Assembly (NCBI GenBank): GCA_010015805.1
Contig: ML978146.1
Span: 62,001 to 126,000 of the forward strand
DNA from: Rhizodiscina lignyota
Lineage: Eukaryota
Direction: 5' to 3'
Length of the DNA: 64,000 nt
The notes beneath the pieces were generated by a model that saw only the letters and a program-made list of their open reading frames with translations, was not told the origin of the DNA and did no database searches. Each line of letters starts with the position of its first letter. The stretch's first letter is position 1. Shown piece after piece: positions 1 through 64,000 of the stretch. A program made the translations under genes and the position numbers.

Positions 1-942
1 AGTGCCGGTCCGCGCCGAAGTACCCGCACTCGCTCACGCCTCCCTGCCTTTTCCGTTGGAAACTCAGAGAAAACGCCAAGCAAGACCATCTCCGTCAAAC
101 GTACCGCAGATGGCTCAGACCCCACAGCTGTCGTGATCAAGAAGACCGAGGCGCAAGAGCTCAGCATCCTGACGCGGGCCAACACCCGACGAAACAAAGG
201 CTCTGCTGTTGTTCGACAGGTGCGTTTGAAGAAATTGAGGACCGAAGGGATGGCGCCTGCATGGGTGGAGGGGAAAGTGAAGGATATGCCGGCCATCAAT
301 GCTGCTGAGAAACTCATAGACAGCAGTGCGGATCATGATGGAAGTGCTTTTGAGCAGCCTTGGAGGATACTAGAGGACGGCGAGAAGGGTGTTAGATGGC
401 GGCCAAATGAAGAGCTATTCTCATTCTTTGGGAATACTAGTTCAATTATGGATTTCGGCACTTCTGTGTCGGGCGCGACGCCTGGTGGTGAAGACACACT
501 TACAAGCGTCCCCCCGCCCTCGTCACGTAGAGTACTCTCGGCGGCGGTACTACCAGCGCACACCGAAATTGACAGCCCGAAGAAAGCGGCTCCTCGTCTC
601 AGGCGCCTACGTGGCTTAGGCGCCGCAAACGGCACCCCGGCAAAAGGCTTCCTGTCATCGGCTCTTCTGCCGGATGAAGTAGCAGAGGAAAAGGAGAAGG
701 GAGATGAGCGGGTGAACAAGAAGACGAAGCTTCCAACTGCGAAAGAGCGGAAGAGTAGGATCGCCACTCCAAGAAAGTTGAAGCTCACTCCTGTCGGGTT
801 GAGTGCTAGTCAGAATGGCACGGCAGAAAAGGACGAGAAGGGGGCACAGGAGGCGAAGGAAAGGAGACTTGCAAGCCCGAGGAAGATCTCTCAGTTTGGT
901 GTTGCTGCTCCGGCTGGAGGAAGGGGTAGGAAGAAGACGTAG
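1..942 (+). CDS. 3' part of a low-complexity, basic fungal hypothetical protein (5' end outside window)
   Basis: Frame 1 is open from base 1 to TAG at 942; Lys/Arg/Ser/Pro-rich, with LTRANTRRNKG motif; no recognisable domain. Confidence 0.6.
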   Translation, partial: SAGPRRSTRTRSRLPAFSVGNSEKTPSKTISVKRTADGSDPTAVVIKKTEAQELSILTRANTRRNKGSAVVRQVRLKKLRTEGMAPAWVEGKVKDMPAINAAEKLIDSSADHDGSAFEQPWRILEDGEKGVRWRPNEELFSFFGNTSSIMDFGTSVSGATPGGEDTLTSVPPPSSRRVLSAAVLPAHTEIDSPKKAAPRLRRLRGLGAANGTPAKGFLSSALLPDEVAEEKEKGDERVNKKTKLPTAKERKSRIATPRKLKLTPVGLSASQNGTAEKDEKGAQEAKERRLASPRKISQFGVAAPAGGRGRKKT

Positions 943-2472
943 ATGCGTTGATGTGTGCTTTGCTTTTGAGCTATCTGATGTTGCAGGGGAATGAGACACG
1001 ATGTGACGTACTTTGCTTCATGTGCAGGTTAGGGAATGATGACAAGTGACGAGATATACATGCGGTACGGGAACACGAGCGCTTGTTCTACGGTCTTGGG
1101 GATGATCAAGTAGCTGGCCTTGGTGCTCATAAGGATGCTATGTCCAAAGCTTGCTCTTTCGTTTAATCGAGACTCCGAGAGCAATAACGATGCCTCTCTA
1201 CTTATGCAATTCCACCAGGGCGGACCCGACGTCAGTTCTTTCCGAGTACTACGGACTGTTGTTCGTTCTTTGGAGGTAGTAGCAAAGACATACCCAAAGG
1301 GAATACCCATCTAGAGCAAGCGATTAGCGAGAGTTTGTCAGTAAGTCTGTTTTTTGTTCGCGTCCGACTTATCCAAGAGGCCTTCATAAGTTCGAAAGCG
1401 AGGTTAACGATCAGAGGCCGGGCGATCTTCCTGAGGTTGGTAACCATTTACCCATGTCGTCTACGAGAGGTAGAATATTCTTTTCTCTTCACTAGAGATT
1501 TTATACATTGCGATTCCAGGTATATCGGTGCATTCAGATTTGGCAAGCGCTGAATCATTGGTAACGCCGAACAAGTATTTGGGGTGCATCGTCTTCGCTA
1601 ATAACTCAAACTGTCCTCTCGAACCATTAACAACATTAGGGAAGAGGTGCACAGGGTGATCAAGGCTGCAAGGTGACACATAGACTAGAGTGAGCCCTGT
1701 CTCGATCTTCCTCTCTGAAGCCGGGGTCGCGTGGAAATATTGAATGCCATTCTCGCCTGAATTATGCCAGTGCTATACTCAGGTCAATCTATGTGGAATA
1801 GATGAAAGAATGTTCGTTATAATATGTTTATTTGATGTACCTTGACGGAAAAATTAGGTCGCTATGACGATCTGCCGCATGCTGTCGCCCCGCTAAGCTG
1901 CATTGGGACAAGCCGGGATCCAACGACCAGTCCACGCTCGCCACCACCGAGGCATGTCTCTCCCTCCAGATCCTCTCACAGCAGACGAGAAGGCCAAGCA
2001 ACGGCATCGTTCTCGCATATGTACAGATTCCGGCAGAACTTCAGCGTTCAATCGAATATCGGGCCAAGCTCGTACGGCTGATGTCCGATTTGAGCCATGT
2101 CGGCCCGCCGCCGAATTTTCCATCGTCATGACCATCCTCCGCTTAGCGATCCTCCATCGTGCCAACTGACCTGCATCCTGCCCTGACCTTCTCCACACTT
2201 TTTGCGGAGAAGTGTCGTATCCCACTTTCCAACTACAGCAACGCTCCCGCTCACAAGGCGCCGTCCAGTCGCTGAACGGCATGGCTTTCCTCGAGATCGC
2301 CATAATCGGCATCCCCGCGCGAGGCCCGCCTGTTGATGCTACGGTGCCTTGCGGGTGATGGTACATTTCGTATAACCTCGTTTGCAAGTTCTTCCCTGTT
2401 CGTATATATCCATGGCCTCCTGCATCTCTCAATATTGCGTGCTGAAGGCGAGATCCCAAAATTCCAGTCACC

Positions 2473-5233
2473 ATGATGGCCAAAACCTTCAGGCTGGCAT
2501 TGCTGGCATTGCTGTGTTCTTCCTTCGTCATTGCTAAACATGGCTCCGTTAGTGACTGTCCTGGTTATGTTGCCTCGAATGTAGTTCACTCCAAGTCTGG
2601 GGTCACTGCAGACCTCAAGCTTGCCGGAAAGGCATGCAATGCGTATGGAACAGACCTTACAGAACTGAAGTTGAAGGCAGAATATCAAACAGGTACTTCA
2701 TCTAACTGAGATATTGAAGAATAAAACTGAGCGTTGTCCAGATACTCGACTCCACGTACAGATCTATGATCCAGCTCTCCAAGTTTATCAAGTCCCAACC
2801 AGCGTGCTTGCACGTCCAGGTGGAACTGCATCGGACGGCTCATGCGACCTTGAATTCGCCATCGTTGAGAAGCCATTCTCCTTCAAGGTGACCCGAAAGA
2901 GCTCTGGTGAGACTCTTTTCGACACGTCAAGCTCGCAGCTCATCTTTGAATCGCAATATCTGCGATTGAGGACGAAGCTCCCAGAGAGCCCGCATCTGTA
3001 TGGCCTTGGAGAGCATACGGACCCATTTATGCTGAACACAACGAATTACACCAGGACTCTTTGGTCACGGGATGCTTACGGTGTTCCGACTGGATCCAAC
3101 CTGTACGGCAATCATCCAATCTACTTTGACCATCGTGGCTCTTCCGGCACTCACGGCGTATTCCTATTGAGCAGCAATGGCATGGATATCAAGATCAACA
3201 AGACTTCTGCAGACGGACAATACCTTGAATATAATACCATTGGCGGAATCTTTGATCTCTACTTCCTCGCTGGTCCGACTCCCAAAGATGTGGCTCAGCA
3301 ATATGCGGGGACGATCGGAAAGCCGGTCATGATGCCATATTGGGGCTTTGGCTTCCATCAATGTAAGTACGGGTACGTCGATGTGTACCAGGTTGCAGAG
3401 GTTGTCGCGAACTACTCCGCCAATCATATTCCGTTGGAGACCATGTGGACCGACATTGATTATATGGACAAGCGAAAAGTCTTCACTCTGGACCCTGATA
3501 GATTCCCGCTGGAGAAGATGAGGGAGCTGGTCAGCACTCTCCATGCTCGTCAGCAGCATTATGTTGTTATGGTTGACCCTGCGGTTGCCTACCAAGACTA
3601 CCCGCCATTCAACAACGGTGTCGAGCAAGATGCGTTCCTCAAGCTTGCGAATGGCTCCGTTTATAAGGGTGTGGTTTGGCCTGGTGTCACGGCATTCCCG
3701 GATTGGTTCTCCAAAGGAGCGCAAGGTTATTGGAACAGCGAGTTTGCGTCCTTCTTTTCTTCCTCGAGTGGAGTCGATATTGATGCCCTGTGGATTGACA
3801 TGAACGAGGCGTCCAACTTCTGCAACTGGCCGTGCAGTAATCCTGAAGCATTTGCTGTGGAAAATGGCGATCCACCACCGCCTCAGGCACTTAGAAATAG
3901 TGCCACGAGACCCAGTATTCCTGGATTCCCAGCAGACTTCCAACCGCACCCGTCCTCATCTGCCAAGCTTCGCCGACGCGAGCCAACCGGCAACATGAAG
4001 GGTCTGCCTGGAAGGGACGTGATTAATCCCCCGTACATGATTCAGAACGCTGCGGGTTCATTGAGCAATAAGACGCTTGACACCAACCTGATCCATGAGA
4101 ATGGCCTGGTTGAATACGATACCCATAACCTTTACGGAACTATGATGTCTGAAGCGAGTCGCAACGCCATGGAGAATCGTCGTCCAGGCAGGCGCCCGCT
4201 TGTAATAACACGCAGCACATTTGCTGGTGCTGGGGCTCACGTCGGTCATTGGTTGGGTGACAATTTTAGCGATTGGGATCATTACAGAATCTCGATTGCC
4301 GAGCTCATGGCTTTCGCCGCCATCTTCCAGATTCCGATGGTTGGTTCCGACGTATGCGGCTATGCTGTAAGTCATGAGTTTGATATTACAATGAACAAGC
4401 TGCTTACAAGACAATAGGAGAATACTACAGAAACTCTCTGTGCGCGATGGGCAACCTTGGGTGCCTTTTCACCCTTCTTCCGTAACCATGCTGATATCGC
4501 CGCCAATTATCAAGAGTTCTATCGCTGGCCGACTGTTGCGCAGGCGGCGCGAAATGCCATCGGCGCGCGTTATCAACTTCTCGACTACATCTACACGGGA
4601 TTGCATACGCAGACCGTTAGCGGTACTCCTCTCATCAACCCTCTCTTCTTCAACTACCCAAACGACAAGAATACCTTCCCGATTCAGTATCAATACTTCT
4701 ACGGCGACTCTGTCCTCGTCAGCCCGGTCACAGAGGAGAACGCAACATCGGTAGACATCTACCTACCCGACGACATCTTCTACGACTTCTGGACCCATGA
4801 GCCTGTGCGCGGCCACGGTGCCACGGTCCACCTCGCCGATGTACCTCTCACGACCATCCCGCTTCACTACAAAGGCGGCTCTATCATTCCTCTGCGAGCG
4901 GAAAGCGCAAACACCACGACGGAGTTGCGCAAGAAGAACTTCCAGATCATCATTGCCCCAGGTCTGGACGGTTCGGCGAGCGGCAGCTTGTACCTCGATG
5001 AGGGCGACGCGATTGCGCAGCCGAAGACTAGCGAGATTAACTTCAACTATGTGAATGGGAGGTTTAGCATGACGGGAAGTTTCGGATATGACGCGGGAGT
5101 TGTGATTGAGAGCATTGTGCTGCTTGGTGCGAAGAGTGATAGCGGTAGCTCGTACTCTTCCACGTCGAGGAAGTCGGCTACAACATCAATCAGCATTCCT
5201 TTGACTAAAGCAACGAGTGTTCACTTGGCTTGA
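2473..5233 (+). CDS. Secreted glycoside hydrolase family 31 alpha-glucosidase (3 exons)
   Basis: Signal peptide [17 protein letters not shown]31 motifs [14 protein letters not shown], catalytic [28 protein letters not shown]; introns about 2693-2741 and 4367-4417. Confidence 0.95.
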
Positions 5234-5714
5234 AGGCAGCGCGATGCATAGTATGAGTTGATAGCGCCTGAACTATGCATCCGCTCCGGACAGATAGGTT
5301 TAATGAAAACATGGTTCATGCGTGTGATGTATTGCTTGCATTTTCTCTTGTCCTCGGACAACCAATTCTACCAGGCTATTTGATAATCAAGGCAAAGCAC
5401 TCACAGCGTACGCATCTATCCCCACTTGCTTCGCAGGAAAGATATGCCGGGCAAAGAGGGAACTATGATTGGGCGTCAGACGTAGTTGTGGGGCAGGGGG
5501 TTGACCGCTCCCTGCCCGCTCCTTGCCCGCTTTCCCTGCCCGCCACGCGTTCCCCAGGTTTACCGTAGGGGCTTAGACACCGGCAGCGCTACCTCCTAAA
5601 TGCTCCCTAAATTCAATAATGCACGTATCTATTGGCGCTCTTTCCTTTTAACTCGCATTGGCTTGTTCCTACACCTTACTCCTTGTTCAACACTCCAGCT
5701 AACACTAGAACTCA

Positions 5715-7823
5715 ATGAATAGTCTTGACTCAGACAGATCAAGTTCTGCGCACGCAAGTCGCGCAAAGAGTTGCACACGCTGTCGCCAGGCCAAGCTTGC
5801 TTGCGATGCACGAAAGACCTTGAACGGGCCCTGTTCTCGGTGCAAATCAAAGGGACTTGATTGTCGTTTTGATGCCAAATTCAAGCGCGTGTCAACAAGG
5901 AGGTAGGTCGATATCTCTCTCTATTAGCATCTGCCTTAGTCTAACTAGAACAGGCTTGCGACAGAGATCAGCCACGAGCTACATGCTTTGCGCTCTGCAG
6001 AAGAACCCTTTAGTTTGCACTCAACCCAAAATCTCGAGACTGTGCCAGAGAATGAGAACAAGGCATTGGCGGCAGAGGCCGAGTGGTGTAGCACTAACCT
6101 TCCAGAACACGCATTGTCTTGGCTTGATACTATGAAGGCCGACGTAGCGTGTTCTTACACACTGGGTAAAGTCCAGCTCGAGGCCCAGTGTGCTATCGAA
6201 TTGTTTCAGTAGTATGTATCAACGACATTTTGTTATCCTCTCTTTGTTGACTGAGCTCTCTAGCTTCGGCCTGCACCATCACCCTCATGCAATGTTCTTG
6301 CAGCCTGTGACCACTCTGTCGGATCTACTTGAAAGATCGCCACTGCTTTTTGCGACTATCATCCTAGTGGCCAGTCGAGAACAGGATCGTTTTACGGCTG
6401 TTTATCACGAAGTAGCTACTGAGCACGAGGAACTCTTGTCCCCAATACTTCGCAAAGCCATCCAGCGAATTGAAACTATCCATGCGTTACTTCTTCTTTG
6501 CTTGTGGCCAGTTCCGCAATCGCACTACTTCAATAACCCAGCTTGGAACTATACCGGTCTTGCAATTCATGCTGCAACCCAACTGCATTGTCATAGCCCC
6601 CTGGGTTCTGGTAGAGACTCGAATGGATGGCCAGGCTTTGGCCTTGTTGCTGAGGGTGCCGTAAAGATGACGGATCAGGCTCAGACTTGGTTAGGCTGCT
6701 TTCGGGTGGGAACTGCGTATGTGTGGCAGACCCACAGGTGTACACATGCTGACTGCTTCAAAGAGTTGCCACATTTTCCGGGTTGCCACTGCCAATATCA
6801 ACGCAACAGCACATGAGATCCATCGACAAAGCCTTACAGACTACATCAAATATGACCCCGTCCTGGTGGACCGCCTTATTTTCAATCCTCAAGACTACGA
6901 ACTCCATTACGGCCACTCTCGAAAATATCGAGGATCATGCTTTGCATTTCTCAGTCACACAGATGTTTAGCGAGCAACTGGACAAGCTCAAACGAGAGTG
7001 TCTAGCCTCATGGAGGCCAGAGCTTGAAATTGAATGGTGTAACGCCAAACTGTATCTCTTTGCTTTGACTTTCACCACTCCGGCTAATGCAGATCCGAGC
7101 CAAGATACACAAATACGGATTCATCGTCAAATGATCCTGCAAAAAGCTTCCGAAGTTGCTTCGAATCTCATTACTCAATTTGTAAAACTCGGTCAACTAG
7201 GTGCATCGGAATCGCATCCAGGCGGCTTACTCAAGTTCGTGCCGGAGCTTTATCTCACCTCTCTTTTCAATGCTACGACGTTTCTCTTCAGATTCATGGC
7301 TACCTTCATGACGCGTACACCGGCGCAAGGAAGTCAAGCTATGGGCTTGATAATAGAAGCACACAAAATATTTCAGTCATACCCGGCACACAGAGAGTTC
7401 ACGCGTGCCGCCATTCATATTGAGGCGCTGATTGGTATCCTCAAGCAAGGCGCTCCAGTCGGCATGAGCGAGCTGGCTGTGAAGAACAAACTAGGAGCGT
7501 CAGTCATGTTTGACGCAATATTCCACGCATGCCGCCAGAGAAATATAGACCCGAGCACTGGTAGGCCTTTAGCAGTGCGGGAATGGAGGACGGTGAATGA
7601 AACCTTTGCCCAGAGGCTACCTGAAGCTCCGACAATCAAGACGCAAAGCAATGTTCGAGGAGTCGATTCTGGAAAGAACACTCTTGAGTCAGATCAGCAA
7701 TTCATGGTCTCGGGGGGGCAAACCCCACGATGGTGGGAAGAATGGGATAATTACATTGATCTCTTCCAAGTTGGCGAGGAGCAGCTGGATATGGATATGG
7801 GGTGGTCTCTAGACGACAATTAG
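5715..7823 (+). CDS. Zn2Cys6 (GAL4-type) transcription factor, multi-exon
   Basis: CTRCRQAKLACDARKTLNGPCSRCKSKGLDC binuclear cluster, then downstream exons with a helical middle region and acidic/aromatic C-terminus. Confidence 0.9.
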
Positions 7824-8529
7824 GCGACCTCACGTCTACACGATTAGGGAGTTCCTCTATTAAAGAAGCGGAAGGAGCAGGGAAACTCATGCAGTAAATC
7901 GCGGATCATTTTTGTCAATGTGTCTGAGCGCCACAAACGGGATCATATAAATTTGCCAGAGAGTGCATCTTTCCGGCGATGTAACTTACAAAGTCGCATA
8001 TAAGTCTCAGCCTCAGGAGACCCTGGAAAAATGAGTATGTCTGTTCGTCAGCTTACTGAGCGAACACGATCAAGGCAGTGTAGTTTAATAGGAGTCCAGA
8101 ACGGCAAGTCGGAGATTTTGAGTGTTGTGGTGGAGCAACGACTGGTTTGTCTGCATGGTTCTAAGGATTCCTCCGATTATCCCTCAGCTCCGCCACTTGT
8201 GTCCGTGAGCGTTTCTCATTGGCATTTTATTATGGCAACACGTACAAATACATGTGAACCGTCCTCCTTGCCTGTTGAGGTCAAATTGCTGCCTACGCGT
8301 CGTATCTTTACTAATCACAAACGAGGGTTTATGCTTTCATAGTGGGTACGCAAAGCCGAAGTGCGGCTTTCGCAGTGCGGCTTTCGCAGTTCGGCGCTTT
8401 GCCCATCAATTAATGTGAACATATTTAAGACTGTCGATATGCACACTAGATGCATTATGTCCCCTTCTCAGAATAATTTCGGTCTCTCCAAGCTTACAAC
8501 CAGAGCTCGCAGTCTGTTCAATCGTCACG

Positions 8530-10497
8530 ATGCGCGTCAAGACGTTAGCTCTACTGCCGCTGCTCCAGACACTCGCCCACCTCTCATCAATCTTCGGCAG
8601 CGTTCAAGCCCAGGATGCAAGGTGCAGATCGACACCAAACGATGCATCTTGGCCCAGTATCTACCAATGGAATCACCTCAATGAAAGCCTTTATGGGCGC
8701 TTGTTGCGCCCGTCTCCACCTGCATTGGGATGTCACTCCTCCTCCCCACATTCCAACGACACTTGCGCCAACCTCAAGAAATCTTGGGCCACGTTCCCCT
8801 TCCACCAAGACAACCCCATAAGTACGGCGTGGAATAACATGAATAATGACTCATGTCTTCCAAACACATCTGCACCGTGTAGTGGGCTGGGATATCCGGT
8901 TTACGTTGTCAATGCGACGTCTGCGAGGGATGTCAAACTCGCAATTGACTTTGCCAGGGAGAATAACATAAGGTTGAATGTCAAAGCATCGGGGCATGAC
9001 TACCTGAAACGGTATGTTCATCCAATCAAGTGAATTGATGCCTGATCGACTGAGAAGTGATGATTATCTGACTGGAAGAAAAGATCTGCAGCTCCATATT
9101 CATTATCAATCTGGACGAGATATATGGTCGGCGGATACGATTATCATGACGAGTTCAAACCAAGGGGCTGCGATATCATAATCAATACTACAGCAGTAAC
9201 TGCAGGTGCTGGATCATATGTCCGCGACATATACTATAACTTGGATCAACAGAATCAAACAGCCGTTGATGGATTGGGACCGGAAGTCACCTTGGGTGGT
9301 TACCTTACTGGTGGCGGCCATAGTCCAATTTCGAACATCTACGGCCTCGGCGCTGATCAGATTTACGAGGTGGAGATGGTAACACCCACAGGAGAGATAA
9401 TCACAGCGAACGAATGTCAGAATACAGACCTGTTTTGGGCGGTTCGAGGAGTAAGTGTTGACTTTTCCTCCGATCTTTGGAAATGTTTCTAACATCTCAG
9501 GGTGGCGGGAGTACGTTTGGAGTTTTGACGAGGGTGACTATTCGAACTGTTCCGGCGACCCCAATCGCGGTATATGACTTCACTCTCGAAGCGGAGCCAA
9601 ATTCCACAACATACTGGGACATTGTGAAATATTTCCTGGCACAATTTCCCGCTCTGGCTGCCTCGAACGTTTCGGCGTATACATATCTGTATCCTAATAT
9701 GGATTCTGTGGCATCTTTCGAGGGAGTCTTTGCCTTGTCTAACCCCGCTTCGGCGAATGCATTAGAGGACATGTGGATACCCTTTTGGAGTCATGTCAAT
9801 GAGACGTATCCTAACAAGACAGTTGCAAAAGCAAAATCGACCATCTTTCCAAACTTGTATAGTTTGTTTCTCGAGTACGCTGACACTTCTGGAGCAGGAG
9901 TGGACAAGGTGGTAGGGTCACGTCTTTTGCCCTCGGAGGCCTTGACGGATGATGCTTTCAGCAATGCTTTGATCGACTTTCTAGGAGATTCGGGGGGAAG
10001 ACTATATATGGTTTCCGGAAAAGGGGTCTGGGACGCGGAACCAAGAGGTGGCAACAATGCTGTCAACCCCGCCTGGAGAAACGCGCTGGTCCACGCTGGT
10101 GAGTTAAAATACTTTGCCCTGGAGTGGCGATTTCAAGACTTTGACACCTCATAGTGACTTCTCAAAGCTGGATGCCTCTCAATGAGACTCAGCGCGCGAT
10201 CGTCGAGCATGACATCAACAACGTCCAGACTGACGCTTTCCGGCAGTTGGTCCCTCATTCGGGAGCTTACCTAAATGAGGTATGTTTTCCTAACCCTCTG
10301 CTTCCGTAATGAAATAGCTACTAATAATACAGGCCTACTGGAATGAACCCAACTTCCAGCAAGCATTCTGGGGGTCCAACTACAAAAGGCTGCAAGAGAT
10401 TAAGAGGGCCGTCGATCCTGATGATGTATTTTGGTGTCATGTTTGTGTTGGAAGCGAGGGATGGAAAGAAATTGGAGAGTCTTTGTGTCGAGTTTGA
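8530..10497 (+). CDS. Secreted FAD-linked oxidoreductase (BBE-like/VAO family, AA7-like), multi-exon
   Basis: Signal peptide; KASGHDY flavinylation motif; GGYLTGGGHS; DLFWAVRG/GGGSTFGV; C-terminal GAYLNE, FWGSNY, VDPDDVFWC; last exon ends TGA at 10497. Confidence 0.93.
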
Positions 10498-11435
10498 TAC
10501 AGAGGAGGTGTTGAACGGGCCAGTCACAATCTATAGCTTAATTATGTATATTTAATCGGTTTGAGAGCCATCTGCTCTCTCGTCCCTCTCCAACCTTTAA
10601 TTCACAAGTTTTCCAAACAGTTATCACAGATTATCGCTGTTTGACGCTTTATAGTGATCATTCGCTTGACAGGAGAAGAGAGGGCAGCAAATAATGTATA
10701 GCAAGCCCGTAAATCCTCATCTATTTCCTTTGAAGAAAATTTTATGTCTCTACTGCCATGTAAGGTTGTATATCTAGTAAATCTTCAGCGGATTAGGATG
10801 AAAGTTAGGGTTTCCGTAATGAGCCCTGTTCCATGCACTGTTCTTGAAAGTTCGTAGTCACCTGAAACGTCGGCTTAGGAAAGCTGCTCTTGCCCTCACC
10901 ATGGTCCAGCTACACCGGAATAAAGCGAATTTGATAGCCGTTGCCCAGTAGGCCGAATGATGTCCTTTGGACCATGGCACGTAGTAGAGTAACTACGGTA
11001 CCTCCCGCCCCAGAATGCCACGTCCCGAGCGATAAATAGGGAGAAAGAGGCGCCGACAGAGTATACAACCTCGAGGAAGCTATGACCGTAACTTGCGTCT
11101 AGGGAGGCTGAAAATTGGGCGACGGTATTCCATCCACAAATGACCTCGTCTATGGATTTTGATGGGTAGGTGATAACGTTTTGCAAAATGAGCTTGCCGG
11201 AGAATGCGAGAGTAAAGATATGCGGATACCATATGGGCTGAAACCAGGAATCATAGCGAATATATTCATTGCGCGCTCGAGTGTCCTTACATTTCTCCAT
11301 ATATAGAAGCTCAAAATGCAACTCGAGCTCAGTTTACCACAGCCACAACACAGGGTAGCTTAGTCTCTGCCCCTAGTAAATGACCGTAAGCTCAAGTTTG
11401 AAAGAGGAATCGGACTTTAGTATCTAGGGCCGCTT

Positions 11436-12730
11436 TCAAACATAGTATCTATCGTTATTTGATAACCAAGCCAGAGCGCTCAACGCATACGCATCTATCC
11501 TTACTTGTATTGTAGGAAAAATTTGCGGGGCAAAGAGGGAGTTGTGATTGCCTGGAATGCTCTCGGCCAATGTACCTTTATTTTGCGCCTGATCAACTTT
11601 GTCGGATGCGGTACAGCCATATGCGAATAGTAGAGCAGACGCAAGAATGCAAAAGTCTTCACTAAAACTGAGCCTCGGGTAGTTTGCAACATAACTGTGA
11701 TCACCAGAGCAAAAGTGATCGGAGAAGGCCTTCCCTACTCGTTCAGTCATACTGTCGTCGTTGATGGTCACGGGAAAGGTGCGGGTTGGGACAATTGTGG
11801 GAATGTCGACCCCATTGGACGCTACGCTCTTAGCTTGGACGATGCGCAGGACCCCATTGTATAACTTTTGTCTCGTGTCTTGGTTGTTGGCACGAATGTC
11901 AATAGTGATGGTAGCATCGTCGCTCACAACATTTTCCGCAGGAGTCCCAGAGTAGAAGCTTGCACATGTGACCACTGCATGCTCGCTGGGATGAATTTCC
12001 CGGGACACAAGAGTCTGCAGCCTCAGGACGGCACTGGAGGCCATGATGATGGGATCCACAAGACGCTCCGGCATGGAGGCATGTCCACCACGGCCATGGA
12101 ACGTGACGCGGAGGTTGTCGCAGGAGCTGGCCATCGTACCTGGCCGGATACCGACGACACCGGCGCGCGCAGGAACGACGTGACCACTGAAGACTAACCC
12201 TAAACGTCGGGAACAGGGACATTGTGTCGCTTATAATCGTACAGACCGTCGTCGACCATGCTTTGCGCACCGGTGCCACGCTCTTCAGCAGGCTGAAAGA
12301 GAAGGACGATAGTACCGTGCCATACATCCCTGGCAGAGAGCATGAGTTCGGCGTACGCCAGGAGGCAGGTTACATGCATGTCGTGGCCACACGCATGCAT
12401 CACCGGCTGCTCTCGTCCGTGGAGGTCAACAACGCGCTTCGTGCTGGCGTAGGCAGGGCCGGTTCGTTCTTCGACAGGAAGAGCGTCCATGTCGGCGCGC
12501 GAGAGCACGGTAGGGCCATTATCATTGCGAAGGATGGCAACGACACCATGGCCTCCGATATTTGAGCGAATATCAAAGTCAGGTGAGAGCTGGCGTAAAT
12601 GAGCGACGGCGGCGGCTGCAGTTTCTGCTTCTTGACTGGACAACTCGGGATTCGAGTGAAAGTGTTTATACAGCTGCTCGTAGGATGAGAGCCCGGGCCG
12701 GTGGGCCTCGAGAATTTTGGTTAGGGACAT
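11436..12730 (-). pseudogene. M20 family amidohydrolase (hippurate hydrolase-like), frameshifted
   Basis: HSNPELS, RADMDALPV, MHACGHDMH, FQPAEE, GRGGHASMP, SEDF, NH motifs split over two ORFs; 8-bp insertion near 12195-12203 creates TAG stops and a frameshift. Confidence 0.85.
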
Positions 12731-13972
12731 GACGGAAAATGATCATGAAAGGTGACAGCGAATTTTTGCTGGGCTTGTGGAAAGACACTTACAGATATAG
12801 CGGGTCTGTGTTCCAGTGAGTCATTGGATTGGAGGTACCCACCAGCGTTGCGATGTTACATGATATAGCGCTACAGCAGTTATATGTGAGGCTCATAATA
12901 GCTTCTCAGTACGTAGCGGAGTCTTATTACGCAGACAGGGGGTTCTTTGGGAGAGACAGTGTTGGAGCATACAACGAGCACGAAGTGGCGAATCTCGTGG
13001 ATTGATTAAAGAGAGAGAAATCCCTGAAGGAGAGATGCTGTAATACACGAGTGCACGTGCTCGCGCGCTAGGATGTGCTGGTGCGCACCTCCTGACAGGC
13101 CGTAGGGATACTTGTGTATTGTATGTCGCTTGGTGTAATACTCCCACCACTCTCCCTTTCTCTCAACCTCCGAGCAACAACAATTACACATACCAATGCG
13201 AGCTCCCAGCGAGGCGCAATGCCCATGGACTTGTTTTGCTCCCTTTTCTCCCATTATGGTTGTATCCAGCGCTCCGTCTCTCCCTCGCTATCTGAGCAAT
13301 GACAATGCGCAAGCCTGTGCGAGCTTCCAATGTGGTATCGTAAGGCTCTTGAACCGTCGCACGGGCTGTTCTGATCCTATCTCTTCCCCTTTATGGCTAT
13401 ATGCAGCGCTTTGTCTCTCCATTGCTGTGCGTGCAACCACACAAGCGGATGCGATCTCGCCGTAAGACTATTGATCCCGGAAAGGAAAGGTCTCTGTTCA
13501 GACGGCCTGAGATACATGGAACACTTAGCCGTACAATGCTTGAACCTACTCTGTACAACTTTTTTCAGCTAACCAATTATGTCAACTATACGGCGGTAAG
13601 TTGAGCTTCAAGATGCTTGTTGGGTAGCACGACTGAATTTTAGAGTCGCACTCTCTTCGGTCGAGGTATATGAAACATATACGTGGTCCAACTCTCGGCT
13701 TTGGTCGTGCTACACTAGCGCTCATGCCTGTCTCGCACTAGCTTAACTAAGACAGGTGTAGTCGTGGTAGGTCTATTAGTTTAAAATCCAGGGAATTGGA
13801 AGAGCGCAACTGCTGGGCAGCGGACTGTTCGATATAAAGTCGTGCTTGTCCGGCTTTGAATGAAAGTAAACCACCAAAACTAGTACCAGCCTCGATTCTT
13901 TCTCATATCAAGCCCAAAGAATTCAGCTTCTGGAAAATTCTTAAATCTCAATCTTTCCTCAGGCTTAACGAA

Positions 13973-14503
13973 ATGAAGGCCGCCTCTACGCTTCTCCTGG
14001 CCAGCACTATTGCCTTCGCCGCTGCCTCTCCACCCAACCTTGGGCAGGCATACGACCCACTCTTTAAGAGCCGCGACGTATGTGGAGGTCATATTGGCAA
14101 CTGCGTCTCCAACGGTTGCGCAGGGGGCGCCCCAACCTATCTTTGCACTGCCGTACGTTTGTTCTCAGCCCCTTCTCAGCCCTACGAGACTCTTACGGCC
14201 AATCCACTATTTCATAAAGCCCACTTACTAATTCTCTTTCCTCACCCCGTCCATCGAGCTGCAACAAGGCTCGGGCACGGTTGAGAGGGTACAAGACTCA
14301 GCAAAGTAGAAGGTGTGGACTGGCTAATCACCCTATAGGGTAAATATAAAGGTTGCCCCTGTGGGCTCAATTGTGGTAAAACGATCGGGCCCTGCAACTC
14401 GAACAATTGTCATGGCTATCAAGGTCGTTGTGAAGCTGGGTATAAATACGCGGGATGTGCCTGCGATCCCGGTCCCTCCCCGACGACGACGCCTCTACTA
14501 TAG
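13973..14503 (+). CDS. Small secreted cysteine-rich protein (114 aa, 12 Cys, two tandem six-Cys repeats)
   Basis: TATAAA near 13833; signal peptide MKAASTLLLASTIAFAAA; exon 1 13973-14152, intron GTACGT..GCTAAT..TAG 14153-14338, exon 2 14339-14503 in frame (GKYKGCPCGLNCGKTIGPCNSNNCHGYQGRCEAGYKYAGCACDP...). Confidence 0.85.
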
Positions 14504-14935
14504 CTAAAAGTGTGTATTTTCAAACGCGGCTGGCGGCTCTCACTAGCTGTCAGGGCCAGTCTATGTCTAACTCGATTGTACCCGCTTGATTTGGGTTGTC
14601 GCCTCGAGATGGACAGGCAGGGCAAGGCCGATGCGGGAAAAGATTCTCACAAAAAGCGCCGAAAACGTTGATTTTCGGAGGGTCTTTTCCTAGCAATCTG
14701 CGTTGAGTCGTAAAGTTGTTGCAAGGAAATCGGCATCAGGGTTTGGCAGACTTCACTATAGGGTTTAACGTAGCATAAGGCAAGTAGAAAAATCTAAGAA
14801 ATAATAAGCTATTTTTGTAATATCCGAGGTTCATGACGCTAACTAAGGAAGAAAATCAAGAGAAGTCACCTTTTCACGTATACTAGATGATATTCAACTC
14901 CCTTTCCGCAAGAATATGCTAGGGGGTATCACTGA

Positions 14936-15860
14936 TTACATCACCACGCAACCCTCAGGCTTTTCTTCCCGCTGCAGGATAGCCTTTCCGCTCCTGAAGT
15001 ATATCCATTGATCCATCAACCCCTGGAGGCCAATTAGGTAAACCAAGTCGCCCCACTCAGGCGCTCTTGCGTGGTCTTTCGGTGCATCTTGCTGCAGATG
15101 CCGGCCTTCTCTGTTGCTCTTGAATCTCTTGGCCACTTCTTGCGTGGCCAAAGGCGTAGATGCGATCTCCGCCCCCTCTTTTCCGATCAGTTTCTCTTCC
15201 ATGAACAGTTCGTCTGGTTTAAGGACTGGTTGCTCCCCGGATAGACGAACCAGGATGTTCATGTCGTGTCCGATATAGAGCAGCGGGTCCTTGCCAGGGA
15301 GAATAGAGCATAGCAGAGGTTTCCAGGTTATGTACGGGGTGTAGAGGAAGGTATCAGGAGTTATGAAGTCGTTTGCTTGCGGACATTCATAAACCTCTAT
15401 GCCGAACTTGCAGAGAAAAATGACTTCCAGCTCGTCGAACAGGGGATCCTGCGCGTACATCCGGATTTTTCCTTTGGAATGGCCGTTCTCCTCAAGGAAC
15501 TCTACAATGTCGAGGAAGAAGATCAATTGGAGTAGAGCAGATTCCGGGGTTCGGGATTCAAAAGGTCCCAACCCCATGATTACCGCGTTCTCAACATGAG
15601 CTTTTCCACGGGGGGTTTTCGCACAATATTGGCCAAGACCTTCGCGCAAGACAGAGTGCAGATAATTGCGGAATCGAGTATTATCTGATGTCTGCCAACG
15701 TTTGAGTAGCTCAATGTAAAGGCGATCGAGGACTTTCAGCTTGAAGTCGATGGACTCCTCAGGTTTGTCGATAATATACTCTGCTTCACTTGACGGCCTT
15801 TGTCAAGAGGGATTCCTGGGAATCCATAGCCGTTGCTAAGAAGGATTGGGATGATTCCAT
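14936..15860 (-). CDS. SRR1-like domain protein (5' end uncertain, possibly frameshifted)
   Basis: SRR1-type motifs VIMGLG, QLIFFLDI, YAQDPLF, FITPDTFLYTPY; the frame is open up to about 15805, but the nearest ATGs (15827, 15860) are in another frame. Confidence 0.6.
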
Positions 15861-16686
15861 GATGTTTGACTGTCGTGAAGGTTGAAGACCAAAGATGCCG
15901 CTGATGGGATGATATGGACAATGGACCAAAGAAATCCAAAATCAAAATGGGATTCAAACGAGCGTAGTCGTATAAAAAAGAACAGTATCGATATATAAGG
16001 GAAGTCAGTGAGTGATACCCTCACAATGTGGGTGACAATGAGATGTTGGTGTGTTTAATCTCATCGTTGAGCTGCTGGAACCTGGCCTTGTCATGGCAAA
16101 TGCAGCGCAAGAAGCAATCCATGTTGACAGAGAGATAAGCATATAATTGGAGAGAGGGGTATGACCGGGAATCCTGAAAGGTGATGGTATGGCATGTGCT
16201 GCAGAGAAACAATGGGACTCTCACTCTGCGCCGGGAAAGGTTTTATAGAAATGACAAACGCGTAGGAGGCCACTGAATCATTTGTTATTGAAACACAGCC
16301 TATAGCCTTTCGAAATCTGTTCAATTGATGAAACAAAGAGTTTTATAAGCGAATGTGTGCAGCACGAAATAGGAGACATGAGCCAAGACCGAACAAAGAG
16401 AATAATGAAAGATGAATAATGACTACTGACTCCAAGATACCGCATCACCGAATCACTGTCTATGAGAATATCGAGAAAAGAGGCAGCGGAAGAGGTGATA
16501 TTCACTGAATGTCTCCGATGCGAGGGACAACACGCCGCCTAGCGTCCGTTGAAACTGTGGGACCCTTCCAGGCCTTGGTATCGCTGTGACACGAAGATGC
16601 TCACTACGCAGCTTAACGACCGGGTTACACAAGTCCCACGAGACCAGTCATGAGAGTCTACTCGAATTGGCGATTTCCCAGCAAAT

Positions 16687-18294
16687 TTATGAAGCCTGAT
16701 GCATCCGCACTAGCACTCTTTTAGGGGCACTTGTGGTGTTGTAATTATGCCACTGCACATCGCTCGGGTCTGTCTTTTCAATCTTGTCGAACCGTTGAAG
16801 GATCTTCGTGATAACATATCCAGCCTCCGTCAGCGCGAACTGTTGACCCAGACACACACGAGGCCCTCCGTTGAAAGGCAGATACTCCCATCCGAGCTTT
16901 CTTCCGATCCAGCGTTCCGGCACGAATTCGTCCGCATTGGAACCCCAGATTTCTCTGCGTCTGTGCATCACGTACACAGAATATGTGACTTCTTGGCCTT
17001 TCTTGACATATACAGGTGAGGATCCGTCTGGTCCTCCACCATAAGGAAGAGTGGTATTGCGAGTGGCTAAACGAGCGTTCGCGGGCACTGAGGGGAACAA
17101 CCGCAATGTCTCCATCATGACATACTGCAGGTACGAGCAGGCCTTGAGTTGAGTAAAGGTGATCGCTTTTGAACTGTCGTATGTGCCGAACTCTTCAACG
17201 ATGGCTGTCCGTAGCTTTTGGTAAACGTCCGGGTGTCGCGTCAAATTCCAGAACGTCCAGCCGAGCAATCCCGCTGTTGTATCTCTCCCTGCGAGAAGTA
17301 TATTGAGTAGCTGAGATCGAATCTCGACCGGATCGTTGGTGGCTTTCAATAACTCGTCAAGAAAGACATAGCGCTCGGCGGTCTTTTCAGGTGCACTCGT
17401 CTTCGCCCGGTTCATGCCGTCTGCGATGCAGGCGTCGGCGAAGCGGTGGATCTCTCGAATATCCTCACGGAATGATTTCGGATAATACAGCCAGTAGACA
17501 TCAGCCATACGGGCCCTCACTCCGATGGCGTAAGTACCTCGGTCGAAGCGAGTTCCAATGTCAGCCCATTGGAACTCTCCCACGTTCTTTTCACCTCGAG
17601 AACTGGCGGCATATGCTGCTTGTGTATGTGTGCTTTGACCAAACAAGAACTCCGTAGCAGAGTCCATTGTGAAGCGGAAGAAGACGGGAGCGAGGTCCAG
17701 CGATGTCCACCCATCGACCATATTGAAGCATTTAAACATATCTTCGACATGCCGCTGTTCGAGAGTAAGATCTGCGATTTGATCGCGAGCAAACTGAGGC
17801 CGAAGAAGGGATCTTGAATGCTCCCTTGATAAGAGTCAGTGTCATTCCCAAGCTTCAGGGCGCTGGAGGCAGGTGGAGCGGCATCCAACTTACCACATCT
17901 GGCCGTCTGTCGTGAAGATGCCATCTCCAAGGAGAGGCAGTAGAGCTCCTCGTCGCCTCTGTCCAATCTCGAAATCTTGGAATTGAGTCGCCAAAATTGC
18001 TTGAATATTTTTTGGCTCGTAAGTAATAAACACATCCCCGATGAAGCCCTCTGCGAAAGTCGAGCAGCCCATCTCCACGTGCTCGTCGTACAGAAACTGT
18101 GGCAATTGACATGCTTTGTCGGCTTTGTCCATGGCAAGGACGTTGTCTACTCCCAAAAACCAGTTGTGACCTTTGAACGGTGGGGCTCTGCAACCCCACT
18201 GCCTTGCCCGTCTAGCATGGAGAGCAGATGTGACAGCGTAGTGGACAGCCCAAGCGACCAGCGCAAGTGCGACAATTGATAGTATCGAGAGCAT
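16687..18294 (-). CDS. Cytochrome P450, CYP52 clan (alkane/fatty-acid hydroxylase-like), 2 exons
   Basis: N-terminal membrane anchor; [39 protein letters not shown]; heme motif [15 protein letters not shown]. Confidence 0.95.
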
Positions 18295-19195
18295 TGTGCC
18301 GCAAAGAAATCGAGTGAGAATAAAGAACTGATTGAGAATCTAAACAGACCTATGTTCTGAAGCCAGAGAGTCTTATGTATACATACTTCCCCTCTAACTT
18401 AGTTGCAAGGGCGTCTGACATCTACACGAACAACGGTCGCGGCGTCAGACTGGGTAGCCGCGCTGTGCATTAGCGTCCGCCACAAACCCGGAAACTCGAT
18501 CTAACCGCTGGATGCATTAGTCTGGGGAGCTGTAACGCCTATCACAAGTAAAGTTTGGCACTTTACTCTGACTTACTTGCACCACGACTTTTTTTGTCGC
18601 GACGTCGCCCTTAAGACTGGCACCTTGGCTTCAGCTAACCCTGCTAACCGCCAAGGTGGATATTGGATTGGCATCTTACCATACATCATAGCTGCAACAC
18701 CTGCTGTTCATGCCAATGCCATTCTCGAGGAGCTGTCGTTACCTCGGCTTTCTCGAACGGGTTGCTGGATCACGAACTCAGCTCTTTCATCGGCGTGCTG
18801 CTTGGCCCGCGTCATCTGAAATGGGCCAGTCAGCATAAGCTCACAGGAGAACTGATGAATTATGTCAGCGGCGGTCGTAAAACAGGCACAAGAAATATCC
18901 AAGCCCATACATACTCAAAGGACAAAGAGCTGAGCAGACTTACGTGATACGCTTGGGGCTAAGGAGGCCGAGGTGCGCAAGAAGCCGAAACCGGACTAGT
19001 AAAGCAGGAAAGCCAATCGTCTTCACCGTCATTGTGCCATGATTGACTTTTTCTTGTTTAGCATACAGCAAAATCTTGAACCCCATTTCCTGATGTCCAT
19101 AGTTGGATACTTTCACGAGAAGCCACCGATTATAGCCAACCTCCCAATTTCCCAAAACCCTCCCCAATGCGTGTGAAATGTCCAATTACAGCTCC

Positions 19196-22100
19196 TTACC
19201 AAACCCCCTTCCTGCATATCATTTTATGCGCCTTCCAATCTGTCCGCTGACACTGGGAAGAACAATATTTGACGGTGCGACATGCAGAGCATTTCAAGAG
19301 GCTTCCTCCATTCGCCGTTTTGTCCTTTCCACAGACTCCGCAGCATTTTTGTTCCGATGACGCATTGCTTGAATTCATGGCCTCCATGTCTTCGAGACTA
19401 AACGACGGGATCGGCGGAACGAATGGCGGATCAACGCATGGGAACGAGAACAACGGCGAGATTGCAGCACGAAATGCCAGCTTGGCCACTTGTGGTGGCA
19501 GGCCTGGGATAAGCCCGTCCGGAAATTTACCCCAGCCACAGGAGCAGACCGGCATATTACGGAATCCGTCTTCCTCTAGCTGCTCCTTGTCGAGACGGAT
19601 GGAATACTCGTAGGAGGAGCCGTGCTGCCAGTTTCTGCAGCGTTCTGCGTAGAGTGGAAGAATGTCCTCCCAGAATTCCAGCTCGCGATCCTCAACGTTG
19701 AGGAGGCTCAATACGCTCAATAGCGAATCCAGAAACTTGGCAAAACGTGCTGTCCCAGTTGCAGGGCGTAGAGGCAAGACGAGGCTGTCGAGTACTACTG
19801 TGAGATTCGTAACATCCAGTCTGACGGAAGAGACGGAGATGACCATGTGTACCCCCGCCCCCGCTGTAGTACGACTATTCAGTCCAAAGACCTGAGAATA
19901 GCCGCGACCCATACCAGTGAACTGCATGAACATGGAGTGCAATGTGTCCTTGAAGCCTATCCGAACATCACTAATAAGATTAGATGCTCTTAATGATTCT
20001 TCACGAATGTTTCGCTCTCTAAGAGACCACATGCCCGTAATATGTGCATTCAGCCAACTGAGTCCGGTCGGATTCTGGATGCTAATGATTGGTAGACGGT
20101 CTAAATTCAATCGAGGCATGTTCCAGATCGCCTTGCTCTGTCCCTTGAGAAAGAATGGCGAAATGAACAGTGGCGATGTTTTCCAGCTGTCCGAATCGAT
20201 CGGAGCCTCCACTTCCACATATGAAGACTTTCTAGCCACACGAGTTTTGGCCTTAGTAGCAAGTACCGGGGCAGGAAATTCCAGCAGTAGGCGTATATTG
20301 TGCTTCTCAAGCACTTCTGCGAATCTGCTCGGAAAGGTTTGAATTGTCTCGACAGCAGATCCATCAGCTAGTGCTTTCTTGAGTGGTTCTGAAAGAAGTC
20401 CGGCTCGAACAGTCAGCGAACTGAAGCATCCCTTTGCTCGTTCGATGGTTGCAGTGGTTGTTGTCATTGCTTCAGGGTTGGAAAGAATATCATGCTTTTG
20501 TGCGTTCTCCTCGAGACCGTGAATACGCGCAGGGCCCTGTAAATTAGAACGACATGCGGTGATGTAGACGTTCTTCTCGTCGCCAAGCGTAGTCTCGAAA
20601 ATATTCATATTTAAGCCAAGGTCTTCCCGAAGCTTGAAAACAGAACTTGGGCTGGACACCACTCCGAGGGCGACGATTGCAGTGAGAGGTTCCTGTAACA
20701 GCATCCATGAAGGGACATTGAATGACACCACCAACGGTGAGCAGCCAACCCATCTATTCTCATCCTCTTCAACATGTAAGGAGAAGTCATTCGTGTGTCT
20801 CTGCCCACGAGATGTGATGGTTCAGAATGCGACCTGTACAACGGCAAACAGGTTCTGCCATCGGCCAACAGGAGACTCTGGAGATGATTGCACGGAGCAA
20901 CGGGGGTGAGGTGTTCCAATGTCTGCCGCATTCTTGCTTGTCAGTCTCTCCAGACTGGTCCTCGGGACGTTTAGAGTAATGCAGACAACTGCAGGCATAT
21001 TTTCCCAACCACCGAGCCCGCGTGAATCGATATTGCGGCGAAATACATCGCGAGGACTACGCGTAAAAGTTTCAATTGAGTATATTCCAAAGAGGTGAAG
21101 GTAAAGATATAGTTCTTGTAGGTAATTAGCCCCAACCATTAGCGTAGGTTCATTTTCGATGAGTTGGATGAGAGTCTCCATAGTCTTGTTCCAATCAACG
21201 ACGAGCCGCGATCTAACAACAGCGAGGAGGGATACGAAACTAGCCCGGTGATGTTGCGGGGCTGAGTCGCTTGTGAGAGCAGTCATATTCATCCTGGAAT
21301 ATAGAAACTTTGGATCCTCATGTTGGAACATCTTTAGATAGACTTGATGAAGCAGACTAGCGCATGCTTCCGCCTCGACGTGGAGCCTTCTGTCATACAT
21401 CGGGCCTCCAAGTAGGTCTAGCAGAGACGTGCGTTTCCAGGTGAGTCTGAGATCCATCTCTGAATCGTGCTTCCCGCTTCCACCAAGCCTCCTCGTTATG
21501 TCCATCGTAATCTCGTCGGAAGTGGATGTACTTGATATGTTTGTCCAGTACTCTACCGGAAAGAGGTCGAGCAAAATGGACATAGTCGTAAAGTCACCAT
21601 AAAGGAGGGAATCGGCATATTGCATGTGAGTCTCCTCGCGTTGGACATTGACAAGGCACTCGGTGAAGATGCTCGCCGAGGGCGTGCATTTCAACACGGG
21701 CGACGCTGCAATGAGGATGTTGAGAGTTCCGAGATGATCGCCGAGATTCGATGTGTCGATAACATTGAAGGATGTAGGAGCTTTGCAGGATCCGAGGTAA
21801 TCGTCACTATTCAACTCGAGTGGGACGAGGTGATAATTGTCGCGGTAAAGGTTTGCAGATTTCTCCTCTCCAGGATTTTGCAGATGACGCAGCGTCCGTG
21901 CAAAAGCAATCGCATCTCCGAGAAAATCGGGTTACAAAGGATTTCATGACACGCTTCCGAAATGCGTTTCCCCATTCTCGGAATTCAAGCTGCGCTTCCT
22001 CGATGTAGCCCTTCAGACTCAGAGACGCTTCGCCAGTTAATTTGGGCGCAAGTGGAGACCCTCTTGTCAATGGCGCTGTCACAATCGCCGGGTGGAAGCC

Positions 22101-23134
22101 AAGCAACGGATCAGTTCCGTCATAGAAAATGAATGAATCACAGCCGGAATAAAAAGTCGGGTTTGGGTGTTTAGTTGCAGACAAAGACTTATCATCCAGG
22201 TGCAAGCATCCATGTTGCCAGTAGTGTAACTGGGCCCTTGCCAGAAACGGAATACATGTTATGCCTAATCAGACTCTACAAATCAGCAGATATCCAGGTA
22301 AGCGATAATATGCAATGATGTCAGGTTGGGGTGTGTCTCCATTGAGCGGAAACACACCGTGTCAAGGGTTTATTTCCCCAAAGCTCAGGGTAACAGCGAC
22401 TACATACCTGCCGGCGCACCTGATCGAAGTCCCGTTGTGAATACGCCCTTCGTTTGCAGTTGAGCAGCCCTGAAGTTGCGCGCACTTTGAATGTTCGCTT
22501 CCAGGGTTTTATTGAAACTCCGTCGAGCCTCTCCATCCAGGTCAAGGATGCAATGAGATTCCCAGAGCATTTTCACTTTTGCAAAGGTTTTGGAATCGCA
22601 AAATCTCAGTTTCTGGCCGTACTTGCTGCTGTGCCAGGACTCCAGGGAACTCGCAATGTCAAGTAGTTTCCTTGCGTGGTCACTTAGCAGTCTAAGGGTC
22701 TCTTGATCAAGGTAGAAGTGATACCACACATCCCAGATCGCTTGGTGATTTGACCCATTGAAGTCATCGAGGAGGAGTGTGAATAACAAGATATTTCGCG
22801 CTGTGGCTATTTCTCGGCTCTACCACAAACACAAGAACTAAACATCAGAACGTACCAATAATCGGTGCCTGTATATCACAGCAAGTTATGTCATATCCTC
22901 GGTCTGAGTCTGTCAGTCTCATTGTAGATTCAGTGTAGAATAACATCGATGAATCGACTCACCAGTGCCGTCGTCCATATAGGCTGTGAACAAGATGTTA
23001 CGGGCATCGCCGCAGCCTAAGAGCAAAATGGTGGCTGGGTCTTCGGGAGCAAGTTCTCGAGTGAGGCATGTTGCAGGTGTATTGCCAATTGGATAGAAGC
23101 ATGTCAGAAGGTCGAGACCAGCCGGAGTAAACAT
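19196..23134 (-). pseudogene. DUF4470 + MYND zinc finger protein with premature stop and frameshift
   Basis: N-terminal FYPIGNTPA, LLLGCGDARNILFT, FNVIDTSNLGDHLG; C-terminal CGVC..CSACRTVKYCSSQCQRTDWKAHK..C MYND; in-frame TGA at 20822-20824; frameshift near 21922. Confidence 0.8.
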
Positions 23135-23457
23135 TGCGCTTCTTCAAGCTAGCTTTTGCGCAGTGACAAGTCAGTCTCTTGGTTCAATTGTTTACATCGA
23201 ACAACAACCAATGATTAGAAGTCTCAGAGATTGATGCCAGGTTCAGAACGATTGACCATTGAGCTTGGGAGTTGCTCCGGAAGGAGAGGATTGAGGAGTT
23301 GGAACTGAAGCTGGGGTGCCGTTTGATTTTGAACGCTAGGCCGAATATCCTATAGGATAGGAAAGTCAGGGGTTATTGTGGCTGCCGCCTGACAACCCTC
23401 CGATTACCGCCATGCACCTAAACGAACATCTCACCAAGACACAAAGGCCAATTCCTC

Positions 23458-24560
23458 ATGATGACCAATCTCTCAGATATTTTGAACGAGTTGCTCGATC
23501 GGATTATGGAGTACTTACGCCCGTCCGATCTGAAAGACCTCTCACAGACCTACCACCTGGTTGTAAAGGGAGGCCAACCAAGTCTCTACCGCGCGATGGA
23601 TTCGGAATGGCCAGTACACCTGTATCGCAACGATCCTGATGTCCTTCCACTCCTTCTACGGACTTTACTATCGAATCCTCGACTCCGCGTCTCTATCATG
23701 AACATCAGGCTCGGAAATCCATGCTCCCTGCCTCCTGTTAACTGCTCGAATCCCATTCCATTATCTCGACGAATTTCTGTTTCGATGGACCCAGTTCTTG
23801 TTGAAAGGCTCTGTAGCATTTCGGACGTTCCCCACCGCTTGCTTTTGCCAACTTTAACTGGAGACATGGCGACTTGGACGCTCTTTCAGTTCTACTTATC
23901 TATCTTTGCCCGAACTTGGAAAGCCTGAACTTGCCGAAGCATTTGTGAGCCAATGCAGACATATCAGTAGTGTTATAAAGCTGCGCTCAACATTTAGTCT
24001 CTACTACGATGTTCCCCTTCTCCATCATCTCCGCTCCGTCTACTATTGCACTATGGTGTCATACTACACAGTGGACGACCTAGTAATGGACTTCCACATG
24101 TTTTTCCCGCTTATCTCTTTACTTCAGATGGCTGAGATTGATGTTATACTGCCTCAGCCTGGACCATGCACCGAGAGATGTTCAAGGGATGAAGATTTGC
24201 ATCAACAAGAATACGTGCACCCCGAAGAAGCTACCGTCGCTTGTAACCTCCGAACTTTGCGATTCCGTTATACCCAAATGACACTCGGCATACTACAGCC
24301 CATTCTACAATCGACGCCATCCCTCACCGTTATCCATCTAGGTTATGGATTCAACGTTGATATCCAAAACGGAGACGATCTGTCTCGGCTGAAACATTGC
24401 AAGAGGTGCGCTTAACATTGAACTGGTAGAAGTCTGAGTCTCAAAGGTACTGGTCCGAGCTTGAACACCAGATTGGGTGGACTGCTGAGCTGCTCCAGAG
24501 TTCTTGGCTGCCTCAAAGGTTTCAAGCGACTTTCAATCCTTGATCTAAGTAAATATAGAT
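23458..24560 (+). pseudogene. Decayed F-box/LRR-type protein
   Basis: F-box-like start LSDILNELLDRIMEYL..DLKDLS; homologous-looking segments (LLLRTLLSNP, GDLDAL..LL..CPNLESL, LQSTPSL) lie in three different frames. Confidence 0.6.
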
Positions 24561-24929
24561 CTACTCGAAAGATGATTATTTTAACGAACCTCAGTTAGGT
24601 GATTACAAAACAGCATGGAAGGATGCTTCATCTGCAACGAGATTGGCAGGCCGTATATAGTCTAAATTTAAGTTCGTACCAGTCGATGAAGTCGGTTTGG
24701 TGCGCTCAATTTTGAGTCATATCCACCCTTGTCATGATCGCGAGGGGCGAGTGTGGCCGACAGACCGGAGTTGAAGTCCGCTCCTCTCCCACCACGGCTG
24801 GTATAGGCTCTGAAGGACATATAAGATCTACTTTCCTCTGCGGATTCTTCTCCGCCATCCCTTCGGACAGCTGTTAGCCTTTAATCTATTCTATGCTCGG
24901 CCTTTGTAGTACTCCTCAAAGCCTCAGTA

Positions 24930-25971
24930 ATGGTCTCACTCTCAGAAGTTCGCGCTTCCAACGCCCGGATCGCCAAAGACACGGCGCCTCACACGGCCAT
25001 ATTTACCGGAGCCACCGACGGAATCGGCAAGGCGACTCTTACTCGCCTGGTCTCTGCAAAGTTGCCAATCAAGATTTATGTCATCGGCCGCAACGGTGAC
25101 AAGCACAAACGGCTCCTGGATGAGCTCCGGAAGTCCAATGACAAGGCGGACATTTTCTGGCTCGAAGGTCAAATCTCGCTGCTCGCGGAGGTACAGAGGC
25201 TTTGCGATGAGATCAAGGCTCGCGAGACGAGTATTGATCTGTTGTTCATGAGCGCAGGATTCATTCGCTCCGGAGGTCGAGAAGGTATGTTATAGCTACA
25301 GCTTCAGAGTCGACGACAACTCAATTTTCTTAGAAACAATTGAGGGTAACGAGATCGGTCGGTCTCTGTGCTACTATGGTCGAATTTTATTCATTACCCA
25401 GCTTCTGCCCCTGCTCAACGCGTCGTCGAACAACCCGCGCATCCTCAGTATTCTCGCCGCGGGCAATGAGTCCTCCTCCATCCCTCTTGATGATTTAGAC
25501 CTCAAAAAGCCTGAAAACTTTGGTCTCGTCTCTTCCTCGAAGTCGGCGGCGACTCATACCACATTGTCCATGTTAAAGCTAGCGCAGGAAAACCCCCGTG
25601 TCATTTTCATTCACCACTATCCCGGCGGTGTCAAGACGGACCTTTTTAAAAAGGTTTGGGGTGAGAAGTGGTGGTGGTGGCTCTTTGCGCCACTGCTGGC
25701 TATGGCGGGGACTTCGCCAGAGGACGCTGGAGAGAAGGCCGTGTATCTGCTCACCAGTTCCAAGTATGGAGGAAAAGGGGTCCCGCTGTCTGCCAGCGAG
25801 CGTCCAGGGTTGACCATGGCAAAGACAAAGGAGGTAGGCTCGCTGTTTAACATCAACGAGAAGGTCCAGGAGCTGTATCAGGAGAAGGTTATGGCGGATC
25901 TGAACAGGATGGATGCAGGAGCCATCGTCTGGCGAAAGACGCTGGAGACACTCAAACCATATTCCTCATGA
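24930..25971 (+). CDS. Atypical short-chain dehydrogenase/reductase, 2 exons
   Basis: IFTGATDGIG Rossmann motif, IDLLFMSAG, HHYPGGVKT; intron about 25286-25333. Confidence 0.9.
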
Positions 25972-26410
25972 CTGCTCTTAATAGTTTAATGGTCGATTAT
26001 GTTTAAACTTGTAATGTACGGTCTTGTAACTTATTGGTAACATAATTCTACGTTGTCAGTGACGACGATTTTTGCAGGGCGTCCTCCCCGTTTGGGAAAT
26101 TGGGAGGTTTTCGGTGTCGGTGGGAATAACTGCTTGTGGAGGATCTGGTGATCGAATCACCCGTGCCAGTCCGTCAGAGTCTTTAATTGCTAGATAGAAT
26201 TGGATGCAAGTTCCTACAACGTTGGTTGGTTGGGCGCGCTGTTGGATGAACAGCAGGCGGAGTTCGGCTGCCAAGTCCGTTGGACAATATTCGCTCCGTT
26301 GGAATGTTAAGCCCGACCTCAGGATTTAACCTCCTATCCTCCCAACGGATGGACCGTTAAGTCATCCGGAGACGAGTGAGATTAGCTCGTGACAGATGCC
26401 CCTGCAACCA

Positions 26411-28558
26411 ATGGAGAAACGAGGACCAGGCTCTGGTACTAGCTCGTACGGCCAGGCTTGTATGCAGTGCTTCAAGGCGAAGTGTCGATGTGTGGCTCGA
26501 TCTGACAGCGACGGTTGCGAAAGGTCAGTTATTCTTTGTGCTGGCGATCCGATGGACCTCGTAGCACTCAGTTGATCGCCTCGCAGATGCTTGCGTCTCA
26601 AGAAACAATGCCAGCCGTCAGACTCGGTTCGTAGGCGCGGCCTTCAGAATCACGAATCGAGTGCACAGATTGCAAAGCTCGAGGGCCGAATTGATGCCCT
26701 CACGTCGATGCTTCAGTCTATCGTCAAGACCACTGGAGTGTCGGCCGATGTGCAACCCATCCTCAATGAGTCCTCAGTTGGGGCCACCATCAACCCTGCC
26801 AACGCCTACACTGACAAGAGCGCGCTCTCGGGTTCCCTGAATGATGCACTATCAGCGCCATCGCCACATTCAAGTCCGTTTCACGTCGGAGGCTCGTCCC
26901 AGCCACTTCCACCATCACCGCCCCTGTACGAGCCCAAAACTGACGAGGCCGAGGGATATCTAGACCTTTTTCGGACCCGGATGTTGCCATGCTTTCCCTT
27001 CATCTTTATGCCTCCCAGTGTGAATGCCGAGCAGCTACGCCGAGAGCGACCCTTTCTATTCCGGGCCATCGTCGCAGTGGCTACATCTTCGACAAAGCAG
27101 AAACTGGCCCGCACTGAAGGGCTGATGCACGTTTTGGCCAAGTTTGCCGTGCTGGAAAACCAGTCAAACATTGATATGCTGCTGGGCATACTAACATACA
27201 TTACATGGAGCACCCAACCTTTCCTCAAACGCGCAGGCAACTTGTCTCGCATGATAATGCTGGCCGTATCCCTGGTTTATGATCTCCAATTGGCTAAGCC
27301 ACCACTACCGGAAGCGCACATAATAGGGAAAATGACTCCGGGACTTGGAGATACTGATCGGGACGCAAGGGATGCCTCTGTTCAAGGCTTCTTAGAGCAG
27401 CAAAGAGCCATCTTGGCATGCTTTGTCCTAAGCTCTATGTATGTATAGCTCCGACCTTAACTCTACACTCAACACTACTTCATTATGTCTATTGTATATC
27501 TCCCACTGACATTGATATGCTCCAAGCATCTCATCTTACTTTGGACGAATAGATGCTATACGATGGACGCCACAGATGGAAGAGGGGCTTCGCGTCATGA
27601 ACATGAACAAGCAATGCCACTCAGACGAGGCTTTCGCATTTCAAGTACGCCTGCAGGTGTTCGCACAGAAGATAAATCACGTTCGAGAACAGCAGGAGGC
27701 AAATAGTGTCCACGTAACAGCAACAGCGGCAGCAACTCCTGTTCCAGCCTTTCTTTATCTTAGGGTGCTACAGGCCCAGGTACAAGAGCTCAAAGCCTCG
27801 CTCTCCCCGCATCTTCAACAACATGGTAAGTAGCACTGGCCCAAAGTGTGGGTGCCGCATCATTCCGGCTGTCCGGGCCTATGACTACTGACACACGGAC
27901 GTGGGTTGTAGGCATGCTCACTGCATATGCGCTCTACGTCGAGCTCTGTATTAACGAGGCGACGCGCCTAGCCAGTTCAGACGCCCCTCTGCTCCCCACG
28001 CCAGAGTCTACCAGCCATGTGAGTGGTACCGTGCCCGGATTCGAACGCCTTGAGTGCCTGTGGCGATCCGTACACGCCGTCAAATCATGGCTGGACGCCT
28101 TCTACACGATTTCGCCCGCCACGTACATTGGTTTCCCCTTTTTCTTTTGGTTCCAGCTAGTGCGTTGTATCATTATCCTGAAACACTTATCCACGTTTGA
28201 GGACCCGGCTTGGGACTGTCAGGCAGTGCAGAACACGGTTGACATGTCGTGGCTGCTGGACTGGATGGCTGAAAAAGTGGAGATGGCAAGCAGAGAGGCA
28301 GGTGAACGATCCGACGATGATCTGTTCCGGCAGTTGTCTAAGATGTTACGCCTATCTCATGGGTGGATTAGAGCAAAACGCGAAGCTGCAGAACGGGCGG
28401 CAGAAGGACCCGCCTCGGTCTATAATGACCGACTCGGTTTAGCAACTGCTGATGATGATGGGGCGGATCCAAATCAGATGGCTTGGATGAATGCTCTCCA
28501 ATCCGGAGATGAGACGTGGTTTGAGGATTTTTTTGGCTGGCCTTCCACAACACTATAG
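26411..28558 (+). CDS. Zn2Cys6 transcription factor, multi-exon
   Basis: ACMQCFKAKCRC...CER|CLRLKKQC cluster split by an intron; LRRERPFLF and FEDPAWD motifs typical of this fungal TF group. Confidence 0.9.
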
Positions 28559-28849
28559 CTACTTTGACACGAGCAGCCCAGCGTCTTCCTGCATCTACAA
28601 TTCCGTACCAAAAGCTCTCCAATTGATTTTGATCGAGATAATACATGTTTAGTTAGTAGGTGCCCTACGTAGGCTAGCTATAGCCTAAAAAGGCGTATAA
28701 AACCTCCTTTTATTCCTTACATTCAACTTACCCTTCTATCTTAGGCCGGTCCACTACTTCTAATACAGGGCCACTCATGCAAGGTAGTTCCGGAGGGAGC
28801 AGATATTCTGATTCTCTAACAAGTATTCCGCTAATAACATTCATGATGC

Positions 28850-29450
28850 CCGCTCGTTTTGCCAAAAGGCACTCAGGGGTAGTTGCTTTAGATCGCTTTT
28901 TTCATAAATCTCCCCGTCGTATATATCATTGCCCCTTGTCGCTTCGTCTACAGTATCGGCGACAGTGATCTCACCAATGCTCAAGCCCGCTACAATGGTA
29001 ATAGATGTGGTCAGCGGTGTGCGTACCAGCTATAAGTCGTCTTTGAATGTATCTCCAATCAAGCATGCGCGATCGTTAGGCGTGTATTCGTCTAGAACCA
29101 TAAAGAGATCTGACGTAATATTCCAGCCGGCAAAGTTCTTAGACGGATGAGGACGTAATAAACATCCATTCTACATGTGCGAACTCCTCTTTGCATACTT
29201 TTTTGCAAATTTTGAGAGTAGCTGTGAGAGCATGATAAGCGGAAGGGTCATGATAGTGCGGCACCGCCGATTTACCTCGTTTGGGGTATCTGCCGTAACG
29301 AATATTAGGAGGATCTTGTCCGCATCCTCTTCCTCTTGCTGAGATGGCTGCTTGCTTTGATGGAGATCTTGGATCGATTTCAGTTCTTCAGGCTGAGGTT
29401 CTGTGTTTTGAGAAATTTCGACTGCGATTAGAACTTCACCCAGCAAGCTT
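28850..29450 (-). pseudogene. Possible remnant of a fungal hypothetical gene
   Basis: Protein-like segments (ILLIFVTAD; VLDEYTPNDRACLIG..LVRTP) broken by stops; no start codon. Confidence 0.3.
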
Positions 29451-29976
29451 ACAAGCAGCTTCGCCCTTGCCAGTTTGCTCGTCGAGGTGAATGGCCCAAT
29501 GTTAGGTCCTACGCGCTAGCTGCATAGACCACCAAAAAGGTAACAATGTCTGAACATCTAATGTTCAGGCGTTAGAAGGCGTATATATACGACCGTAACA
29601 CCCAATGAGGCTCGATATCTTCTCGGCGTCTGATGCAATCCTCCATTCGCTTGGTCGACGACCAAACAGGGATCTGGCCCTCCATCGCAAAGGGTCATTG
29701 AACATCGACACGATTGTAGACGCAGTGATGAAAGGTATTTATATGCGCCAGACAGGGGTTTAGCGAGCTCTCTAGCGGTGTTTGTTGGCGTTGAATTTAA
29801 AGGATCAAACATTTGATTGGCTGAGCTGCGTGAGATCGTTCTCCCAACATGGAGACGCGTCGCGCGTCTCGCCGCCTTCTGATCTTCACAATTTAATCGC
29901 TAAATCTTCATGAAGTGCTCTACATTCCTATAACGGTGGCGTCCGTAGAATACAAGCGTCCAACTTTGCCCTCTAA

Positions 29977-31097
29977 CTATGCCAGGGACCCAGGCTTGTA
30001 CGGGAACTGCTCACGGAAGCGAGTAGCAATATCGCGACGCGTCGCAACCCACACAAATGGCTTCGAGGCAACATATTCCACAAAGTCTTGAAGCGCCTTG
30101 AAGCGGCCTGGCTTCCCAGAGACACGACAGTGCAGCCCAATTGTCATCATTTTTGGCTTCCCACGGTCTCCTTCCCGATACAGAACATCGAAGGCATTCT
30201 TCAGATGCTGCGTAAAATCACTGGGCCCGCCCCAGCCGTGTGGCGAACAGTACTTCAGGTCATTACAATCATATCTGAATAGGGTTCAGCTTTTACCGAA
30301 TTACAATGACTTCGAGCACATCACTTACGTATACGGAACCATCAGCATTCCACCCGGAGATTGCGAACCTTTACCGGCAGGAACATCAATCCAATACGGA
30401 ACGTCATCAGCGTAGGTGTCTGCCTCGTACAGCAAAGGCGTGTTCAACTCTTGGAACACTTCGTACACCAGAGCCCTCGAGTGCGGTGACAGTCTACCGT
30501 AATACCAACCCACTGGATACGAACCTGTCGTCTGCTTCAAAGACGCCATCTGACGGTGGATAAATTCCTTCTCTTGTTCTGGCGTCATACCGTGATAATC
30601 TACCCATCTGGACGTGTGCCATCAGTACTGTACACACATAGGAGACTTTGTGCGTACCGGTATGCATGAGACGCAACCTCATGGCCATTCTGCGTTGATG
30701 CCTCTGCGACTTCGGGGTTCTTTTCAAAGGCCTGCCCAACCGCATACCACGTGATGGGCATGTTGTGCTCCTCGAACAGGTCCAACATACGCCAAACTCC
30801 AACGCGTGATCCATAATCGTAATCGCTCTCGACATTGACAGCACGCTCTCCGGTTCGGGGAGGAATATCGGCCTGTTCCCAGAGACGGTTCTCGGATTGC
30901 GAATCTCCATTCAGCAACGTCCGCTCAGCGCCTTCTTCATAATTGATAACGAAAGACACGGCAATCTTTGCGTTGTTCGGCCATGTGAGCTTTAGAGATT
31001 TGCGTCCGTAGCCAACATGATCTCTTGGAAAATCATACTTTGTTCCCCGAAGGGGATCCGCGTTCTCCGCATCTAGCTTTGGAACCGTGTACGGCAT
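29977..31097 (-). CDS. Polysaccharide deacetylase (CE4) family, PuuE/allantoinase-like, 3 exons
   Basis: YDFPRD.VGYG, WPNNAKIAVSFVINYEEG, YDYGSRVGVWR, HEVASH, GWYYGRLS, YADDVPYW, FDVLYREG, MMTIGLHCR, GKPGR; stop at 29977. Confidence 0.9.
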
Positions 31098-31252
31098 CGT
31101 GTCAGCCAATTGGTATCGATGCAACAGAGACAAAGGTGTAAGGATAAAAACGGTGTGCTGTACTTACAGTTTGACGCTGAAGTTGATATTCGGAAATAAC
31201 GGCACGTTGGTTTTTTCTTGAGTAAGTCGAAATATGGTTGAAGGAAGCGACG

Positions 31253-31671
31253 CTTCCGAGCGGAAGTCTACTTCCGCGATTAGCAGTTGTTATAATGCCA
31301 AGCCGGATTGTCTTTCAATCGGAGTCTCTGGTGCGGGTGAGAAGCATCACCGCCTCTTTATTCTGCAAAGTCCAAAGATTCCTTTGTAATGATTCCTATA
31401 CCTATGCGTTCCGACACTGGAGAGGCCATCTCAACACTGCCTCTAACGTTAAAAGATGTTCACGTCTGAACTGTCAGCATTATCCAATGCGCGCCATCTC
31501 GACACTATAACTACCGCCCCACCATGTGATAACGCTCATCTCCGACGATATCAGATATCCAACTATCAGCCAGCGTCCTGACTCCGACTTTATCTTGCGA
31601 TGTGAGCAACATCAATTGAGAGCATACTTCGAGTGCAACCAATCTGGGATTCAGCACCCTGGCGATTATCT
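31253..31671. promoter_or_regulatory. Divergent promoter with CGG palindromes and clustered GATA sites
   Basis: CTTCCG-AG-CGGAAG-TCTA-CTTCCG (31253-31276); HGATAR matches at 31527, 31563, 31590 and 31666. Confidence 0.45.
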
Positions 31672-31755
31672 TGGACTAAGAATGTGAAAGCACATTGCGA
31701 AGTACCTACGACATTAAGAGCGTCAATCGACGCACTGATACGGCTAAGCTGCACC

Positions 31756-33023
31756 ATGGCGACTGTCACGCAAACCGTTCAAACTCAGGCTGAACCGGAA
31801 TACGTCTATTTTCACTACGATGGTGTTTGGGGTCACAAGCGCGAAGTCCTGAAAGGCTCTTGCCGAAAGCAGACCTTCACCGAGATCCCAGTCGTTGACA
31901 TTGCTCGTCTTTACTCTCAAGATGTTGAAGAGCGCATCGGTGTTGCAAAAGAGATTATCCACGCATGCGAGAACGTTGGCTTTTTCTACATTCAAAATCA
32001 TGGCATTCCTCAAGACCTGATCCATGGAACGCTGGAATCGAACAAGAAGTATTTCAACAAGCCACTCGACGAGAAGATGCAGCAGTATATATATAAGAGT
32101 CGGAATCTTCGTGGGTATGAACCTGTCCATGGGGCGAGAGTCGATGCTACGAAAGCTACTGGAGGTGAGATCAAAATGAGCATTGAATACACGCTCTGAC
32201 AATGTCTGGTAGACCGCAAAGAGTCCTTCCTCTTCAGCTACGATCCAGAGGAAGATGAGATTGTTCCTGAGTTGACCGAAGAGCAACGCGCATTGCTGTC
32301 TCATAACCTCTGGCCGGAAGACGATGAAGGATTCCGAAAGCAGTCTTGGGATTACCATCGTGCACTTCTCCGTCTTGCACGCAAAATGATGCAAGCATTT
32401 GCACTGGGTCTTGGTGAGAAGGAAACTTACTTTGATGAGCTCGTAACTGCGCCCCTCACGAGCATCAAGAAGATTCACTATCCGCCTCAAGATTTGACAA
32501 GCACGGATGAGACGGGGATTGGCGCGCACACGGACTTCGTCTGTACGTTGTGCTCTAACTCAAACTTCACCGTACCGCGCCACTGATCATAAGCAGGCTT
32601 CACTATTCTTCATCAAGACAACACCGGCGGGCTTGACGTCCTCAACGCAAACGCTGAATGGGTGCCCGCACCTCCAATTCCAGGAACATTCGTTGTCAAC
32701 ATTGGCGATTTCCTTATGCGTCTCACGAATAACCGCTTCCTTTCTACAGTGCACAGAGTCAAGAATGTCTCTGGGAAAGACCGGTACTCGATGCCATTCT
32801 TCTTCAGCTTCGGCATGCACGACTTCGTGTCGGTTCTCCCATCCTGCTGTGGACCAGACAATCCTCCGAAGTATGAACCGATTACCGTTTCGGATGTAAG
32901 TCGAGTCAATCAACCTAGAGACTAATTAAAACTAATTGGCTGTAGTATTACAAGCGCCGACACGAGATCCAGAAAAAGGCATTTGCCGATCGGCAATCAG
33001 GCAAGGCGACAGTGTACAGCTGA
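31756..33023 (+). CDS. 2-oxoglutarate/Fe(II) dioxygenase (IPNS/DIOX_N family), 4 exons
   Basis: EIPVVD, ACENVGFFYIQNHG, HYPPQ, HTDF (HxD), VVNIGD, STVHRV, RYS; last exon ends TGA at 33023. Confidence 0.93.
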
Positions 33024-33519
33024 AGCATTACACGATTATGACCTTCATCTCATTGTTACGACTTTATATATTCCAATAATTCATGTTTGCGAACAATCCC
33101 ATTGTATTCCTACAAGGATTCTTAATCAACTGTCTTCGCAACTTGTATCTCTTTTTCCCTTGACAACCCAAAGATTGGCCATTTGCGGTGCCCATTTTCT
33201 CTCTGAAAAATGCGCGCGTATATGTACAATCTCAAAGGAGAATTCGAAGGGTGTCCATCTGATTTTTTTTCTCAGTTCCTTTGCAGCATCCTGCGGCGCT
33301 TGGAGGCGGTATTTAAGTACGCCGCAAAGAACGCACAGTTTGCATCACACTGTGCAACACTCTCATTCATCACGCGAGAGTTATCATTACCCATTCCGAA
33401 TACCTCGAATGCCTGCGGCGACAACTCCGCATACTCATCATATCCTGGGCCCTTCGTATCTCCTCACTCTGCATAGAAATCTTCGCACAAGAGACTTCGG
33501 CTCACGTGCCTTACTGACC

Positions 33520-33850
33520 ATTGATATATCTCCGCCAGCTTCGGCCTCTACCAGCTTATCTTGGTCCTCATAGAGAACACTCAGGTATTTAACTGTAGGA
33601 AGCGTCGCTGTATGCCTTGGTCCTAATACACCTACCTAGCCTTGCAGCACCTGGTTCAGCATCATGTCCGCTCCGCCTACCTTCCTTCGCTTCCTTTAAA
33701 GATCGTCTATATTTCTAACCGTTTCGAGTGTCGATGTCCGCTTTGGCCCAAGTACTTTCTCACGGCTTTTGAGCGCCCGAATGTACACGGCCTCCGCCTC
33801 GGCCACCTTGCCTTGGTCGGCGTATAAATGCCCGAGTAGGCGATTGGCAT
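33520..33850 (-). pseudogene. Remnant of kinesin-light-chain-type TPR repeats (fungal NLR C-terminus)
   Basis: Manual translation: LGHLYADQGKVAEAEAVYIRALKSREKVLGPKRTSTLETVRNIDDL*...MLNQVLQG*..VLGPRHTATLPTVKYLSVLYEDQDKLVEAE; about 2.5 repeats of 42 aa with stops. Confidence 0.8.
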
Positions 33851-33947
33851 CTGGGATGGCCATCTGGTAAAAGGCAATACTACCACCAGCTCTCTTGATA
33901 TGGATGAATCTGTGACAAAAAGTGATTGAATTACTTTGAATCTATCT

Positions 33948-34799
33948 CTACGGTCTATTCTGTTTCGATAAATCGTTCCTGTAAAGTGGGTTCTCCTCCA
34001 CTTCCCGCACCCAAAGTGGCCAAGGCTTAACTACCCCTGTTTTCCCGGTGGATTTTCCTTCGCGTTCGGTCATGAACTGAATCTGTTCCCCCAATCCAAC
34101 AGCGGCCATTTGAACCTTAGCATTCTGAGTAGTGTAGACACCTCTTAGAACTGTCATCTCCAGCGAGTCAGAAGTAGCTACAAATCCATGGCCCCTCATC
34201 AGCACAACAGGGTGTGTTGGCTGGCCGTTGACTGCTGATCCTAGTGACTTTGCTAAATCCAAACCCAATCTAGTATCTGTCACCTTCATATCCTGCAAAT
34301 AATCAGGGTACTCCCTGTAGACAGTCGCTACATCCCAGACCGGAACTGCAGTACCAAGAAATCCTGCCCTATGGAAACAAGCCTGGAGTGGGGTGGAAGA
34401 TATTGAGAAAGGCACCACATCAAGGGAGTGTGAGTGCAAAACCGATTGCGTCTCGGGGTAGGCTTTGTAAATTTCAGAATGGATGAAGCGTTCCGAGAAC
34501 CCTGTTAATTCTTTTCAGTTTCCTAGCGCACTACTTGGAGGACAATACAAACCTCTTGGGGCATCAGCTGCCACCGCCTCTCCATCTTCTACCTTGTATA
34601 CCACCAAGTCGTCTGTTGACGCAGCAAGTGCTGGTGCTAAGTATCTGCACATTAAGAAAGTGGATGGTGATAGGCGGACTGAGATGTGTCCATAAGCGTC
34701 CAAAAGGTCATGGTAGTGAAGAATGTGGCAGGCATGGAGATATTTGCAGAGCAATTCTTCTGAGATCTGACTGATCTCTGTGATTTCGTTGTCTCTCAT
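33948..34799 (-). CDS. Class II aldolase/adducin-family metalloprotein (possible decarboxylase), 2 exons
   Basis: LDAYGHISVR, ERFIHSEIYK, HSHS, LMRGHG metal-binding histidines. Confidence 0.9.
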
Positions 34800-35287
34800 C
34801 TTAGGGCTCGAGTTTTGATTAATCCTGGTGAAGTGGGATTGCTTGGGAAGCTTTGCGTCTTAAATCTTTTGAACATGTGGAAAATCAGTCAATTGCCGTG
34901 TTTCAAATCCCGCTTCATATCATTCCACTCTTCAAAAATAAGATAGCAATCTGTTCGGAACTCATTTCCCCGGATGACAGATTCCTCCATCATTCCGGGG
35001 AGATTTGGGTCTGCCCAGGTCAATGGGTATGTCAGTCCTTTTCAGATCGGAAAGTCCGATGATGGATGTCGTCCCCTGTTTGCTCCCCGCAGATGAATAT
35101 TCATCGTCTTGATAGGGTACCAATCACTATTTAATGAGTGCAAGCTGTCTTTGCAGATTCCCGACTAAAGACGCAGATCAGAAGACGGATACCCACTGCT
35201 TTCCTCTTTTCTCCTCTCCGAATCTGGGACGTGGCTTACTTGTGCCTCTCCTCTGTCAGTCCAACAGTCGTGGTCATATTTGTCGAC

Positions 35288-37192
35288 ATGACACCGCACC
35301 CTACCGACAAGGACATTTCGTCCTCCTCCTATATAGAGGAACTACGGATTGATCCCATGGGAGAAATGAAAGTCCCCGTGTCCGACTTGAAGCTGGACTC
35401 AAATGGGCTACCCCTGGTGCCTCAACCATCTAATCAACCATCTGATCCTTTAGTAAGAAGTCTTTTAAGAATATGTCGAAGAGAAGAGCTACTCTTTCTA
35501 ATACAGAACATTGCAGAACTGGCCAAAGTTGTACAAATACTATGTGCTGCTCTTACTTTGCGTTCTTGCGTTTTCCGTGCAATGTAATTGACCCCTCTCA
35601 TCTAGCGTCCATCGTGTCTGGCTCATCCAAGTTGTACTAACGCTCATCGTTCTGCATTACAGTTGGCGCGGGAATGACTCCGGCAGCTTTTGCTCCCATT
35701 GCCGAAGACTACAAAGTAACCGATCAGCAAGCCAGCTATCTGACAACCTGCAACTCCCTCTTCGGTGGTGTCACGCCTCTGCTTCTTACACCGTATGTCA
35801 ATATGTATGGCAGGCGACCTGCTTACCTGGTACGAACTTGATCTATTCTCAATTCGTCCAAGTTGGAGTCACTTATCAAAGCGCCCATACAGGTGTTCAC
35901 GTTGATCCTGATTGCGGCCAATATTGGTTCAGGCTATGCCGCTACCTATGCTGGACAAATCGTTGCTCGTTGTTTCTCTGGCGTTGGTGCCAGCGTCGCT
36001 CTGTCTATTGGAGGTGCTACGGTGCGTTATATACTCTCTTCGATGGACAACAGGATTCCCCAGCTGATTTAGACCGGCACAGATTTGCGACATGTTCTTC
36101 CAAGGTGAACGTGGACGCTTCATCGGATTTTATGCCCTGGCTATAACAAATGGAGTGAGTGATGCTTTCTACGGCCATGTTTATTTGAGCCACAATGCTA
36201 ACCACGACGACTGCTTCAAAGCCTCACTTTGGCCCTATTGCCGGTGGATATATCGCACTTAATCTGGGGTGGAGATGGATCTTCTTTGTGAGTATAAGAT
36301 CTTACTTCAAGTCAGTCAGCACCGATCAACTAACCTGCTTCTCTCTAAACAGATCCACTCCATCATACTGGGCATGATTCTCGTAGTCTTCGTCTTGTCA
36401 TTCCCAGAAACGCTGTTCTCACGACTCGAATTCAGTAATCTGGAGGACCTGAGCTACTGGAACAAGCTCGCTTTCCGAGGCAAGGTGCTCGACCGGCAGA
36501 TGCACATGTCTGACTTCCTTAGCAACTTCAAAATGCTCAAGTACTGGACTGTAGTGATTCCTTGCATCTACTACATGACCGCAAACGTGTATGGTTCCAT
36601 CCTCTTCGTCTTGACCGCATCTAGCATCACAAAGCAATTGTATCACTTCGACACCTCGCAGACCGGCATTCTGCTCGGTGTACCCTTAACGATTGGCTGT
36701 CTGATCGGTGAGGCCTGCACTGGGTGGATCTCTGACCGGCTGATTAATCAGTACGCCCGACGACATGACGGTTACCGCAAGCCGGAGGCGCGACTGCATC
36801 TGTGCTTTTTGGGCCTATTTCTCCCGGCCGGTCTCATTATTCACGGCGTCTGCGTCAGTGAGCAGACGCCATGGATAGGCCTCGCGATTGGTATGGTGGT
36901 TGCCTCGATTGGAGTACAGGCCGCCACTACTTTGACCTATACATATGTTAGCGATTGTTACAAGCCGCAGGCACCCGAGGTGTTGACCATCGTCAACCTG
37001 TTTCGTCAAATTTTTGCTTTCACCATCGGCTTCTACGCGCTTCCGTTTGGTCATAAGGCCGGGTTCGACGTGGCTTGGGGCACGTTTGCCGCCATACAGT
37101 TTGTGACTTGGCTCCCTTTGCTGATGTTGATCTGGAAGGGAGAGGGTATTCGGAAATGGCAAGGCGTGCCGAATTTGCATCAGGATCTATAG
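35288..37192 (+). CDS. MFS transporter (Hol1/DHA1-like), multi-exon
   Basis: LVPQPS..PSDPLNWP, YGRRP, GPIAGG, LGWRW, PETLF, RKPEARL, YVSDCYK; many hydrophobic helices. Confidence 0.88.
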
Positions 37193-37813
37193 TTGCAGAA
37201 CATCTCGATAATCGAGGACTTTGTCCGCTGTATGGGCAAAGTCAGTCCATGGCTGCCATAGTGAATCGGTATACTACCAGCCATAGCGGCCTTCTTCCTG
37301 ATAGAACGATCAAATCATTTCTATAAAGTAAAAATAAGCCGTCACTTCTGTGGTTGCTGTGATACATGTAGTTATCTAGCCTTGCATGGTGATTGATTTG
37401 AAAATGCGCACTTTGAGCTCTCCAATGGCCGACAGCCGACGCTCAACCACCTCGACCGCTTGCCATTCGTCGTGGGGTTCGTCATCGTTGCCATCAACAG
37501 CGCGGAGGAGCGGTTGAGGTTCCTGTCGCTGGCCACGGTCCAGGAGTTCCAGTACTCTGGATGTGGGGAGTGGGGAGTTGTTGGTCCCGGTCTGAGGAGC
37601 CGCACAACCCCAGATCGCTCTCCACAACGACCGGGGAGCTAATTCACGTAACTCCGCCAAGCATCGCCAAAGCACCTCCGCAACTCCCCCTTTTCCCTTA
37701 CTTTATCAGAGTACAAACGTAAGAATAGCTAGAAAAGCTCCCATCTAATCGGAAGGTAATTCAGCGCGTTCTTTCCATTGTTTTCTATCTCTGATCTCCT
37801 ACCTCCGACATTC

Positions 37814-39448
37814 ATGGACTGCCAGGTTTTAATCGCCGGGGCCGGGCCAGTTGGCCTCACGATGGCACTCGAGCTCGGCAGGCGAGGCATCAAGGTGCTG
37901 CTCGTCGACCAGCGATCAGGCTTCGGCAAGCTACCCAAGATGGAACGCTGTAATGCCCGGACGATGGAAAATTTCCGCCGTATGGGGATATGTGCACCGA
38001 TCCGTGCTGCCGGTCTCGACAATGACATGCCGATGGACGTCTTCATCTGTCTGGAGAACATTGTCAACCCACCGCTTATACACCATGCCTATGCATCTGT
38101 AAACGCACTACGCGCCAAGTTCCACGCCACTACCGATGGTTCAACAGCAGCAGAACCGTACCAGCTTATTTCGCAGTACACGCTTGAGCCTCTCTTGTAC
38201 AACATCTCCAAACGCTATGATAATGTTCAGGTTGCCTTTAATCGGGAGCTTATCGATTTCACTCAGGATGAAACCGGCGTTACTGCCCAACTGCGCCTTG
38301 CTGATGGCACTGTCGCTGACGCTCGTGCGGACTATGTTGTTGGCTGTGATGGTGCCTCAAGCACTGTCCGTGAACGTCTTGGTTTTGTGCTTGAAGGCGA
38401 ATCGCTGCTCCGGATGCGGCAAGCACTCTTCTACTGTGAGGACCTTCTTGAGCGCATTCCGATTGGAATCGGTCGGCACTACCACGTCGCTGACAACACA
38501 AACTCGTTTATGATTGTGCAGGATGATAAGAAGCACTTTTCTTTTCATGCCACTGTTTCTAGCGACGAGGAGATGGCGCCGCTGTTTGAGCGGGTTGTTG
38601 GCTTCCCAATTAAATACAAGCAGCTCTACGTTGGAGGGTGGCAGCAACGTCTTATGCTAGCCAATCATTACCGTGACCGCCGGGTCTTCCTTGCTGGTGA
38701 TTCAGCTCATCTTGTTATCCCAACGGGCGGGCTGGGTATGAACACTGGACACGCCGATGCTGTTGATCTGTCCTGGAAGCTGGCCGCGGTTCTGCATGGC
38801 TGGGGCGGGCCGGCACTGTTGGACTCCTATGAGGCAGAGCGTCGGCCCATCGGCGCCCGTAACATTGCAGCCTCAAGGCGGGCTTCCAAAGGCCGGCGCC
38901 AATGGCGGCAGCTATGGCGCCCCGAAATCGCCGAAGACGGCCCTGTGGGCGAAGCTATACGTGCGCAAATGATTGCGGTGGCCGAGCGTGAGCATCGCTG
39001 GAGCAACGATCTGTATGGCATTGAGCTTGGATATCAGTACACCAATTCGCCGATCCTTATAGGGGCCACCGATGACACAAACATGCGCGACGTCGAATCA
39101 GGGTTTGTATACCGACCAGTTGTTCAGGTTGGCTATCGTCTACCAAACACCTGGATGAGCGATGGCAGATCTATTCAAGATGTTATCGGCGACGAGTATG
39201 CGCTTGTTGGACATAAGAATAACCCCCCTGGTCTAGACCTGTTAGAGAAGGAGTTCCGACGTATCGGTGCCTTACTGCGCGTCGTTCAACCGGACACTGC
39301 AGAAGCCGTTGCAGTGTACGGTAACGACTTGATTCTTCTTCGGCCTGATCTTCACATAGCTTGGAAAGCTGCTGATCTGCCTGGGGACCCTGCTCTTCTT
39401 GTGGCGATTGTTACTGGCAATCATAGCAAACCCGCTTCAAGTCTTTAA
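37814..39448 (+). CDS. FAD-dependent aromatic monooxygenase (class A, PheA/TfdB-like), intronless
   Basis: GAGPVG, VGCDGASS (DG motif), RVFLAGDSAH..PTGGLGMNTG (GD motif), LLDSYEAERRP, LLRPDLHIAW; single uninterrupted ORF. Confidence 0.93.
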   Translation: MDCQVLIAGAGPVGLTMALELGRRGIKVLLVDQRSGFGKLPKMERCNARTMENFRRMGICAPIRAAGLDNDMPMDVFICLENIVNPPLIHHAYASVNALRAKFHATTDGSTAAEPYQLISQYTLEPLLYNISKRYDNVQVAFNRELIDFTQDETGVTAQLRLADGTVADARADYVVGCDGASSTVRERLGFVLEGESLLRMRQALFYCEDLLERIPIGIGRHYHVADNTNSFMIVQDDKKHFSFHATVSSDEEMAPLFERVVGFPIKYKQLYVGGWQQRLMLANHYRDRRVFLAGDSAHLVIPTGGLGMNTGHADAVDLSWKLAAVLHGWGGPALLDSYEAERRPIGARNIAASRRASKGRRQWRQLWRPEIAEDGPVGEAIRAQMIAVAEREHRWSNDLYGIELGYQYTNSPILIGATDDTNMRDVESGFVYRPVVQVGYRLPNTWMSDGRSIQDVIGDEYALVGHKNNPPGLDLLEKEFRRIGALLRVVQPDTAEAVAVYGNDLILLRPDLHIAWKAADLPGDPALLVAIVTGNHSKPASSL

Positions 39449-39792
39449 TGACTTCGACATTCGGCGACTTGGGATTGACACTTGTAGATAGCCTAGTCAA
39501 CTCTGCTGAGAGGTGTCTGTAGATGAGTATGCTATATCTTGCCAGTAGTCTTGAAATCTGCCTTTGAGGGCCTGAGAACCTTTTATGAGGGCTATTCCAG
39601 AGCCCGTAGCACTTTGTAAAACACACCTGTGGATAGTGCATCGAAATCGTGATCATGTTCAAAGAATAATCAAAAGAACAGACTAAAGAATTGTAAAAAT
39701 TCTGGGTACAGTCACATTACCTTCCTGAATACCCTTCGCAATTCATGATGCCCTGTTTGTTTGGAGCTTCTGTATCCATTGCAGAGCATAGC

Positions 39793-41458
39793 TCACTCTG
39801 TGTATACAAACTTGGGATTCTCGTCACCCAATTCGGCAATGTCTTCCTGACTCATGCCGGCGACAGTGTGATCTTCCTTACCAGCTGCCCGATTTTTGTT
39901 TCTTCTGTTGAAATATACAGTCATGATGGCGTAAAGAATGCCCGCGAATGCAACCAATGCTAAGGTGACGCCATGGCCCTTCAGAAATCGAGGCGCATCA
40001 GTTGTAGGGTACAGCTGGTCTCGTTAGTCTTCTGATTATGCGAAAAATCCCGACTACCCCCAATGGCACTGAGGGATAGGGATAGAGACGTACATATGGA
40101 GCCATGATTCCAGCAGCATTCCCAATAGTAAGCTGAAGGCCGCTTGCCACCGCCCTTTTACCATATCTTGGGCAATTCGTCGGAAGCCACGCCAGCGGAA
40201 TCCCTACAACCACGTACAAGCCTAGTGCGACAAAGAAGCAGCCAGCGTAATGCACCCCAGCACGCGTCTTGCTCATGAGCATTGCGTACCCGATAACAGT
40301 CAGAAATGCGAAGATAACGACGTATATCCCCCTTCGCTGCTGCCTATCGCTGAAGTACGCTGCCGACAGGTACGCGATCGCCCCGAGACAGTAGCACGGG
40401 ATGGTCAGGACCTGCACGTGGATGGCGGTGTAGCTGGGGTCAATGTTCTTGATTATCGTGGGCAGGAAGGTCGAGTACCCGTACAGCACAGTGTCTGCGC
40501 CGAACTGGCCGAAGCAGAACATGTAGACTTTCCAGTCCAGCGCGGCCTTCTTGGCGTCGGGCCAGTGGAATTCTTGTGATGAGGCTGTGTGGCCGATTTG
40601 GCGCATCCGTCGGACGACCATGAGCTCTTTCTCCGCTGGGGTGAGATAATACGCGTTCTCAGGGTCGTCTGCGAGGATAAACCAGCATGCAATTCCCAAG
40701 ACGAAGGTTGGTAGGCCCTCAATTATCATGATCCATCGCCATGCCCTCTGCCCTGCTACACCGTCCATATTCCCAATTGCATATGCTAGCAATCCACCAA
40801 ATGCGCCTGCAAGTGCGGCGGATACGAATAGATATCCGATCCGCAGCGCCAACTCTCGCCTCGTGTAGAACAGTGTAAGGTATAGCGTCATACCCGGGAA
40901 CAGTCCCGCCTCGACTGCACCGAGAAAGAGACGGCAGACAATCAAGCCTCCGTAATTCTGGCACAGGCCCGTCAGAGTCGCGATTATACCCCAGGCGGTT
41001 GTGATAAACGCAATCCATCGTGATGGGCGTAGGCGCTTGATAACGAGATTCGAAGGTAGTTCGCAAAGGATGTATGTGACGAAGAGGAGTGAGACGGCCG
41101 TTTGGTACTGATTCCCTTGGAGCCCGAGGTCGGCTTCGAGGCCGAACAGTCGCGCGTTTCCTATATTAACTCTGGTAGATGTTAGAACTTGAAGAAACTC
41201 GGCTCCTTGAAGATCGTTTTGACGACGCATGCTGCGTGCGCCAACTCGAGAGTGTGACATTGTGCTGGCATATTGAAATGGCACTTGCCTGTCGAGGAAC
41301 GAAAGCAGATAGAGAAGCATGACTACCCAGACAATATTGAGGTCGAGCTTCCGCACAAGCTTCGCCTCAGCCGCGTGGTCGATTTCTGGTACATCCGCAC
41401 TTTGCAGTTGTTCGAGTTCCTCCGGCGGAGGGGACTCGATCTTTTTCTCCTCGTCCAT
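39793..41458 (-). CDS. MFS anion:cation symporter family (Tna1/Dal5-like nicotinate/allantoate permease), 3 exons
   Basis: KLVRKLD, FLDR|VNIGNA, ELPSN, EAGLFPG, WRWIMIIEG, SDR..RRG; last exon ends ...ENPKFVYTE* at 39793. Confidence 0.92.
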
Positions 41459-42705
41459 CTTGGCTGTATCACATTAGAGACTGGCCGTGGAACGAAGTTG
41501 AGCCAGTTCAGCGCAAGAGAGAACTTGAGAGGACGTGCGAAACAGGTGTGAAAAGTAAGAAGACATCATTCCTGCAGCGTGCAGATCTCCACGGTTTATA
41601 GCGACCAGTAAGGCAGATTACGAAAGACATTGCGCGAGCGTGACGCGCTGTCCAATGATGGGTATGAGTAAACTCCGCCGAGAAGAAAAGTTACACACGA
41701 TAAGAGGTGCGATGTGCCCAAAGGCTCGAAAGCATGATGCCGCGACCAGGATCGCACGAACTGTGGAGCTCGACCTCGGAGATCGATCCGGCGGGCGGAA
41801 AAGGACATGTCTACATTTTGTAAATGGTCAAAAAATGGATTCTCTGGAGAGCAGACTCATGGACATGTAACATCTTCACACAAATTCCGCTATTTTGGAG
41901 CTAGGGAGCTTGATAGCTTGATGAACGGGATGGTGGTGAACATGACGTCGGTGTGCGTTCCGCCAACCATTCGATGGCAGGGATCGCGCTCTATGCTTAA
42001 CCGGCATGACGACGATCCATTGAATAAAAGAATTTGTCTGAATATATAGAAAGTAAATATTGCACTGGACTCGAGACATCAGATGCAATGTTTGAACTGT
42101 CTGTCCAGTCAATATTGTGCTTCAGACGAATGCCAAGCCGCTCATTCTATTTAAATTCAAGCCAAGGCATACGTTATTCGCTTTCAAGCACCTTCTTTCT
42201 TTACAACTGAATTTTCATATGATAAATGTGTTGCTGCGATGAATTCTTCGTAAGGTGTGTTGAACAGCTTAGAAGATACATTCCAGCACAAGCCATAGAG
42301 CGAACGGCGGACATTCCACGACACTATAACCCCCTCCCCTCCGCGCCGCTCCGCTCTTTGGCAGAAAATCTTCTCAATACGATGCCAAACCCCTCAAAAT
42401 GACTTCATCCCCGCGGCGATGTTACTGTAACTTCTCCAGCAGGACTCCACCCCCGCATTACTCCGGCGCGCACTTCCACGAGTGAGATGCGAAGGCTACC
42501 TTGATTCGGGGCAGTTGCCAAAATGCACCGTCTAATCGATGGCCTGGAGGATCGCGCTGGCTGGATATATTCGGCTCTGTATGGCTTTTGCGTGAGACAT
42601 GTACCATTCTGCCCTTCCGAAGGCGTTCTTTTTCGCCAGAGCTATCTCTTGGTCGGAGCTGCAGTATCTCTCGGCCTAGCGGTATTAAGTCGTCGGAGAG
42701 TTAGG

Positions 42706-45298
42706 ATGCTGTTCTTCTTCACATCTTGTGCTTTTGCTGCGCTTTCATTTCTCGATTTCGCTGCTTCCCATCCTTCTCCAAGCAGTTCTGGCTACTATAG
42801 CAATGCAGGAGTCCTGCAGTATGTCAATCCTCGAATCGGCACGTTTGGATACAGCCCGAATGGCAATGGCGGCATGATTCCGTCTGTGAGTCCACCGTTT
42901 GGCATGACCAGGTGGACGCCACAGACGCGAGAAAACTACATATCCCAATGTCCGTATCACGATGCGGACACGTACATGCATGGTTTTCAAGCAACTCATC
43001 AGCCTGCTATATGGATGGGCGAGTCCGGTCAAGTTGTGTTAAGTCCAGGCTTCGGAGGCGTTCGGCCGCTCTTTGAACAAAGAGGAATGTCTTTTAGCAA
43101 GTCTTCTGAGACTAGTACGCCTTATGTCTATGAGGTTACTCTCAATGCGGATTCCGTGGGAAATCAGGGTTACAACTTGACAGAGCAGGATGCAGGAAGT
43201 GGTCCTGTGCCTGGTGGAGGACAACCAGTGCCAGAAATCGTCAAAGAAGGCGCCAACGGAAGAACGAGGAGGTCCATTGCGGAGAAGCGAGATTTGCCCA
43301 TGGGGATGAGTATCTCTGACGCTGGGATCTATGCCCCAGTCGAGCATATTGCGGAGCGCTCGTCGAGCAGCGGCAAAAGCATCCAAGTAGCTCAAACCGC
43401 AACTTCTCACGTCGGATACCTGCGCCTGGATTACAGCAAATCCTCCGAAGCACCTTATGTCTTCATCCAAGCGACAAGACAGAATTGGACTGGACAAGTG
43501 AACGTTGACCCTGAGAAGCGCGAGATTTCCGGATACAACCCACAGCGGCAGGACTACAAACTCGGACCACTACATGCACCAAACTTTAAAGGATACTTTG
43601 TATCTCGATTCTCGGAGCCTTTCGAAGGCTATGGTATCGCAAAAGGCGGAGATCTCAGCCATGGAGTCAAGAGCGGAGAGGGAACTCACTTGGGAGCTTA
43701 TGCTACCTTCAAGAGCGGCATGAAGAGAGTTGAAGTGCGAACTGGAGTCTCATTCGTCTCGATCGATCAAGCGCGGAAGAATTTGGATCTCGAAATAGCG
43801 GACGGGACATCATTTGAAACTACTGTTGATCAGCTGAAGAGCGACTGGTTAAGCATACTCGGTCGCATCACCATCGAAGGCGTCAATCAGACTTCAGCAG
43901 CTCACGATCAACGGACAATATTCTACACGGGCTTGTTCCATGCGTTACAGTATCCAAACGATTACTCCGAGCCAACGTCCAACGGAGGTGGAATCCGGAC
44001 CTTTTACAGTGGCTATACAGATAGCGTCCATACTGCCCAGGACACATATCATCAATCATGGTCTATCTGGGTAAGTTATGAATCTTTTCATCCCAATCTC
44101 CATCAAGACTTTACTCATTAGACAATAGGATACTTACCGCGCAACCCATTCGCTACTCACAATATTCGCCCCGGCCCGCGTCAACGGCATGCTCCGATCG
44201 CTGATCCGCATCTACGAATGGTCCGGAAGGCTCCCGATGTGGGCCAACATCGTCGAAACCAACATCATGATCGGCACCCATGTCGACGCTGTCTTTGCGA
44301 ATGCGCTTAAGCGAGGCTTCCGCGATTTTGACATCGCTAAGGCCTGGGAAGGCGTGCATAAGAACGCATACATCCCACCGGAGCACGACACAGAGCTTCT
44401 GTACTATGACAGGGAGCCGTATACGCCTGATGAAGTCCGCGCGGGCCTAACGACGTACATGTCGAAAGGTTGGGTTGCCAATGACCGATGGGCAGAGAGC
44501 GGTTCCAGAACGCTAGACTACGCATTCGATGACTATGCAGCGGCTGTCGTTGCGCAACACGCAGGCCAGAATGATTTCGTGGATGAGCTCTTTGCGCGAA
44601 GCAAGAACTACAAGCATGTCTGGAACTCCAATACGACATTCATGGAAGCCAGAAACGAAAATGGGACCTGGGCTGGCACCGCGCAAGGTTGGACAGAAGG
44701 CGACGACTGGGTCTACACCTTCGCCGTTATGCACGATGTCAACGGCCTCGCCGAGCTCTTCGGCGGCAGGGATAAATTGAAAGCGAAACTAGACGAGCAC
44801 TTCAATGGCGGGCATAATGATCAGACCAACGAGCCGAGTCATCACGTTCCGTACCTGTACGCGGCGATTGGATATCCCGCGAATACACAGAATCTGACTA
44901 GATTGATCGCATGGGAGAATTACAACGCCACGTCCGCCGGGCTGAGCGGCAACGAGGATCTCGGGCAGATGAGCGCTTGGTACGTCTTCTCGGCGCTTGG
45001 CTTTTACCCTGTGAATCCGGCGAGCGATGAGTATATTGTTGGATCTCCCTTCTTTGAAAAGGTCACTATCAGGCTTCCGGCAGGCGTGGCAAATGGTGGC
45101 AATGCGCAGAAAGATGGTGAGAGGACACTAGTTATCAGTGCTCCGGGAGCGCCAACGAAGCCGTTTGTCAAGTCCCTCAAGGTGAATGGGAAGGATATCA
45201 CGTCGCCGATGCTCCGGCATGCGCAGATTGTAGGGGCGAGTAGTATTGAATTTGAAATGTCGGAGACGCCGCAGATTTGGGGATCGGATGGGGTGTGA
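42706..45298 (+). CDS. Secreted glycoside hydrolase family 92 alpha-1,2-mannosidase, 2 exons
   Basis: Signal peptide; YVNPRIGT, PFGMTRWTPQT, SIW|DTYR, MIGTH, SRTLDYAFDD, NEPSHHVPY, GNEDLGQMSAWY; intron 44071-44128. Confidence 0.95.
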
Positions 45299-45389
45299 TT
45301 AATTGTGCCTTATACATTAAAGCTCTATCAAAATGATATTCTTTTGAACAAGAGCCGTAACACTAGCGATTTCTTTAAAAGATACAGAC

Positions 45390-45680
45390 CCGCTTTCGCT
45401 CTCTTCGACATCGAGGGTATCAAGCTTGGCGGCTCATGTCACATTATATCGCTCCTCAATCGACAACGTACATTATCGACATTCACATACTCGGCGACGA
45501 GGCTTTCCAAGATGCGGATATTAATAGCAACTCACTCAAGGGCATACTTGAAAGTGCGGATATCCGCAAAGCCTTCTTCGACATCCGCAACGATTCACGT
45601 GCCAAAAAGAAACCCTGCCATTCCATACTGGAATATGGCGCATTACTCGGTGAGACCATGGCGCTGTCCTAACTCCAGAA
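45390..45680 (+). pseudogene. Fragment of a DEDDy 3'-5' exonuclease gene
   Basis: FDIEGIKLG and TYIIDIHILGDEAF..SLKGILESADIRKAFFDIRNDS lie in different frames; truncated at both ends. Confidence 0.65.
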
Positions 45681-45853
45681 GACGTCCATGATTCTTTCGA
45701 ATGAATATCCTTGCCGAGCTATCCTTGCTCCCGATGTAACGATGAAAGGGTATAACTTACGAGTCAATGCAATGAAAGAGACCCAAATAGTCCTACGTAA
45801 AACGAACGCCGATTATCTTGCTTTTCTCTCTTCCCAAGATAAGACAGCCTCGG

Positions 45854-47342
45854 TCATACAACGCCTGTTCCGCGGTAAGGAGATCTTGTGTGCTCGGCAA
45901 CAATTGTAAACTCGTGCATTTCGTAGACCACATTACGCCGCAAACTCGCCTGGCTGCTTTCGCAGTCGTTCTGGCCGTCAGCTGTGCTTGTACGCCGGTC
46001 GTCGTGAGAATGGGTGTCTCCGGGGTAGGAGGCACTCTCCGGGCCATACACGTGGGTTGTGCGCGAGTAATTATGGACGACATGATCGGGGACCAGCTTG
46101 AGCGGCACCTCTATGTTCGCGTTGGTCGCTATGCCTTGGCTTGTCGCTAAGCTCCTGCTGTTCGCTGTGCTCTTGCTGTTGGCGCTGGTGCCCGCATAGG
46201 GTTCAGCAGCACGCTGGAGTGAGTAATTCCGGCACTCCTCATCGGTGACGCCGATGCTCAACAGCCCGGCCTGCAGGCCCGCGAGATAGCTGTGGATGCG
46301 AGGCAGGGTAGTGGCGACGAAGGAGAGATTGACAACAGCGCATTCTAATATCATTGCTTCAACCCACTGCCCTTTAAAGGGTCAGCAGAGCGACATTTCC
46401 CCAGCAATACGAGCGAGAAACTCACAGCTCTGGTCGGTCTGGTGAATGGCTTTTGCGGTGACAATCATTTGAAAGATGCCGACGACACATACTCTGCATC
46501 ACCATTAGCCACAGACGCAGTGCTGTTGAGAGCATTGCGTTGCAGGATCGGACTCACGAGAATGCGCGTGCAGCGAAGAGGCCAATGACGGTCAGCCGGT
46601 GCTTCTGGCTCATCTCCAGCGACCACACGCCAGGGACGATCCAAAATGCAAGTACCAGGTCGGTCGCGATGTTCAAGATGATGACGGGATAGAAGAGGTA
46701 CCCGTGAGTGGGACAATTGGACGGGACGAAGCGCCATGGCGTAGGTAGCTGGCATTGGAAGGCGAGGGCGAAGATCGAGAAGAGCCCATAAGCCGCGACC
46801 ATGCACAGTAGGGACACATGAGAAACCCGACCTCCTCGTTCTGACAGGATGCGCTTGTAGAGCGCGACGAGTGAAGCTTTGCTAAGCGTTGTCGACACAG
46901 ATAAGCCGAGCAGATGACTCGCGTACATAAACTAGAGCGCCTAGTATTAGCATCGCTTCGGGCCGTCGCGGGCGGTGCGACATGGTGGAACAGTCCAACC
47001 TTGAAAAAGCCTGCAATATCGGTCGGAGACAGCGTATTCATATGCCTTCCGAGGCCATAGTGCTCAGCTGCTTTGAGTGTGCCCGTATAGGCCAGTATCG
47101 CGATCTGTGGCGGAGCTGGTCAGCGAGGAGCAGAAGCAGCCGTCAGCAAACAGAGACAGACGTACGAAGGCCAGGAAGGCGAGGGCATCATCCAACCGAA
47201 ATGCAATTCTGCAGTACACAGAGATCCACAGACGGACGAGTGCGGCGCTTGCGCTAAGGCAAGCCAGCGCGACAGCAAACACGGTGACGGCAGGTCCATG
47301 ATCATCCGGCGTCAAGAAGCTGTGATGCGGCGCTGCAGACAT
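45854..47342 (-). CDS. PTH11-like / fungal rhodopsin-domain integral membrane protein, multi-exon
   Basis: TPDDHGP, RL...F.LDD, SKASL, AFQC.LP.PW, LNIATD, W.L.M...R..V..LF..R; multiple hydrophobic helices. Confidence 0.85.
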
Positions 47343-47837
47343 GGCTGTGCGCGGCGCACATTGAGATGGAGTCGAGGCGAGTCGAGGTGACTATGGAGCA
47401 GAGTATCGCACAGTTGAGCGGAGGGAGAAGGGCGACGCCGAAGCAGAAGTACTCGTCCTTTGGACACATGTTCCAGCAGAGTGGTTGCGATGTCGACGCC
47501 GCCGCGAGGTGGACGAGATGAACTATCAGAATGAGCGCCCAGCATGGCCATGATAAGTAGCAACACATGCATCAGCGCAGGGCACTCTATCTTGCGGCCC
47601 GTCGTCCCCACGCCTTTGGCACGTTGCCGGAGCCATTACCACGCCCTCGGGACGGGGAAGTCGGAAATGGCGCTCTACCCGGCACTAGACCGCCTGTTGC
47701 TCCGACTCGAGCTCCAGCCATTCAACATTGAGGTTGGAGACACAGCGGTGGGCGGACATTACCTGCGATATGTATCACCATGCCCCTCCCCAGCGCCATG
47801 CCACGCCGCCTTCACTTCTGCTCGCTGATCTGCACTC

Positions 47838-49815
47838 ATGGCCGGGCCAAAATTCGACTCCAAAGAGTGGCAGCGCACCTCGCAACGCAGCGCCCCGGAG
47901 CAGGAGTCGTCGGACGTCGATGACAATGCCGCCCAACCGGTCCCTTCAGCTGGCCGCGCTTCAGATAGGCCGCTAGAGGTGGGTTGTACTATCCCCTGAA
48001 CCAGCCCCTCGGAGCCCCCTCCCCCACATCGGTGCAACAATTGACACTCCATGCGCAGAGATACATCGCCCTCAAACCCATCGTCGCCTTTGGCCTCACT
48101 CTTCAGTCGTCCTGGGAAGCGATTGCCATCAGCTTCCAGTCGTCGCTGCTCAATGGCGGTCCAATTTCCCTCGTGTATGGCATGCTCATTGTCACTCTGG
48201 GCTCTACAGCCCTCGCCGCTTCGTTGGGCGAGATGGCCTCTGTGTACGTCGATGCTGCCCTCTCTTCTTGTCTCGCTTCGCGATGCTAATCGTCGACGTG
48301 CAGAGATCCCGCTGTGGGCGCGCAATATCGCTGGGCTGCCCGCTATGCACCCAGATCAATGAAGCCACAGTTTTGGGGCTTCATGCAAGGTACGAATGCC
48401 TCGTCCATCCCTCTTGCTGGACTCTGTAACTGACGGCACATAAAGGCTGGCTGACAGTAAGCCAAACCTCGAACTTGCGCTGCTCAACTTGGGGAATGAT
48501 GAATAACGGCAAGCACAGGTGCTGGCGTGGATCGCTAGCTGCGCCCTTACGCCCTTCACTTTAGGGACAATGCTCCAGGGCCTGATTGAGTTCAACTACC
48601 CCGATTACGCGCCGAAACCGTGGCACGGCACGCTGCTCATGTGGGTGTTCATCGTGCTTCCCGTCTTCTGGAACGTAGGTGGAAGATTGATGTGCCATTG
48701 ATATGCGATTTACTGACATTACACGCAGTTCTTTGCTAGACGGCTCCTCGTTGCCCTCGAGATCACCGGAGGTATCTTCCACTTCATCTTCTTCCTCGCT
48801 ACCGTCGTCACTTTAGGCGTCCTTGTTCCTCGCAACAGTAACGATTTCGTCTGGAACACTTCGGTTAGCGGTCTGAGCGGATGGAACAACTCTGGCGTCA
48901 CCTTTTGTCTTGGTCTCCTCTCGCCAGCCTTTGCTGTTGCCGGCTTCGACGGCGTGCTGCACATGAGTACAACTTCCCCACCTCTTTCAAGAACTGGACT
49001 GACTCGCGTTCAAAGGCGACGAAACTAAAGACGCTCCTCGACGAGCTCCTCGTGGCATGGTGCTAACGGTTGTTATCAATGGCATCCTTGCTTTCTGCTT
49101 CATCATCTGTCTTATGTATACCATGGGCGACTTAGACACGGCTCTCACATCGACAAGCCTGCCGATTCTGACCGTCTTCTACAACGCAACAGGCTCAGTA
49201 CCTGCGACGAACGCCTTAATGAGCTTCATCATCATCGTTAGCTGCATCGGTGACTTTAGCATCTTCGCCTCAGTGTCTCGTCTGACCTGGGCTTTTGCCC
49301 GCGATCGGGGCCTGCCGTTCTCGGACTTCTTCGCATATGTGAGTGACCGATATCCTCACAACGGCCTCCGTTTCCCTTGCGCTAACAGTTGAGGCTTTCA
49401 GGTACATCCTACGCTCAAGATTCCAGTCAACGCGCTCGGGCTAGTTGCCGTCCTCTGCGCACTCCTAGCCCTCATCAACCTCGGTTCAAGCGTAGCTTTC
49501 TACGCCGTCATTTCCCTGTCGACGCTGTCACTCTTCATCTCATACATCCCGCCGATCACTTTCCTCTTGATCCGGAAGCTGCAGGGACAGCACACGCCGT
49601 CCGGGCCTTGGAACCTGGGCCGCTTTGGTATTCCCATCAACGTCTTTGGTCTCTGCTACGCGATATTCATGATTGTGTGGCTACCGTTCCCAACACAGCT
49701 GCCTGTCACGGGGCGGACGATGAACTACGCCGCGCCAGTGTGGGGAGGGTGCATGCTGCTTGCGATGCTTGATTATGTAACGACGGGGCGCAAACGTTTT
49801 CAGATCGAAGGTTGA
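47838..49815 (+). CDS. Amino acid/polyamine/choline (APC family) permease, multi-exon
   Basis: LNGGP.SLVYG, SLGEMAS, GAQYRWA, GFDG..HM.DE, SRLTWAFARD.GLPFS, MNYAAPV. Confidence 0.92.
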
Positions 49816-50363
49816 GATGAAGAAAGCATGACGAGAGAAATGACCGTACATTGGTTGATGTGTTTGGACAGTGTTCATGTCGTATTGGGCTTAGCGTTGA
49901 CGGCGTTCAACATCCCTGTCGCTGTACATAGTTGTAGGCGTCGAAGTTTTGGAGGATGCTACAACATCATTCTTTGGAGATGATATCTGCATTCTGCAGC
50001 AATTGCCAAGGCATCCGACATAAGACCTTCGATTTACCTAAAATGAGCCATGTTTCAACTGCAATTTTATGCCGCGTGCTGGTATGGACCTCGCAGGCCA
50101 ACTACACTCTACCTTTCTGCACTGAACTCTGCTAGATGATTACGAGAGCTTCGAGCGTCCGTACGAACTAGAGCGAAATACCGACATGGCTGGCGGCAGG
50201 CCATCCTTGCAATTGCATCCTTTGCGGGTCGTGGAACGCCGAGACTGTACAGCTGTAGTCGAGAGCACGCACGCCGGTTGCGCATATTTAGCTCGTACGT
50301 CCGCCAACGACGCGCTTCTTTGTCGTCTGTGTCTCCCTAAGGTCTTCGGAAAGTAGAGGAGAA

Positions 50364-52181
50364 ATGGCATTGTCCACGCTGTCGAGTGCGGGTCTCGCTG
50401 TCCTGCGGTCAGTGAGTGCCACGGAGATTCTTGTATTCTTTGCCGTAGTAACAATTATCCACGTGCGTAGAGTTTCAGATATGCTCTACACTCCAACATG
50501 CTCTTGAGATCTTTCTGAACTGATCTTTGCTTGAAAGTATGTATTGTTGGTCATTTACCGACTCACCTTCCACCCGCTCGCACGATACCCCGGAAACTTC
50601 ACCGACAAAATTTCAAGCTGGCCATTGATATACCAATGCTACCGTGGCAACAGGCACTTGCGCATTCTCGAGGCGCACAAGAAATATGGTATCTCGCGAA
50701 TGTTTTCTTATTTCCTGCGGCACTAACATTATCACTCAGGCTCAGTCATACGTATCGCGCCGGACACTCTGGACTTCGACACGACAACGGCCATGGCGGC
50801 GATCCACAGGGACCGCAACGCCAACGTCCGAAAAGGAGCGTGGTACAAGACAGTCGACGCGGAAACAGGAACCTTCAGTGTGCAGACCGTCATCGACAGA
50901 AAGGAGCACAACTTCCGCCGGCGCATCTTGGAGCCTGCGTTCTCGCACAGTGCACTGCGTATCCAGGAGCATTTCATTGACAACAACGTGCGCGTCTTTC
51001 TGCATGAGATGGGCAAGGATGTGCAGGAGGACGGCTGGACAACTCCAAAGGATTTCTCGCAGTGGATTACCTACTTTGGCTTCGACTTTATCAGCGACCT
51101 TGCCTTTGGATCATGCTTCAGACTGCTCCAATCGCCTGAGCACCGCTATCTTCCTGACCTGCTAAAATGGACTAGCCACTTTGTGTACTATGTAAGTTGG
51201 ACGTCCTCGCCCTACGTTTTAGGTGTTGGTTTACCTCCCATCACCCTCTAATCACCTGATGTGTAGGCCGGCTATCTCCCCTTTGCTCCGCTTGTACGCG
51301 CTGTTATGGGCACGTCAATCATGAACCATGTTCCAAGCCAAGCAGCCCGCGACACGCACAAGTACTACCTTGAGGCTGAAAGCAAGTTGGGCGAGCGAAG
51401 TGCCGCCGAAGAAGAGGCATGGTCGAGCGGTAAAGAAGGCCGCCGCGACATCTTCCACTACCTCTTCCGTACCCGCGACCCCGAAACCAACATCGGCCTG
51501 AGCCACGAGCAGCTTCAAGCCGACTCGGGCCTCCTGATAGCTGCCGGCTCCGATGGGGTAGCAGTCACCGTGTCTGCTGCGCTGTTCTACCTCCTGCATA
51601 ACTCGTCAAGCATGGCCAAACTCGTGCACGAGATCCGCTCTTCCTTCGCGACGCTCGATGACGTCCGCAACCCGCAAATGAACCGTCTCCCCTATTTACA
51701 AGCTGTGATCGACGAATCGCTGCGCTTGGCCCCAAGCGTGCTCTCCGCATTCCCGCGCGAGGTTCTGCGCGGCGGCCTCAACGTCGACGGCCTGCATGTC
51801 CCGGTCGGCATGACTGTCGGCGTGTCAGGCTACGCGATCCACCACAACGAGACTTACTTTCCAGACTCGTTCGCTTTTCGGCCGGAGCGCTGGCTCGGCG
51901 ACGGCGAGAGTGTCTCACTGGCTCGGAGCGCGCTGATCACTTTCGGCGCGGGGACGTACAACTGCATTGGCAAGAACGTTGCCATTGCTGCTGCCAAACT
52001 CGTCCTCGCTAAGACAATCTACGCGTACGACGTCAAAGCGGCAAGAGGGAAGGTGACTGGCGGTGGCGGGCCGGCGGCAGGCAGGGGGAGAGAAAGGGAG
52101 GACGAGTATCAGCTGCTGGACTATCTGGTTGCGTACAGATCTGGGCCGATGGTGCAATTCAGAACCAGGAATGAGAAATGA
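50364..52181 (+). CDS. Cytochrome P450 (CYP53/CYP548-like clan), multi-exon; start inferred
   Basis: YRLTFHPLARYPG, HKKYG, FDFISDLAFG, AGSDG, ESLR, PERW, heme FGAGTYNCIG. Confidence 0.88.
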
Positions 52182-52998
52182 ATCCAATGTTTTCTTCTTT
52201 CCACAGCCTCTACGGAGCGCTGATGTTGATCTGACATGATGTATGACCAGCTCTCATATGTAACGATCGTAATGCAGTGCTTTTGGTAGCTTCGATTGGA
52301 CTGCATTCTCTTGACCTCTCGCTCCCAGGGCCCGGCCGAAGTTCGCAAAGCACTAATCAGGAAAGCAGTTCAATATTAATTGCGTCAATCAATTCAACGT
52401 TCCAAGGGGACGCATTCGTTTGGCTTACACAGCCCGTACGATACCCGCGTCAATTGCAATAGAGGTCCAGCTTTGGGCCGGCAAACTGCATTGGAAAGTA
52501 AAACACCGCATCTGCCGGTACGAAAAGGGCGTGGGCACCGAACGAACGAATCCGTTGGCCGGTTCTACAATCTGCAGAGAGGCGGCCGCTACGAAGTATG
52601 CAACGAACGACCGTTGAAGTTGAAGATGGAAATTCTACAATACTCTAAGCAGGATGTGGAACGATGATGCAATGACGTTAGGGGTAAATGGGGTGACACA
52701 CTTAATGGGAATGATTATTGAGTTAATCTCCGCGATGCGCAAACCCACAAAAGTTCTGTACTTTATCTGACTGCGAGTCTATATACCAAACATCATCTAG
52801 AATAGGCAGAACCGATAAATCTAGTCAAGCCGTCTTATGAAACAAGGTATAAGAAATAGATATGACAGGTGTCGAATAGCTTTTATCCTTTATCCTAGTT
52901 CCCTCCCCGTCACACCGTAGACCCGCCTTCGCACCTTTGTAGCTCAAAAATTAAACAAAACTGCCAAACATGTAAACAGCAAAAAAATAAGACAAAAA

Positions 52999-53117
52999 AC
53001 ATACGACAGGAGGGATTCCCACGCGGTCACCCATCGTAGTACTAACATCCCGCTTTGTGACTTGAGTACGGTCGATCGGACGAGAGGCCCTATTTTCCAC
53101 AAGCTATGGCCGTATGT
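52999..53117 (-). rRNA. Dispersed 5S rRNA gene (divergent type)
   Basis: Minus strand ACATACGGCCATAG...GTTAGTA...GGGTGACC...GAATCCC...GTCGTATGT, 119 nt; ends pair with each other; T-run terminator; TATAAA at about -29 (53141-53146). Confidence 0.93.
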
Positions 53118-53689
53118 GACAGCGGGTGACTATGGTATTGTTTATAGAGGTTGATCTCATCCCCTGATATTTAATTTCCTCCTTTATTCTCCTCACTTAC
53201 AGTATTCTACTGCCTGGAGATGGCTGCACAAATTGTGCTGGATGATGGATATCGACCCGCAGCAAAATTTTTATCCCTACAGGCGAAAAATATCTCGAGA
53301 CGGTGATCCACACACTCAACGCAGATTTCATTGCTTAATTCATTATTTTCTCATGTCTCATAAAGATCCCACAGATATAGCATTTTTCTAAACCCTCCAA
53401 AAATCATTTTCGATTACTTTCCCATGATCCGAAGAACAAGTTTTTCCTCGTGTCCATTCATCCAAGTCAAAATGCGACACGTATCGCCAGCTCAGACCTC
53501 GGATTTCCAAGCCCTTTCGCCTACTAAATGCATCTTTCCCTGAGGTGTCGCGGTTTCTTGTACTTCTCTCTGCTGAGATGACCCTTCACATTGTTTCATC
53601 GCGACAGGCTTGACAGGGCTTTACGAAGCAGAAGGACCGGTGGTTGGCAACGATTCAGCTTGCGGTGTTGCTATGTACACACGTCAGAT

Positions 53690-56600
53690 CTACATATCGC
53701 CAAAGTATTGCGTTCCAAACATGTAGCTGAGATCCCCACCTTCCTGTCCGCTGAACATATTCTCCCATTCAGCCCAGTCAATGTTCGGCGTCGGCCCGCC
53801 GCCGGGCACGATCAGGTCGGCCTGCGACGTCTGCCCGAGAGATGGCGCGGCGCCGATGGATGTCGCGACCGATTGTGCGCGAGCTTCTTCGGACGGACCG
53901 GGTATGCGTCCTTCCAAGATGGCAATGCCTCGCTCCCGTTGGGCTGCTAGTCGTGCCTGACGTTCCGACTCGTCCTCACCCTCGGCAAATCCAATCTGCC
54001 TTGAAGCTCGCTCTTTGGCGCGCTCCAACACTTCCTCTCTTGTGAATAGAACGTCTGGATCAACATTGGCCTTCGTCCAAGCGCGTGCCCTTAGTCGCCA
54101 GATGAGCTCCCACGCTTCGTGGCCGCCTTCTGTCAACGGGCGCCCAAGCAGCTTGGATCCGTCGAAATATGTGATGCCGCTGCCGTCGGGGTCACAGAGC
54201 GCCATTGCTTCGTCGACTATTTCTCGTGCATCTCTCGATCCTGGGCCGTATGGGTCCTTATCAACCTCTCGAATGAGGATCATGATCGCGTGGAGCGGCT
54301 GGTATTTACCCGGCCAGGCCCACTGGAAGGGGCGGAAATCAATGTCGACTGCCAGATATATGAATTTCATTATATATGATCTGCTATAGTCGATGATGCT
54401 ACGAAGAGGTCAGCAAAATGTCACGCACAAAAGAATAAGATCGGAGCTCGACTTTACGAACCTTGGACGCAAGTCAGCCCACATGGAGCTGATAGTTGAA
54501 TGCTCAAGTGGAATATACAAGAGACCCCAGCTCCTTGCGTACATCGCAGACAGCGATAAGCGAGTCCACTTGTTGAGGGCAGGGTTGGTAGCATGTGTTG
54601 CCATTGTTGGGCCTACATCTCCACCGTATCTGCCGGAAGATTGGGAAATGCGTCTGATGCGCGAGAATAGGTCTGATCGTAATTGTTCCATTGCGATTCT
54701 AATATCAGCGACATCACTACGGGTCATAGGCTTCTGCTGGAATAACTTGGAGAGAAAGTACTTGATGGCAACTATTCAAAGTTAGTAAAGCACAATGATC
54801 TGGACGGAAATAACGCTAGCCCACCCATTGTTCGATATTTTCCCCAAGCAAAGATTGCACACGTAGACACAAGCGAAGACTGATTCGGATCTTCAGGGGA
54901 GTCGACAGACATTGCCGGACGCGTCCCAGCTGCGACGTCTCTCTCGTACTCCACAGCCTCTGCAGTGCCGATGAAGTGATCTTTAACCTCGCTGATGGGT
55001 TTTACATCCCATGAGGCGTCGTCGATGAGCGGCGGCAGACCAGCAGACATTGCTATGCTGACATCGTGAAAGTACACGAGCCACCACAAGCGGCGACGTG
55101 ACTCGATGGCGACAGGGCTAAGGAGTGGAAAGCAGGAAGGATCTTTGTTGAGCCCAAGCATCTGCGAGATTCGCACCGCCACTCCCATGAAGGAGCAGCA
55201 AACCAAGGGCTCCTCCTCTGCAGTATTGCAATATGGATTAGCATGTGTGCAGAGGCCAATTAGTGAATCCTGACGAACCTCTGAACCATACAGTCTGAGC
55301 AATCATATATGCTGTCAGCGACTCGACCGAAGGTGTTCTTGCAAAGCTCGCCTGTCTCAGCGCTTTCGTGGTCTGCTTATACAGCTCACGAGATATCTCT
55401 GATCGAGGTCTGCCGCTGAAATATTCATCCATTCCTGAAGTAGGACCGATCACGGAGCCAGCAAAGAGAACTGCATAGAGGAGCGATATATATGGAGGAC
55501 TAGCCTGGACTCTCTCTCGCTCTGCCGCCCACAGAGACTCATACTCCTCGAGGAACGTAGGGACGTGCAGAGCTGGGGCGACGGCTTGATAATTTTTCAT
55601 AAACGTCTCCACGAGATAGTCACATTGTGGCTTCCTCGGAAGCAGAGACAAGTCGACAAGCAGTGGCTTCTGGCGCTTGGAAGTGCTCGGAACTTTGTAA
55701 AGTTCATCTACGGGCGGCTGAGGAAAGTAGTCACCCGCATATTCGCTCACTGTTGGCATCCGGAACGGAATCGTAGTCGTAGACCCAAGCCCTGGTGGCC
55801 CAGATCTAGAGCTAGTTGCTGAACCGGATCCAGGAGACTCTGCAGTGTCGCTGGCAGTGGGTGTTGGAATATCATATCTGTTCTGGCTGCGGAGCAGCTC
55901 ATCCAGTTTTGAAGCCTGAGAGGCGTGTCAATCTCGGCCGCTTGCACACGTGATTGAGGGGGGATTACCTCGTCGCAAATGGAAGCCCAGAAGTAGTTGC
56001 CCACATACTTGGTCCTGCCGCCGCTCTGGATGTTCAAGTGCCCGTTCTCCGTGTCGGTTTCGACAGGAGCCTCGTCCCCAGTTTGCCTCGCGCGTTTCGG
56101 TATCGGAAGCGCCGCTGCAGCGGGAATGTCAACTATTTGAAAATCAGAGCCTGTGATAAGAGAGTGCGGCCGACGAACCTTCGGACGGCCGACTGGATGC
56201 CTCGCTTGAGGACTGGCCTGCTCATAGACATGAATGACTAATCGTCAATGGAAAATGGCTCAATGGCATACGCATTGCCTGCACTAGCCCGGTAAGACTC
56301 TCAAGGCGAGCCTCAATCGCTCGGAGCCGCTCCGGAGATGCATGCTGCTCGATCGCAGACGATGCTGTGCTCCGCGACGAAGACCCTGCCGCGGTGGCTA
56401 CGGCGCTGGACGAGGTCCCGCTACTAGGTGCATCGCCATACACGCACTACAGATGGTCAGAAGAGAGAGAATTGATTAAGGAATTCGAACATACCTGAAT
56501 ATTGAAGTTCCTGCAAGAGGAGCATGCTGGCCGAGCCTGGAGAAAGCCGGGAGATCAGCGAGAGACGCTCGGCTTACGTCGGGACATGTCAGAGGCTGCT

Positions 56601-56696
56601 GCTGAATCATACCATATCGCATTTAACCTTCCGCGCGCGACATTCTTGACACGTATTTACCTCGCGCGGACGGCGAATCCGAGGCCTTTCACTCAT
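53690..56696 (-). CDS. Zn2Cys6 transcription factor with fungal TF middle homology domain, multi-exon
   Basis: TCQECRARKVKCDM|ARPACSSC...|C cluster over three exons; YVGNYFWASI, LHVPTF, GLNKDP, RRRLWW, FQWAWPG. Confidence 0.92.
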
Positions 56697-57200
56697 TGTC
56701 GCGACGTCGAACGCGTCTTCACGTGACCAGGCGGCGGCCGAGAGCTGAAGGTAGACGAGAACACAAGAACACGGCCGTGAGAAGGCGCCGTGACACCAAG
56801 ACGCTCGACTCGGCTGAAAAAGACAATCTCGTACGGTGCGGCCGCGACAAGTGCTGTTCTGGGTAAACTCACATCGAGGGTGGACTGTGGGGAGGACTCG
56901 GCCGATAAATACACCACAGCGACCAGGGCCACAGGGGGCGTGATGACTAACCTTCGTGCTTCGTTTACAGCTGTGCATCGCAAACCTTGGCGATCTGTTG
57001 CTCATCCTTCAGTCTCTGCTCCACTTCAGTCCAGTCGCAAGCACCGTGGCGGGCATACATGGTGGGCAAGAGAAGAAGAGAAGTGTTGGCTGGGGAGGAT
57101 ATAACAGCCGAAAGGGGGCCCATGTTCCATGAGATGGATCAACGGCCGCAGCCCTGCCCTCCGACATCACCAAAGATTACGCTTCGCAGAAACTTGCACA

Positions 57201-58209
57201 ATGGCTTCAGCAATCAAGACTGTTGGTGTTTTGGGAACCGGAGTCATCGGCTCCAGCTGGACTACGCTGTTCCTCAGCAGAGGCCTGAAGGTCATTGTGT
57301 CAGACCCAGCCCCCGGCGCTCAGCAACATCTCGATGATTTCATAAAGCGAGCATGGCCCTCGATGCAACGCATTGGCCTCTCTGCTGACGCTTCTCCGTC
57401 CAACTACAAGTTTGTGGATGATCTTGCCAACCATTTGGATGATGTAGACTTTGTCCAAGAGGTACATATCCTGAACAAGACCTTTGATGAGAAGCTAATC
57501 CAAGGCACAGAACGCACCAGAAAAGAAAGAGTTCAAGTCGAAACTGTTCGGAAATCTCGATGCCAAAGCCAAGCCGGGCTTGATTCTTGCATCTTCCTCC
57601 TCTGGGATTCCATCATCCCAATTCGTCGATGGCTGCACAAAAGCGCCCGAGAGAGTCTTGATCGGACATCCTTTCAACCCGCCGCATCTCATTCCTTTGG
57701 TCGAAGTCGTTCCTCACCCTGGAACCGCAAAGGAGGTCACTGAAACAGCAATCGACTTTTATCGTTCGCTGGGCAAACATCCGATCTTGATCAAGCAAGA
57801 AGTCCCTGGTTTCGTCGCAAACCGCCTTCAAGCCGTACTCGGGAACGAAGGGAATGCTCTGGTGGAACGAGGGATCGTGTCTGCAGAGGACCTTGATACT
57901 GCCGTCACTTCATCTCTCGGTATGAGATGGGCTGTTACTGGGCCGGTCATGACCAACATTCTTGGAGGAGGTGGCGGGAAAGACGGGTTCATGAGGATCC
58001 AGAAGAGTATTGGCCGTTCCGCTCAAGTGTGGCTTAAAGATATGGCTGAGCACCCGTTCACGCCAACAGACGAGAGCCTCGAGAAGGTGAATGATAGCGT
58101 GCTTCAGTGGATCGAGCACCTTGAGCTGGCCACTGTCGAGGAGGAGAGAGACAATGTGGTTCTGACCATAATGGATCTCAAGAAGCAGTATGTCAGTATC
58201 CACCAATGA
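57201..58209 (+). CDS. 3-hydroxyacyl-CoA dehydrogenase family (lambda-crystallin/L-carnitine dehydrogenase-like), 2 exons
   Basis: VGVLGTGVIGSSW, FVQE|NAPE, ASSSSG, IGHPFNPPHL.PLVEVV, PGFVANRLQ, LGMRWA..GP. Confidence 0.93.
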
Positions 58210-58935
58210 GCTTTAGCAATAGAACATCAGATAGAGTTTGGTGCAATTGCAACTATCGTATGAATTGTTCTCATATATTGTCCAATCCACAGTTATGCGG
58301 TCTTCGTCGTTCATTGGACTATGCTCTCGTCTGTTGAGACAGAGTACAACACACTAATTTCTCGGCATGGAATTCCCAGTAACTGCAACAGTCGCGTACA
58401 TCTCGAGCTGCGTCTAATGCCATTTTGACGATATCATCCCAACGCAATTCTGCGAGGTGTTTGGCGAGGTTCTCGTGTTCACGGCGAATCCGCAAGACTG
58501 ATCGTGATCCCATTCAGCTGTTCAACGATCTCCACTGCATGAAGAAGCTTCCCCGCGTGATTTGCATCGTTCTCGGTGTTGTTATCGTCCGGGATATCTT
58601 GTGTTGGAAAATGCGACAATACAGGTCCACTTTGGCGATGCTCGCCACTCGGCCGAGTGATGCCCTGGGATGTCGAAGTTCGAACCACCATCACGGTTTC
58701 ACGCGTCGTGCCCAGGAGCATCATTTTCAAGGTGATGACAAAGCCAATGTCATGCAGCCAACAATGAAGGTCGCCGTGGATACCGAATTAAGGCGGCCGA
58801 GGTGTTGTCTTTGTTTTGATCAGAAATCAAGAAATAAATTGAATGAACTGCACATTTGTAGTTGGGTCATCAACATTTTGCGATATTTGGTTCTCTCTCC
58901 ACGCTGAAAAGACTTGAAAGTTCAATTGAGAAATA

Positions 58936-60751
58936 ATGTCTTCGCCTTACGGTTCGGGAACTGTTGTTGATACTTCTTTCACACCAGTACCGCAAGAATG
59001 TCGTCGTATCTTGCACGAGCTTGCCACGAAGACGCCTGGATTCACGCAGGACGAGGCATTGCTCGATGGAGTTGACTTTGTCGGCCATGACCTTCCTTGC
59101 ATTCCAGGTCCCATCAAGTCTGTTGCATTCACCGCAGTGCTCCATGCTATGGCTGGGATCATTGGACACGAGATTCTGGAACTTCGAGGAATCAAGACGA
59201 ACAAGAAGACGTCCATCAACACCGACCAGGCTGGCTTATATTTGGCGAGTCCTTGTACGGTCAGCATTGATGGCGCCGATGGCCCTGACGCGCTGAAGGC
59301 TCCAAACATTCTCGACCTGAGTGGTGGTGCGGTGAATAGTCCTCTTGTGCTTCGTTCTCAGGCAATCTATCCAACAAAGACGCCGAACGTCTGGTTTCAG
59401 GTACGCAGTACAGTCACTGTCTTTGCCAGACGACGGTACAGAAATGTTTACATTTCCGCAGCTGCATGGATCGACGAATCCTTGGCCGGTATTGGCAACA
59501 ATGGGTGTCGATCCCCACGCTCCAGTCAAGACGGGAGATGAAGGATACGAAATAATCAAGAACCAAATGATCAAATACACGGCGAGGGACCTTGAAATGA
59601 TTATGATGGAGCACGGCTTCGCTGGATCCATCGTCTATTCGCCCGAGGATTGGCTGAAAATCCGCCCTGCGCAGATCCTGGCACTGCATCCACTGATCAA
59701 CTACAACAAGGTGCCCTTGAGCAGTGGCATGCCAGCACCAGCTTTCACCGGAACCTCTGCAGATGACAAGCGCCCACTCGCTGGGACCAAGGTCCTTGAG
59801 CTCGCCCGCATCATTGCCGCTCCAGCCTGTGGAATGACGCTTGCTGCAATGGGTGCCGAAGTCGTTCGTGTGCAGACGGACAAGCTGGTGGACTTTGTGG
59901 TGAGTAAATCTCGCAAATACTTGCCTCAGAATTGGCCGCTGACAAACCTGTAGCCTGCTCAACTCAGCTTGATGGCCGGCAAAGCGGCTTACAAACTTGA
60001 TATTAACGACGAAGAAGACAAGAAAATACTCATGGATCTCATGTCAGAAGCCGATGTCATCATCCAAGGATACCGCCTCAGGTCTCTGGAGCGCAGAGGC
60101 TTCGGCCTCGATGTATGCCTCGAGATGGCCGCCAAGCGTGGTAAGGGTATTGTTTACCTCGATGAGAACTGTTACGGCCCCGACGGATACTATGCCGAGA
60201 GACCAGGATGGCAGCAGGTCGCGGATGCTTGTGCCGGAAGCTCATATGTCATGGGAAAGGCCTTCGGTTACCCAGAAGGTCAAGGAATCTTGCCGTCGCT
60301 GCCAATCAGCGACATGTCCACGGGTATCATGTCCGCGGTGACAATTTTGTCCATGGTAAGAGATCGCGCCAGGTATGGAGGCAGCTGGCATGGAACTGCA
60401 AGCTTGGCTGCGTACAATGCAATGACCCTCCAACCGTGGATCGGCTTGTACCAACCGGGAATCGTCTCAAAGATCCAGGACCGGTTCGACTTTAAGGTTT
60501 GGGGAAGCGATATCCACGTCATTGAGCTGTACTACGCGATTTATTACGCCTGGAAGAATTCTGGAAAGAAGAGTGGTGACTTGATCAGAAACGAGGACCT
60601 GTTCGTTCATTTCAACAACAGTGCTTTCGGCAAGGATCTCCGCATTCTTGCACCCATCGTCAGGTATGACGATAAGGCCTCGTCGCCGCACTGGACAAAT
60701 CCGCCTGTTCCCTTTTGCTGGCACAAAGGTCCAAAGTGGGGTGGTATTTAA
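58936..60751 (+). CDS. CoA-transferase family III (CaiB/BaiF) protein, 3 exons
   Basis: RPLAGTKVLELARIIAAP, LAAMGAEVVRV, ADVIIQGYR, RPGWQQVAD, PISDMSTG. Confidence 0.92.
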
Positions 60752-61278
60752 TGAGTGAGGACAGCCATGGAGTTGCAACTTGGAAATAGATTGCTGACTA
60801 TTCCACTCATTTGACGTGTCGCTTCTGCGTGCAATGAGGATTCTTCCGTCAATAGTAATGCAAATTGAAATGTGTCAAGTTACGCTCCAGGAATTATGTT
60901 GGGCTGTGAATCATGCATCGTTTGTCCCAGGTGAAGAACCGTTTGACCGCACAAACTGTGTTGAGATTCTTAGGGCTTCCAATATATCGCGTGTAGAGAT
61001 TAGAGTCCCGTGTGGGACTTAAGCAGAAGCGTCGCATATTTACTATTCAGAAGATCCTGCGGTCCAACTGTCGGCGGGAATTGACGCTGCCACCCAACCA
61101 TCTTAGGACTCGCCGCTTCATCTTGACATCGCAGCGTATTGTGGGATAGTGTTCCTTAGGTTCTGATTACTGATTGAACAGGTGCAAAGGGTTGGTTGAA
61201 GGCTCGAGTTCGTTGCATTGCAACGAGTCTGTCCTCACTAGAAAATCTCGCGGGTCCTCGCGGGCCTTGGCATTGGAA

Positions 61279-61296
61279 AGGGTTAGGGTTTAGGTT
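61279..61296 (+). repeat. Short interstitial telomere-like repeat
   Basis: AGGGTTAGGGTTTAGGTT in intergenic DNA. Confidence 0.4.
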
Positions 61297-61792
61297 ATAA
61301 GGATGGCCAAACATTATTTCAGGCCGAGCTGAATTCTGGTCAAACCATCACCGAACACGCTCTACGATCAAATTATAAAGATATTTGTGTTGAGAGGAGA
61401 AATATAGATGCCCTATTCCATATACTTTTTGGTCAGACAGACCAGGGATATGTATGCTTCCCATCTACAACAAACGCTACCTCGCCAGGTGGGTGACAAA
61501 ATAGTTGAGTCCTATGAAGTTTGAACGAGTTCAGCAAAAGGGAAGCTTCCTCTTCAACGCTAGCGAGAGTATCTCTAAAAGGTCGATGAATTATATACTA
61601 GAGTCCGTTTATCTAAAATAAGTAGCTTCAGCGTGCACAACTTATATTAACTATCAAGGATATACAACCTCGTAGTTCTATGTATTGCAGCCACGAGTCA
61701 ACCATTTTATCACCCTCGTGCTCACCAAGTCCATTAATAAGGACCCAACCGAGAGAGACCAAGAAGATGCCGACCGATATATATATATCGAA

Positions 61793-63167
61793 CTATTCCG
61801 AGGACGCCCCTTCGCTGAACTTGACGCCGAACATGCCCCACACTCGTCGAATGTCCATGTCTTCGCTGACACGGTTAAAAGGCACCAAAATCTCCTTCCT
61901 GCCGCCATCTGTGATATAAATTACGCCCTCAGCCTTGAGACACCAATACGTCAGCCGCAGGAAAAGATCAAGTTAATTACGCGGGATGAAATTACCTTTC
62001 CTAAAGTCAACTTCGTCGCACCCTCAAGCTCCCGATTTGATACATATTTCTCTAGTTTGTTCGGCTTCCCCTGGATGAGCTTGACTATGTTACTAGCGAC
62101 TACTGCAGCCTGCATATGACCAGCGCGGCCCATCTTGGGAGCCCCAGTCTCGGCAACATCCCCAACAGCGAAGACGTGAGGCGCTTCGTCTCCGAGATTT
62201 TCAAGTCGAAGGTTTGGGTCGACGAGGATGCGTTTGGTTTCCTTTGACACGGACTGCGGCGACCAATCCATGATGAGCCCGGAATTTGGAGTCTGGCCCG
62301 TGCACCGGATCTTGAACGACATTCAGTCAACTATCCAACTTGCGGCACGGGAGAACTTACGATCAAATCGTAGCTGGAAGTCTGACCGTCTCCGAACCTC
62401 AGCTCTCCAGATCCTGGAGCGACAATTTGCGGCCGCTCGCCCAGAATGACTTTTATGTTTTGCTTCCTGATGGCGCCTAAAGCATATGATTGCAGTCGCG
62501 GGCCAAATTGGGGCAAGATGTGATCTCTTGAGTTGATCAAGGTAACATCCTTCTCCGGACGAAAGCTCTTTATATCGGTGGCCATCTCAATGCCAACAGC
62601 TCCACCGCCAACAACAGCAATCGAGTTAGCATTCTGAATGTTTTCTTGAGCAGTCTGTAGTTCTTTACACGCCTCTTCTTTATGTGTCGCCGACAGTTTC
62701 GCGGGCGGGAGCTGCGATGTTCCCGTTGCGATGGTCAGGTACTCGTACGGCAATTCTTCCCCAGATGCCAGGATCACTGAATCGTCTGAGATTCTAACCA
62801 CCTCGTCTTGGACAAGTTGAAATATGCCCTTGGGCGCATTTCGAGCGATGCCACTGTAAGGAATGAAGGCGCCCTTTTCGTATCCGGAAACCACACTGAA
62901 ACGAGGAAATGCGAAAACGTAGTGCAGGTGCGAATTCTTTTCCACCAGGACGACTCGGTAGCCTGTTGGAAGGCTCTCACATAGTCTCTTTGCGAGTTCG
63001 AAACCTGCAAACGATCCTCCTACAATGACCACGTTCTTTGGTGATGGTATTGCCTTGTATGTCCAACGGTGGTACGACGCTTGGATCCGCTCGATGATGA
63101 TTCGGCCGAGGAATGGGATCGCAACTCTGAAAATCTCGACGAAGAGCTTGATTTTATCTGGAAGCAT
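61793..63167 (-). CDS. AIF/AMID-like FAD/NAD(P)H pyridine nucleotide-disulfide oxidoreductase, 3 exons
   Basis: VVIVGGSFAG, IATGT, VVGGGAVGIEMA, CTGQTPNS, VFAVGDVA, KLTLG; last exon ends ...GASSE* at 61793. Confidence 0.9.
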
Positions 63168-63782
63168 ATTGAAAAGAGTTCTAATCTCATAGAGAATCGA
63201 AATCAGCTTTACAAACTGAAAAAAATGAAAAGAGAGAGAATCAGAAAGTTTATGATCTGATAAGATTAACTCCGCGAAGCCGTGGAGCCGTGGAGCGTCC
63301 ATGAACGAAATGTCTGTCTGTCTCTCCGATGTCGGAGCAACACGAATCGCAAGGGACTTTCGGATCCCCGGAGACTTGAGTTACCGGACTACTAAGTAGG
63401 CTTTACGCAGTACAATAGGATTTCTCCTATTTTATAACACTTCTTCGGCATCTTGGCTACAATTCTAATGACATATAAAAGGAAACAAACGAATGAATGA
63501 AGTAGGGAAAAGTATGCCACGGGGAGGGTTGGTGGTTTTATAGACGATCGATGGCGACAGGGGTATCCATCGAGGCGCTTTACCCGAAATGTGAGGCACC
63601 TTCATTATTCTTCGGAAAATACGATGGACGTACATTACAGTCACGCTTTATGAGTTTTCAAGAATCGTTTCTGACCTTGCAAATTTCTATATACGCTTCT
63701 TCTGCACATTAGAAACTGGACGAAGAACTTGCAGCGAGTTACGTACAGATGACGTGACAGCGACGCGTGAACTCAGCAGCCT

Positions 63783-64000
63783 TTAGACGTACGCGAGTGT
63801 GATGCCAGCATAAGCGCCTTCTCCATCATAGATTTTCTTCCTATTGCTACCATCCATGTCAAACCTATAGACTGTACCTCCCAGATCAGTCAGGTAAATG
63901 TGCTGGTTCTTCTCATCCAGCTTCAGTCCAATCGCTTCGTGCAGGTTCCGTGCAATGATGTCGTAATCCTTGCTAGGCATGCTAACCGTCTTTCCTTCGA
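63783..64000 (-). CDS. 3' end of a YWTD/LDL-receptor-like beta-propeller protein (5' end outside window)
   Basis: HEAIGLKLD....IYLTDLGGTVYR..MDG pattern typical of fungal YWTD-repeat proteins. Confidence 0.7.
   Translation of the reverse strand, partial: EGKTVSMPSKDYDIIARNLHEAIGLKLDEKNQHIYLTDLGGTVYRFDMDGSNRKKIYDGEGAYAGITLAYV

Follow-up and report, generated by a model that had tools for sequence, protein, structure and literature searches.

The window analyzed here, a single 64-kb stretch of DNA, contains at positions 29977–41458 six intact genes within 11.5 kb (g1–g6, Table 1), two for transporters and four for catabolic-type enzymes, a composition that speaks for their forming a cluster. 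In the gene models derived from the window sequence, every coding sequence has a length divisible by three, a single terminal stop, an intact frame and canonical introns. The positions and orientations given in the original prediction were borne out, and its six family assignments were all reproduced by Pfam, PDB, NCBIfam and Atlas matches. The divergent pairs g1/g2 and g3/g4 are separated by promoter regions of 658 and 488 bp, respectively; g2 and g3 converge across 925 bp, g5 follows g4 in tandem, and g5 and g6 are convergent. A fourth exon of g2 places its stop codon at 33021–33023, which is overlooked if the gene end is read as 32925, and g6 ends at 39793, past a long ORF stopping at 39998, one of its introns having a GCAAGT donor.

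Table 1 Genes and promoter regions of the locus, in positions of the window
Feature	Positions	Strand	Details
g1, PuuE-type CE4	31097..29977	-	338 aa; 2 introns, 30608-30657 and 30275-30328
g2, 2OG-Fe(II) dioxygenase	31756..33023	+	371 aa; 3 introns, 32165-32212, 32543-32596 and 32896-32945
g3, class II aldolase fold	34799..33948	-	266 aa; 1 intron, 34502-34552
g4, MFS transporter	35288..37192	+	501 aa; 6 introns
g5, FAD-dependent aromatic-ring monooxygenase	37814..39448	+	544 aa; intronless
g6, ACS-family permease	41458..39793	-	489 aa; 2 introns, 41172-41288 (GC-AG) and 40015-40093
Divergent g1/g2 promoter	31098..31755	.	4 HGATAR at 31527-31671; palindrome CGGAAGTCTACTTCCG at 31261-31276; motif counts only
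Divergent g3/g4 promoter	34800..35287	.	2 HGATAR; 3 CGGAA half-sites
Neighboring Zn2Cys6 transcription factor	26396..28558	+	six-cysteine motif across first intron 26524-26586; at least 3 introns; 3′ exon boundaries approximate
Neighboring SDR	24930..25971 (approximate)	+	adh_short 4.9e-11 on first exon; TGATDGIG motif

The g5 protein is a group-A, single-component flavin monooxygenase with FAD_binding_3 (1.3e-68) and Rng_hyd_C domains, scoring 456.6 bits against the NCBIfam model NF004780 (PRK06126 subfamily; cut-off 445) and matching RebC in the PDB (3.5e-60). Among the best 120 of its 7818 homologues at E ≤ 1e-30, the named entries comprise one fungal protein (Penicillium lagena, 82% identity) and 15 others, all actinobacterial (56–67%). 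A tree of 123 rows places g5 within a 13-row clade (support 100) that is small, fungal and nested among actinobacterial rows (60–67% identity). For the intronless g5, this position indicates horizontal transfer, and the gene was apparently acquired from Actinobacteria (soil bacteria).

Four loci, L162 and the Microbacterium loci L167–L169, served to examine the surroundings of bacterial g5 relatives, whose identity to g5 is 55–67%. A class II aldolase-fold gene (Aldolase_II, PhtC-like, 93–134 bits) lies within 10 kb of the g5 relative in three of the four, and an Amidohydro_2 decarboxylase gene lies within the same distance in three of the four, directly adjacent in two. The four genomes contain only 2, 3, 6 and 2 Aldolase_II genes, and the chance expectation for three such matches in the three Microbacterium loci is ~1e-5; a decarboxylase–hydroxylase pairing thus recurs beside these enzymes. 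The pairing proposed in the original prediction, a class II aldolase-fold decarboxylase working with a flavin oxygenase, is therefore a sensible one, although the bacterial aldolase-fold genes are only 24–29% identical to g3, so that it is analogous rather than co-inherited. These contexts, which include pcaH/pcaB/pcaIJ, Amidohydro_2 and phenol hydroxylase genes, are aromatic-acid catabolic islands and favor an aromatic acid as substrate no less than the N-heterocycle that had been proposed. An isochorismatase-family amidohydrolase gene in one g5-type operon and creatinase/M24 and OCD genes in another hint at N-containing substrates. The actinobacterial islands share with the present locus the same monooxygenase subfamily, class II aldolase-fold and/or Amidohydro_2 genes, transporters and regulators, but their transporters are of the ABC type, their regulators are IclR or MarR, one of them contains the pcaH/pcaB/pcaIJ genes, and neither PuuE-type nor 2OG genes were found within 10 kb of the g5 relatives.

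The g3 product (Pfam Aldolase_II) is a putative metal-dependent decarboxylase in which E3, H22, H24 and H104 are invariant in an alignment of 16 sequences. Its best PDB match is 2z7b (8e-20), titled merely ‘Mlr6791 protein’, followed by the decarboxylase NovR (6.4e-5), and its top NCBIfam model is the 3,4-dihydroxyphthalate decarboxylase PhtC (47 bits, below the cut-off of 200). Mlr6791 is reportedly the hydroxymethylpyridine-dicarboxylate decarboxylase of vitamin B6 degradation in Mesorhizobium loti, where a flavin oxygenase and then a hydrolase are said to act after it. The present locus resembles that pathway in g3, whose best solved relative is Mlr6791, and in the predicted order of decarboxylase, flavin oxygenase and hydrolase. 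It differs in that g5 is a PRK06126/RebC-like enzyme of roughly 545 aa, whereas the oxygenase there is of the small MHPCO type, that the hydrolase has a NodB fold instead of an alpha/beta-hydrolase fold, and that the upper-pathway genes are absent here. The phthalate pathways with PhtC (NCBIfam NF053537) likewise use a class II aldolase-fold decarboxylase. Ring-hydroxylating or ring-cleaving genes accompany g3 homologues at 4 of 12 usable bacterial loci; counted against a cluster, a g5-like gene was present in only 4, an MFS gene in 3 and a CE4 gene in 1 of 160 bacterial or metagenomic g3-homologue loci.

Both transporters belong to the major facilitator type. For g4, single exons gave no significant Pfam match, and the 279-aa last exon scored 0.99–0.98 in the Atlas feature search with top named clusters containing PF07690 (31–84% of members), all matches shown being Ascomycota clusters. 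The g6 permease (MFS_1, 2.2e-32) is of the Dal5/Tna1 type in the ACS (anion:cation symporter) family, its top NCBIfam models being TIGR00893 (2A0114, 176 bits) and the 4-hydroxyphenylacetate permease HpaX (130 bits), both below their own cut-offs. The ACS family transports aromatic and heteroaromatic acid anions.

The six genes have the look of an undescribed route for degrading a carboxylated aromatic or N-ring compound, and we tentatively favor their interpretation as a lineage-restricted accessory catabolic cluster of a filamentous ascomycete, directed at a carboxylated hydroxy-(hetero)aromatic compound. In the predicted core module, a hydroxylated aromatic or N-heteroaromatic carboxylate would be taken up by g4 (MFS) and g6 (ACS), decarboxylated by g3 beside a ring hydroxyl, and hydroxylated on the ring by g5 in a step using NAD(P)H and O2. 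The g2 enzyme may then contribute a further oxidation, such as side-chain or ring hydroxylation, and g1 might finally open a cyclic amide at its C–N bond. If all six genes act jointly, the substrate would be an N-heterocycle and the pathway would release nitrogen. From the original prediction, this interpretation keeps the families, the catabolic character and the decarboxylase/flavin-oxygenase pairing, and takes the N-heterocyclic substrate, the single pathway for all six genes and the nitrogen regulation as candidate features.

The g2 protein is an IPNS/DIOX_N-type enzyme (DIOX_N, 7.9e-22; 2OG-FeII_Oxy, 4.8e-21) with the iron/2OG motif HTD...H...RYS in its translation, and its PDB matches are scattered with none close: TropC (9e-10) and thymine dioxygenase (5e-13), and, for the last large exon, 9ovh, an ethylene/succinate-forming enzyme entry (1.7e-22). 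XanA, the xanthine dioxygenase of fungi, is a member of the TauD family. Of the pyrimidine and purine oxidation ascribed to IPNS-like 2OG enzymes in the original prediction, the pyrimidine case is exemplified by thymine 7-hydroxylase (PMC9304392, section 15), whereas no support was found for purines.

The g1 protein is assigned to the PuuE-type CE4 (NodB-fold) hydrolases and is putatively a cyclic-amide hydrolase (Polysacc_deac_1, 1.7e-10). Its first exon matches 1z7a (E 1.7e-38) and the PuuE allantoinase 3cl6 (4e-37), aligning without gaps to residues 3–128 of the latter, but HpPgdA (3qbu) at just 2.5e-7. PuuE allantoinase is reportedly an enzyme of the bacterial ureide pathway (3cl6; PMC10967932 and PMC8092297). 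The g1 protein is collinear with the PuuE profile (TIGR03212) over its whole length, the three exons combined covering positions 2–297, and shares sequence blocks with PuuE allantoinase, but it lies among oxygenases, a putative decarboxylase and permeases in place of urate-pathway genes; Ustilago maydis PuuE1 is an uncharacterized fungal PuuE-like protein (PMC8092297). Bacterial proteins annotated as PuuE are 57–59% identical to g1 exon 1, about as close as many fungal homologues, and those annotated as allantoinase or urate-catabolism protein are 57% identical over this exon. From these resemblances, g1 may be no more than an allantoinase, with no relation to g3–g6. In such an arrangement of two independent neighbors, g1 (perhaps with g2) would serve ureide or purine nitrogen salvage and g3–g6 would form a module for aromatic-acid uptake, decarboxylation and hydroxylation, with ring cleavage encoded elsewhere. 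The aromatic-acid character of the bacterial g5 islands fits such a division, as does the convergence of g2 and g3 across their gap, which leaves the two halves untied. However, the g1 exons sum to only 305 bits (143.5 + 56.6 + 104.7) against the 424.6-bit equivalog cut-off, and the presence of two CE4 copies in some fungi, as in Xylogone (74% and 71%), suggests diverged specificities. Together with the genes hinting at N-containing substrates in the bacterial g5 operons, this makes a division into two units rather unlikely, if far from negligible.

Linkage in other genomes also favors separate units. No conservation of the six-gene arrangement was found, and in the named fungi comparable for two families the genes are never neighbors. 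The CE4 and aldolase homologues lie on separate contigs of unequal size in Fonsecaea erecta (AYL99_11341 and AYL99_11306) and on separate contigs in Aspergillus ambiguus, and are non-adjacent in F. pedrosoi (Z517_05658 and Z517_08627) and Sporothrix curviconia (002280 and 003004). In P. lagena, the g5 orthologue (N7510_009453) and the aldolases (N7510_001033 and N7510_006674) occupy three separate contigs. The longest contigs that carry the nearest aldolase relatives (79% identity), of 362857 and 124213 bp, are missing from the best 120 of the 7818 g5 homologues. Contig sizes of 36612, 2225 and 3976 that occur in both lists hint that, in two or three other organisms, an aldolase and a g5 homologue lie on one contig.

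The same lack of synteny in the named genomes would follow if unrelated genes of accessory metabolism and transport had come together by chance in a gene-dense, variable region. The families are large and common in Pezizomycotina (the g5 homologues counted above, and 173 found for the CE4 protein), and no 7- or 8-mer common to the cluster promoters was found. We nevertheless consider a chance neighborhood improbable, because the monooxygenase/class II aldolase association in Microbacterium far exceeds chance, all four cluster promoters are enriched in GATA sites, and divergent pairs, two transporters and an adjoining regulator are typical fungal catabolic architecture, as in the hxn cluster (PMC8478523, section 2.1). 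For the GATA sites, 14 HGATAR motifs occur in 2609 bp of cluster promoters (5.4/kb), whereas other non-coding-like DNA has 39 in 18825 bp (2.1/kb), which amounts to a 2.6-fold excess in the promoters (Poisson p 0.0014, for a count made post hoc). The enrichment hints, at the level of motifs, at nitrogen-state control in addition to a Zn2Cys6 factor; it is the one line of evidence that bears on the candidate nitrogen regulation of the original prediction. The Zn2Cys6 gene, 1.4 kb from the six-gene set, is a likely pathway-specific regulator; its single exons gave no Pfam match, so the assignment is by the cysteine motif alone. This regulator, the bacterial origin of g5 and the hxn analogue had been overlooked in the original prediction.

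The closest known analogue of the locus is the hxn nicotinate regulon of Aspergillus nidulans, which according to Table 1 of PMC8478523 comprises a CE4-fold hydrolase, the DIOX_N/2OG dioxygenase HxnY, the permeases HxnP and HxnZ and an FAD monooxygenase. Like hxn, the present locus is predicted to be a catabolic cluster for a ring compound with a dedicated transcription factor and a hydrolase that opens a ring at a C–N bond, and the AreA (GATA) control described for hxn (PMC8478523 and PMC9304392) has its counterpart here in the GATA-site enrichment. This similar parts list might suggest a copy or paralogue of hxn, but the differences contradict that origin and leave it scarcely credible. The ORFs scanned in the window gave no match to an HxnS-type molybdenum hydroxylase, OYE reductase or amidase family; g1 is PuuE-type, nearer to 3cl6 than to 3qbu, whereas HxnM is of the HpPgdA-like cyclic imidase type; and the regulator is Zn2Cys6 here and C2H2 there. 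The g5 protein represents another monooxygenase subfamily of bacterial descent, with Rng_hyd_C in place of the Phe_hydrox_dim of HxnV (PMC8478523, Table 1), and a class II aldolase such as g3 is missing from the 11 hxn genes and from the ‘additional genes’ of section 2.5 (PMC8478523).

The catabolic rather than biosynthetic character assigned to the locus is upheld by its two importers, its adjoining Zn2Cys6 regulator and its lack of a core synthase: ORFs of at least 140 aa scanned over the rest of the 64-kb window gave no match to PKS, NRPS or terpene-synthase families, in agreement with the original prediction for the scanned ORFs, the longest in the list measuring 580 aa. The rival view is that of a secondary-metabolite cluster fragment or tailoring part, for example tropolone-like (TropC-like 2OG enzyme, TropJ-like decarboxylase, flavin monooxygenase, MFS exporter and Zn2Cys6 factor), whose core synthase lies outside the window or has been lost. 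A class II aldolase fold is ascribed to TropJ, also in the original prediction. We know of no role for a PuuE-type hydrolase in such clusters, g6 is of an importer family, and the bacterial g5 relatives stand in catabolic, not biosynthetic, surroundings, which renders this origin very improbable even though TropC is the top, if weak, PDB match of g2 exon 1, PMC12006828 describes stipitatic acid biosynthesis with TropJ as its decarboxylase, and P450 genes are present in the window. These P450 genes are two in number and are located at 16.7–18.1 kb and 50.5–52.2 kb.

The gene content and architecture of the six neighbouring genes g1–g6 fit a catabolic cluster. We tentatively regard them as a single cluster whose substrate would be a carboxylated hydroxy-(hetero)aromatic compound, an assignment that stops somewhat short of probable, and the most concrete new fact at the locus is a well-supported one, the transfer of g5 from bacteria to fungi. 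The window DNA is fungal in character, having a G+C content near 50% and GT-AG introns that are short, and six complete gene models were built within 29977-41458 by reading splice sites from the sequence. Every coding sequence is divisible by three and ends in a stop codon, and the introns are GT-AG throughout, with the sole exception of the first intron of g6, a GC-AG intron (GCAAGT...CAG, in frame, with a CTAAC branch site); this intron is open when read through, so that ORF-based gene calls add 39 spurious residues. The orientations assigned in the original prediction recur in the spliced models and all six genes could be placed, with two corrections to their extents, namely a short fourth exon gained by g2 and an extension of g6 to 39793. 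The predicted families are borne out by Pfam for g1, g2, g3, g5, and g6, and by an Atlas match of the last exon for g4.

Features of the window and bacterial loci used for comparison (positions refer to the window, or to the named bacterial locus; FMO, flavin monooxygenase)
Feature	Position	Strand	Description
GH31	2675-5233		large glycoside hydrolase
Cytochrome P450	16690-18146		
SDR	~24930-25971	+	precedes Zn2Cys6 gene
Zn2Cys6 transcription factor	~26396-28558	+	six-cysteine motif; ends 1.4 kb from g1
g1	31097..29977	-	CE4, 338 aa
Palindrome	31261-31276		16 bp, perfect, g1/g2 divergent promoter
g2	31756..33023	+	2OG dioxygenase, 371 aa
g3	34799..33948	-	class II aldolase fold, 266 aa
g4	35288..37192	+	MFS, 501 aa
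g5	37814..39448	+	FAD monooxygenase, 544 aa, intronless
g6	41458..39793	-	permease, 489 aa
g6 first intron	41172-41288	-	117 nt
GH92	42505-45298		large glycoside hydrolase (alpha-mannosidase family), after g6
Cytochrome P450	50519-52181		
Acyl-CoA group	57105-60751, 62334-63380		3-hydroxyacyl-CoA dehydrogenase, family III CoA-transferase, pyridine nucleotide-disulphide oxidoreductase
L119	5943-8486		Rng_hyd_C FAD monooxygenase divergent to g3 homologue
L146	5873-8498		Rng_hyd_C FAD monooxygenase divergent to g3 homologue
L162 (55% identity to g5)			MFS, Amidohydro_2, FMO, creatinase/M24, ABC transporter, OCD, glyoxalase
L167 (67% to g5)			MarR, FMO, IclR, ABC transporter, Aldolase_II, Amidohydro_2, IclR, phenol hydroxylase
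L168 (65% to g5)	2020-13494		Aldolase_II, pcaIJ-like CoA-transferases, Lyase_1-family (pcaB-like), protocatechuate 3,4-dioxygenase beta, IclR, FMO, Amidohydro_2, second FMO, ABC transporter, Fe-ADH, aldehyde dehydrogenase
L169 (62% to g5)			FMO, MFS, ABC transporter, Aldolase_II, isochorismatase-family hydrolase

The g5 protein carries the Pfam domains FAD_binding_3 and Rng_hyd_C, matches RebC in the PDB (3.5e-60), and passes the PRK06126 model NF004780 (456.6 versus 445 bits, residues 2-538 aligning with positions 8-548 of 552), for which its bacterial relatives score 484-524 bits; NCBIfam itself names these monooxygenases 'hypothetical protein'. Among the best 120 of 7818 g5 homologues, the one named fungal entry is from Penicillium lagena (82%), the 15 other named entries are actinobacterial (56-67% identity), and 12 entries listed without taxonomy lie at 69-90%. 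A FastTree phylogeny of 123 sequences from the top of the match list, rooted on two proteobacterial enzymes of about 31% identity, with local supports and with taxonomy on the named entries only, places the window protein in a long-stemmed clade of 13 members (support 100). The sister of this clade is a single sequence without taxonomy (96), their joint group is in turn sister to a clade with Nocardiopsis and Microbacterium proteins (99), and the remaining named entries are actinobacterial throughout. The absence of introns from g5 sets it apart from its five neighbours, each of which has 1-6. In GC3 (0.55) it does not differ from these neighbours, indicating that the transfer is not recent.

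The bacterial g5-type gene is rare: relatives were found in none of the five genomes from which loci had been drawn, in 0 of 401 genomes of a Microbacteriaceae sample (E<=1e-120), in 1 of 401 genomes of a phylum sample, in 1 of 86 of that genome's family (the same genome), and in 4 of 401 genomes of a Microbacterium sample. Four loci were inspected for their neighbourhoods (L162 and L167-L169; a 47%-identity match, G1135, was left out). An Aldolase_II gene lies within 10 kb of the g5 relative in three of the four, the copies being PhtC-like (93-134 bits), and Aldolase_II genes number only 2, 3, 6, and 2 in the four genomes, so that co-location in three differently arranged Microbacterium loci is very unlikely to have arisen by chance (about 1e-5, if independent). 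An Amidohydro_2 gene is found within the same distance, likewise in three of the four; this superfamily is that of the metal-dependent aromatic acid decarboxylases (PMC6644310). The monooxygenase subfamily thus habitually stands beside a decarboxylase in aromatic-acid catabolism, a pairing that the fungal locus repeats, and the g3–g5 pairing is independently supported from bacteria. The bacterial aldolase-fold copies are 24-29% identical to g3, which is thus not orthologous to them, and the fungal pairing was assembled rather than inherited as a block. In L168, from Microbacterium, the g5 relative is set within a protocatechuate/beta-ketoadipate gene group (pcaH-, pcaB-, and pcaIJ-like), and the second PRK06126-like monooxygenase of this locus scores 340 bits, under the cut-off.

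The aldolase-fold partner in the fungal locus matches Aldolase_II (PF00596, 1.5e-13) and retains, in exon 2, E3, H22, H24, and H104, which are invariant in a 16-sequence alignment and which we take to be the metal ligands. Its PDB ranking (Mlr6791, 8e-20; NovR, 6.4e-5; fuculose-1-P aldolase, 6.1e-4) places it, as judged by sequence, nearer to the known decarboxylases than to the sugar-phosphate aldolases/epimerases. Among NCBIfam models, that of the dihydroxyphthalate decarboxylase PhtC scores highest, but its 47 bits fall below the cut-off of 200 bits, so that g3 is not a PhtC equivalog; we consider it a putative decarboxylase of the Mlr6791/PhtC/NovR group. The 160 bacterial and metagenomic loci with g3 homologues (37-59% identity) almost never hold the other five genes (g5-like in 4, MFS in 3, CE4 in 1), and the cluster is therefore not carried there. 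A metagenome scan with the aldolase alignment gave 80 loci, three of them fungal-looking pieces of 1.8-2.2 kb (54-59% identity) without neighbour genes. Fifteen of the 160 loci were chosen for closer inspection and the ORFs of 13 were sent to Pfam, of which 12 were usable after a mis-centred locus (L121) had been dropped; four of the 12 look aromatic-catabolic, with Rieske, LigB, extradiol, cupin, or FAD-monooxygenase genes together with TctC receptors, and the remainder are heterogeneous. Two betaproteobacterial MAG contigs, L119 and L146, hold a monooxygenase 31-32% identical to g5 next to an aldolase-fold gene 40-41% identical to g3, and represent a third, independent case of the hydroxylase/aldolase-fold pairing; a TctC receptor gene adjoins the pair in L119, the one locus to which this neighbour scan applied.

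The remaining oxygenase, g2, has the domains DIOX_N and 2OG-FeII_Oxy (an Atlas search with exon 1 gave DIOX_N family matches only) and is without a close solved relative, giving modest scores for TropC, thymine dioxygenase, and the ethylene/succinate-forming enzyme entry 9ovh in the PDB. The two permeases are consistent with the import of an organic acid anion. The small exons of g4 have no Pfam match, the last exon scoring 0.99 against named MFS clusters in Atlas; g6 has an MFS_1 domain, and its 359-aa middle exon matches best, among NCBIfam models, TIGR00893 (2A0114, the model for the ACS or Dal5/Tna1 family; 176 bits versus a cut-off of 395, the model having been built for bacteria), followed by HpaX (130 bits).

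Fungi have few catabolic clusters devoted to ring compounds, and not all of these have been worked out as the nicotinate-utilisation regulon hxn of A. nidulans has. In hxn, the closest known system, AreA and HxnR control a CE4-fold cyclic imidase (HxnM), a DIOX_N/2OG protein (HxnY), a pair of MFS permeases, and a pair of flavin monooxygenases (PMC8478523, PMC9304392). The present locus has the same Pfam architecture as HxnY and the two permeases, a likeness at the domain level. That the locus is hxn itself or a paralogue of it deserves next to no credence, being ruled out by its PuuE-type CE4 (HpPgdA-like in HxnM), by a neighbouring regulator with a Zn2Cys6 six-cysteine motif in place of the C2H2 zinc-finger HxnR (Pfam scans of the window ORFs revealed no C2H2 gene), by the C-terminal domain of g5, which differs from that of the hxn monooxygenases, and by a class II aldolase, which hxn lacks. 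It is also ruled out by what is missing: Pfam detected neither an HxnS-type molybdenum hydroxylase (Fer2, FAD_binding_5, Ald_Xan_dh_C2) nor the domains of the OYE reductase HxnT and the amidase HxnN among the scanned window ORFs of at least 140 aa.

The assignment of g1, a Polysacc_deac_1 protein, to the PuuE type is based on the match of exon 1 to 1z7a (1.7e-38) and to the PuuE allantoinase 3cl6 (4e-37), as against only 2.5e-7 for HpPgdA (3qbu), and on the collinear, full-length coverage of TIGR03212 (PuuE) by its exons (positions 2-124, 126-196, and 208-297 of 297). Summed over the exons, each scored on its own, the match reaches about 305 bits, an approximation to the score of the entire protein that falls below the equivalog cut-off of 424.6. 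The NYEEG and SH.Y blocks are common to g1, 3cl6, and 1z7a; the substituted metal-binding triad and the metal independence of PuuE are described in general terms in two reports (PMC8092297, PMC10967932). Since g1 aligns without gaps to residues 3-128 of 3cl6 and is 57-59% identical to bacterial proteins over exon 1, it must be seriously considered that this protein may simply be an allantoinase, and this conservation would allow the locus to consist of two independent modules, a reading that we regard as possible, if rather unlikely. An N-heterocycle as the substrate hinges on g1 and g2 sharing the pathway of g3–g6. Were they to do so, the locus might encode a chimeric eukaryotic pathway, independent of hxn, that degrades a pyridine- or pyrimidine-type compound bearing a carboxyl group (for example, a pyridine dicarboxylate or a catabolite of vitamin B6), in which a flavin hydroxylase derived from Actinobacteria would be wired to a fungal aldolase-fold decarboxylase, a 2OG dioxygenase, and a PuuE-type hydrolase, with hydrolytic ring opening and release of nitrogen under GATA-factor control; this more specific proposal is doubtful at present, and, if true, would constitute a second fungal route of N-heteroaromatic catabolism, assembled convergently with the bacterial ones. 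Public records widely name the fungal PuuE-type CE4 proteins 'chitin deacetylase 1' (P0242, P0249, P0257, P0273, and others in the match list), a name that is probably a misnomer for the family as a whole, because these sequences group with the metal-independent PuuE allantoinases. One entry, P0327 of Fusarium poae (757 aa), combines Amidase (PF01425) and Polysacc_deac_1 in one protein, a PuuE-type CE4/amidase fusion that recalls the HxnM-HxnN hydrolase pair of hxn.

If there is indeed a single cluster with a carboxylated hydroxy-(hetero)aromatic compound as its substrate, it adds to the ring-degrading clusters of fungi a new combination of enzymes, in which a PuuE-type hydrolase and a 2OG dioxygenase accompany a PRK06126 flavin hydroxylase and a decarboxylase of the class II aldolase fold. 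A bacterial catabolic gene would then have been recruited to a eukaryotic cluster, where it stands next to a partner of the usual type that is not homologous to the bacterial one, and testable functions would be available for three large 'hypothetical' families (the fungal Cda1/PuuE-like CE4 proteins, the fungal Mlr6791-like aldolase-fold proteins, and the PRK06126 monooxygenases). In a literature search of partial coverage, we found neither a description of the g1–g6 gene combination nor anything on 'mlr6791' or T. reesei gene 112525. If g1–g6 are not co-regulated, the locus is ordinary except for the horizontal transfer of g5.

HGATAR sites number 14 in the 2609 bp of the four cluster promoters versus 39 in 18825 bp of other non-coding-like window DNA, a 2.6-fold higher density (Poisson p 0.0014) that includes four sites inside 145 bp upstream of g2; the count was made post hoc, and the excess is not by itself evidence of regulation. 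No 7-mer is shared by all four cluster promoters, and no 8-mer by at least three. Directly upstream of the six genes lie a Zn2Cys6 factor and an SDR, which the original prediction had not mentioned and which may be part of the cluster. CGG-type half-sites are typical of Zn2Cys6 targets. CGGAA half-sites occur 12 times in 2409 bp of cluster promoters versus 2.3 per kb window-wide, a weak and post hoc difference. The divergent g1/g2 promoter contains the perfect palindrome CGGAAGTCTACTTCCG, with half-sites of this CGG type, and similar CGGAA half-sites are present in the g3/g4 and g6 promoters.

A chance neighbourhood is, in our judgement, unlikely. The evidence from other fungi is indirect and, as regards linkage of the CE4, aldolase, and g5 genes, mostly negative: homologues of the CE4 and aldolase genes have distant locus tags or lie on separate contigs in Fonsecaea erecta, F. 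pedrosoi, Sporothrix curviconia, and Aspergillus ambiguus, and the g5 orthologue and both aldolase homologues of P. lagena are on three separate contigs. One positive hint comes from contigs of 36612, 2225, and 3976 bp that appear in both the aldolase and the g5 match lists, equal size not necessarily meaning the same contig.

A fragment of a secondary-metabolite cluster is a very unlikely explanation of the locus; the predicted absence of a backbone synthase holds for the scanned window ORFs, which are without a PKS, NRPS, or terpene-synthase family match. Two cytochrome P450 genes are present in the window, with a core biosynthetic gene near neither, and two large glycoside hydrolases (GH31 and GH92) flank the wider region. 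Toward the end of the window, genes for a 3-hydroxyacyl-CoA dehydrogenase, a family III CoA-transferase, and a pyridine nucleotide-disulphide oxidoreductase are grouped and may form another small acyl-CoA metabolic group.
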